Of a DNA stretch of 64,000 nt, positions 1 through 64,000 are shown piece after piece. The position numbers and the translations under genes were made by a program. Position 1 is the first letter of the stretch, and each line of letters begins with the position of its first letter. The notes beneath the pieces were generated by a model, which searched no databases, was not told the DNA's origin, and worked only from the letters and a program-made list of their open reading frames with translations. The DNA is from Schmidtea polychroa (Eukaryota), in the NCBI GenBank assembly GCA_044892525.1, contig CM097886.1, positions 174,208,312-174,272,311 of the forward strand, written 5' to 3'.

Positions 1-249
1 AAATAAATTAATAAAATTTGAATTAAAAATATATATGTAGCAAGATATGGTATTTCTTAAATTTTCTGATAACTGCTAACATTATTTTATTTAAAAACAC
101 TTAAAATGTTAAAATAAAAATGAGTAAATTAAATATATTCTTTGCTAACAAAATAAAAATTAAATTTATAAGTTCACTTAAATAACAGCACAAAATCATA
201 AATACAAACAATCTTTCATTTTTTTTAGAAATTAGTTAATAATTAGAAT

Positions 250-760
250 GGTTTTTTTCCGAAATCGGAATTTGGGATTCTGAATCCTGGGATTTCGGAA
301 TGAATATATTGGATCACATATTGCTAATGTATCTACAGTAGTAGTAGGTTTGATTTTAATTTCTTCAAATTTTTTGTACTACGGCTTAGACTCATATTCA
401 AGAGTGTTTTTGCTACAATCTATATCTTTTTGATAGAAATCAATTAGGTTATTAAAATTTTGAAGTTCTTCGCCCATTTTCTTTATTTGGCATCCGATAG
501 AATAAGGCAAAAAGCACCATCAAAATATACCATTCAAATTTTTCTAACCAAGCAAGTACAAAACATCTACTGCTTTTTCCTTGGATTGTGGAGGGAAACA
601 CGTGGTCTCCTGGTAGAATCCATATCTTTTTTATAATATTTACGTGGTCAACGCTTGTTTCTTTTTTATAATTATTTTTGTCTAAATATATTCCAATATC
701 TCTACTAGAAAAAAGTGGTTGTGGAATTCCAATCCCAAATCGTTTATGTTTTTTTCTTCT
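250..760 (-). mobile_element. Highly degenerate hAT (ZMYM1/TTF-type) remnant
   Basis: Minus strand gives broken WILPGDHVFPSTIQGKSSRCFVLAWL, resembling the N-terminal TTF region of hAT transposases; gggattc/aatccc motifs at both sides. Confidence 0.3.
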
Positions 761-1482
761 TTATTTGTACTTATTAATTAAGAACGACTTGTCATATATA
801 TTTGCTTAACTTTATTGATTTGTTATTTCTATTCTCAATTTTCATTTAAAAGTACAATCAGACTTCGTTAATCCGTCTCTCATTAATCCGTTACCTTTTC
901 TGTGTTCCAGAGCTGTTTACATTCATGTTGATATCATTAACCCGTCGAATTATCTCGTATTCCGATTCCCTTGATTGAAAGAAGAGCATTTTTAATAGAA
1001 AGCCTCCTCGGTTATCCATTAAGTAGTATTGAATAATTTTCTTAATCATAAACACAAATAATATCCAAGCCGAAAATATTTATTGTCATCATTCGTGACA
1101 AAGATTCTAATTGTCATAGCGTCATGTACAGTGAGCAAAAAAGTATGGAAACCTGAGATAGAAATTTGTTTCTTTTTTAACAATTTTGCCTTACTAATGC
1201 TTAGGATCATCTCATTTCATATACCAACACAGTTTTATGTGGGCTTTCAAATGATACTATTTGTAAAACAATATGATGTTTTTAGGACTATATTTTTATT
1301 GCTATATTGTAAACATACAAAATTTTGAATCAAAAAAATATGGAAATATTTTACATTTCTATGATTTTGTTTAAATGCATCAATTATACACGTGTTTCTG
1401 GAATTTTCTACAACAGTATAAAAGCAGCATTGATCATTTCATTTCTTATCTGAACAAACTTTCTTTACAACTTAGCCGTCTC

Positions 1483-2015
1483 ATGCCTACAAGAAAGTAT
1501 TTGTCGGTCAATAATCGAGAAAGAATATATAACCTTTATATTAATGGTAGAAGGAAGAAAATTGACATTGCGAAGGCTTTTGCAGGCCAGAGCAGTACTG
1601 TAACTAAAGGTATCAAAAAATATCAAAACTGTGGAAGGGTTCAAAATGGGTTAGGGTGGGGAAACCCCACAAAACAGATGAACACATGAATCGAACTATT
1701 GTGAAAGAGACCAAGAAAAATTCATCCATTCAAAACAACTTGAACCTCCACCACTTCAGCAAGCAAACTGTTCGAAACAGACTGATGAGCGTTGGACTTC
1801 ATGAGCGCAACCTTGCTAAAATGGCATATGTTTCTACTAAGAATCGTCGGGAAAGAATTGCCTTTTGATAAAAAGCACATTGGCTGGACTACACAGCAAT
1901 GGTCTACTGTACTCTGGTCTGTTGAATCAAAGTTCAACCTCTTTGGTTCCGATGGTCGATGTAAAGTTTGGAGGCCAAATCGAAAAAAGTACAATCCCTT
2001 GTACCAAAAACCAAC
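1483..2015 (+). mobile_element. Degenerate Tc1-family transposase (frameshifted)
   Basis: Three overlapping frames give an HTH N-terminus (LSVNNRERIYNLY..DIAKAF), SKQTVRNRL, and WTTQQWSTVLWSVESKFNLFGSDGRCKVWR (Tc1 W..VLWSDESKFNLFGSDG motif). Confidence 0.85.
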
Positions 2016-2259
2016 TAACCACTGTACATTAAATGGCATAGAACATGGTCTGTGTACCCATTAAATGAGATAAGTAGCAGATTATTGAAAGCAAATTCAT
2101 TTCTGTACCCAAAAATAATGTCCAATATTTCAACGATTAATGTAATAATGCAGACACTATATTAACACACTCACTCAGATGCATCTTGGGCATAGATGGA
2201 TATATTCTATTTGAAAGTTAAAACTTTGTACGTTCTTGCGTAAATAAAAAGGACTAGAC

Positions 2260-4278
2260 CTACAAATTAACATGTTTAATTTGTAGAGAAACAGTTGCTG
2301 CTTTTAAAGAATTCAAGGTTAAAAGGCATCATGAAACGAAGCATAGTGACTATCTCAAATTTGACGTTGAAGTTAGAAAATATAAGCTTATCAGTTTTAA
2401 ATCTCAATTAAAAGCTCAACAAAGTATGTTCAATTCATCGTTACAACAATCATCCAACATCGTTTATGCAAGTTATTCTGTCGTAGAAGATGTAGAAGAT
2501 GTTTTGCCCGATAAAAGTAAACTATTTTCAAGCATAAGTCTGTCGTGTCAAACGATATGTCGTTGCATTAATGACATTTTAGGAGAAATAGTTGTTAATT
2601 AGCGTATCAATATTAAAGACTTCAAAGTGTATTCTTTAGCTTTCGGTGAAATCACGGATATTTCAGATACTTCACAGCTTGGTGTATTTATTCGTAGTGT
2701 TAACTAATCGTTCCAAGTTACACAAGAATTGTTAAATCTCATTAGATTGAAAGATACTACCAAAGGTGAAGATGTTTTCCAAGCCATAAAGACATATATT
2801 TTCGATAATGGCTTGCATTCAAAAATGTTTTCCTGATTAACAACAGAGGTTGCGCCGAGTATGATTGGGAAGAATAAAGGGGCTGTAAATTTGATTATCA
2901 CTGAGTTTGAAACAAAAACCAACAAAACCAGTGATATATATGTGATACATTGTTTGATACACCAACAAAATGTATGCGCTGAAGTATTATCTATGAGCCA
3001 AGTTATGCCCGTTGTTATGAAAACAGTCAAATATATTCGATCGGATGCCCTTTAACATCACCAAATTAAGGCATACATTAGCGAATTAGATTCTGAGTAT
3101 GGGGAGATCGTGTATTTTACCAATGTTAGATGGCTGAGTCGAGGAAAATGTTTAAGACGGTTTTTTGAGCTATGGGAAGAAATTGAAATATTTATGACCG
3201 AGGAGAACGTGCCTGTTCCAGAATTAAGAAATGAAGAGTGGTTGAAAGACTTGTTTTTTGGTAGATATTACAGAGACAACGAATCAGCTAAATCGGGACT
3301 TGCAGGGTCAGAATAATTTAATTACCGATTCTCGCAATCTGATAAACGCATTCCAAAAAAAATTATTGTTGTTCGAAGGCCAACTTAAAAATAACAATGC
3401 ACAACATTTTCCATTATTGAAAGAAATAAATATTAACAATTTTTTCTAAATTTGCTGACGAAATAAAAAAACTTAAAGCATTTTTTAATAGCATTTAAAA
3501 TGAGAAAGCATTTCAGATGTTCAGCTCTCCATTTGGTGTTGATGTTTCCACCGTTTCAGAAACCATACAAATGGAATTAATTAACCTGCAATGTAATACT
3601 GAATTGCAATACCCCACTATTCCAAAAATTGAATTTTATAGTAAATACATAACAGCAAAAAAAAATCCCTAAAATCAGACATTTTGCCCAAAATGTTGCT
3701 AGTGACTTTGGATCTACATATGTTTATGAAGCTTTTTTTCTAAAATGAAATACAATAAAAATTTAAATAAAGCGTCAATAGCCGACGTAAATCTGGTAAA
3801 TCAGTTAAGATGTGAAACGTCGAATATTGAAAGAATATATATATATAAAAATTAAGTAAGCGGAAAGACCAACAAATATCACACTGAAAAAATTGCTTAT
3901 ATTGATGTATTTTTTGTTTACAACCAAACAAATATATTTTGTGGTTCGTTCATTACATGTTTCTTTTTATCTATACTAGTTTTAACACGTGAAAAAGCAC
4001 GGGCGAAACAAAGAAACAGAGATAACTCTCACGCAAAGATAAAAAGACAATTTCAATTATTTCAAAGTATTATTAAAAATATGTTATATAGACAACAATT
4101 TCAATTTTATAATTTATACGCTAGCTAATTATATTAGATTTTTCCATCAAAATTATCATTAAAACATATTGATAAGTACAAAATTATTTGTAAAGCCAGA
4201 AAAAATGATTGGAACAAATTTTTCCAATTATTCTTATTTATGTGCGGCCCTTTGTGCAATTTCGGTTGCCCAGCCCTG
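2260..4278 (+). mobile_element. Degenerate hAT Charlie/SPIN-type (GTF2IRD2-like) transposon with right terminus
   Basis: CLICRETVAAFKEFKVKRHHETKH, IHCLIHQQNVCA, YFTNVRWLSRGKCLRRFFEL with stops and frameshifts; right end ...ggttgcccagccctg at 4278. Left end not found. Confidence 0.85.
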
Positions 4279-4443
4279 ATTTAAACAATTATTTTAATTT
4301 AATTAATTTAATAATGCATTTTTAATTTAATTATCAAATTGATATATTTATTAATTTGCAAGTCAGTGGAAATACAGTAACAGCTAACGGAAAAATTTAC
4401 TATATTAACATTGATATTAGTAATTTGTTTGCTTCAAATGGTT

Positions 4444-7400
4444 GTAATTCGTAAAATTATAATGTTCTTGTGAGATATTTAAAATAGCAAAAGTTATATA
4501 CAAAAATTTATTAATGAAAATGAAAGTCAGCATAATAAATATGCTAGACCAAATACAGTAGGCGAGCTACTATATGGGGTGTTTAATATTCATGTGTGCC
4601 ATTTTAAGGATGTGGGTACAATCATCCATTCTCGTTTTTCTTGTGTCATTGATAGCAGCCCCGATAATTTTCATATATTTTTCTGGAGCCTTTAATCACT
4701 CTATCTATCATTTTGTTCTTTATGGGCATGTACTCTTCATATCTGAGTCCCAATTTTCTGAATACATCATTATTCCGTTTGTCCCATGTTCCGAGGGAGC
4801 ATACCACGAATGCTTCTACTGTTGTATATGTGTTTGTTGCTTCTTGGATGTCTTGTGCTAATTTTCTGTATTTGTTTTGGTTTTTTGTTCTTGATGCTTC
4901 AATGGTTGGACGGTCATCAAATGGGCATTTTACATCTATTATCATTATGCGATCCTTTAATCTGGCTACAATGTCTGGTTTTAACATTTCCTTCGCTTCT
5001 TTTTGTTTTTTTCTGTTTCAAAATTGATTCCTTTGTTTCTTAATATTTCTTCCAGTGCTTTTTGTATTTCATTGTGCTTGTTAGTCCTCACTCTGGTTCC
5101 TCTCACACATATGTTTAGGACATGTATGGATGATTCGTGTGGATTTTCACAGTTTCTGCACTTTGTGCTGCCTAATCTGCCTCCTTGGTTTGATTGTTTC
5201 ATATTTATGTCAAGCATGTTAGCTCGAGCCTTAATTATGAATCTCCATTCGTAGTCCTTCAGGTTTTTCGGCATTTTCCATTCTGTGTATTCTGATTGTG
5301 GTAATCTCAGAATATGGCCTTGGCAGTTGGTTTCTGTCCATTTTTGAAAGTATGCCTCACGAATCATCCAGTGTAGTTTCTTTGAGGTTTCATCTAGATG
5401 AGGTGGAAAAACTTCTTCGGCTTTTTCTTGTGAGTTGCATTTGATGTTGCATCCTGTACCTTTATTTCTAATTATAAAGGTAACCTTTATATGGTGGTCC
5501 TTGTACAGTTGTGTGATTGCGTTTTTTATTCTATCGAGCCAGGATTTTTTGACTAAACTTGATCTTCTATGTTCATATGTTCCATCCAGCCTCTTCAATG
5601 CTTCTGGTAGTGAGTTGATGGGAGTTTCAGTTCTGGTTTCGGCTACATCAATCAGTTCTTTTGTGATAATTTTTACTATAGCTGTATGTTTGCTGTATCA
5701 GCTTTAGGAATCTTGCTATTGTTTGTATCATCTGTTCATCCACGATTTTGGTTATGCCTATTCCTCCTTTTTCTTTATGGGAGTAGAAGATGGCATCCAT
5801 TAGTGAGCTTTTCTGTTGTAGATCTAGCACTTTTTTATCTTTTTTCATCATTCTAATTTTATCATCGAATTTTTCTGCTTGGGTTTTTGTTATTTCCTCT
5901 GCTTGTAAGATAAATATGAATTTCGAATGACAGAAGGTGTTGTATGCTTATATCTTTTGTTGAGCTCTTAGGAGTGATTTGAATATGCTTGTTGTTTTGG
6001 CTTCCACTTCTTGGAAGATCTCATTTAGGTCGTTTTTTGTATATCCTATTGAGACCCCCAAGTAAGTGTATAGATTTTCCTAGTTTATCTTTTTGATCTT
6101 GATGCCGTTGAGGTAAATGTTGTTTTCCCAGCCAACGTTGTCATTTTTGTTGATATAATATCCACATTTTCTGGTTTAAATATCAGATGGGCTAGTTTAG
6201 CTTGTTCCACGATTATGTCTAGCAGTTCTTGTATCAAATGATGTTGTGGTGCCATTAAGACGAGGTCATCTGCATAGGCTAGGATACTTATTTTTCTCCT
6301 GCTATCTGAACTCCTTTTCCGCTGTTTATTACAGCTTGTATTAGATATTCAATACAGAGACTAAAGATTATCATGGATAATGAGCATCCTTGTTTGACAC
6401 CTTTTTCTTGTTTAATTTCGCTGGATTTTGTGTCTCCACTTTGGTATATAGTGTGACAGTCTTTGTAGCACTCTTGCAGCAGGTTTATGGTGTTTTTGTT
6501 TAAGCCTTTTTGTTGAAGAGTATGCCATATAATTTCGTGTGGTGTACTACCAAATGCGTCCGCAAGATCCAGGAACACAAGGTGACACTGTTGGCCTTTG
6601 TATCTTTTTCTATTTGATTTTTTCTTTTGGACTGTTATTATATAATTGTGTTCGTCGCATTCATTGACTATATTTACTGCTTTTCGCCATTCTGATATAA
6701 GTCTGTGTTTGTGGATCCATTGGAGAATTCTTCTATTTAATATTTTCATGAAGATTCTGTAACTGGTTGGCATTAACGCTATTGGTCTCCAGTTGGCTGG
6801 ATATAGAGCCTGACTATCTTTTCCTGGTTTTATTATCAATTTTGTAGTGTAGGTTTTCCATGAATCAGGGATTTTCTTTGTTTCCAGTATTCTATTGAAT
6901 ATTGGTGTTAGCGGATCTTCCATTATCTAATCTTTCCATGCTCTGATTGGGATTCCGTCATCTCCTGGAGCTGAGTCTTTGCTGTTTTTTATTGCAATGA
7001 TTACATCTTTTTCTGTTATTGTTTTCGAAGATTCCCATTCGGGTTTTCTGTCTGTGATACTGATCTTGTCTTGTAACTTGGGAGATTTTGTCCTCGTGAA
7101 ATGTAGATCCATTGACGCTGGTGTTAGGTCTATGACCTTGTTCGAGTCTTGATGAATTTCTTATATTGCTCTGCCAGGGTTTAATGTGTAGAGTCTCTGT
7201 ATTTGATAGGAGCAGAGAGTTAGCTTTTCGTTTTCAGTTCTGTATGCTCTTTTTGGTTTTTGTTTTTAAACCAGTAGAGGATTTCATTTATTGATAGTTG
7301 GTGGAGCATAATTGATTTACTGCCTCCTCAATATCCTCTTTCCTTTCTTTGTTTGAGCATTTTTTGTATCTTTTAATGTCGACTATGATACTTTGGGTTT

Positions 7401-7840
7401 AAGATAACCCACTAATAATTTGATATGAATAAACAAAATAAATAAAATGACACGAACAAAATTTACTTTTACTAATCAAAAGTTATGAAGCATAACCTAT
7501 AAATAACTCATAATGATTTATATTTACATAATCACGTTCTAATTTATTTGGTTATGAAAATAGAATTGGCTTAAATTTTATTTACTATATTCATTGATCA
7601 AATTCACTGGAAAATGGCAGTGTTGCAAATTAGTGAAAATCAAAAACATCGATATATTTACTGATTTATAGTCAAGCTTTTTAAAAAATACTATTTCCTA
7701 TATGTAAATATCATAAACTAGTTTTATAATAATAAAAATTTTAAATTTTCGATATAGTACTTTTTTGAAATGAATTAATTTAAATGAGAAGATATTTAAA
7801 ATGAGCGATCCGTAGACAGGTGAACACCTGGAAAAATCAA
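4444..7840 (+). pseudogene. Duplicated copy of the FAM32A upstream region and first ~40 coding nt, interrupted by a retrotransposon and a short repeat
   Basis: 4444-4493 plus 7404-7840 align with 14943-15316 (gtaattcgtaaaatta.aatgttcttgtgag...; atgagcgatccgta...cacctggaaaaatcaa). Confidence 0.85.
4494..7400 (-). mobile_element. 5'-truncated, disrupted non-LTR retrotransposon with restriction-like endonuclease (NeSL/Utopia/R2 group)
   Basis: RT motifs NWRPIAL, FLDLADAFGS, GVKQGCSLS, AYADD; CCHC knuckle CRNCENPHESSIHVLNIC; RLE KPDIV..IIDVKCPFD; AATAAA near the 3' end; AAG repeated on both sides (4491-93, 7401-03) relative to the empty site at 14990-14996. Confidence 0.9.
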
Positions 7841-7884
7841 TAAATAATTTCAATATTATAAAATAAAGATTATAAACGACAACT

Positions 7885-8961
7885 ATGGCTAACAATCCAA
7901 TAATAATACCACTCGAAGAAGTTGAAAGATTTTATGTTGATTGCTTAAAATCAGCAGGAGCCAAACTGGAACATGCAAAAGCCCTAGCTGCCGTTATTGG
8001 TTGCGCAGACCACCGAGGCTATTTTAGTCATGGTCTTAATAGATTGCCAAAGTATATTAAAGATTTAAGAAAAGGTTTGATTAATATAAAAGATGAGCCA
8101 AAAGCAATTAAAGAAACTGTTTCGACAGCTTCAGTTGACGGATGCAATTGTTTGGGACCAGTTGTTGGGAACTTTTCAATGAAAATAGCTATGGAAAAAG
8201 CGAAAAAAACTGGAATAGGCTGGGTAGTGGCAAACCATTCAAATCATTATGGAATTGCAGGTTGGTATTCAATGAAAGCTGTTGAAGAGGGATTGATCGG
8301 AATGTCTTTTACAAACACGTCTCCATTAGTTTTGCCAACAGGATCAAAGAAGGCAGCATTAGGTACCAACCCAATATCAGTTGCGGCACCAGGTAATGTA
8401 AAAGAAGACTCCATAATAATAGATATGGCCACTTCCGCCGTAGCATTTGGTAAAATTGAGATGAAGAATCGCTCTCAAACACCGATTCCATTAGGTTGGG
8501 CTGCAGATACAAATGGAAAAGTAACTGATGACCCAGCAAAAGCTTTAAAAGGTGGATTGCTTCCATTAGGAGGTTCTGAAGAAACAGGAGGATACAAAGG
8601 ATATGGTTTAGGACTAGTGGTTGAAATATTTTGTGGAATGCTGTCTAATTATTCATTTGGTCTAAATGTCAGACAATGGGATAATGATGAAGCAATAGCA
8701 AATCTTGGTCAATGTTTTGTTGCAATAGATCCTGGAGCTTTTGAAAACGGTTTTACTGAAAGAATATCAAAACTCTCATATGAAATGCGTAACTTACCAA
8801 GAGCTAATGAAACAATTCCGGTTTTAGTTCCGGGTGACCCAAAACGAATTCACATTGAAAAATGTAAAAACCTCAAAGGTATTCCATATGTCTCAGTTTT
8901 AATTAAAAGTATGGATGAACTAGCCGATGAACTGAAAGTAAAACCTCTCCAAAGAAAGTAA
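7885..8961 (+). CDS. Ldh_2-family (type 2 malate/L-lactate dehydrogenase-like) NAD(P)H oxidoreductase, intronless, copy 1
   Basis: 358-aa ORF with family motifs DHRG.FSHG, SNHYG, FTNTSP, LGTNPIS, DMATS, GGYKGYG, VPGDP. Confidence 0.92.
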   Translation: MANNPIIIPLEEVERFYVDCLKSAGAKLEHAKALAAVIGCADHRGYFSHGLNRLPKYIKDLRKGLINIKDEPKAIKETVSTASVDGCNCLGPVVGNFSMKIAMEKAKKTGIGWVVANHSNHYGIAGWYSMKAVEEGLIGMSFTNTSPLVLPTGSKKAALGTNPISVAAPGNVKEDSIIIDMATSAVAFGKIEMKNRSQTPIPLGWAADTNGKVTDDPAKALKGGLLPLGGSEETGGYKGYGLGLVVEIFCGMLSNYSFGLNVRQWDNDEAIANLGQCFVAIDPGAFENGFTERISKLSYEMRNLPRANETIPVLVPGDPKRIHIEKCKNLKGIPYVSVLIKSMDELADELKVKPLQRK

Positions 8962-9409
8962 ATTTCAAAAAATCTATTAACTTGATTTTGAGAAAGTTTA
9001 CAAATTATTATTTTATGTTATTTCCAGTTTGTTTGAATTTAATGGGGCACTAAATATTTCATTACCCAGTCTTATTGTAAACGGGAAATTTTTATGAAAA
9101 TATTTTCTATTGTTAGTGAAAATTCACTCTAAAAAATTCGCGTTGCCTCAACCGTGAAATATCTAACGCTGAAATCAGTCGTGATATTATGCTATAACTT
9201 ACTATGAAGTGTCAAATGTTACGGAATAAAGTCAAATTTTACTGATTTCATAAGCAAATTTAAACTCACTTCAAAGCTTTATAATTATATTTCTTTTGGT
9301 GTTTTGAATTTTCTAATAATCTTTATTCATTTAGAGTCACCACTGAGAATTTAATCTACGATACCAATTGTGATTTGAGACAACGGTACCAACCTTTCCT
9401 TCACGCTCA

Positions 9410-11940
9410 TGTTGAGGTCTCAATATTTGAGATGCTCAACTTTACTGGTTCTTAAGTAAATAAAAAGAATATGAGTCTATAAATATTTATTGAACAACAA
9501 AATTTACCAATGATAAAATTGACAATAGTTTCTATTCTTTCAATTGATTACTTCCTCAAATTGATTTCAAAATTCTTGCAAAAATATGTTTCTGTTGTAT
9601 GGTATGGAGTGCGTGCAATATTGATTAGAATGTTTAGTCGATTGTAGATCGTTTCTGGCTGATCTGGGTTTTAATCTTTTCTCAGGATTTTTGAATATTT
9701 TTCAGATGCTAAAATTTTTGGTGAATGAAATAAATTCTAAGGGTATTTATATTATTTTATTGCTATAGAAATTTTAATAAAAAATTTAATTTATTTCCGG
9801 CCTATACGCACGGATATTATTTATTCTACATATTTTTTTAATATATTTTGAGAGATGTTTTTAATAATTGCGTGTTATTTATTTTTTTAATTTCATAATT
9901 TTATTTTCGGTCTATATTGAGTAGAAGCATGTTTTGACAATAATTAATATACTGTAGTAATTAAATCTATAATATTAAATATTAATTGTACCTTTAATAA
10001 TAATGATTTATCTTAAGTTTTATAATAATTAATATCAATGATTTATTTAATCCCCTTTTATTAGAATATTAAATATGTAATAAAATATAATTAATAAAAG
10101 AATCACAAAATCATATCTGTATACAAGGGATAATTAAAATGAAAGTTAATTAGTACAATATACACATAAATAATATTCAGTAATATGCACATGAAGGATA
10201 GTAAGTTGTCATGTTCTGTACAAGGTGGGTTAGATGGAATTGGATTGACGTTGGGTTGATAGAACCTCAAATTTATTGTCTTTCCTCGGCACACACATTG
10301 ACTCTGTACTTCCTAGGCCTGTCTTTTAATATTTATTCAATATGAATGGGGTGATAGGTTTACCAGTGTTTCCAAACGAATAATCGAGTAACCGAGTACT
10401 CGTCTATTTTCAGATATTTTCCATTAATCGGTTAATCGGGTAATTTCGTCGAGTAACCGAGTAGTTACTTTAGATATAATTTTTTTTTTCAAGCAAAAAA
10501 TATCAGAAATTATGATATTGGTTGCTATAGTAACATTCAATATTTTCTATTTTTCTTAACTAAGCAAGCAAAATTATAAGAATTTTTTCCTTTTTTTAAG
10601 AAAAAAATAGCAGTTAGTAGACAATCAGACATTGTTAAATTGGTTGCTATAGTAACATTAAATATTAAAAATACTATTTTTATTAACTGTAAGATTTTTT
10701 TTTCTAGTTTAAGAAATTGTATTTAATTCAGTGAAATATTTTACACTTTTACGCGTTCATCACAGAACACAGATCACAAATCGTAAGTATAATTATTAAT
10801 TACAATAATAATTATGTGTATAAAAATTATGTTTGTTTTTATTTTGTTCGAATTTCGAAAATATAATTTATAGATATTCTCTAATCCATAATGGCCACAA
10901 ACAAATCGAAAGTTTGGGATTATTTCAAAAAATTATCATCAGAAATTGAGCAATGTCAAGTCAATTTATGTACGAATAAGATATCCATTAAAGGTGGTAC
11001 CACAACTGGAATGATAAATCATTTAAAAAAACATGATATCAGTTTAAAACCTCAAACCAAAAGGAATGTTCAAAATTCTGCTGATGATTCGCTAGAACCA
11101 AGCACATCCAAAATACCTAAAGTTAATGGTATGTTAACATTTATCAGTAGAGAAAGAGAATCACTGTAGGAAATTATATCGAAATGCGCAACAAAAGATG
11201 GTATTCCATTTCGTACAATTGTCAAATGCGATGCAATTCGCTGCTTTGTAAACAGTCGTAATTACAAAATGCCAACCAGCGTATCGACTGTTCGAAAACA
11301 CGTTCTAACATTTTTCAAAGAAAAAAAAGCTGAAAATAAGCATAATTTAGAAGCCAAAATTAAATCAGGACAAAAATTTACAATTACGGTCGATGAATGG
11401 ACTGATATCGCTTTAAGAAGATATCTTAATGTCACACTGCAATCTATTTCGAGTCAAATTGTTCTTGGTTTGGTTCCGATTATAGAAAGCTGCACATCTG
11501 AAAAAACCGAAGAACTAGTATTCAATCGATTGAAAGAATTCGGAGTAGATTTTGATTCTGACATAGTTGCTTCCGCGCACGATGGTGCAAATGTAATGGT
11601 GAAATACGGCAAAATCATATCAGCTGAAAGCCAATTATGCTATAACCACGCTTTTCACCTAGCCGTCATTGAAACTTTTTACTCAAAACGTAATGAACCT
11701 GGTTATGTTACATACTAAGTTATATATACAATAAACATTTGATATATTTAATAAAATTTAATTAAATTCTTTAATTATTTATCTTTAATTATTTAATCTT
11801 TAATTATTTAATTTTAGTTTCGAGTATAATAACCGAGTAACCGAGTACTCGCTCAATTTTTTTTGTAATACTCGAATAACCGAGTATTACGAAAAATCGA
11901 GTAATTTGGAAACACTAAGGTTTACCCTCATTATCCAACA
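9410..11940 (-). mobile_element. Solo LTR (about 970 bp net) carrying a nested hAT element
   Basis: TGTTG...CAACA termini, 4-bp TSD CTCA (9406-09, 11941-44); absent from the paralogous site at 25683-86. Confidence 0.8.
10364..11917 (+). mobile_element. Non-autonomous, internally deleted hAT element (BED zinc finger plus partial catalytic domain)
   Basis: TIR CAGTGTTTCCAAA / TTTGGAAACACTA, 8-bp TSD AGGTTTAC, subterminal CGAGTAAC repeats; ORFs SKVWDYF..CQVNLC..TTGMINHLKKH and TVDEWTD..SAHDGANVM..CYNHAFHLAV. Confidence 0.92.
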
Positions 11941-11970
11941 CTCATAAATCCAACCTATATCAATATCTAG

Positions 11971-12812
11971 TGTAATGTACAGTGATTTTTGTTAATATTT
12001 TAGTATTCACAATTAGGAATTGTGTATACTAAGATATAAAATACAACCATCTGGGAAATCCAGATTTTTAATAAAAAACTATATAGCGATAATTTACTAT
12101 AGTAAATTATCGCTATAGTAAAAATAAAATATGAAATAAATCGAAAATAAATCGAAAAGAATATTCAACAGATAAACTACGTAATCTACGTTAGTCTATT
12201 CAACTACAACCGGACGTAAATAGAAGGTTCCAGTTCAGTTTCTATTTAAAACAATTCTCCAAAAACCAATCTCGAACCGAACTCAAGCTTCAATATCACT
12301 AGCTATAAACGCTACTGAAAGTATTGAAAGATAATAAAACATTACTGTAGTAAAGCAATTTCGTATTCATTCTATTTCAAAAGACTCGAAATTATCATAG
12401 CCAGAATTGTGGTTTGTGATATCCCTAATAAATAAGTTCAGTTTCTATTTAAAACTATTCCCAAAAATAATCTCGAATCGAACTCAAACTTCAACATCAC
12501 AGCTTACCAACAATATTGAAGGCGCGAATTATCGTAACCAGAATTGTGTTACGTGATATCCCCAAACAAATAAGGTTTTATTTCTTTGTTATAATAAAGT
12601 TTAAAAGATGTAACATTTTGTTATTGTTTTACGTTATATTCGTGACTTTATATTGTTCGTAATTATTATATTTTGAACATAGCACGCACCCCGATTGTCC
12701 TGCTACAAGTTTTAACGGTGACTCTTTCGGGCTCTACAAAATCTTCATCAAAATAACATAAATCAACATTAATTAACAATAATAACGATTGCAAATTACA
12801 ACCTCCATAACA
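11971..12812. mobile_element. Solo LTR with internal ~207-bp tandem duplication
   Basis: TG...CA termini, 5-bp TSD TCTAG (11966-70, 12813-17); absent from the paralogous site at 26668. Confidence 0.8.
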
Positions 12813-13399
12813 TCTAGTAATCTCAACCCAAGAGACGATGTCAACACATACACAAGAAATCGGTCACCTATCGTCAATCTTCATAATATTTATGGAAAAA
12901 GTTTTTACTAAGTAAAACAGAAATTTCGAACAATAATACTGATAAAAATGATTTAATGAGAAACTTTTTTGATATTGAATTTGGCATCAATGGTTTACAA
13001 TTCTATGAAATTAGAAATTTATATGTAGCATGATATTGCATACAACAGTAATTATATAATTAGATCCAATTACTCTTTACTATTTGAATTTCATTGTACA
13101 CATGCTTGAGTATGATTGGTGTTTTCCATTACCAAATACGGTTTTTTACTTATAAGCGTTAACTTGAAATTTAATAGTGTTAATTACTTATTTGGTTACA
13201 TTAATTTTATATTTTTTGTACTTTATTATATTTATTTAATATAAATTTTCATTGAATGTTAATTATACGCCATAATCAGGATTGTTTGTATCTGGCATTA
13301 CATAAACCATTATTCCGAGAAAAGCAACAGCTGGATTCGAAATTAATAATTTAAAGCAATAGCTGTAGGAACATAAAACTAATTCGATCAATATATTTA

Positions 13400-13830
13400 T
13401 TGAAAGCGACACCAAATTGACCGATCATAGAAATATCTGCTCCACCAGTCAAGTCTTCCATGAAAGCTTTTAAATCTGATTCTGGCGATTATACCAAGAT
13501 TGTTCATGATTTCACCTTTGGTAATATCAACTCCAGTATTGTACAATGTCAAATTATTGAGCTCTTTATTTGGAATAACTTTAATCATTAACTCATTTAG
13601 GCTATCCGAGACAGATGGGTTCATCAAGTCATTGTAACGAACTTTATCAAGAACATCATTAGCATCGGTAATCAATCCTCTAAATAAGATTTCTTTGTTT
13701 ATATTGATCGCGTAAATTTTCGGAATTTCTATCAACCTGCCTAAATCAGTTTGAGTGAAAGAAGCAAATGATAAATTATTAGAAATACTTGATTTTTCAA
13801 CCAATCTGATTTCCTCATTGACATCGTATT
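13400..13830 (-). pseudogene. HSP90: HSP90 N-terminal (ATPase domain) pseudogene fragment
   Basis: NKEILFRGLITDANDVLDKVRY..NNLGIIAR, then after a +1 frameshift SDLKAFMEDLTGGADISMIGQFGVAF; truncated, no introns. Confidence 0.85.
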
Positions 13831-14019
13831 CAGTTATTTATTGTGAATGAATTGTATTACAGTTTATTAAACTACTTTGTTATACATGATTATTTTATAT
13901 ACTTAATTTCTATTATTGACGAAAGCTATAAATAAAAGTTTAAAACGTAATCACATTATTTTTATTCACGCAATTTTTATAGTAAAATAAATCAAGATTT
14001 ATTTGATAGGGGAAATAGC

Positions 14020-14942
14020 GCCCGGGAGAGATTGAAATTTGGCGCCCCTGGTGCCAAAAGAATACACCACTTCCATTAATTATGTACTTACAGGAATGGA
14101 ATTGGTCTTGAAGAGATGCAAAGCTATACAATGCTTAACCAAACTTATATTATAACGAAAACCAATTAATTATAAATATTTATTATATATGTGTATATAC
14201 ATATAAGGCTCCATCTCCTATATCAGCGGGTGACCGAGTTTGCAAGAAATGAGTTGCCATGTTTCACAAAATTTCCTTTACTATGAAAAAATAATTCTGA
14301 TTCTTTTCTCAATATTGAATAGGCTATTCTCCGATTTCTCGTTTTTATATATAGACTACTGTATCGGGCATATCGATATCTATAAACATTATCATCAATT
14401 GTCCTTCCTTCTTTCAAACGATTTTTAGGATCTTTCCAGGCTAAGTAGCATTTTCTATGCTCAAAACTGTTTTCATGATCAGCCACCTTCGGATTTAGTC
14501 GCCCCTTTGCAATAAACCTTTAGATCAGTGGTTCTTAACCTTTTCAAACTTATGGACCCCATAAATATATAATTGGTACCGACTGACCCCTGAAAAGTTA
14601 AAAAATTAATAAATTGATAGTAAAACACATACATTTTTTAATAATTATTTATAAATTTGTTTATTCAGCTTCAAACCAAAATAATAAAGTTTTTTTGTAA
14701 ATAGTGCCACGGACTACTTAGAACCCGTTCATGGACCCCAGGTTAAGAACCACTGCTTTAGATAGACCAGCAAAACAGTTTTGTTTTAGTTTAACTTTTG
14801 AAAACAGTAAAAATGGAAAGCAGAATATAGAAATTTAATATTGAAAAAAACAAAGAAATGCAAAAAAAATATAAATGATCATTTCACAGTTTTGCGCCCT
14901 TCGACTCGGCGCCCCAATCGGCAACCCCTAGCTACGGCTCTG
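14020..14942 (-). mobile_element. Degenerate hAT (ZMYM1-like) remnant with one recognisable terminus
   Basis: HENSFEHRKCYLAWKDPKNRLKEGRTIDD resembles hAT TTF/DUF4371 sequence; terminus ...cccctagctacggctctg at 14942. Confidence 0.5.
14526..14755. mobile_element. hAT-Charlie-type MITE (230 bp)
   Basis: Perfect TIR CAGTGGTTCTTAACCT, 8-bp TSD CTTTAGAT. Confidence 0.93.
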
Positions 14943-15275
14943 GTAATTCGTAAAATTACAATGTTCTTGTGAGATATTTAAAATAGCAAAAGATATCCCA
15001 CTAATAATTTGATCCGAATAAACAAAATATATTAAATGACACTAACAAAATTTATTGTTGCTAATCAAAAGTTATGAAACTTTTAAATAACTCATAATGA
15101 TTTAAATATTCATAATTACTTTCTAATTTATTTGGTTATTAAAATAGAATTAGCTGAAATTTTATTTCTTATATGTAAATATCTAAACTAGTTTCTTTGA
15201 AATTAATAAAAATTTCAAATTTTCGATATATTACTATTGTTTAAATGTATTAATATAAATAACAAGATATTTAAA

Positions 15276-15646
15276 ATGAGCGATCCGTACGCAGAGTATA
15301 CACCTGGAAAAATCAAACTTAAGTAATTAGCAATGCTTAAATAATAAAATTTAACTAATTTTACAGAAAGAAAAAAGGAACCAAAAAATTAAAAAATGCA
15401 GTTGTAAAGCATTTGGAAGAATCTAATAAAGAAACTAGCGAGCCTTATGAATATAAAACTAATAATGATAAAGCTGAATTAACTGAAGCTCAAAAGAAAT
15501 TCAGACAAACAACTCAAAAAAGACTTGTTGAAAATTTTGATAACAAAAAGGAATTATCATACAAAGACCGGCTTAGTCAATTCAATCGAAAATTAGATAC
15601 TTTAAGTGAACATTTTGATATACAGAAGGTTTCGTGGACCAAATAA
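15276..15646 (+). CDS. FAM32A: FAM32A-like protein, 2 exons (15276-15322, 15367-15646), 108 aa
   Basis: MSDPYAEYTPGKIKLK joined over a 44-nt GT-AG intron in frame to ...FNRKLDTLSEHFDIQKVSWTK, the characteristic FAM32A C-terminus. Confidence 0.9.
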
Positions 15647-15691
15647 AAAGTTTTATTCAATAAAAGTTATTCACAAAGTTTTGACTTAAAA

Positions 15692-16497
15692 TTAATCATC
15701 GTCCCACCAACATGGTAATCCCAATCCACGAACGTTAATAGTTCCCTAGAAAAATAAGTTATTTGCCAAATAAGATAAATGTTTTACGACAACAGTAAAT
15801 GGGGCCGTTGATCTCTCCTGTTGAACTCGATTATTCTCATCTACCTTATTTGATATAGGGAAAGTATCTTGCCAGATATATTCTGTAACTCTAAATCTAT
15901 TTTACTATGTAAAATTTTTAATATCTTATTCAAGTAGTAAACTTAATTTTATCTTGTACATCTATGGCTACTTCTCCATTTTCTGAGCTCCAAATCCATG
16001 AATTTTTTTCTGATTGACTATTAACAATAAATGAATAAATTTAAAGTTAACATACAATTCAAATGATTGAGGAATATTTGCTTTGGGTATAATAATATCA
16101 TCGAAAAATTCTATTGACACTTGAAGACCTTCTTGAGAACATTTGGCAACAGTTCCAGCAATCATTTCGTTAATAAATGGTTTAAATATTACATATCTAA
16201 AACTGACTGAAAAGTGATAATTGATTATCTCAAAAATTAAAAATTTAACCTGTAACATAATATGCACCATCACCGGGAAAAATTACGCGATCTCCAATAT
16301 CTAAAATATCCCACAAACATATACCCAGACCTGTATTTAACAAAACCTAAAGCTAAATAAAATAGTTGAATTAGTATTTAATATACTTTATTTGAAAGTT
16401 TTCTATTTAACTCTTGTTCTATGCACTTTACTGTTCCTAACCCGAAATGTCTAGGCTCAACGCGAACTGTATCTTTAATATTAACTAAATCAAACAT
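15692..16497 (-). CDS. POLR3H: RNA polymerase III subunit RPC8/RPC25, 6 exons (16497-16387, 16346-16250, 16206-16056, 16017-15943, 15896-15788, 15745-15692), 198 aa
   Basis: MFDLVNIKDTVRVEP..ELNRKLSNKV..GLGICLWDI..IFPGDGA..FRYVIFKPF..FFDDIIIP..FRV..GLGLPCWW; all five introns GT-AG (40, 43, 38, 46, 42 nt) and phase-consistent. Confidence 0.93.
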
Positions 16498-19271
16498 TTA
16501 AAAGTATATTTTAAAAATAGTCAAGATAAATTATTATTTAAACAAATTTATTCGATCTTAACTAATTTTGAAATTTATACATCAGTAATGATGGTAACTG
16601 TAAAAGTCAAGTTAACCCTTAATTGCAAGATTTTTTTTATTTATTTAAAATAAAATAAAATAATGTTTCTTTGACTGAATATATTATTATAAAAATTATT
16701 TAAAAAATCTAATGTAAAATGAACTAAATCCGTTAAACAGCTTTGTAGCTCACAAGCAACGCTATGAAATGATTAGTTCTTATTTATTTTAGGCAATCTA
16801 ATCGTGAAATTCTGGTATGTTGCAAATTTGCTACACAGTGTAATCAAGGGTTACATAGAACATTTAATAACTTCATTTAAAACCTTCATTTAATTTCAAA
16901 ATATTAATCAATGTTTTTCATTTAACAAGTATTTTTGTTATATCCTTTTTAAAGTGTTTGCAAATGACTTTATCCAAAACTCATATTAAGAAAAAAACTT
17001 GATCTGTAACATGAAAATAAATAAATGTAAAGGAAAATGAAAATTGATCAATGGTGATAAAAAGATCAAATTTTATCAATTTAAATAACTAAATAAATAA
17101 ATTATATGATAATAATTAATTTTGTATTTCATGAATATTATATCTAAATATTCATGATAATGGATGTTTTAGACAAATTAACATTATTTTAATTTTCTAT
17201 TATCCCAATTTCTTATCCACCTAAACTCTCAGAAAATGATTTATTGCATTCAGAAACTGTAAGGAAGGATTTTGATATTGTACATTATGGTTACGGTTAA
17301 ATTCAAATGTGAGTTCCATTTGTAAAATCGGTAAACCTTAAAGCATTTGGATCTTTGAATAGTTTTATAAGAGTTTCAAGACATTGGAATTATTGTATTT
17401 GAACACATTTGATTTGTAATCTATAGTCACTTTGAACATAATCGTCATTAGATATAGTTCTTCTTCAATAAGTATTTTCATTCAGTACTCTAGTAGACCT
17501 TGCAGTATAGATCAATCCGTATAAAAATGTTTTGAAATATTGAAAGACAAAATAAGTTCAAATCTAATTTTTTGTTTGTCCAGACTTCCAAATTAATTTT
17601 ATATTATAAACAAATGAGCGTTTTGATAAAATTACAGCTGTTTTTTCAAATATAAAAAAATATTAAGAAAAAATGATAACCCATGATTCACACGCAAAGT
17701 GTAAACATAAAGTTGGATATTGTGTTACTAAGAAAGATTTCCCTGTTATTTAATTTTACAAATCATTTAACATTTTATTTGTACAATGAAAAATTAAAAT
17801 TAGTAACAGATCATATAGCGATTACTTTCATGATAAATCCACGACTCTTTGCTCCCAAGTTCCTTAATATAGCTGACTTATTAAAGTAATTCTATCAAAT
17901 GACTCTATGTCAAGAAATGAATGTATAATATGTATATTTCGCATAATCCTCTTTCTTGGTATATAAGAGTGCTTAAAATTCGATTGTATTTTTTAAAAGA
18001 ACACAATACGTTTAATGTTTGTTGGTTAAATGAATTAATAATCTCGATTGCATACCATTTCACTTCAAATCTTTCCCAGTCTTAATTGTCAGGACAAACT
18101 ATCAAAAGAAATATATTAGTCTTTTACTGTATTTACTGTATTATAAAAAGAAAGAAATAATATGTTTTTGCGTTAGTCCGAATATATGACTAGGTTTTCC
18201 CCAGAAATATCTTTAAAAAACAAGATTCATCTTATATTCGGGCATTCGATTGTCGGTCATTTTCATGCATGTGTTGAGGTTCTCAAATCTCAACTTGATA
18301 GTTCCTATATAAGTTGTTAGAACACAAACACTGGTTCAATAAATTTATTTAATTATCATAATTAAATTAAAATTATATATAAAGTTAAAAATATAAAATG
18401 AACAATCACCTCAAATATATATATATATATATATATGCGTGTGTATGTGTATGTGAATGCTTGCAGCTTCCTGAGCTCGGATGTGTAATATAGGTATACT
18501 CTAAATTATATTGCAATCTCAATTTCTGAATTTGCAATTCTTCTTAGAAGCTCTTACTTTTTGGGTGATTTGACTGAGAAATCAGTCGACTTATATATGA
18601 AATCCCTGTTGACACTCCATTTCGAATGTCAATACACTCTGTTCTGTTAAAGTCAATAGAATTTCTGTTTTTAAAAGTGCAAATTTTAATTGTTACTATG
18701 TTTGGAATTATCCCTTTATCCAGCATTTTAATGTATTTTTGTTTGTTATTGATTTTAAAGTTTTAGCCGCTTTGTATGATTCTTGAAAAGATGTCATTTC
18801 TTTTTTGGCTTAGACATAAAATTTATTTTTTACTGTCAAAAACGTGGAATCAACTATTAGTACGAAATCAGAAAAGTCTCAAGGAAGATTCAAGCACATT
18901 TTTATATTTATCTTTTAACTCCAAAGGTATAGTTGTTAAAAATTTATCAGTATAACTCAACTTTAAAACACTGTGATATGCCACTACATATACTAGATCA
19001 AATTGATTATTGTAATTGATTGTAATGAAACTAATTCATGATTATATGGATTTTTAATAATTTTATCTTGTAATAAGATTTAGTTAAAGAATTTACTGAC
19101 TTTGTATTTTACCATTATTGCCAATAAAACACAGAAAATTATTTTATTATTATTATTTTTTTTTGATTTTTCTATAATGCACTTGGTGCAGTCAAACAAA
19201 CAATATGCACTTAGTGCAAAAGAATAAAATAGACATTCAACCAACTGGTTGATTTTTAAAAAATAATTGAT

Positions 19272-19282
19272 ATAATAATAAT

Positions 19283-19367
<85 letters not shown>
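19272..19367. repeat. (TAA)n microsatellite
   Basis: Long, mostly pure TAA run; continues briefly after 20835. Confidence 0.95.
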
Positions 19368-19368
<1 letters not shown>

Positions 19369-20834
19369 AGGGTTTCAAGTCGTATTATGACAAACATAAC
19401 ATATTTTTTGAATATTTTAATATAATCTTTGACAATGTTAAATACATTAATGACAATATTAATAAAATAAATGCCAATTTAAATAATATTAATGACAATA
19501 ATACATATATTAATGTAATATATTACAAAAAATGTAATGACAAAAAAATTAAGTGACATTTAATTAAGAATAATTTCTCCCTCAATACATCTTGGTATAT
19601 ATGACCACATATTTCGCACATAATTACTACAGTCTTGTGAAGATATTAGGGTACTTCCATTTTCAATTTCTCGCATAAGATCATCTTCATTTCTGGGGTT
19701 GGTTCTTTTGGTGATTTCCTTCCACTTGCTGAACATGTTCTCAATAGGATTGAGAAAAGGGGAGTACGGCGGAAGAAATTTTACAGTTGTATTTTCATTA
19801 TTTATAGCGCTAAGCACTTCAGGACTTTTATGGAACTTAACATTATCCATTATGAATACGCATCTGTGAATCTCTTTATCAATTAAAACTTCCTTTAGCT
19901 CTGTTATATATTCGATAAACTTCTCTTTATTGAGGGCCCGATTAAAAGATTTATAAAACAATAACCCATTTTTGTTCATTGCACATGCTATAGATATATT
20001 TCTTGATCGTATGGTCGGTACATTTAATGTTGCAGGAGTGCCTATTTGTGATCTTCCTCTTGTTGCTCTCATAGAAACGTTGAATCCCACCTCATCAATA
20101 AATATTAATTCTTGTTCTGAATATATACTTAGTATAGAAGAGAATTTAAGTGCATATTCTTTTCTTGTTTCAATTACTTCTGTTGAATTTCTTCTCTCTG
20201 GAATTAAATGAAATCTTTTCATTGAATAATGAAAACGAGATAATAAATTATATACATAAGTTGTGGATATTCTAATTTGAAACTCTGTAAATACCTTTTC
20301 CGCTAAAACTTTCAACGATAATTGGCAGTTATTATCAACCCACTCTTTTACTTGATTTTTTTGATCCTCTGTCAATTTTTGTGGATGATCGCCGCCTCTC
20401 TTATCAGCTTCCACCACTCCAGTGTTATGGTACTTCTTCAAAATACCATAAATTGTAGTTCTTTTTATTGATAAAATTCGAGAAATATCAACTATTGAAG
20501 TCCCGTCATCATATGCTGTAATAACACGATCTCTATCAGCATTTGAAGTTGTACTATTTCTTCGTTGTACTCGAAAAGTGTTACGGATAGCTGGTTCGGC
20601 AGTGTTATCACTTTCGACTACTATTTCTGTATTATTTGCTATGGAAGCAGGAAATTGATTTTTTTGTCAAGCCATGCATAGAATGTCTAAAAATATATTT
20701 ATAATGTCATTAATAAAGCTTTTATTGTTATTAATTTAGTATATATTGTCAATAATAGATTTAATATTGTTTATTATCTGGTTAATATTGTCAAAAAATA
20801 TATTATGCTTGTCAAAATACAACTTAAAACCCTG
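19368..20834 (-). mobile_element. IS630/Tc1-like DD34E DNA transposon, full length
   Basis: Imperfect ~43-bp TIR CAGGGTTT.AAGT.GTATT.TGACAA.CATAA.ATATTTTTTG, TA on both sides, GACAAT subterminal repeats. Confidence 0.92.
19560..20675 (-). pseudogene. DD34E transposase, open except for TGA at codon 3
   Basis: ATG GCT TGA at 20675, then open to 19560; IFIDEVGF, IMDNVKFH, LPPYSPFLNPIE with 34 residues between the second D and E. Confidence 0.85.
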
Positions 20835-22789
20835 TAATAATAATAACATTTAAAAATAGACAATCAACAAACAAGATAAATTTATTCGCATGTCTTTAAG
20901 AACCAATAAATCAATATAATTGTATAAATAGATAAATTAACAGATCACATCACATTGTTAATAATAAGTTATTATCACAAGTCAATATAATAATGTTTAT
21001 TCCTTTCATCACATAGATACCATCATTATTGATTATTGTCCACATGTATATTTATTCAGTACCCATTTGTTCTTATTATGTAGTATTTGAGCTTCAAAGC
21101 CCTTAATATTCTTCCATCTTCTAACACATGATTAGACACAGAATACAAAGTTTTAAAAATGTATTTATAAACTTTTTCGTCAAAAATGGAACTTGTCTTA
21201 TAGTCTTAGTTGCATTATATTCAGGGTAATACGGTGTATATTTATCGGGATTTGAATTTATTATACCGAAGTTTTATTGTCAGAGGATTCGTTAAACGAG
21301 GTATTTTTTGTAAACAATAAATAATTAGAAATACACAAGATTTCTTTAAATACTTAAAAATAGATTATGAAGATTTGCATTTTACAAATCAAAAGTTAAA
21401 ATAGCAATGCTTATATAGCTTCTTCTAATCGAGTTTATGAGACAATATAGGTACTAATAGGACGACGCTTTGATATTAAAAAATTATTAAATGACATAGT
21501 ACAGTAAATAAGCACTATTTAATTTAGCTCCCCCGTTATATATTGAAAAATTTTCGAAAAAAAAATATATATATAGGAACACGATCATTACCTGGCGACC
21601 ACTTCTTCTGGTAATAGAACCCCTAACGTGTCAAATTATCTTGTCTGANNNNNNNNNNNNNNNNNNNNNNNNNNNNNNNNNNNNNNNNNNNNNNNNNNNN
21701 NNNNNNNNNNNNNNNNNNNNNNNNNNNNNNNNNNNNNNNNNNNNNNNNNNNNNNNNNNNNNNNNNNNNNNNNNNNNNNNNNNNNNNNNNNNNNNNNNNNN
21801 NNNNNNNNNNNNNNNNNNNNNNNNNNNNNNNNNNNNTATTTATTGAACATGTGAAGGCACTATTTTTGAAATTCTTCCAATCAACGATTGTCGCGCTTGA
21901 ATTCGTCTCGCATTGTAAGATATATAGTGAGAGGGGCGGATAAACTGAATAAGAAACAGTAAATTGACGTTTAAAGATTTAGTGGCAGTTATTAATAAGG
22001 TATTATCCAACCAAATAAGTTATTGTTGCTTTTCAACTTTTTGCTTTAATTCTTTTTATAATCTTTATGAAAATATTTAAAATAAAAAATCGCGTGACCC
22101 ATATCAAAGCGTCACCATAATATAAAACTTAAAACCCAATTTTCAATATTCTACTATTAAACAATTTCTTTGTTCAAATAAAATAAGGTAGTTCACATCT
22201 CCTGGCACTCCGAACTCTCCATAACGAATCTCGTGTTTACCTCGGTCTGGGAAGAAAACTAAGAGACATTATGGGATCACCTGTAACCCGCATTCACTGC
22301 AACTTTCGATATGATCATTGAGATTGTTATCCATGTTGAAAAAACTATTAAACTTTACGTTTTGATCACAAAATCAGTTTGCATATATAATTCGATTATT
22401 AGAACAACCTGACTGCTTTCAAAGTTAGGATAATCGAAGTTTTACTACACATTTTGCATAAGAACCTTTTTTTAAAATTTTGCCACTGACTTCTTTTCCT
22501 TTATATTTATTGAAAAGCTTGACTATAAATCAGTAATATATCGATGTTTTTGATATAAATAAATATCTTTTAGTTTTTATAGTTCAATTTAATACAGATT
22601 AAAACAGCATATAAACGTATTATAGGGACCTTTGACCCACTATCGATGTCTGTAAATAAAATATAAAATCAAAGCTGTAATCAATATCAAAATTACAAAT
22701 ATATATATATATATATATATTTTAAGGAAAAATATTTCGATTATAACTGACATACATTAGAAGTGTACGCAACCTTTTCTTGTACCCCT

Positions 22790-22935
22790 AACTTGAAAAA
22801 GGCAGTGCAGAAAATTCGTGAGTATCAACAAACATCGATATATTACTGATTTATAGTCTTCGAACTCTCTTTTCAATTCAATGGATAAAATAATCAGTGG
22901 TGAAATTGGAAGAAATAAAAGTTCTTATAATAATC
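22790..22935 (+). repeat. Dispersed ~100-150 bp repeat (other copies about 7590-7690 +, 22480-22556 -, 55800-55924 +, 61800-61935 -)
   Basis: Shared core gcagtg..gaaaattcgtga.tatcaa.aaacatcgatatatt.actgatt.atagtc. Confidence 0.8.
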
Positions 22936-23241
22936 TTAAGATACATAAAAAAATCCATTATAGCACTTTGCCATCGATACTTTAGCGTTATATACTAAAC
23001 AAAAAAACTCACAAAGTTTATAAACTACGGGTAGGATTTGGGGAAGTTTTAACAATAACAACGCAAAGAAGAGTGACACCGATGCCTAATGGAACATTGA
23101 GATCGCATCAGATATAAGTCCTTAATGGCCATAACCTCTCACGAGCCATAGGTTGGTTACCGTTGATTTAAATGATAAAATGTTCGATATAAATTAATAA
23201 ATAATTTCAATATTATAAAATAAAGATTATAAACGACAACT

Positions 23242-24318
23242 ATGGCTAACAATCCAATAATAATACCACTCGAAGAAGTTGAAAGATTTTGTGTTGATTG
23301 CTTAAAATCAGCAGGAGCCAAACTGGAACATGCAAAAGCCCTAGCTGCCGTTATTGGTTGCGCAGACCACCGAGGCCATTTTAGTCATGGTCTTAATAGA
23401 TTGCCAAAGTATATTAAAGATTTAAAAAAAGGTTTGATTAATATAAAAGATGAGCCAAAAGCAATTAAAGAAACTGTTTCGACAGCTTCAGTTGACGGAT
23501 GCAATTGTTTGGGACCAGTTGTTGGGAACTTTTCAATGAAAATAGCTATGGAAAAAGCGAAAAAAACTGGAATAGGCTGGGTAGTGGCAAACCATTCAAA
23601 TCATTATGGAATTGCAGGTTGGTATTCAATGAAAGCTGTTGAAGAGGGATTGATCGGAATGTCTTTTACAAACACGTCTCCATTAGTTTTGCCAACAGGA
23701 TCAAAGAAGGCAGCATTAGGTACCAACCCAATATCAGTTGCGGCACCAGGTAATGTAAAAGAAGACTCCATAATAATAGATATGGCCACTTCCGCAGTTG
23801 CATTGGGTAAAATTGAGATGAAGAATCGCTCTCAAACACCGATTCCATTAGGTTGGGCTGCAGATACAAATGGAAAAGTAACTGATGACCCAGCAAAAGC
23901 TTTAAAAGGTGGATTGCTTCCATTAGGAGGTTCTGAAGAAACAGGAGGATACAAAGGATATGGTTTAGGACTAGTGGTTGAAATATTTTGTGGAATGCTG
24001 TCTAATTCTTCATTTGGTCCAAATGTCAGACAATGGGATAATGATGAAGCAATAGCAAATCTTGGTCAATGTTTTGTTGCAATAGATCCTGGAGCTTTTG
24101 GAAACGGTTTTACTGAAAGAATATCAAAACTCTCATATGAAATGCGTAACTTACCAAGAGCTAATGAAACAATTCCGGTTTTAGTTCCGGGTGACCCAGA
24201 ACGAATTCACATTGAAAAATGTAAAAACCTCAAAGGTATTCCATATGTCTCAGTTTTAATTAAAAGTATGGATGAACTAGCCGATGAACTGAAAGTAAAA
24301 CCTCTCCAAAGAAAGTAA
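23242..24318 (+). CDS. Ldh_2-family NAD(P)H oxidoreductase, intronless, copy 2
   Basis: 358-aa ORF with the same motifs as copy 1; differs at 8 residues. Confidence 0.92.
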   Translation: MANNPIIIPLEEVERFCVDCLKSAGAKLEHAKALAAVIGCADHRGHFSHGLNRLPKYIKDLKKGLINIKDEPKAIKETVSTASVDGCNCLGPVVGNFSMKIAMEKAKKTGIGWVVANHSNHYGIAGWYSMKAVEEGLIGMSFTNTSPLVLPTGSKKAALGTNPISVAAPGNVKEDSIIIDMATSAVALGKIEMKNRSQTPIPLGWAADTNGKVTDDPAKALKGGLLPLGGSEETGGYKGYGLGLVVEIFCGMLSNSSFGPNVRQWDNDEAIANLGQCFVAIDPGAFGNGFTERISKLSYEMRNLPRANETIPVLVPGDPERIHIEKCKNLKGIPYVSVLIKSMDELADELKVKPLQRK

Positions 24319-24652
24319 ATTTCAAAAAATCTATTAACTTGATTTTGAGAAAGTTTACAAATTATTATTTTATGTTATTTCCAGTTTGTTTGAATTTAAT
24401 GGGGCACTAAATATTTCATTACCCAGTCTTATTGTAAACGGGAAATTTTTATGAAAATATTTTCTATTGTTAGTGAAAATTCACTCTAAAAAACTTGCTT
24501 TGCCTCAACCGTGAAATATTTAACGCTGAAATCAGTCGTGACAAATTGATATTATGCTATAACTTACTATGAAGTGTCAAATGTTACGGAATAAAGTCAA
24601 ATCTTACTGTTTTCATAAGTAAATTTAAACTCAATTCAAAGCTTTTTAATTA

Positions 24653-25558
24653 TGTTGAGAATAAAAAATAACAAATTTATAAATAAATAAATAAAATTAC
24701 TTAGGTGAATATTGTCATGACAAACGGGACGATCTATGGGAACTCAGAAAAGAAAACGGAAGTAAAAAGATATGAGAAATGAGAAAGAGGAATGAAACAA
24801 AAGAAATTAGACAAGAAAAAAAGGTCAGTACTAATTAATTAGTACAAAGAGATTCAAAAAAAAGAATTTAAAATTCCAGAAAAACAAAATATGGGAAAAA
24901 GGCGTATCTTGACAGCTTGTCAAAATAGCGGAATTACCGGGAGAAGGCGGCCTAACAAAAAATCAAAAGGGAAAACATATCTCGACACCTGTCAGAGATA
25001 AAATGGGAACAGTCGGGAAATGCAGGAGAAAGAAAAGTGGAAAACATTTGATTTTCTCTAGTGCCACCAATAAAACAACCTATATAAAGATGAACTGGTA
25101 GACACAAAATTCAGACAAAAGGAGACAAAAAAAATGACAAAATTGAAACCAAACCGATCCGACTGATTAGACAGAGTCGGAAGAAACTTTATTGGAAAAC
25201 GATTTGTGAAGAATAATTGTTGGAGAAGATTTGCGTAAACGAATTAGTTGAGAAATAAACGAAAAGAAGTTATTTGAATATTTGAATAAAGTTGTGAAGA
25301 AGGTCAAAGAAAACAACCAACTTAAAGTTTCAATAAACCAATCAGTAGTTAGTGACCTTTCAATCTGATGTTGTACACAAGTGCTATTCCTCACTGAGTG
25401 TTGCAATAAGCATTGTATAGTCACCGAGCTGGGTGTTGAATTGTTTGTCAGTGTAAAGTGAAAATTATTTGTGATTATCAATAAAGATTTCTGTTGTCAA
25501 GTGTTATTTGTGAATCAGTCAAAGACACGCTTGGAGTCGAGCAACCTTTAACCCAACC
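24653..25558 (+). mobile_element. Solo LTR (Gypsy-like, 4-bp TSD)
   Basis: TGTTGAG...CCCAACC (terminal A apparently mutated), TSD ATTA; TATA-like element near 25081 and AATAAA near 25481; absent at the paralogous site 9284-87. Confidence 0.8.
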
Positions 25559-25707
25559 ATTATAATTCTTTTGGTATTTTTGAATTTTCTTATAATCTTT
25601 CTTCATTTAGAGTCACCACTGAGAATTTAATCTTCAATACCAATTGTGATTTGAGGCAACGGTACCAACCTTTCCGTCCCGCTCATAAATCCAACCTATA
25701 TCAATAT

Positions 25708-26664
25708 TGTTGAGTATACCTAAATAACAAATTTATAAATAAATAAATAAAATTACTTAGGTGAAGATTGTCATGACAAACGAGACGATCTATGGGAACT
25801 CAGAAAAGAAAACGGAAGCAAAAAGAAATGAGAAATGAGAAAGAGGAATGAAACAAAAGAAATTAAACAAGAAAATAAAAATCAAGGTCAGTACTAATTA
25901 ATTAGTACAAAAAGGAAAAGGAATTTCGAAATCGGGAAAATAGAAAAACAATAATATTCTTATCTCGACACCTTATCAGAGATAAGGGAAACCAAACAAA
26001 AACAGGCCGGAGACGCAAAAAGGGAAAATAAGAAAATATCTCGACAGCTGTCAAAAATAGCTAAGTGACAGAGAAAAGTTGGGAAATTATGTGGAAGAAG
26101 AAATTGTGGAATTGAAGATAAACTGAAGTGCCACAAATTGACGAGGTATAAAAGGAGGTGGCACAGCAGAAGCAGGAGAGAACGATAGAGAGGACGATTT
26201 AGAAAATTAAAAGAAGGTGGGAGAATTGTATTAACGAACAGTTTGGAGAAAACATTGAGTGAATAATTTGGAAGAAATATTTGAATAAAATTGAAGCAGA
26301 GAAACTAAAAGGAAAACAGAAATAAAGAGAATCAGCAAGAGTTTATTCAATTGATAATAGAATAAAGTTAGGCGAGTAAAACCAAGTCAAAATCAGATAA
26401 CAACCAGTTAAAATTACCAATTATTACACTCCTCAGTTGTGGGTGATTTGCCAAATCAAAGTTATACGAGTGTGCTATTCCTCACCATAGTGTTGTAATA
26501 AGCACGGTATAATAATTAGCTTGTTGAGTTAATTGTATCATTGTGAAAATATTTGTGATATTCAATAAAGTTTCCAGAGTTAATTGTTGTTTGTGGGTCA
26601 GTCAAAGACACGCTTGGAGTCAGAGGAAGAATTTTAATTTTATCACCAACTCAATAACACAACA
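25708..26664 (+). mobile_element. Solo LTR related to 24653-25558
   Basis: TGTTG...CAACA, TSD ATAT (25704-07, 26665-68); TATAAAA near 26147; absent at the paralogous site 11963-66. Confidence 0.85.
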
Positions 26665-29102
26665 ATATCTAGTAATCTCAACCCAAGAGACGATACCAAC
26701 CGATACGCAAGAAATCGCTTATCGTCACTATTCAAATCTTCTCTTATGGAAAATGTTTCTACTAAGTAAAACAGAAATTTTGAACAATAATACTGATATG
26801 ATAAAAATGATGTAATGAGAATATTTTTTGAGATTGAATTTGGCGTCAATGGTTGAAATGAAATTAGAAATTTATATGTAGCATACATAAGGACGCACAG
26901 GCGTGCATACGACAGTAATTATATAATTAGATCCAATTAATCTTTACTATTTGAATTTCATTGTACACATGCTTGAGTATGATTGGTGTTTTTCATTACC
27001 AAATCACTGGCTGATTTCCATAAATTCATAAATGCAAGGTTTTAGTTTTTTCGTAGGTCCAAGGACTCATCACTAAGGACTCGTAAGCCATGTAGGTCGA
27101 GCAACTTTCATTTAAACGACTTATAGCACGGCATCAACCTACAAACGAAAAACCTACATTTATAATTGACTAATATTATGAATAGAACACTAAATGCTTG
27201 TCTCCCTAATTTCCCGTGGGGTATACGTGGCATGCAATTAAAATCTAACGTGACATAAATTCTCCTCAGAAAACCAAACATAATCTGCCCAAAAATATTT
27301 AAAGCATGACATAACATCAAGTGATGATGGAATTCTACAGGAACTGACCGTCACGAAACACATAATTCCAATCCGTGAGTTACAATATCAGCTGAATGAG
27401 ATAAACTTCATTGCAAGTATGATATGATCACTATTTTTATTTGTAGATAACTGGAACCAAACACATTGGATATTGAATTTAAACTAGTAAGAATTACGGA
27501 ATGGCTAAAATAACTAAAAATAACTAAAATTCTACTCAACTGCATAAGCCGGTAGCTAGAAATTCCCGAAGGCGTTACTTGGTACATCGGGCAGAGCCTC
27601 AAGACTACTCGCGATCTAGATCACCGAGAGCAACTCGACGAGTTTGGACTAATTGGAGCAGTGATAGTGATATAATCAATCATATTAGAAATAAAATTTC
27701 ATCGAATTATTCAATTTTTGTTTGCTAATATTATATGATGGAATGATGATAACGTGTACGAGGGAGTCGAGTGAATGATAATATTTCCCGGGTGTCAATT
27801 GTGGTTGCAAGTGATACACTTGATCTGCGCAGGAATAGGTATTCAAGCAGAAGTTTTCCGAATTAATTATAAAGTGACATCGGGATAAAACGAGAAATGA
27901 AAATTAGTCAATCAAATAAAATACAAAGGGTTCAGGGGTATTCAACCGAATACGAGTCTATGTTTTCTGGGTTACTGTTATTGTTTGTTTTTAGTGTTGC
28001 GATAGCTAGAGAATATGCGAACGGACAGAGACGCGGCATGCAATTGGTCGGGAGTTTGCATACCAGGATAAAAAACTGAAAGGACGGTGTAAGGAGATGA
28101 AACACTCCTGGTTCCAACCTAAAGATATGAAGATGCGCACATACAACAACTCCAGGTACAGAGTGCCCAAGATCAGTTGGTGACTAAAGTACTGAAAATT
28201 AGGATAAAACAGTAGAGCCCCAACTCAGCCAACATGAAGTTGACAGATATTTGACCAGCTAAATTGTCCTACTAAAATTGACCGAACCTCTCACAGTACC
28301 ACGATCCGTTGAGTCATGCTATGAATTGCCGTGGTTGAGTTAGATTGGAGACACACGAGAGACCGCCCAATACACGAATATCTACGGAACAGTTGTGTAG
28401 TATTTTGTAGTGATAAATAATAATTAGAATGTCTTAGTTTTCGCATCTCGAATTCATCGAACTTATAAAAATCTGGACCTCAACTCAAGTCTAACAGTAG
28501 TCGGCGAACCTACTCAAATGCTCACTGATTCCAGTGTACAAAGGTGCACTCACTTTTCGCGAGTAATCACCCAATCGACACAGTTCCAACGTTGATAATT
28601 CAATCGGTGTCGTATGGTAAACTAAACCATTGTATCCCATCACTATCTCAATTTTTCGGTTTTTGACTCAGCACCAATATTAACACCATGGCAATATATT
28701 CTAACATATCTTAATGCAAAGGCAGAGATGAGATTCATCCGGATTCCATCATTGAGCAAAAGAAAATCTACCCGAGAACACGCGGAGAAAAAACTAGAGA
28801 AGTTCTTGGAGAATTAAAATGGTTTGTTTTTTGGTTTTTTTACAATTAATTTTACCTTTATCATTCGCAAAAATGTTAAATATCTCACAAATGATTTGAT
28901 GATCTAGAATGAAAAAAAGAACGAGATGAATAAAATAAAAACATCTGTATTACAATAATAATAATAATAATATCAATCAAATATCATTGATAAATTACAA
29001 TGAGATCTACTGAGTTGTTTGCTAGAGAAAGCATAAGAATCTAATGACCGTGATATGAGGAAATTTACGATAAAATAACAAAGTAAAAATAATATTGCAC
29101 TG

Positions 29103-29218
29103 TTAGAGGTTAACCGTATTTTGATTTGTTGGCACCCAGATGTCGGATCCAGAGTTGCACTGAACGATGGATTTTATTTGATTATACAGACCCGTGAAAT
29201 TGTCTTCCCATACGACCG
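29103..29218 (-). CDS. dlg1: dlg terminal coding exon (GUK end)
   Basis: [38 protein letters not shown]; acceptor tttcag, phase 1. Confidence 0.85.
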
Positions 29219-30977
29219 CTGAAATAAGTGGAAATAGAATACTTTTATTAAAACTCTCTCACACACACACATACAGAAGGTGAAAGACCATATCACGAGG
29301 GGCATTTAGTGAATTGCTTTTATTTTATGTGTCCAAGAAATGCTTGGCGCATCTGAAAAAAGCTTCCAATAAGTTCCTAAAAGGTCATATAGAAGCAAAA
29401 ACCAGCCACTATTTCCTATGGTCTTACATAAGATGAGTTTTCAATAATTAATTTCTCACTATTTATCCTATTATAATCCAAATTCACTTTTCCCAAATTT
29501 GAAAATGAAAATTAACTGCCAATATAAATTTTAATAAATTTCGAATTGCGTTAAGAATTAAAGGAAATAGATCACCTTTTCAAACACTAAAAAGCTAAAT
29601 CCAATATAAAATTTTGATATTTTATTGAAATTATTCTCAGCTATTTTGATTGAACAACTTTACGCAACAGTTTTAGCCGAAATGTGCAACTGAAACTGCT
29701 TAAAACAAATGAATGCTCCCAGGGTCAAATGACCCGCTGTGGTAGATAACAGTATACGACAAGTATTACTCAACATAAACAAAACAAAAAAAATTAAAAA
29801 AATACTATATTAACTGTAGATTAATTATTTCGAAAAAGTCATGAAGTCAAATGTGCAAAAGCAATAAAGTGATACGTGCATTTTCAATGCAAAAGTTCAG
29901 AATGGGTCATTTGACCCGTTATGGTATGTCTAGTGTTAAAACACTAAAAAAAAATTAAAATTCAATATTGTATTGTGTACTCCTTTTCATTTTCGGCGCC
30001 TGTGAACGGGCCGCTTGTGTATATGAAACCTAAACTCTGAATATTAAAATAAATAAACAATTGTAAAACTTTATTTGCAAAACATTTTATTTCACTTAAT
30101 ATCATGATTACAAAATTAGAAATTATTTCCTTTCCGTAATTTCCCTTTCAATCATTCACTAATGCAAGGTTTTCCTATTCTAACTTGTGAAACATTCATT
30201 CGCAAATACAACATTTCTAGTCTCATAAATTTCGCACCCATTTCTATCTTTGTTGGTAAAGAATTTTAAAAAATCACCAGTTTTGCTTATATTTCCATTA
30301 TCAAATCCTGAGACATTATGTACAAAACTGAAATAACCACCATAAATTTCTTCAGATTCTCCAAACTTATGCTTTTTGGTTTATGACTCTCAGCTCTGAA
30401 GTCATAACTGAATTTCCACTTCCTTGCATTGTACCTGAAAAACCTGCTTTCTAATTCTTTTGATTATTTTCCCATTGTAATTAGGTTTCCAAATGTCGAA
30501 TGATTATATTTGAAAGGTATCAGTGAGAGATTTCTTATAATTATTTTCAAAGAAATTTAAAGGAAACCTATAATAAAAAACTATAAAAGATATCAGAATT
30601 GTGCTTCATTTAGCAGATGAAATAACAAAATCGCCAAACGTGTATTGAATACAAAAATTCTATATGATCTCACAACATATACTCGTTGTCTAAGCCAATA
30701 TTAAACTATCGTAGAAAACTAAGTGAAGAAAACGAAATTTTTTTAAAAATTTAAATAATGCACAAGAAAATTCATTTAATTAACGAATAAAAAACTTATT
30801 TATTGTAATTGCTATTGCTGAAATATGCCACAATTACGGAATGAAGAGGAATATTAATTTTACAAGATGCTACAACTAATACATTATATTTTCCAATTGT
30901 TGGACTGCGTGGACTGGATGTTGATAGTATCCATTAAATTATCAATTTACATGCCTAATTTTACTTAATCCTTACAC

Positions 30978-31010
<33 letters not shown>

Positions 31011-34000
31011 TAAAAATGAACAGCACAAGCTTTGTGATACCCAGTGAATATCCCAATAGTAGACTAGTTTCGAGTTTTTGGCTTTCATCAGTACTATGCA
31101 GGAGACGCGAAGATTTCTCTTCTGATTACACTTTATTGCATACTTTCCCTGGTACACTGGAAATCACATCACTTGCTTATTAGCTTGGTCACAGAAAATC
31201 TGTAAACATGGTGTATGAAAAATCATAATCACCCATGGAGACTAAAAAATTAGTCGATACACAGAAACTGTTTACAAATGCATCCTATTANNNNNNNNNN
31301 NNNNNNNNNNNNNNNNNNNNNNNNNNNNNNNNNNNNNNNNNNNNNNNNNNNNNNNNNNNNNNNNNNNNNNNNNNNNNNNNNNNNNNNNNNNNNNNNNNNN
31401 NNNNNNNNNNNNNNNNNNNNNNNNNNNNNNNNNNNNNNNNNNNNNNNNNNNNNNNNNNNNNNNNNNNNNNNNNNNNNNNTGTCAAAGGCGAAGGTAAATT
31501 CAACATTGTTCATCATCGCAGATGATCAATAAGATACTGAAATATTGTACATAGCCAAGTATTGAAACAAATTTGTAATAACAGAAAGTATAAAAGTAAT
31601 TATAATAAATAAAGAATGAGTTTGAATTTATCCTGAACAAAGCTGGGTAATTAAACTAGTATATAAATAGTTTTGTAAAATACATGTACATAATTACTCA
31701 TTGAAAACAAACACCCAACTTTCCAAAAGATTAATGTTCACAGAAGATGCTTTCGGGTTCGGATAAATTTTAAATATTCAACAAGAAATTCTATTGTATA
31801 TTACTCATTAACATAAACCCCTAATACGAAATATTAAAGGAGATTTGAACTTGAATATGTAAATGATAAATATGAACTTGCTGCTAAAAGAAAACTACAT
31901 TTATTTCCCACAAATCAAGGCCTCATTGATTATGAGCAATTTTATGATGTTTTAATAGCAGGGTAAATTGTCATCAAATTGAAGCATATAAGTAATAAAT
32001 AATATTTGTTTTATTGCAGTGTCAGAATTACAATATACGGTTTAGTAACATACATGAAAACCTGCATCAGTTAGTGAGAATTAAATTAAAACGTGTGATA
32101 CACTCCTTAAAAAGTTTCCTTATTTAGGCTACTCCTCTTAAAGGTTGAAAATGCTACGTGATGGAATATCAACCATTTCCTGTGGCAAGAGCAAGTTGAA
32201 AATGAAAGGTCATTTCTTAAAATCAATCATTCGACACCTTTTATCTTTCATTTCTTTCGCAAAACTTGCTTATAAGTAATGGATTTTAGTTAGTGATATT
32301 AACGATGGGGAGGAGTAAATAGTAAGTCCAATTTTGCCAGCAATGAACTAACACTCATAAAATAAAATTACCCGTAAAATAATGACTAATTTTGGATTGC
32401 AACTCCTCTGCCTTCTTAACTTCTCGATCAGCTTGAGCAACTGTGATTTTACTGCTGAGGTTACAAAGAGCCTTAACAGATGGTGGCTTAATCAAAATGG
32501 TGATAGGTAACAAATTTGCTGCTACAAGACGTTTGATTGCTAACGCATTCACATCAAGGACACAGTGTTTCAATTTTGCAACATCCCTGACTGCAGCTAT
32601 ACTTGTCCCATACAAATTGTCCTTGTATTGTCCAGCTTCAATGAATTCTTGATGCTTGATTTGTTCTTCCATTTCACTGCGGTCTTTTACGAAATAGTAA
32701 TCTTTTCCATGCACCTCAAAAGGCTTTTTAGAGCGAGTAGTATCTAAAGATAAAAGAAAAAATTTATAACAAATTTTCCGTAAAACTAAATACACTCATA
32801 CCTCGCTTTACGGCCTAGATACGTTCCAGGAAAGTTGGCCGCAAAGCGAAACGCTGCATAACGAATCAAATACATTTTGATACAATTCCATATAAATTTC
32901 ACACTTTTTTTGGCCGTAAATCGAAAAAGTGCCGTAATTAAAGTAGGCCGTTATAGCGAAAAGCCGTATAAAGGGCAGCCGTATAGCGAGGTATGAGTGT
33001 ATGAAAAATCCTAGTTTAGAAAGAGTCAGTGCCAAAAGTTGTGTCATATAAGGAAAATTGATCCATAATGGTAATGAAAATAAATCATATTTTAGAGAAA
33101 ACAAAAAAAATGTTAAATAATAATTTGCATTGTGCGAATTGAAATGTTTTCAGTAGCCCACAAATAATGAAGCATTAAATTTTCATCTTTTAAGAATGCA
33201 GTATGAAAATATAATTAATTAAATTATTAGCAATTTAATAAATTAAAGTTTTTTATGTGTTATCAGAAGGGCTAATACCATATAAGAAACTCGACATCAT
33301 CCTAAATTTAACCAAATGACTTAGAAATGAGATCCAATCAGTCAAGTCATACTAATAGCTACTATGAATTTCGTATTTATAATGCCCATAAAATAACAAT
33401 TTTCTAATAATTTTTTAATAAGCAACACAATATTGTTTTCAATATTATTTAAACAGCAAATACTTTCGATGAATTTTTTTCAGTGTCAAATATTGATATT
33501 TTCAGAAGGATGGATTTCATTTTTCTTACATTTCATTCACATCAATATTAAATTTGTTATTTTAAATTTATAAACATTTAAAATGTTAATTTGAAAATAC
33601 TATTTAAAAAATATTTTACATAATTAATTTTTGAAAGTAAACAGTGGCGTAACCTCAAATTCTGGCCCTCCCATAGACAATAATTTTTAATGATTTTAAT
33701 TTACGATATTTTATTTTATCAATTCTTAATCTTATGCTACAACTAAAAATTGTTTTCGATTTGCATTAAAATTGATTAAACGTTATAAATGAAAATGTTA
33801 CTGAATAATGTTTTATTCGATGTTATGAAATCATAAATCAATAACAATTTTGTATTTAGTACAGTACTGTCAGTACAGATGAATATTCTAAGACAAGTCC
33901 TTGCGACGACTCTTTATATCTGCAAATCAGTCAACATCCATAACTTTTTCCCGTAATGATCAACACGGCTAAATCACTAAGGAGTTCGATGATATTTGAT

Positions 34001-37000
34001 TATTTCAACTGGTTTTGTCCAGTTGACTTAAGATGGTTAGGTTTACTCGATTTTAAATGAAATTTTATTTTTTTCACATTTCATCTATTTATTTATCCAC
34101 AGTCAGAAATGAATGATAAAAAAAGATAAAAAGAAATTCAAAATTTCAAAAAGAGAAATAACTTCACTAACGTGGAACACAACTTGCAAACAAATTCGGG
34201 TGCTCGTCAATAAGAGTGTCATTAATTTTGTCCCTAAGCGGGCCAATAATGACTACCGGTCGAACATAATCCAAGGAGATTTTCACTAAAGGCTCATAAT
34301 ACAAAAGCATGAGATTTGCTTCAGTAAACTCTAAACGAATTTAATTCTATTCAAAATATTAAAATATATCCCACTTTCATTCATGTATTCGTCAGCATAG
34401 GATTTGTCTTCGGCAATATTTTGGGCCGATTTACTCATACTACCCAATTGCATTCGCTTAATAAATGACGGTTTTCCGTTTCTGGGTAAACTGTTTTTCT
34501 TGGAATTTTTCGAAACAAGTTGACTGTCAAAATTTACCTTTTTCTTGTTTCGCTTTTCTTTTCTATATAATCTGTTTGGGCTTGGAATTATACCCAATGG
34601 ACCGTTTTCATTATTATCTTCAACTATGCGTGCCTAAAATAATATAATATAAAAAAAAATAATAATAACAATAGCAATATCCTCAATATGTAATTTTTTT
34701 TTATTATCGATTGAAAAAGATTTTTACGAGCTTTATCTACACTCTTTCGCATTAAAATCTTAATTTTTAACTGGATTCTCGAAGTCAAATCGACTTAAAA
34801 TTTGCATACTTGAATATTTAACGTGACAATACCATTTCCTATAACAAATCTTCATTGAATCCTGTATTGGATTCGGAAAGTATTGTCTGTATATATTTGT
34901 TGCACTGAATATATCATTAAGATGGATAGATGCTGGGTGCAAATTATAAGCTTAATCAAGTGAGATTTTGAATGAATATCTTTCTGTGTTTATTGATAAC
35001 CAGAAAATTTGGAACGAAAATATTAAAGTTGAATCAAATAGATAATAAAGAAAGAAAAATAGAAGGATTCAATATTCAATAATAACCACCTGCACTGCTA
35101 TCTATACCAATTATCGATATGACATACATAGAACGCTGTGTGATTTTTGCAAAGTTGGTAGTTCTACACCAAACACCACTGAGATACATTTTCTATAGTG
35201 GTGGTTAGTGTGTACATCAATTGGTCTCATTCAATTGACTCACCAATTTAATAAATTTCATTTTTCTAGAAATTTATTTTAGCCATTTTTGAAATGACTT
35301 AGGTAAGATGTTTAATTTTAAGTAAATTTTGAATATTGATCCATATAGATATAAGATCATTATTCAAGTTCTTAAATATTACTTTTAGTCAACATTTGTA
35401 TTGTAAACTATTTTTAATTAATTGTCAGGTTTTTTAGAAATTTTATGAAATTTATTTTATAATTATTTTGATATAAAGTCAGATCAATTATTAATTATAA
35501 TTAAATCAATCGCCAAAAATGTAATTTTCTGAAATATTTCTAAAACAAATATCAGAAATTCTAATATTTACTTAACTTTAACTGAAAAATAATTCTTAAG
35601 ATGATATTTCGTCATTTTCATGACAATTTAACGTAGTTTCTTTAAAAATACATTAAAAAACATTTTCATCTACCCCTCAAAATTGTCTAAAATAAAGTTA
35701 TTGTAGAAACTTATCTCAGCAGCGCATTTCTATATATCGAAAGTTTGCATATGTTTTTAGTATGTTTTTTGTTTGTGTGCAGTATTTAATTTTTCTACCA
35801 CGTTATAGATTTCGATAGTGTAAGACGTATCTCATTGCACTATCAATGAGAACAACCGCGTGAAATTAAAGTATGTATGTTTCAATAATGTAAGATTATT
35901 GATTTTTTTTCTTATATTATAGGAAACGTATATAAGTGGATTCTGTTATATGTACGTCAACTGCGATATATACTAATTATCGATATGACATACATAGAAC
36001 GGTGTGTGATTTTTGTCAAGTTGGTAGTTCTATTAGAAAGGTTTATATTGTATAGTGTCTTACTAACATATCTGAGTTCAAGTAACATACAAACTGGCTG
36101 TAAATCACTTTGAACGGACTTGTCACTTACGTATGTTAATTAATTGCTAGTACGCATGGTTAATAAAATTAAATATTATAAATAAATCCTCAAAGATAAT
36201 TAATCGAATTATTAGTGTCGTATTTCAGATAAAATGTTTACAATATAAAATCTAGATCACAACATTTTTTAATGGAGATCACAAAAAATATTCTATTTAT
36301 CAAGTATATATTATTTTGTTATTCCATATTGCCATTCAGTTTAAAAAAGAGTTATTGTGTAATTTGTCCGTTTTGAAAAAAAATTTACTACTTTTTAGTA
36401 CATCTTAAATTAGAACCGTTTTTAAATGTGCTTTTTATTAAAATCTAATTGAACAAACAAACAAACAAAATTAATTTAAAATTAATAATGTAATGTGAAA
36501 AATATTTGAGATAAGAATAGAGTGATATAAAGTAGCTCAAGTGACACTTAAAAGGCCTAATTGGTTTCCTGTTGCAAAACTAAATCTACAAAAGAAAAAT
36601 ATCATTTAAAAATATATTTGAAAATAAGGAAAAAGAAGTAAAACTGTTCAATACAATATAATTTTTATTCTACTTCTCGAGTTCGATATGAAAGGAAAAA
36701 TAAATCTTTGTTCCTGTTTTAGACAACCAAATATCACCTCTGATTGGGAATGAATTTTCATGCTCATACAGAAAGAGGATCAATTAAAACGTTTAAATAC
36801 GAAAAAATTCTTTTTATATTTCATTTAAAATTTTTAAAAAATAAAAACAATTCGAATATTGAATGTAAAACTCCTCGTATAGAGAATTAGAATAATGAAA
36901 TAAAGAGAAATAAGACACATATCAGTAAGAGAATTAAAATGAAATTCAACGGTGGTAATGCAGATATGTACACTAGGAGGAGATATCATACTTAGTTAGA

Positions 37001-40000
37001 TAGATATGAAAACAAACACTTTAGTGTTGACTAAACTTTGAAGGTTCAACTACTCTGTTGTAAAGAATTAAATGAGAAAATAGATGGCTTAATAGCGTTG
37101 GACATATAGCAATTGTAATAATTGAATGTGAGCATTAAACCCAAGCTGAATATATAGTGACGCGCGCTAAAATTCTTCATGAGAGATTTACAAAATAAAT
37201 TTCAATTTGCTCTGAAACATTATTCAAGGGGTATAAAAATTGTTATAATATTATAATTATGGTCAGCAGGAGTAACGAATGGTCTACAAGGGTTACGTAA
37301 GGAAAACAGCGACATGGCATCCATGGGCGTTCGCAGGAATTTTTCCAAGGGGGGGGGACAAAAATATTTTTTTTACCAAGTAGACAATTTTTCTAGGGGG
37401 GTAGAGAGTTGAAAAAAAATGCATATATATAACAAATATTTGGGGCATTCTACAAAATAGGACTTCTTTCTCGTTTATTTACAAAATAGAACTGTTTTTC
37501 ATTGATATACACAATAGAACACTTTTTTGAAAACCAGAACGTCAGTTAATATTGAAAGTTTTTCTACAAATAAGATGATTAGAAATCATTGATTTCCAGA
37601 TATAATTAATAACATTAAAAAAAACAGGAAGCCTCTTTAAATTAAATTTTTTATTAATTTTTTTTGTCTTGGGTTTTTCCAACATTGTTTGAGCGCATCT
37701 AATAAAATGTGTTTATATTAATCAAGAAATAGAATGGTTTGGGTTGTTCCCTTTGCGTACGCCCATGACGTCATCACTGATAAAATAAAATCCAATATTG
37801 GTATTAAAATATTGCTGTAAAAGAAATATTGACAAGAGATATTAAGACATATGAGTTATATTTTACTCAACTTTTATATTCACTTCTCAGACGAAAATTT
37901 CACAAATGTCAGATTAAATTTAAAACAATTTTCTTATTTCCCATCTGTTTTGGATTTTATAAAATGGATCTTGAGATATTCGTTTTAATTTATTTGTTTT
38001 TAATGTCTTTTAAAACTTGAAATTTATTTTAAAAATGTTGTCAACAAGAGAAAAACATACAAATTGTGGCATTGGGCAACAGACCAAAATATCTTGCACA
38101 TGAATAAATCGCCAAAAATATCCATCAAAACGACAAGTACAAGGCCATGTAAACATTGATGATAAATGATGTGCTTGACATTTAGTTCCATAATTTCTTG
38201 ATTAAATAAACTTGTTCCACTTTGATTGACATGATCTTTGGCAAACGACATTATCAGCATAAAGTCTCGGGAATTATGCTAATAAATCTTTCTATGTGCC
38301 TTTTTAACATCTTTTTATTGCATTATTATATGAAAAAGAATGTGAACATATTACAATGGTAATTAGAATAATGTCACTGTAGCGATCGACTATTTTCAAA
38401 CTTATTTAAATTAAAATTATATATTAATATTAAGTTTTGTCTATGCATAACAGTGAAAATAAAGCAGATTTGTTTATATTGGAAGATATATTTGAATTTT
38501 AGATAATAAAAGTTTATTATTCTTGTTCTAATTTAATGTCATTTCAAACATCAAATCAGGACCGGCCCTAAACTAAATGGCACCCCAGTCAAAGCATACA
38601 ATTTGACGCCCCCTCTGACCAAACTTATTCATAGATCACCCCACGCCTGACACACCACAAATAAATAATGAACCAGCTAGAACATAGAGGCCTAGAACTT
38701 ACTTATGTTTACCCCAGCTGAGTTATTTAATATTATAATTTTTGTTAAGAAGTACAATCAGCAATCATTACTGTAAATTTGCGGGGAAATCATAAAACAG
38801 TTATAATTAACAAAAAATTTCAACTCTTCTAGTATCTAGAAGTCAAGTCTGTTTTTACATAAAAATACTTTTCTTGTTTTAACAATTGGCAAATTACTTT
38901 TAATATTTCATATTCTAATCTTTCTCATTAGACATATATCTAGAGCAGTAAGTCTTTCCTGTTTCATAGAGACTCGGAGGTATGTTTTTTATTAGTTTTG
39001 AAAGGCTTCATTCCCCAGTCGCTATTTTGACTGCAATAGCTAATAAAATGCGGTTTGAAATAACTAAGTTTCGAGAAAGGTCCAAGCAATGATTTGGTTT
39101 TAAAAATATAAGAACTTGCAAGAGAGTTTTTTTCTCTGGAAACATACATGGTTTTGATATTAATTCATCCCATAATTCATATCCATCCACGTAGCAACTG
39201 TCGCCACAAGGGAGTCTTGACAACTTTTCAACAACTCTTCGCGTGATAATTTCCCTAATCCTTTAATGTCTTATAAGAATGAAAACCCTGACTTCTCAAT
39301 TCGAGAGAATTATGTTCATTGAATCCGTAATAATTCTATAGAGGATGACCCAGACAGAATTTTAGCAATTGAGACATGGATTTCTGCTTCAGTTGGACAA
39401 AAATGCAATCAGATGATATAACATATTTGACAAAGTTTCCAGCATGATTACTAACTCTACATGTAGCATGCCAAAAATTCCTAATCTCACTGGATTTACT
39501 TTCTTTTACAGAGAAATAATTTGGAGACCTACAACAAAAGATCTCTAGTACTGAAAATAACCCTCTCCAATCTGGCACCCCAAAAAGTCTTGATGGATTT
39601 TGAAAAGGCATAAATGAATCAATTCAATTCATATTGTTTTTTCTCATGCAGAAGTCAAAAGATGCTATTTCCACCTCTGTCCAAGTCTCATCAGAAAGAT
39701 GAACTGGTTGGCCTGAAAACCAACTTTGAAGGATACATTGAAAAGAAGTTGATGTTGAAATCTTTTGTAGCATTGACTTTTGTTACAGAAAATGAAATCT
39801 GACTTGTATTTGACATTTTTGCGATGAGTTTTCCAAATGAGAATATATATAATGAAATTCTCACCTACTTCTTCACAACCTCTATTGAGAGTCAAGAAAG
39901 ACCCACAATTTTCAATTAGAGACTGGAATAGTCATAATTCTTCTGTGGAAAGATCACCAAAAGCCAAATAGTGCTATCTATTTTGAATAAGAAGGGGGTT

Positions 40001-40517
40001 AAATTCAATGTATTTAGTACAAAAAGTCCCGCTTATTTTATGTAGTAAAAATAAAAATGTGAGTGAAATCCAAATATTCCTATGAAAAATACAACTTCAA
40101 TTTGCGTAGTATTTTTGAATAACAAATTATGGACACAAAGGGAAGTATTAATTGAGGTATTATTTATTAACCTTTAATGCTTAAACAATTTCAGCAAAAC
40201 TTTATTTTATGCTAATTCATTTAATTTATAACTTATATGTAAATAAACTGGGTCTGTTGAGTTGTCTTGTGTTGAGTTGTCTGGTTACCATAAGTTAGAC
40301 CTAAAAATCACACATTCAAATTTCTCCACACATTTTCAATATTTAATCAATTAGCTATGTCTGCTCCATATGTTGCTAGGAATCTCCTGATTAGTTTTAG
40401 TTTGATAAACGCTCTTTAGGATTGTGCCAGAAATCAATGCTAAAATCTTTAATATACTCTCAGATCTTGAAATGATTTGTTCGAAAAAGTGAGATCAATT
40501 TCAATAAGAAACACTCC

Positions 40518-40558
<41 letters not shown>

Positions 40559-43500
40559 TTATAAATCAAAATAATAAATAGTTTTTAAATAATTAATACT
40601 CTAAAACACACCACTTAATTACGATAATAAAATTCTACATATTCAGCCAATGATAAATGTACACACGAACACGCACACGCACATACTCATTCCTAAACCA
40701 ATGGGAAGCGAAACAAAAAAATGTATGGATATTTGGGAGAATGAATAATTGAGTCATCAGTCTCAATTTAATTCATATAATTAGATTAATTAATGGTTGA
40801 AATTATCAGGAAATGAAACAAGAACATTTCCAGTAGTCTGTCGCGATTAATTATTGGGAATAAACTGAGAAAATTTGTTTACATAATACAATTTAAAGAT
40901 TAACGGAAAGAATAATCTAATGAGACTTGTGATATAACTTTAGGCATGGAACGGAATCACGAAAAACGAAGAAATACAGATTCCAAATGCCAACAAATAT
41001 TTGATATAGGACTGGACTGATAGGAGCTTCATGTTAATATAATTATGATTATTTGCAATGCAATAGTCGACATCTTTCATCAAATAATAATTGCAATTAT
41101 GATAAATTTTATGGATGAATGAGCTGGGCGGATGAAAATTATCCTCAAAATGTGCTACATACATGATCGGAACAAATTGGGGGCTCCCACAAAATTTAAT
41201 TTACTTTTATGTTTTGAAAATTTATAAAAATCTAAATAAACAAAATGTGCAACATAAATGATCGAATCAAAATGTGCAACATAAATGATCGGAACGAAAT
41301 GTGTAACATGAATGATCGGAATAAAATGCGCAACATGAATGCTCTGAACGAAATGCGCAACATGAATGCTCTGAAGGAAATGTGCAACATGAATGATCGA
41401 AACGAAATGTCCTGATAGTCTTTTGGACAGAGTATTTAAAAATTTCAATTTTATCCCTTCCAAATGAATTACAATTTATCTACGACCCCATAAATACCTC
41501 GAAATTATATAAAATTACAAAGGCTAAATCAGTGGTGGCCAACCCAAATCAATCGAAGGGCCAAATTTTCGGAAAAATACTATCACGGGCCACAATAAAT
41601 TCATTTAAATAAATATAACTCGTTTTTACGATTCTAGTAAACTTAGAATCAATTTTTAAAATTAAAAACATGCTTAATTCGAATATGAAATCTAAAAAAG
41701 ACAATTATTGATTTGATGTTTAAAATTGTGTCCGGGCCACATCAAAACGCTTCGCGGGCCACCGGTTAGCCATGGCTGGGCTAAATGATATTATCTATCA
41801 GTATATAAAAGTACCAAATGGATTTCATTTTTCTAAGAAATAATTTATTATATTTTGAGATTCGCCATCTTAGCGCTTATCAGTTATTTCTAATAGAACA
41901 ATTTCCCCGATGTCATTATTAGACACCTTTTGCAATGTTATTTTATATGAAACTTAATAAAACCTCACCTCTATACAAGTTGAGCTTTTTTATTTGTTGT
42001 TGAAACCAAAAGTGCAATAAAAACAAACGTATAAACAATAACGTACCTGCCACCAATCGGGATCAGCAGAATTCACTATCAAAATGATATCATTAGTTAG
42101 AAAGGCTAAAGGTCGACTAGGCAAATTCTTCTCCACGTCGGGATCGAATTCAAATAACGCACGAACATAAAATCCATTCTTTCGAGTGACACTATCCTTG
42201 TCTGAGGTGAGATTGCCAGATCCATTACTGATCCCGGAATGATTTGTAGCACTGTTGGTCGTTGATGTATTTGATTCAAATGTGAATATTTGATGATTTT
42301 CTTTCTCACTGATCCTTGAATCATAATCACAAGAAACTGGAGTTTTCGTTCTTTTAGAAGAACGCGACAATTTCTCATCATTATTAAACACATCAATTGA
42401 TTTACAAGATTTATACATAGGACTAGAATAATAAGGTTCAATTTGTTGTTTACTATTGGAAATGGGATCATGATTGATCTCACATCCGACTGATCGCATA
42501 TGGTCAATATTTGTTTTGTGTTGCATATCGTTTTTCGGCATTATTTCATAATAATTTTTGTTATTAATAGTTTCAGCAAGATTCGGAGTAGATTTAGACG
42601 TCGACCAATTACTGTCTTTGTTTTTGTGAGTATTCCAATTAAATTTTGACTCAAATGCCACATATTCTGTACAATAAAAAATTAAAACAAAAGTGCAAGT
42701 TTTATAAGAATAAGAATAATAATAATAGTAATAATAATAATAATAGTTTCTTGGTAGTATGCAATTTAAACTAACAATAAAATTTTATCAATCAATTTCC
42801 TACCTTTGAATTTTTAAACACTTTGTTTCATATAATAAATCGATATAACATTCGGTAACTCGGCTGAAACAATCCCATTGGAGTTAGCGGTTAAAATTTT
42901 AAAGATATTTTTGGCAATTTACCGGTTAACTGGTAATGGCGTATGAAAAATCATAATCACCTCTGCGCAGCCCCGTACCGTGACACCTTTTGACGGGGGG
43001 CCCAGACTCTCATTAAAGGGGCCAGTAATTCTCGTGTAAACTAAGTATTTTATGAAAACAGACTTGTCACTACTCACACTTTGCACTCCGAAATGTTCAA
43101 TTTAAAAAAAAGGAAAGCAAAATCGACATTTTGTCTGAGCATTATTTTGCTACATTATTGCATATACTAGTATATAGGAAATGATTTTCGCACATTTTTT
43201 AGGAACAAACACAAAAAACAAATAGCTGCATGTATTTGCACGACGGACAATTGGACATACAAAGACAGAACACACAGTCACACAGATTTGAAAACTAAAG
43301 GTGAGTGCAATAGAAATTACACAGGAACTAGATCCAGAAAAAAGAAATTACGTGTGTGAGATATCGACATGACTCAAAATAGCTGCAGTCGACGATTTTT
43401 CATTTCATGAAACAGCCGAAGAAACTCATCAGATTTGATGTTATTACTGATGTCACTTTCAAATGAGAGCAATACAAGGTTGGCTTTACGAGAATGGCTC

Positions 43501-46313
43501 ATCGACGTACGAAAGGGAGTTAAGACACGAGATAAAGTACTGAAAGTCGCCTCACATGTGGCAGTTGAAGCACCGATTGTCAGTGCAGAAGCTGCAAGAC
43601 GATAGACAGATGGAAAAGCATCTCGGTATGAGTACAGTTCTTGCACTAACTGATGAACGTTTGTCACAGTACTGGCTCTCTTCAATAGGAAAACCTTTGC
43701 AGTTTCAAATTCATGTTGGGTTTCGCTTAGGTCCACGCCACACAGTGTCGCTAAAGTCTTTAGATCGTCAATATTCAAAAAGTTTGCGTGATCAGTCTTC
43801 AAACATGCAAGAGACTTATAAAGGCTTCTGTTGGTGACACCGAAGCGTTTTGTTAGTTCCTGCAGAGTCCTATCAACGACTTCGTAATACATCTGGCGAT
43901 ATGCGCATCTGATAGGCAAGGCCTGGTGTTCTGGCTGTCCCACAGATCCGAACACAATGAAGTTGTCTAATTTTGAGTTCATCTGAGTTCTTCTTCTTTT
44001 TGGTGTCTGTTCCATATCCATTTGACCTTCGAATTTCCCAAAAAGAACTTGGAATTCCTCTTCATTGCGTAGGCTGCGAATGCGCTCTATGACGGCATCC
44101 ATAACATCACATGCTGAAGAAAGGTCCATTGCTTGACCCTGCAAGCTATTGTTGGCTGTTTCAAGGATAGTCAGCAATGAGAGCACCATGTGTGCAATGA
44201 ACTGAAACTCCACTTCATTGACTCGATGCAAGAGTCCAGTAGCTTCCAATTGAATATCAATTGAAAAGTGAGAATGTCTACTAGAACACATCTCAAGCAA
44301 ATTCACAATTGTATCATAATTAGTTGTTATTGCCTGAGTCGTCTGCAAGTGTCCTGTCCAACGATGTTCCATGAGCCGTGTCAATTTATCGCCTTGATAT
44401 ATGGCCGCAACCTTAGGATATGACAAAAATGTGTATAAGTTTCTGCATATGTCGAAAAAGTCCCGCAGTTTTTGGCACTCAGAAACGGCACACACAACAA
44501 CCAAATGCAACTTGTGGTTGAAGCAATGGACATACGGAATTTCTTTTTGTAGACGCTCCTGAAGCAAGGCCTGCACCCCACCATGCTGTCCAGACATAAC
44601 AGCGGCTCCATCATAGCATTGGGAAATTATATTTTTAGGATCCAACTGAGGCTCTTTCAAGGTTGTCAAAATTACATCTGTGAAGGTCTCTGCATTGAGA
44701 GCAATTGTTCGGGAAATGCAGATTAAGTGCTCCTGAGGTTGTCCTGCTGAGACAAACCTTATGGCAATCGACACATTCTCAGTCCCTGTTCGATCTTTGG
44801 TACCATCCACCTTCAGAGTAAAATATTCAACATCCGCAGACTTGCACTTCTTAACAATTGACTCTTGCACTATTGATGCCATTAACGCGATAATTTCATT
44901 TTGAATTCGAGGTGATGTGTACGTGGCAATTTTGGGAATCGTTTTAATGATTCGAGCCAGCTCAGGATTTTTCTTAACAGTGTATTCGAAGAGACGTAAA
45001 AATAGACCACACGGAAGCTTATCATCCTCATCAATATCATCTCTACTGAAACTGTCACCACGAAAGGCTAATTCATTTGTCACAAGAAACTTTACAACGT
45101 CAACGATTTCGTTGACATAATAACGGTTGTTCTTCAGCTGTGTTTCATTAATCAAAGTGCAAACTTCCTCACCTTTTTCACATCTCAGCTGTTTCTCTTT
45201 CCAGCGTTCCATGGCATGGATGTGGCCAGCAGAAAATTCATGCTTTTGAAAACCTTTTCCTTTTTCTAAAGCCGATTTCCAATTTCGGAATCCTCCTGTT
45301 CTGAAAGCACTTTCGCCAGCAGAGCCGGGCAATGAAAATTTTCTACAGCAAAAGCAGAAGACTGCATCTTTCTCAATAGAGTACTCCAAATATGGTCTTC
45401 CATTATACCACACAGACAAAAATGAGCGTTCCCTTGAACCAAACGAAGTCTTTGGGAAATTTACATCAGTTGGCTGGCGTGGCATTTCTTCACCCAGATC
45501 ACATTTAGTAGATGACAGAGTCTTAGCAGGTGCACAAGAAGATGAGGACATCACTGCACTGTCACGGATACATGAAATAGCAGGTACAGATGAAGGACTA
45601 GCACAAGTTGAGGACATAGTAGCAGAGATACTATCACTGGATGAAGTGACTGAAGTCACAGAATTCTTTGGAATGACTTGGAAGAAATTCATGATACTCT
45701 TTTGTGTCGACATGTTCTAATACGATGAAAATAATGTTACAAAATATGATCAATTAACATGTTACTCTGCCATAGGAGTGAGTTGAGTATAATGACATGT
45801 GATGTGCTCTCATTGGCCTATCTCTCTACCATCGTATAAAGACCACAATGCACCCACTCCGTGCTCTGACACTCAATCATGCCTCCATGCGTTGTTACTG
45901 CCTGTGAGGCAGGAAAGACAGACAGCACGCACCCTACCCACGCCACCGACTTCACATGCCAGTCTCTTCCAGTGAGGCAGATAGATGGAACATCCAACCC
46001 CCGTCCACACTACATAAACCTCTACATGTGCAACTCATGCACACCCATGTTAATGCATGTGTGCACGATAGCAATTTTTCTTTTATCAAACATATTGAAT
46101 GTAATTTTTTATTCATGTCCGTTTTTTTATTTGGGGGGGCCAGACTTGCGTTTGGGGGGCCAGGCCCTCCTGGGCCCCCCCGAAGGTACGGGCCTGCCTC
46201 TGCGGACTAAAAAATTAGTCGATACACAGAAACTGTTTACAAGTGCATCCGATTACCATTAGCGTTTTAACATCTAAAGTAATGGTGTAAATATTTTTTT
46301 TGCGCCATTACTT

Positions 46314-46382
<69 letters not shown>

Positions 46383-49300
46383 CATTAAAGTTATTAACAT
46401 ATTATTATTTCTGTTATTACAATAATTATTCTTATTTATGTGAGTATTGTCATTATTATTCCTACCACTGGCGTGAGCGAAATTATAGCCGTCTTCATTC
46501 ATCATAATATAACTGTTAATGAAACACTTAATTATTAAATAATATACAGTATCTACTGTATATTTTCTAAGTTGTTTTCAAACAACAAGATTGCATTGAC
46601 AGAAGATGGGTATAGTGACTGGAAAAATATTTCATGCCATTTATCAAGTCACGAGTGCTTAACGTCATCGTTGATACGCCTAGGAATTCGATTGCAGAAC
46701 GCTTTGCACAAATGCAAGAGCACAGTGGGAACTTTTCATTCTTTTACGTATGACATTAAAGGATTACAGAAATTATCACGCAAAGAGTTGTTGAAAAACA
46801 GTCAAGACTTACAAGTCCTACTCACTTGTGGCGACAGTTGCGACGTGAATGGATATGAATTATGTGATGAATTACTTTTTTCTAATAATTTTCTGAATGC
46901 CATTATCTTTACCAGGTATGGCAGAACATCCATTATAACCGTGTCCTAACAATTTATCAAGGCCGAGACCAAATGTTTTAGATTGACTTATAATCGAATC
47001 AACCATTGTTGAAGCACTCATATTTTCTAGAGAGATCAATCCAATAAATTCTTCTCTTTTTATATATTTTCCTTCAGTTTTATCAACAAATCCAACACCT
47101 ATTGACAATTGGTCTTTTTCAAATATATCTACAGTTTCACCAGTCAAAATTGAAAATCCAAAAGAATTATTGACAGCCGAGACCATTTGTTTAGAAAGGA
47201 AATTTTCGCATATATTAATTAGTTTATTTTGTGCCATGTGAGAAGTCAGGGACGGCTCTTCCATATAGGCGGAGTAGGCGGCCGCCTAGGACGCTCAATT
47301 TTGTAAGGCGCAAAAATATTTTTATAAATTATTTCTTGAATATAGAAAAAAAATTATTTATTAAAATATGCGTTTGATGATTCAACATTTTTTATAATAA
47401 ATTTATCTTCAAATAATAATTGAATTTAGCTATATTCTAGCTCAAATTTGGTGACTTCTCATAAGGATTTGTATGTATGTCTTAGAATTATTAAATCAAA
47501 GAATGTTTTTTTTGTAGAATTTCAAAATAAAAATGTGGCCATGTCCCCTAAACTATATAAGCTAGCCTCATCAAACTTTGCAAATTAGTCAAGGTTGGTC
47601 AGGTTAGGTTAGGCAAAGTTTGGTTTGGTTAGATTATATAGTTATATAGATTGAAACGTTATGTTTCAGTTAATCATCTTTAGGGTAGGCGCTTCATAAA
47701 AGTTTGCCTAGGGCACTCGAGTTAGACAAAATTTCTTGAGCCGCCCCTGTGAGAAGTATATTGTGCTTTACGAGGAACTGTTTCTTAATGCGTTCTTAAT
47801 ACGTTATCAGCGCTTTATGCAACAGGCCATGGATCATTCACATGTCCGTTGATTTAGAAAGCAAATCTACACACAGTAAATGTAAAAATATAACTTTAAA
47901 ACTATTAAATTTGATCATATAATATTACTGAAAGATCAATTTTCTGGAAGTAATTTTCCATGATTATATTTTATTGATTAATTTTTGATTAAAAATTTAA
48001 TAGTGGGTTAGAAAAAGGTAACAAAAAATAATTAAAATTTTGAAAAAAAACCCCCAGCAGTTTGACGCAGTCACGCAATCGCAATTATTCAGGTGGCACA
48101 TCGACAGATTCCTGGTGAGACTTTTAATACGAGATAAACCGTCACCATCAGTACACTTCCGATTTTCGGGATTCAATTAGAAATGATTTCATTCTCAATT
48201 CATTCATATCAATAGTAGGGGAATTTAAAACGGTTTTCTAATTTAGACTTTCAATTTTAAATTTAATAAAAAAATTGGTATTTACAGAAAAAAACTCTAA
48301 ATAACAGAATTTCATGGAGCAAAATTAATAATTAATTCGCTTAATTAATATAAAATCATTAAATGTATTCAGCGAAATTCGGATGTAATAATAGTTAATT
48401 GGAGACGGCTGTCAATCATCACACGTAATTTGCCCCCCCCCTCCCAACTCTACTCCCCTTCCTAGAATATCTCATAAATACATTATATAATTGTCATATT
48501 GGATCGAGTTTGAATCATTGACTTCATAGAATTGGATTTATTAACAATAAAAACATACTAAACCTCCTAAACCTCCTAAACTATGAATATTACCAAAGTC
48601 TGTAATGTTTCTGTCTAATATAATCAAATCCACAATTTTACAAGCATAACACTTAAATTATTATTTTGCCTTGAACTTTGGCAGGGGGTTTTGGAACGCA
48701 TTATGCCACACTCTAAAGCAGACAAAACAGATTATTTCTTGTAATTCTGAAACATAAACACAATTGATTTAGCTCAGCATTTCTATTCGATGAGATTATA
48801 ACAATCAGAAAATTACGAAAATAATTTATAATTAAAATATAAACTTAATTATTACCATTGACATCTGTTGTTAATAATAATTCTAAGGTTTTTCTAGAAC
48901 CTTTTAAAAGAGAAGCAGCTTCATCGTGAGTAGCAATTGATATATCAATACCATTCACCTACATTAANNNNNNNNNNNNNNNNNNNNNNNNNNNNNNNNN
49001 NNNNNNNNNNNNNNNNNNNNNNNNNNNNNNNNNNNNNNNNNNNNNNNNNNNNNNNNNNNNNNNNNNNNNNNNNNNNNNNNNNNNNNNNNNNNNNNNNNNN
49101 NNNNNNNNNNNNNNNNNNNNNNNNNNNNNNNNNNNNNNNNNNNNNNNNNNNNNNNNNNNNNNNNNNNNNNNNNNNNNNNNNNNNNNNNNNNNNNNNNNNN
49201 NNNNNNNNNNNNNNNNNNNNNNNNNNNNNNNNNNNNNNNNNNNNNNNNNNNNNNNNNNNNNNNNNNNNNNNNNNNNNNNNNNNNNNNNNNNNNNNNNNNN

Positions 49301-52300
49301 NNNNNNNNNNNNNNNNNNNNNNNNNNNNNNNNNNNNNNNNNNNNNNNNNNNNNNNNNNNNNNNNNNNNNNNNNNNNNNNNNNNNNNNNNNNNNNNNNNNN
49401 NNNNNNNNNNNNNNNNNNNNNNNNNNNNNNNNNNNNNNNNNNNNNNNNNNNNNNNNNNNNNNNNNNNNNNNNNNNNNNNNNNNNNNNNNNNNNNNNNNNN
49501 NNNNNNNNNNNNNNNNNNNNNNNNNNNNNNNNNNNNNNNNNNNNNNNNNNNNNNNNNNNCAAGGCAACAATTAAAAATATTTTACATCCCTATTTCCCAA
49601 CTCAATCAACTGAGAATAGAGAAACAGGAGTCATAAATAATCATGAATAATTTTGACAATTTTGAAATTAGTTTCAAATCGATTTAAACAAAAAATGGAT
49701 TTAGAAGATTTTCAATTTTAAAAATAAACAATAAATTTTTACTTTCAATCTAGATTACAGGGAAATTGAATGAAGGCAACTTATTTTATATGCGTTACAA
49801 TTAAGAGGAACAGATAATTGGCATGGCATCAGACATTTATAACCCTGAATGAATTACAGTCCTATTTGATAATTTATTATCATTTAGATCTTGGACAAAA
49901 TACGGATTTGTTAGTAGAATAAAACTGTCAAAATACAAAGACAAAAATAAGATTAATGACAGGAACCCTCTTTTGTTGGATCTTCCAAATTAAATGATTG
50001 ATGTACCTTGATAATAACCCTTTGGTCGTCATTATACTTTACACTTACAACTTTTGGTAACAATAACAACTTCTTTTTTATAAATATCTATAGATTATTT
50101 ATTATTCAAGATAGAAAAAGCCTACTTCCTTAAATGAAAATAGTGAGTGCCGTGATCAGCCAGGTGCAACAGGTGCACCAGCACAGGGATCAGAGATCGA
50201 GAGGGCCCTAAAACGGAATTGTTAATTGGATTATTTATACAAATTTTTTTAACAAAAATTGTATTCGAGATTTTAAAAGGCAATTTGTATTCTGAGTAAG
50301 ACAGAATAATTGTATTGAATAACAATAATATTTAAATATTTAACAATAATTTTTGTGTCTTTTTAATTAACTCTAAAATTTACGCAATTTGCATTAATCT
50401 GAAACAACGGTTATCTTTTTCTATCAAACCAAAGTATTTTTAAAAACACAGGTAAGCTTTAATAAATAATAAAATAATTTATTTTTACATTTCCATAGCT
50501 CAATAATGTCAAAATTATTGTCAGGCGCTCAAAAATGAAAAATTAAGAAGCAAAAACTTGAAGAAAGTAAATCAATGTCGCAAAACCTTGTAAAATGGCT
50601 GAGAAAAGATACACCAGAAGTCGGAAAAGGGTCTTCTAATAAAAAAAACTGCAACACTTATTGAAATTTTACAAGGTCTACATGACTTTGGATTAATTGA
50701 ATCTTATTTAAACATCAATATTGCTATACGATTATTCCTCATACTCCCAGTATCAATTGCTTCGTGTGAGAGAAGTTTTAGCAAGTTAAAATTAATTAAA
50801 AACTATTGAAGATCTACTATAGGACAAGATCGATTATCCAATCTTGCCATAATATCTATTGAGTATAACATCTTAAAGGATACTAATTATGACGATATAA
50901 TTAATGAGTTTGCTGAAAAGAGTACGATTAAATGAAAAATTAAATAATGTAATATATTTTTGTGTACAATAAATATTTTATATGATATCAATTTGAACTA
51001 TAATTACTTTTCCCCAAAAAATATAGGGGCCCTAATAAATTTCTTGCACATACTACTTATGAAATGAAATTAATTTTGCTATCCATATGTGCAAGATCCA
51101 TGACAAAACAATTCATGATAATCTCGATAAGTAGTTAGCATGGGAGATTGCCAGTGACATGTTAATATTTAATTTTTATGTATTTATACATATTAAATAA
51201 TTTTACCAGCTTTTATACACTTGTTTCACCTGGGAATTACCAATAATTCATTCATGTGTACTTCCTCAAAAGTACAACGAAGAAGGCATTTCATGGAATG
51301 TGATTATAATTTTCAAGGGATTGTTGCCAATTTTAATAAACTTTTAAAAAGCTAGATTGTTCTCACACATTTCATTTGTTAGGAAAAAGTTCTTTCTGAT
51401 TCAAATCTTTCGTAAGAGAATCCAACGTGCCTTAGTTTTCCAGGACTTTTCATCACAAAAAAACCCTTAAATCGGATTATCAAAACATAAATCATCCTCC
51501 AGATGAACCTCTGCCACCATAAACGTCCTTTAATTGATCACTAAATACCCCTACTAGAAACTTCATCAAAATCAGGAACTTCATAGTACTCCAAAATTCT
51601 ATAGAAGAAAAAAAACTTGGTTGACAAAAAACACTCCAACAACTAATATCGAAACAACCTATAAAATTACCCGAATTCCGGATCTGCCCTATGTTAGACC
51701 CTGCCAGAATAACTGGATATTTCAATAATCCAGTTTCTTTCCTCGTTATAAATTACATATAGGGAAAATCAGAAAGAATATATTTATGAGTTCTGTCTCA
51801 TGTATTCTATTAGAGGAATGAGCTATGAAATTTGAACTGATTCCCAAACACGATCAGTTCATAGATACGATCATTGAGGACCATTAAATCTAAGATTAAT
51901 TAGTGAGAAAAGGTATATATTTAACCTTTATCACTGGATATTGTCTAGCCAGCTTTCATCATTGACAATGTTATTATTTATATGGGAGAAAATACAAATA
52001 GATTAATACTATTTTTAATTTCAATTTAGAAAAATTTCTAAATTCCTTAAAAGAAAAATACTGAATGGGAATAACCTATAGAGGAATTTCGTTTGGAGAG
52101 GAGATGAAATTTCTTTCAAATGGTATTCGAATCTACGCTGGATTTTGGGGGAAATACGTAAATGCTTATGAGAATTACATGTAGAAAACAATCTAAATAT
52201 GTTTCATTTTATTTAAATAAAGAACTTTGTTCTTTTTAGCACCACCATATGTAACTCCCATCCATTCAGTGAAAACTAAAGTATCTAGTATCAAAATATT

Positions 52301-54765
52301 CAACCAAAGAAATAACCATAGACACGGATAAAAATATAATTATAAAAAATTGTAATATTAATTTATTAATTAAAAAGCGTCAATTGATGCTCTGTCAGTT
52401 TGTTGCAAAGAATTCCCAATGAATCTCACCATTAGGTGTTCTGACTTTATTTATGCCATCTCTCTACTAACCGCTCCCTTGCCAATAACTCACAAAATTC
52501 ACGCACATATGAGTGTTTACTGTTGACATAAATCCCGCGTTAATTGGTTAAGCCCAGTAAATTGAATTTGGTAAAATTGTGTTAAATTTTTTCATATAGT
52601 GACACTTGGTACTAATTAGTCTGAATCAAAAAAAGTAAGATTTTCACTAGCTGAAGTTGCTTAATGCCTTGAAAGATCACAAAACCCAATGGAAATGGCC
52701 TGGTGAAATTTCACAACTGACAAAGTCAATTCCTTTCCAGTATTGCTCAACATGAAAACCATGATATCTCCATAATAGAATATAGTATACGCGTGAAACT
52801 GAGAAAGTAATCTACAATTGAAGATTTCTCATCTAAAGAAAAACGAAACATGATAAGAAAGGCGCTCAATACAGATTCATCACAGAAACGATGATATCTT
52901 TCACAAATAACGCATAATAATGTGCAATTCTTTAATGCAAATAACATCTAATAAAATATGACCGATAACCACAAAAATAAACAAGATTCTAGAACTATAA
53001 ACATAAAATTCCTTGAATTAACCTTCCAAAGGTCGGCTCAAATTCCTTACACGGGGAATCACTTGGGATAAATATGTACTGCAATACTTTTTCACTGTGG
53101 TAGCTAATTTTTAAAAAATTTTAACGTACAAAAATAAAATATATTCAATGAAATACAAAACAAGTGTTTACAAAATGGACATTTCTTATATTCTTATATA
53201 TTGTAACACATTACTTATCACAAGTTTTACATATTATAATGCTAGCGAATGTTCTGTACATACAAATGCTGAACATTGATTACATATTTTTTGACATTTG
53301 CGATCTTGTCTTCGAGTACAAGTTGAACACCTACCACATGTACCAGGCGCTTGTGTAAATTTGTACCCCAAGCAGATTCTTTACAATAAATGTGAACAGG
53401 ATTCTCTTTTTTCTGATGAAATTGATGCAAAGTAATATTAAATGATCACACTTGAAATAACTAAAGGGTGAATGCGGTAGGTTCTATATTTAAAATAATA
53501 AGCTGGGGTACACAATAACCCCATTTGGTCTTAGGAAGGTTAACAAATTACATTCTGTTGTTTCGTAAAATATTTCGTATATATTTCGTAAAAGATTCTT
53601 ATCATTACCACGTTTATAAAGAGGTTTCTCGTTTACGGAAAGATTACAATAAAATAACTGTAACATCGACGAGCTCTTTATGAGAAAATTAGATTTGCCT
53701 TTGCAAATAAGCCAGCAAATATCAGAATTTAATCAGTTTATAAAGTGCTAATAATTTGATAAAACACGCAAATTGACATAAATTATGCACTTTTACACGG
53801 AGTTCATTCACTCGTTCACGCTTTATGATTTCTAAAAATAGCAATTTTCTGGACATTCTACATAAATATTAAATAATTTTACAATCATTGCTTTTCAATA
53901 AAGGAGTAATAAAGTACAATATCNNNNNNNNNNNNNNNNNNNNNNNNNNNNNNNNNNNNNNNNNNNNNNNNNNNNNNNNNNNNNNNNNNNNNNNNNNNNN
54001 NNNNNNNNNNNNNNNNNNNNNNNNNNNNNNNNNNNNNNNNNNNNNNNNNNNNNNNNNNNNNNNNNNNNNNNNNNNNNNNNNNNNNNNNNNNNNNNNNNNN
54101 NNNNNNNNNNNNNNNNNNNNNNNNNNNNNNNNNNNNNNNNNNNNNNNNNNNNNNNNNNNNNNNNNNNNNNNNNNNNNNNNNNNNNNNNNNNNNNNNNNNN
54201 NNNNNNNNNNNNNNNNNNNNNNNNNNNNNNNNNNNNNNNNNNNNNNNNNNNNNNNNNNNNNNNNNNNNNNNNNNNNNNNNNTCATTATTAATATTAATAT
54301 TATTATTAGTGAAGAAAGTGAGTAAACTTCAGTAAAAGTATTAAAAAATATCGATGAATTGAGAGGTAAGAATAAATAATAAAAATTTCCCATTCAATTG
54401 GCCAATGGTTGATAAATTACAATCAATTCAAACAAACAAATGAAAAGAAAAAGTAAAAATCAATAATGTCAACAAATGAATACCTGCCAAATTCTGTCTC
54501 CAACAAAGATGTTTCCATTTTTGTCAGCGATTCCATTGGGAATAATAAATGATACGAAAATTCCATCCTCATCTTCACCGCCTACAATATTGAAACCGAA
54601 TCCAACCGTTTCGTTCGATCTGCTGAGAACCACAATTCTAGGTGATCTACATTAGATGATCCATTAAATATTTATCAAACTCATTTTAATTTTGCAACAA
54701 AAATTATCATGTAATTGACTAACAAGTTAAATTGTTGTCATTCGTTTTTGTGAAACAGACAATTT

Positions 54766-54854
<89 letters not shown>

Positions 54855-57800
54855 GTTTAAAAGTGATATTTTGTTTAAAAGTATAAACTTAACTAGCACT
54901 GCCTATTGTATTTGAGAAGCCTTTACAATGGGAAAAATAATGTGTAACCCAGGACATTTCAGAAGATATAATAACAGATGTATTGAATTGGATTGGTTGT
55001 TTACCTTATTTATTTTGTTTTAAACTCTTTTTCTAGTCTGTTTCCATGTGAAGTCAAATCTGCTGCTAGAAATTGATGATGTGTAACAATCTGCTCTGAC
55101 GACAATCCAGGAAATAGTTGTACATCTAATTAATTAATCTAATTTTTTTGTTAATTAGTATCTAGGTATCCGCAACATGCTAGATAGAAATGAGAGTGAT
55201 ATTTATCCCATTCACAATAAGTTATCTTCTTAAGGTATTATGTACCGGATATTAGAGGATAATTATAAAAAAATTAAAGTCGAATCTTTTATAAAAAAAT
55301 CCTTCCTAGATTAAATTTCAAAAGATCAAGTTCCTTAAAAGATATTCTGATTAATTCTACGCGTGAAAGAAATTCGTTTGCAATTAATATAAAATTTATT
55401 TACATTTATCTTGAGCATTTCTGTTGAGAATCTTGATGATAAACATTAGGTTTCTCCATAAGTTTCATAGCAAAATTTATATATAAAATTTAAAATATCT
55501 TCAAAATAATCATTGTCTAAAAACAAGATTGACGTTAAAATTGACGATTAAGAAATTTTTATCTATTTCTCAGTTATTGGCACGCTGTAGCACCCTATCA
55601 ATAAATGCACATCGAAATTTACCAAAATACAATAATGATACTAGATAAAGAAAAAAGACAAAATGAAGTTCCTCAACGTTCTTCAATTGATACGTCTTTC
55701 TTTAAAAGAAATAAAGATTCAATCGGAAAAATCAAGAAAATTATATATTTGAAGTTGAAGATTTTCATATACTAAAAATTACAGAAATGCCTTTTCAAGT
55801 GAATTCACTTGAAAATGGCAGTGCCGAAAATTCGTGAATATCAAAAACATCGATATATTTACTGATTCATAGTCAAGCTTTTTTAATAAATACACTGAAA
55901 AGAAATCAGTGGTGAAATTTGAAANNNNNNNNNNNNNNNNNNNNNNNNNNNNNNNNNNNNNNNNNNNNNNNNNNNNNNNNNNNNNNNNNNNNNNNNNNNN
56001 NNNNNNNNNNNNNNNNNNNNNNNNNNNNNNNNNNNNNNNNNNNNNNNNNNNNNNNNNNTTTTTTACAATTTTTTGTAATTCGTGATTTTCTTTTTCAATC
56101 ACGAGAAAATTGAAATCTTATTTTCTTAGAATGTGCGGGAAACTCAATAAATAACTAACAATTATTTTATGATGTTTCAAATTTCCGTTTTAAGAAATCT
56201 TCTTGTTTTAAAACAATTAATATGAGATTATTTAAAAATCACAATAGTATTGAATTGATTTCACTGAAATTTATTGAAAATGACTGAAACATTAATAATA
56301 ATAAAGTAGGTAGTTAGCAGGCCTCTGGAGTAGACCATCCGGTGAACCCCCACCTAGAAAATATATCTTTAATACCCCAGAACGCTACACTATTTTAACC
56401 TAAGTAAATTAGGGCAATTTAATATTTAGATACTGAGACATTGAGGTAATAATTTCAAATTAAGGCAATTTTTTAAAATAAGTAATATTTTTTAAATAAG
56501 TCAAGTAATATTTTTANNNNNNNNNNNNNNNNNNNNNNNNNNNNNNNNNNNNNNNNNNNNNNNNNNNNNNNNNNNNNNNNNNNNNNNNNNNNNNNNNNNN
56601 NNNNNNNNNNNNNNNNNNNNNNNNNNNNNNNNNNNNNNNNNNNNNNNNACTTACAACTAGGTACTAACAACCACATAAAAATAATAACAATTAAAGATAC
56701 AAAGTTTCTTCAATTAATGTCTTCATCATCATCTGATAGCAAGACATTGTCTATAAGATCGATCGTTTTTCATCTAATAAATGTTTTTCAATTTCTCCAT
56801 AAATTTCTGCATTAATTTCTCTATTATCATTTTCCTTGTTTTCATTAACCTTATATTTAAATTTTGTGTAAAAACTTATGGAGATTTCAACTTTTGTGAG
56901 CTTAAAAGTTTTAAAAATTTTAAAACTTTTATAATTTTTAAAGTTTGAATATAAAAAACAGAATTTTGTAAAATTTTTAGCGAAATTAATTTTGAAAAAT
57001 TAATGAATTAGTTTGTTTAATTTCAATTGTTTGATTTCAATTCTACCCGAAGATGACAGTGATTCTGTCGAAATATATTGTAGTAAAATATATATTTTTA
57101 AATATATATTTTCGTTAGATTTAAATCGATGCCGTTNNNNNNNNNNNNNNNNNNNNNNNNNNNNNNNNNNNNNNNNNNNNNNNNNNNNNNNNNNNNNNNN
57201 NNNNNNNNNNNNNNNNNNNNNNNNNNNNNNNNNNNNNNNNNNNNNNNNNNNNNNNNNNNNNNNNNNNNNNNNNNNNNNNNNNNNNNNNNNNNNNNNNNNN
57301 NNNNNNNNNNNNNNNNNNNNNNNNNNNNNNNNNNNNNNNNNNNNNNNNNNNNNNNNNNNNNNNNNNNNNNNNNNNNNNNNNNNNNNNNNNNNNNNNNNNN
57401 NNNNNNNNNNNNNNNNNNNNNNNNNNNNNNNNNNNNNNNNNNNNNGATATAGTAAATCGAAAATAAATAAAAACAAAAACAAATTAAACGTACTTATTTA
57501 TGAAATTGCTATCAACTTCATCGAAGAATATATCATGATTGTTGTCTAAATAAATATTTATCAGGTTAATTAGTTAATTTCATATAAAAAGTAAGAAGAG
57601 TTGTGAAAGTTTTACTTATCCATTACAGATGAAAAAATAAATTAAATTAAATGCATTTAAGGAAAATTGAGAAAATAATAAAATGAGATGATTTTTTGTC
57701 GCAAAAAATTGCAAAATTTATTATATGATGGAAAAAATAATAAATAAACATAAATTTTGATGACCAATAGTTTACCTGAGCCGTTTAGCCTAACTGGACT

Positions 57801-59474
57801 GTCATTGTTAGATAATGACTCTGATAAATCTTTACTGCTTTGACAATTACTGAATGGCTCTTCAAATTGTTCTGTGACATTATTTGAAATTCCAGAATTC
57901 GGTTTGAGAATTTTCAAGTCGACCTTGGAACCAACATTACACAATATTTTTACAGCTTCCTCATGTGTCACGTCGGTTAATAAATAATCATTAACTTGCA
58001 CCAACTTGTCTCCTTCGGAAATTAGTCCGCATGTAGCTGCTGCTCCTTTATCCATGACCTTCAATGATGAATTGGATGAAAATTTATTTTGGTTAGAAAT
58101 TATTAATTTATAGAGCTCTCTTTTTCATTAAATTAAAGTATGTAGGATAAATGCAGTGATGCATCAATGAATGCTATTAATCATTAAAACTTTGAGATTA
58201 TTCCTCTTTCTAAACCACTTCTAATAATTTGATACAAAAGAATCCCCAAAATATTCAAGTTACGTTATCGTTATAATGTCAGATTCAAGTTCCACTTATG
58301 TCTTGCTTTTCTAGATTTTTAAAATATTCAAGGGACTTTTTACAGGGTTTAAATCAAAAAACCAAACGCAAGCCAATTTAATAAATTCATGATGGACTCG
58401 AAGAAATTTGAAGCTATAATGTAATTTTCAATCATGTTCAATTTATTAAAATTAATAATTCAAAATCTTTTTAAAAGAAACGTTTTATTGAATACTCAAA
58501 TCATTAACAAAAAGAAATTACAATAATAAAAAAAACTATAAAATATATAGCCTTTTTTTCATAAGTTGTGCACTATATTAAATATATTAAAGAACCGATA
58601 TTCGTACATCTTTTTTCACTGTATATTTCAATAGCATCACTATCATCGTCAGGTTACCATTGATTTTAAAGATTAGTAATTTATCACTATTTCTTCCGGA
58701 GTGGTTCAGAGTCAAAAAGTCAAAACCTTACGGAACATTGGAATTGGTGTCAGGTAGAGGAGACAAAATTGTTATCAAAAACAACTGGAAACGAGCAACT
58801 TTTTATTACTTAAAATTTTATATATGAATGAAGATCAACGGATCACAACAGAAAGAGTTTATCCAAAAAACTAAATATGAACAATTATAACTTCAGCTAC
58901 AACTCAATTGAGTATGACAAGGGCTATGCAATACCCGAAAATTTTCTATAATTAAAAATCGCAGCAAATGTTTATAATTTAATTTCACATTATTTAAAAG
59001 TTCAATTAAAAAGACAAAAATAAATAAATTCAAAACTATTATTTTTTTAAAAATCTTGGAATTTTACTAGAAAAAGTCATTTCAATAAATGCCAACCTTT
59101 GTAATATATATTCCACAATCACCGACATAGTGTTCATTTCCTCGACCCCCTCCAATACTGAATCCTAAACCACGTTCGCCTTTGACAAGAGAAATAGTCA
59201 CAATTCTTGATTTAAGAGACACAAATGATGAATTTGACGATTTTATACCCTGACTGAGATTTGAAGGAACGGAAGAATCCTTGGAGGAAGTCACCCAAAC
59301 CGAACTGTGGGAATTGGTTTTAATATATTCAGGAGATACTTGAGAACTTGATTTCTCAGCCTGCGAATCTTGCCGACTGTCTGATATGGTTGAAGCGGTT
59401 AAAGATGCATTTTTACGTCTCATATAACCCAATCCTGACATTCGATGCTTAAGTGTCGGATCTCGCTGAATTAC
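29103..59474 (-). CDS. dlg1: Discs large (Dlg1-type MAGUK: PDZ2-PDZ3-SH3-HOOK-GUK), 10 exons seen, 5' end not in recognisable sequence
   Basis: Exons 59474-59097, 58058-57776, 55125-55026, 54646-54484, 48958-48856, 42666-42047, 34633-34375, 34330-34172, 32743-32372, 29218-29103; all GT-AG and phase-compatible; motifs [64 protein letters not shown]. Confidence 0.92.
29720..29935. mobile_element. piggyBac-like terminal fragment
   Basis: Two direct copies of GGGTCA(AA/TT)TGACCCG...TGGTA, ending CTAGTG followed by TTAA (29936-39). Confidence 0.6.
31056..31097 (-). ncRNA. Minimal type-I hammerhead ribozyme (Penelope/retrozyme type)
   Basis: Minus strand ATAGTA-CTGATGA-AAGCCAAAAACTC-GAAA-CTAG-TC-TACTAT: 6-bp stem I, intact core, weak stem II, palindromic minimal stem III. 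Confidence 0.75.
32372..32743 (-). CDS. dlg1: dlg GUK exon
   Basis: [38 protein letters not shown]. Confidence 0.92.
32793..32999. mobile_element. pogo/Tigger-like MITE (207 bp)
   Basis: TIR CACTCATACCTCGCT.TACGGC, TA on both sides. Confidence 0.9.
34172..34633 (-). CDS. dlg1: dlg SH3-end/HOOK exon (34633-34375) and GUK-start exon (34330-34172)
   Basis: [35 protein letters not shown]; [35 protein letters not shown]; 44-nt intron. Confidence 0.9.
37322..37767. mobile_element. hAT-type MITE (446 bp)
   Basis: TIR CATGGGCGT(T/A)CGCA; decayed 8-bp TSD ATGGCATC / ACGTCATC. Confidence 0.8.
38557..39330 (-). mobile_element. Degenerate hAT remnant (C-terminal dimerisation region)
   Basis: [31 protein letters not shown]; hAT-like terminus near 38557 (cagggaccggccc). 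Confidence 0.6.
41241..41410. repeat. 24-bp minisatellite, about 7 copies
   Basis: Unit approximately aaatgtgcaacatgaatgatcgga(a/t)c; a further copy near 41150. Confidence 0.9.
41530..41778. mobile_element. hAT Charlie/SPIN-type MITE (249 bp)
   Basis: Imperfect TIR CAGTGGTGGCCAACC / GGTTAGCCATGGCTG, perfect TSD GGCTAAAT. Confidence 0.88.
42047..42666 (-). CDS. dlg1: dlg exon: PDZ3 tail, long low-complexity linker, SH3 start
   Basis: EYVAFESKF...[26 protein letters not shown], donor gtacgt. Confidence 0.9.
42968..46196 (-). mobile_element. Full-length, apparently intact hAT transposon (3229 bp)
   Basis: TIR CAG(C/G)CCCGTACC, perfect 8-bp TSD CCTCTGCG (42960-67, 46197-204), uninterrupted transposase. 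Confidence 0.95.
43374..45713 (-). CDS. hAT transposase, ZMYM1-like (TTF zinc finger, DUF4371/RNase H fold, C-terminal dimerisation domain), 779 aa
   Basis: [71 protein letters not shown]. Confidence 0.93.
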   Translation of the reverse strand: MSTQKSIMNFFQVIPKNSVTSVTSSSDSISATMSSTCASPSSVPAISCIRDSAVMSSSSCAPAKTLSSTKCDLGEEMPRQPTDVNFPKTSFGSRERSFLSVWYNGRPYLEYSIEKDAVFCFCCRKFSLPGSAGESAFRTGGFRNWKSALEKGKGFQKHEFSAGHIHAMERWKEKQLRCEKGEEVCTLINETQLKNNRYYVNEIVDVVKFLVTNELAFRGDSFSRDDIDEDDKLPCGLFLRLFEYTVKKNPELARIIKTIPKIATYTSPRIQNEIIALMASIVQESIVKKCKSADVEYFTLKVDGTKDRTGTENVSIAIRFVSAGQPQEHLICISRTIALNAETFTDVILTTLKEPQLDPKNIISQCYDGAAVMSGQHGGVQALLQERLQKEIPYVHCFNHKLHLVVVCAVSECQKLRDFFDICRNLYTFLSYPKVAAIYQGDKLTRLMEHRWTGHLQTTQAITTNYDTIVNLLEMCSSRHSHFSIDIQLEATGLLHRVNEVEFQFIAHMVLSLLTILETANNSLQGQAMDLSSACDVMDAVIERIRSLRNEEEFQVLFGKFEGQMDMEQTPKRRRTQMNSKLDNFIVFGSVGQPEHQALPIRCAYRQMYYEVVDRTLQELTKRFGVTNRSLYKSLACLKTDHANFLNIDDLKTLATLCGVDLSETQHEFETAKVFLLKRASTVTNVHQLVQELYSYRDAFPSVYRLAASALTIGASTATCEATFSTLSRVLTPFRTSMSHSRKANLVLLSFESDISNNIKSDEFLRLFHEMKNRRLQLF
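46318..46383. repeat. (TTA)n microsatellite
   Basis: Pure TTA run. Confidence 0.95.
46570..47870. mobile_element. Scrambled hAT (ZMYM1-like) remnants on both strands
   Basis: Plus strand: [17 protein letters not shown]. Minus strand: [42 protein letters not shown], split by the 47247 MITE. Confidence 0.75.
47247..47749. mobile_element. hAT-type MITE (503 bp)
   Basis: TIR CAGGG(A/G)CGGCTC, perfect TSD TGAGAAGT. Confidence 0.92.
48856..48958 (-). CDS. dlg1: dlg exon, second half of PDZ3
   Basis: [29 protein letters not shown]. Confidence 0.9.
50145..51055 (+). mobile_element. Internally deleted hAT element
   Basis: C-terminal [47 protein letters not shown]; GC-rich subterminal gggccc motifs at both ends; boundaries approximate. 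Confidence 0.75.
53022..53539 (-). mobile_element. Non-autonomous piggyBac (518 bp) retaining the C-terminal Cys-rich domain
   Basis: TTAA on both sides, TIR CCTTCC(A/T)AAG; minus frame [29 protein letters not shown]. Confidence 0.85.
54484..55125 (-). CDS. dlg1: dlg linker exon (55125-55026) and first-half PDZ3 exon (54646-54484)
   Basis: [13 protein letters not shown](E)[41 protein letters not shown]; phases 1-2-0 fit. Confidence 0.85.
54767..54853. repeat. (TAA)n microsatellite
   Basis: Pure TAA run. Confidence 0.95.
57776..59474 (-). CDS. dlg1: dlg PDZ2 exons (59474-59097 and 58058-57776)
   Basis: [25 protein letters not shown] / [25 protein letters not shown]. Confidence 0.9.
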
Positions 59475-61231
59475 CTGATCAAAAATAAGGATAAAACTAA
59501 GATTATTTATTTTTAAAAACGAAAAAATCATTTTATGGTTTACGTAAACTTGAAATAGACTTAAAGATTATCAAATGGTGGATAATTCGAAATTTTTAAG
59601 TAAATAAATAAAGAAAAAAAACAAAGTAATTAATAAAAATGTAATGAAATCTTGATACATTTAGTTCAAATATAATTAATTTGATTGATAACACAATGAA
59701 AGGAGTATAATTATATAGAACTATGAAGAAACCATAAAAATGAGCCGATTCTCCTAAATTGTTCTGACAAGTACATTGAGCCTTACAGATATATTAAATA
59801 GATTTCATTTTATTCATAGAATTTCAATTTAATTTATATTTAATTAACAGTTATATTATACATTATACTCCTTTTTTATCTGTTTCTTTATATTCATTTA
59901 TTATTTTTAAATGCTCAAAAACAGCTTTACCGATAAGCCGCCTTAAATAAATAAAAACATTGATATATAGTCTGAAAATAAGGTAAAGTAAATTGATACG
60001 TAAATATTTCAATATTTTGCATTATTGCTTTTTTTGACATGCTTATTCAAAAAGCAGTAAAAATTAACAATAAAATATCATTCTTCTTGTCATTTACTAT
60101 AGTAAATCTTAAAAGAATCTTATTAATTTAATATATACCTTTATTTCGATANNNNNNNNNNNNNNNNNNNNNNNNNNNNNNNNNNNNNNNNNNNNNNNNN
60201 NNNNNNNNNNNNNNNNNNNNNNNNNNNNNNNNNNNNNNNNNNNNNNNNNNNNNNNNNNNNNNNNNNNNNNNNNNNNNNNNNNNNNNNNNNTCATCAACTA
60301 GAGCTACTGGAGTTTATAAACAATTTCGAATAAAATACGAATACAAAAAGAGAACCCATAATAATAATAATTATTATAATAATAAATCAACTAAGTACGG
60401 AAATGTTTTACAAAAAGTGGGTATTCAAAAATGATGGTATTCCTACTACAAATATATTTAATCAAAAAATATTTGGATTTATATTCAATTTCATTTTCGT
60501 TATTTAGTAATTACTAAAAATTAACTTAAAACAATTTTGTATTATTGTTGTTTTAATAAATAACTTATTAAACAAACAAACAAACAATATCGGCTCTATT
60601 CCGATAAATACATAGAATATTGGCAGACAAATAGTACCATTTCAATTTCAATGGAAGTTGGCTTCAAGGTTTTCACGGAAACATGGAAATCATTTCCGAC
60701 AATTGTTAAAGATAATAAATTCCTTTGTAATGGAATGATTATTTACACCGATCGTCCTAAATGTATGGTTCAGGTGGCCTTTATTTTGGGTCGCAACCGA
60801 TATTGAAATTAATAATTTTTTAATTTTGTGGGGAAAATTTTCTCAAATTTTTATAGGATATCAAGTTGACATTATTTTGATAAGGAACAATTCAGGACTT
60901 CTTTTATAATGAATTTGAAAGTTTCTAAGAAAATGTTTTTTTTTCAAACAAAAGCGCAGGAGTGCAGAGCCATACAATGATATATAACTGCTTGTTGTAT
61001 TGTATACCAAGTTGTATTCCGTATTTCTATTAATGAACGTAATGACTGTCTGGAGAATATTTCTAGGAATATTTCAACTTCAAAATCTTTCTAAAAGCCC
61101 GGGTACATTTTTATGATTAAAACAAAATATAATGTTGACTGACTACTGAAATGATTTAATATATAGAAAGCAACTGTGTTAGTTCTACAATTTCCAAAGG
61201 AACCTGTAACAATGACGACGACAAAATCAAA

Positions 61232-61445
61232 AATTTTCAGCATATAACCCACGGATTATACCTAATTTTACATACACCATAGGGGGGGTGCGGGGTTATA
61301 CTGGCGCGGGTTATATCAAACCTTTTATACACGTATTGGTTAATTTATTATATTGGTTAATTTTTACACAAAACTTAAAAACCCGCGGGGTATATGATGG
61401 CGCGGGTTATCTGCTTATGCGGGCTATATACGGGAAAATACGGTA
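61232..61445. mobile_element. Tc1/pogo-type MITE, left end decayed
   Basis: Right end gggaaaatacgg+ta; repeated gcgggttata motifs. Confidence 0.6.
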
Positions 61446-62249
61446 ATATGCTTGAACTTTATTATTTATTATTTATATTAATAATTATTTATTGTAGTTT
61501 TGTCGAAATTCATTTCAAATTTAATTTAATTGAAATTAATTTTCTCGTAGCACTGCAGTCTGAAAATATATGGATTGGTGTCCTAGACGAAGAAATATGA
61601 AATCAACCAATCTTTAATCTGTAATTTAATATTGCTTCATTAACATGGATTTCTACTGTCCCAGAAACAAAAGCAGCATTCCCAGACAACAGGTCACAAT
61701 TTAATATTAGAGATTATTTGGAATAAAAAGAAAAACCAATTTGTCTACAAAATTAAATTAAAAAAGGGATATTATTGTACTTATATATATTATACTTATA
61801 AAGAATTTTTTTTCTTCCAATTTCACCTCTGATTATTTTATTCGATTGAATTTATTAAAAAGAGAGCTTGAAGACTATAACTCAGTAATGTATCCATGTT
61901 TGTTGATACTCACGAATTTTCGACACTGACTTTGAATTTGATCATTATTACATTTAATAATTGTTGGTGAAAAATAAATTTATTTCGTATTTTATAATAA
62001 ATTTATTGGTTTAATTATATTTTATTCATATTTTATTTTAATTTTAATTACCCAAATAATATTTCGTATTTTTTAAATTTCATAATTTAATTTAATTTTT
62101 AAATTTTTAATATTTTATTTTATAAAAAGTTTTTTATTTTTATATATATTTTTAATTTTAAATTTTAAATCTAAATCTAATTCAAACCTGAATTCAAATT
62201 TAAATTCAAACTTAAATTCAAAAAAGTGTCTCAGGGATTTTTTTTTATA

Positions 62250-63200
62250 AATTAATTTAGTTGAATGTTGATGGACGGTTTAAGTCTCAGCGGCTAATCT
62301 TTGCAATGAATTTTTGAACGCATCTGTAACATTTTGCAATTTGTTTCGTATAAGAGTGGTGCTGATTTGTGCACTTTTTTCCAGTGTTCGTGATAATTGC
62401 TCGTTTTGCTCTTGACGTGTTCGTTGAGTCTTGTTTGGGACGTTCTATGTGTTTCGCCTATGTACGATGCGTCACATCTTGTGCAAGGAATTTGGTAAAC
62501 AATGTTCTTTGAGAAGCAGAAAAATTTTGTGGAGGATTGGCATATACAATCTCAATGAAATAGGTTTGATGTTAGAGATTTTTGAGACTTACGAAGCTGT
62601 GATTTCAAAGGTGCAGCAGTTATAAAAATTGGGCGAATATAAACTGGCAACTCCATATTGCGAATGTAAACTCTGATTGTATTACATGTCCTATTTTTTA
62701 AAAAAGGGAAGCGTGGGTATATTACTGGCTCATTGACATGTTCCTTTTGTGTATTATGCCTATTATAGTTATATTCACTCAAGAAGTAATTTTTCTACGA
62801 ACTCCTTTGGGTCTCCATTTTGTAAAAACCGTGTTTTAAAGTTTTCCAGGGTTTCTTGTTTTTTCGTTTTGTTCGAACAGTTCCGTATTGCTCTTTTACT
62901 CTCTCCTACTAATAGAGAGATCTTTCGTTGGAGTGGAACGTGACTTTCCCAAGGAAGAATGTGTCCACTGTGTAGACTTTTAGTGATTAAATCTTTCTTG
63001 AATGTGAGTGTGTTTGGACCTTCAGGGCCTTCTGGGTCAGGTAGTGAATTGTATATCAGTGTCAGTGAAGTTTGTATGTGCCAAGATTATATTGAGAGGT
63101 ACCGTGGAGACTATGAAAATGTCATCAATTGTGAAAAATGTAATCTACCATTTATAATTAATATTTCAATTGTCGAAATAGCTTTAAGATAAGGTATTTT
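62250..63200 (-). mobile_element. Degenerate Penelope-like element (RT thumb plus GIY-YIG endonuclease)
   Basis: HILPWESHVPLQRKISLL..FLQNGDPKEFV; NIVYQIPCTRCDASYIGETHRTSQTRLNEH. Confidence 0.88.
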
Positions 63201-64000
63201 TTGACATAAAAATCAACAAATCTTTTAAAGATTACTTGCAACCCATACTTGGAATATTAGTATAAAATGTTTAACTTTAAAATGAAAATAAATTCAATAG
63301 AAAGTTACTTTGTGCTGGCCATAGAACAAAAATAATTTTTAATTCTTATACTTAAACCAAGTTAATAGAATTTTCTTGTAATAACAAAAACAGGAATTTC
63401 CTAAGTAAATATTGAAATGTATATTTTCACATATATTTATTTATTGCCATGAAACTGTGATAAACTATTATTACGAATCACCGGGGCCAGCAGTTGCTTA
63501 AATCGTGTTATATAAAGACTTTCATTATTCTTCTTTTTAAAGGCTTCAAAGAAATTACAGGCTTCAAATCATACTCATACACAACTTTGAGTTTAGTAGC
63601 ATTCGTCTGTTATATTTTCAGCTTTCTATCACTCAAGTGTTTCAAGACAATTTTCGTTGGACATTAATTTCTTTTTAAAATCCAAAATATTTTTCTTTCT
63701 CTTTTATTCAATTATATATTCTGACTTGAACTTGCTTTTCTTTTTATATTTCAAATTCATTTTCTTGTCCTATACTTCCTTTACATTTTTTATTCTGTTG
63801 ATTTCCGTTTAATTTATGTCATTCCTGAGTCACTTAAAATCAAATAATAACTTCCGCAAAACCTTTACGTATTGTCTTTTGATTTGTCGCATTATTTTAA
63901 ATTGTATTTCTGATATTCCATCAATCTGATCGTTACCCAAACTTTTTTTCAAATACGAACTAAAATATTTTCTTATATTTTGGAATTGATTAAGTAAAAA

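Follow-up and report, generated by a model that had tools for sequence, protein, structure and literature searches.

How does an intact enzyme gene behave once a duplication has placed it behind the 5′ end of an unrelated gene? In the 64,000-nt stretch of Schmidtea polychroa contig CM097886.1 analysed here (the window), foreign 5′ DNA sits directly upstream of an intact Ldh_2 oxidoreductase ORF (copy 1), and a near-identical ORF (copy 2) lies further downstream behind its own flank. The original prediction was that one segment, 14943-27004, had been duplicated with loss of its middle, and that copy 1 had thereby become a new gene on a borrowed, active promoter. The first, structural part of this proposal is supported by colinear unique blocks, by microhomology at the junction, and by a read contig bridging it. 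The second part is not supported by the state of the borrowed DNA or of the ORF behind it.

Layout of the duplicated unit and the chimeric junction

As predicted, the DNA ahead of copy 1 (4444-4493 plus 7401-7839, termed A′) is a copy of 14943-15316 (A), which comprises the FAM32A upstream region and ~13 codons, with 98% identity over the leftmost 50 nt and 89% in the remainder (Table 1). A whole-genome search places FAM32A 5′ sequence at only two sites, A′ and the parental A, which rules out a dispersed repeat. Rfam and tRNA scans of 1-30000 detect no RNA gene hidden in the well-conserved 50 nt at 4444-4493. The donor gene has two exons and encodes ~108 aa with the C-terminal end KVSWTK. We call it FAM32A on the basis of a sub-threshold match of exon 2 to Pfam PF08555 (E 0.27; 12.5 bits, where the cut-off is 22) and of an ESM-Atlas feature match (0.95; 218 of 256 features in common, 31 FAM32A clusters).

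In a three-way alignment, copy 1 tracks FAM32A until ...GGAAAAATCAA and tracks copy 2 from AATAAATAATTTC. The switch at 7839/7840 thus runs through the proposed AA overlap into sequence matching 23196 onward. The borrowed FAM32A frame stops after four codons, and consequently no protein fusion is formed. A′ itself is interrupted twice, by a LINE flanked at both ends by a 3-bp AAG target duplication and by a short repeat with relatives in the window at 22791-22858 and 55802-55893, over which contig depth is thousands-fold above its flanks.

Table 1. Positions of the features of the two units within the window.
Feature	Position	Strand	Basis and remarks
A′, distal piece, separated from the rest by the LINE	4444-4493	+	49/50 identical to 14943-14992
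Degraded non-LTR retroelement (LINE), 2.9 kb	4494-7400	-	RVT_1 in ORF 6288-6923(-), E 8e-18; several broken ORFs
A′, middle piece	7401-7590	+	88.6% identical to 14990-15174
High-copy SINE/MITE-like repeat, ~100 bp	about 7591-7691		Insertion site ~110 bp ahead of the copied ATG; missing at parental 15174/15175
A′, proximal piece: FAM32A 5′ region and ~13 codons	7692-7839	+	89.1% identical to 15163-15316
uORF of 4 codons from the copied FAM32A start (ATG AGC GAT CCG TAG)	7801-7815	+	Direct reading; codon 5 is TAC in the parent, TAG in copy 1
Chimeric junction, AA microhomology within AAAT(C/T)AA	7839-7840		Three-way alignment; bridged by X1 contig 7655-8658
Sole native Ldh_2 5′ flank left in copy 1, 45 bp	7840-7884	+	45/45 identical to 23197-23241
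Ldh_2 copy 1, intact ORF, 358 aa, intronless	7885-8961	+	Pfam PF02615, E 3e-111; 8 derived replacements
3′ flank identical between copies, right end of homogenised tract	8962-9136	+	Copies agree over all 175 bp; 10 differences follow within 155 bp
Upstream unit, 3′ flank part 1 (diverged)	9137-9410	+	9284-9410 against 25559-25686: 93%
Upstream unit, last 3′ flank part, right end of duplicated unit	12809-13137	+	Against 26664-27004: 92% of aligned columns, 83% counting gaps
Spacer between units, repeat-derived	13138-14942		Dozens of genomic copies; family similarity stops at 14942; longer relative from 13168
A: parental FAM32A upstream DNA with the beginning of exon 1	14943-15316	+	Alignment, whole-genome search
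FAM32A gene	15276-15646	+	Exon 1 15276-15322, intron, exon 2 15367-15646; splice sites read from sequence
POLR3H (Rpc25) exon, within the segment absent from copy 1	15968-16273	-	PF08292, E 1.2e-8
Ldh_2 copy 2 with own 5′ flank, ancestral residues kept	23196-24318	+	ORF 23242-24318, 358 aa, intronless; Pfam E 7e-114; zero derived replacements

The homologous blocks of both units are colinear, share one orientation, and are confined to this locus in window and whole-genome comparisons. Homology continues through the 3′ flank to 13137/27004 and is broken only by repeat insertions; such co-duplicated flanks exclude an origin of copy 1 as a retrocopy of copy 2. Head-to-tail contact of the units is not seen directly, as 1805 bp separate 13137 from 14943, and the two were probably once adjacent. 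No clean target-site duplication was found around the spacer (13138-14942), and a sensitive homology search of the spacer against the sequence preceding 4444 or following 27004 gave no match.

From this layout we infer the following order of events. First, a segmental duplication of tandem type would have copied FAM32A-POLR3H-Ldh_2 (14943-27004) locally. The upstream unit lacks the middle part (15317-23195), which may have been dropped while the duplication formed, by template switching, or deleted afterwards through microhomology. Either way, 374 bp of FAM32A 5′ DNA would have come to end 45 bp ahead of the Ldh_2 ATG. Afterwards, the LINE and the short high-copy repeat would have entered the borrowed DNA, and repeat DNA would have filled the space between the units. 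Gene conversion, presumably much later than these insertions, would then have made 7840-9136 nearly identical to copy 2 again, followed by decay of copy 1.

Homogenised coding tract and one-sided substitution

Both ORFs encode full-length Ldh_2 domains, covering profile positions 2-332 of 333 of PF02615 with 372 (copy 1) and 381 bits (copy 2; cut-off 38.8), and find relatives of solved structure in PDB 1v9n (E 1e-68) and 2x06 (E 1e-64). The active-site loop (G-x-x-S-H-G-x-x-R) is kept as SHGLNR in both copies and aligns with the SHG of 1v9n and 2x06. In the Ldh_2 tree, the intronless pair forms a long branch inside a flatworm clade; a multi-exon paralogue is found on another chromosome. Searches of public assemblies for the exact protein of either copy returned no record. 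The copies differ at 10 nt, in agreement with the 10 diagnostic SNPs reported before, and copy 2 indeed retains upstream DNA of its own, which is unique in the genome from ~22940 to 23195.

Across 7840-9136, the copies share 99.2% identity, compared to 89-93% in the outer flanks. Of ~244 synonymous sites, 2 differ, compared with 71 of 777 sites in the flanks (Fisher P = 5e-7), corresponding to a dS of 0.008 in the tract versus 0.08-0.11 in the flanks, and the adjacent non-coding DNA inside the tract shows 0 differences in 220 bp. This drop in divergence far below the level of the outer flanks indicates recent gene conversion between the copies over 7840-9136.

The replacements since then lie on one side. 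All eight amino-acid differences are derived on the copy 1 branch (P = 0.008), with branch lengths of 0.025 for copy 1 and 0 for copy 2. Six of the eight derived residues are absent from all 120 homologues, and two replacements, H46Y and E320K, fall on columns that are invariant among these. H46Y is located three residues ahead of the SHGLNR loop, whose histidine we take to be catalytic, while three further replacements are changes to Tyr or Phe. The substituted columns are scattered evenly across conservation ranks, and seven of the eight replacements are G/C to A/T changes. Moreover, dN/dS is 1.18 and gives no sign of selection maintaining a new gene. The nonsynonymous share of the differences (8/10) equals the neutral expectation (0.77), and a frame would stay open after 10 random changes with a chance of 59%; all 10 differences together are too few to tell neutrality from a brief burst of positive selection. 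Copy 1 of the reference strain would thus have gathered changes at a neutral rate since conversion, and occasional gene conversion may have kept its reading frame open.

Expression evidence and readings of copy 1

Sequencing-run contigs bear on whether copy 1 is transcribed. The RNA-like runs X8 and X10 come from a strain other than the reference and have 8424C in common with each other and with the second strain, X5. At almost every diagnostic site, their contigs agree with copy 2; a copy-1 letter appears at 7934 in one RNA-like contig of X10. The X8 contig starts at 7864, which is 21 nt before the ATG and within the shared 45 bp, and that of X10 at 7914. Over 7721-7848, contig depth in both runs is zero, as judged from contigs of another strain at low depth. 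Transcription of copy 1 from FAM32A-derived DNA, a further element of the original prediction, is accordingly not seen in this low-depth material. Contigs lose rare variants, and their ends need not coincide with true 5′ ends or transcription starts. In X5, the sole contig over the diagnostic sites is of copy-2 type at ~1.7 times flank depth, and both copies may be identical at these sites in that strain. Given this possible identity, copy-2 letters in RNA do not assign transcription to either copy. Two loose contig ends in X5, at 7795 and 7832, do not reflect a different structure, as each of the two 30-mers has an exact match in an array of six copies on C4; this array has only ~19 nt of AT-rich sequence in common with the window, and the partial matches are judged to be chance.

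We put the probability of a tandem-type duplication with internal loss, followed by gene conversion and then by neutral decay of copy 1, at roughly 60%. As copy 1 mutates as if unconstrained and no transcript start is seen in the borrowed DNA, it looks like an ordinary fading duplicate. Most likely, copy 1 is redundant, weakly expressed or silent, and slowly decaying, while copy 2 is the working gene; the low or absent expression of copy 1 and its neutral status are deduced from the patterns above.

It is unlikely, albeit conceivable, that copy 1 is an ordinary expressed duplicate which starts transcription in its native 45-bp flank and is kept for dosage by gene conversion, with the FAM32A DNA as a passenger. 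The start of the X8 contig inside the shared 45 bp would fit such a gene, as would a relative with 68% identity, whose transcript contig shows a leader of only 32 nt, and the elevated depth of the copy-2-type coding tract in X5 could equal two identical copies. Yet contig ends are no transcription starts, the native DNA beyond -45 is wholly absent from copy 1, and copy 1 of the reference strain bears no signal of purifying selection.

We hold it for rather improbable that copy 1 is a functional chimeric gene which has gained new, broad expression from a captured FAM32A promoter and whose eight replacements are adaptive. In its favour, the intact 358-aa ORF begins 84 bp after the copied FAM32A ATG, proximal FAM32A DNA persists over ~110 uninterrupted bp, conservation is unusually high (49/50) in the distal 50 nt of A′, the replacements are all concentrated in one copy, and chimeric duplicates with new expression have precedents in Drosophila (PMC5460883, PMC1463047). 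However, the borrowed DNA is broken by the LINE and the short repeat, a uORF precedes the Ldh_2 ORF, the RNA-like contigs leave 7721-7848 uncovered, and the replacements are blind to conservation, AT-biased, and accompanied by a dN/dS of ~1, with two of them on invariant residues. The RNA evidence is weak, consisting of low-depth contigs of a different strain, and thus leaves promoter capture unproven but does not refute it. We give little credence to a more far-reaching version, in which copy 1 of the reference (probably sexual) strain is transcribed from FAM32A-derived DNA, the eight radical replacements (among them E320K, H46Y next to the catalytic loop, and three to Tyr or Phe) reflect a rapid shift in substrate or role, and gene conversion acts as a recurrent reset.

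An assembly artefact, with the junction or the second copy absent from the animal, can practically be dismissed. Assemblers tend to err where, as here, a repeat-rich genome has nearly identical 1.3-kb repeats at a distance of 15 kb, and X1 may be the sample behind the assembly, but a read contig does span the 7839 junction: contig 7655-8658 of X1 passes out of unique FAM32A-derived sequence and into the ORF with zero mismatches in its unique part. Copy-1 letters are present at 7/10 diagnostic sites in X1 contigs, X5 also contains 7401-7662, and the flanks and repeat insertions differ between the copies.

Relation to known systems and implications

Duplication, conversion, and decay together are a known kind of event. 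In Drosophila, tandem duplication has given rise to chimeric or 5′-recruiting duplicates (Rogers et al, PMC4069613, PMC5460883; Hun Hunaphu, PMC1463047). As in these cases, the partial 5′ end of one gene is joined to another at a duplication breakpoint or by illegitimate recombination with short microhomology, and an ORF could thereby come under foreign upstream DNA. In contrast to them, the planarian locus forms no coding fusion, and where altered expression was measured in Drosophila, none is seen here from the borrowed DNA and the recipient ORF shows no constraint. The homogenised tract resembles concerted evolution of tandem paralogues in that the coding region and near flanks are ~10x less diverged than the outer flanks, at silent and at non-coding sites as well. 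It differs in the one-sided decay that follows, as all later replacements reside in the copy without native upstream DNA. At the protein level, both copies match the Ldh_2 family (PF02615, animal 'YjmC-like') in full domain length and aligned SHG motif.

New-gene birth has been little studied in planarians. If copy 1 were active, the locus would be a dated, fully traceable case of a duplication breakpoint rewiring an enzyme gene to a housekeeping control region, and if it were both transcribed and shifted in role, promoter capture plus neofunctionalisation would have been caught in the act in a flatworm. For annotation, the lesson is that the open 358-aa frame is here no evidence of function. 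The present evidence points to the commoner outcome, a duplicate that has lost its own upstream DNA, looks intact through gene conversion, and drifts between conversions.

Borrowed DNA ahead of the copy 1 oxidoreductase

The window is AT-rich eukaryotic DNA (G+C ~30%) and lies at ~174.2 Mb of C2 in a 781-Mb assembly, which has four very large sequences. FAM32A, POLR3H, and transposon remnants separate two Ldh_2-type oxidoreductase ORFs. Among named proteins, the enzyme's best relatives are from trematodes, and a tree places it within a flatworm clade; the nearest solved structures to both proteins are an archaeal malate dehydrogenase and an archaeal sulfolactate dehydrogenase.

Features of the Ldh_2 locus and related sequences (window positions unless a sequence is named)
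Feature	Position	Parent or strand	Remarks
Copied FAM32A DNA, outermost block	4444-4493	parent 14943-14992	identity 49/50
LINE	between 4493 and 7401	minus	2.9 kb, dead; reverse-transcriptase domain, broken frames, AAG target duplication
Copied FAM32A DNA, middle block	7401-7590	parent 14990-15174	identity 88.6%
SINE/MITE-like repeat (~100-140 bp)	7591-7691, 22791-22930, 55802-55923, 61796-61933		read-contig depth thousands × single-copy level
Copied FAM32A DNA, inner block	7692-7839	parent 15163-15316	identity 89.1%
Ldh_2 copy 1	7885-8961		intronless 358-aa ORF; full-length Ldh_2 (PF02615)
zf-BED and hAT-like ORF fragments	10891-11718	+	copy 1's 3' flank; none in copy 2's flank
Spacer between units	13138-14942		1805 bp of repeat DNA
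FAM32A	15276-15322 + 15367-15646		two exons; named by ESM-Atlas match; Pfam support weak
POLR3H		opposite	Rpc25 domain
Satellite, short-period (~12 nt)	19252-19370, 40518-40593, 46311-46460, 54762-54861	both strands	
Tc1/mariner-type transposase ORF	19560-20441	-	open, 293 aa; DDE_3 (E 3e-28), HTH_32
Ldh_2 copy 2	23242-24318		intronless 358-aa ORF; full-length Ldh_2 (PF02615)
Direct repeat pair	24653-24851 / 25708-25914		copy 2's 3' flank; 91-96% identical, 1056 bp apart
Third Ldh_2 paralogue	C1:122810320-122817294	-	at least 8 exons; ~55% identity to window pair

The block alignments confirm the original prediction that the DNA before copy 1 is a diverged copy of the FAM32A 5' region, a sequence that a whole-genome search finds in only two places, the parent and copy 1. 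As also predicted, the alignment runs through FAM32A codon 13 plus AA and switches at 7839/7840 to the 5' flank of copy 2 (from 23196/23197), the AA overlap lying inside AAAT(C/T)AA. Homology to copy 2 then extends, broken by insertions, up to 13137/27004. Of its native upstream DNA, copy 1 retains just 45 bp, while copy 2 indeed keeps its own, ~250 bp of unique sequence without a counterpart in copy 1. The copied FAM32A ATG (7801) now opens a short uORF, 84 bp ahead of the enzyme ATG. Its frame stops at codon 5 (TAG; TAC in the parent) and, with TAC restored, still ends at a TAA just beyond the junction; thus, at no time would a FAM32A-enzyme fusion protein have been made.

Two insertions interrupt the borrowed DNA, the LINE and, ~110 bp before the copied ATG, a ~100-bp repeat (~7591-7691) present in thousands of copies. 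Ldh_2 copy 2 likewise has a copy of the SINE/MITE-like repeat ~310 bp upstream. The outermost 50 nt are 49/50 identical to the parent vs 89% elsewhere (~2% chance probability) and have no match in Rfam and tRNA searches; they could represent a conserved regulatory element or chance. The Tc1/mariner-type element, which lies within the segment missing from copy 1, may be young and possibly active.

Read support and origin of the duplication

The 7839 junction is spanned in reads by a 1026-nt contig of sequencing run X1 (7655-8658), with 0 mismatches in the copy-1-unique part. Other X1 contigs cover 7401-7663 and 8664-9300. Of the 10 diagnostic sites distinguishing the two coding sequences, 7 have the copy-1 letter in X1 contigs. 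Read depth in X1 is even across genic and non-genic DNA, indicating a genomic sample from the assembly strain. It may be the assembly's own sample, which gives the join read-level support without full independence. Run X5, from a second, diverged strain, contains 7401-7662 with 6 differences. Its loose ends at 7795 and 7832 were rejected as an alternative structure; both trace to an array on C4 that matches by chance over 19 nt. There, two unrelated 30-mers with six exact copies (C4:43037401-43979244, ~120-440 kb spacing) suggest a very large array of almost identical repeats.

Both the colinearity of the blocks and the microhomology at the junction fit the proposed tandem duplication with subsequent loss of 15317-23195, and they fit a one-step duplication by template switching equally well. 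In the spacer, 14942 is the exact end of a repeat family numbering dozens of copies, and a longer relative reaches back to ~13168, compatible with insertion at a former head-to-tail joint of the units. The spacer shows no clean target duplication, and we thus only infer that the units directly abutted. Outside the units, to the left of 4444 and to the right of 27004, the DNA consists partly of old repeats and has nothing in common with the spacer.

Gene conversion and constraint on copy 1

Identity is 89% in the borrowed DNA and 92-93% in the outer 3' flanks, 99.1% in the CDS, and 100% in both the 45-bp 5' flank and the first 175 bp of the 3' flank; the following 155 bp, from 9137, contain 10 mismatches. 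Divergence at synonymous sites is 0.008, and the flanks stand at 0.08-0.11 (Fisher P = 5e-7). Since identical silent and non-coding sites rule out purifying selection as the cause, 7840-9136 was recently homogenised by gene conversion. The direct repeats in copy 2's 3' flank have an LTR-like look and bracket ancestral sequence.

Eight of the 10 coding differences are protein-changing, and comparison with 60, then 120 homologues assigns all eight derived states to copy 1, leaving copy 2 without any (maximum-likelihood branch lengths 0.025 and 0, respectively). Six of the derived residues are absent from all 120 homologues, and invariant columns are altered by E320K and by H46Y, which lies three residues ahead of the SHG loop. 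The replaced columns are evenly distributed across conservation ranks, as unfiltered mutations would be, and 7/8 replacements are G/C to A/T, the direction mutation is expected to take at 30% G+C. Moreover, dN/dS is 1.18, the protein-changing fraction matches the neutral expectation (0.77), and a frame would be expected to remain open 59% of the time after 10 random changes. Taken together, the residue, column, spectrum, dN/dS, and open-frame evidence argues that copy 1 has been under relaxed constraint since the last conversion. With ten changes only, a short adaptive burst stays formally conceivable. Three of the 10 differences fall within 10 bp (8439-8448; two synonymous, L188F), which suggests that one multi-nucleotide mutation or a micro-conversion, not three separate hits, produced them.

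The C1 paralogue groups with flatworm sequences in the tree, and the intronless pair and the 68%-identical transcript P0001 form one long branch; the intronless lineage is thus probably an old, fast-evolving retrocopy.

Transcription and standing of the proposed chimeric gene

Expression was assessed from contigs of older runs. In the RNA-like runs X8 and X10, coverage is limited to the coding region, with zero contig depth over 7401-7592 and 7721-7848. The X8 contig (7864-8891) has the copy-2 letter at 10/10 diagnostic sites and two letters unlike either reference copy (8424, 8771); in X10, contigs match copy 2 at 8020, 8069, 8439-8448, 8744, and 8842 and match copy 1 only at 7934. These contigs thus give no indication that transcription starts in FAM32A-derived DNA; they come from another strain, as 8424C common to X8, X10, and X5 argues, and their ends are not equal to transcript ends. 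In X5, the sole contig over the diagnostic sites is copy-2 type at ~1.7x flank depth; the copies may be identical in that strain, and RNA letters could then not separate them. A relative with 68% identity has a transcript contig with a 32-nt leader, which hints at a native start site near the ATG.

The claim that copy 1 is a working new gene driven by a borrowed promoter is not supported, as insertions break the borrowed DNA, no transcript is seen there, and the ORF behind it evolves as if free of constraint, with gene conversion propping it up. The anatomy of copy 1 is real and cleanly illustrates a known process, in which a duplication breakpoint puts foreign 5' DNA ahead of an ORF, such cases having been described in Drosophila (PMC4069613, PMC5460883, PMC1463047).
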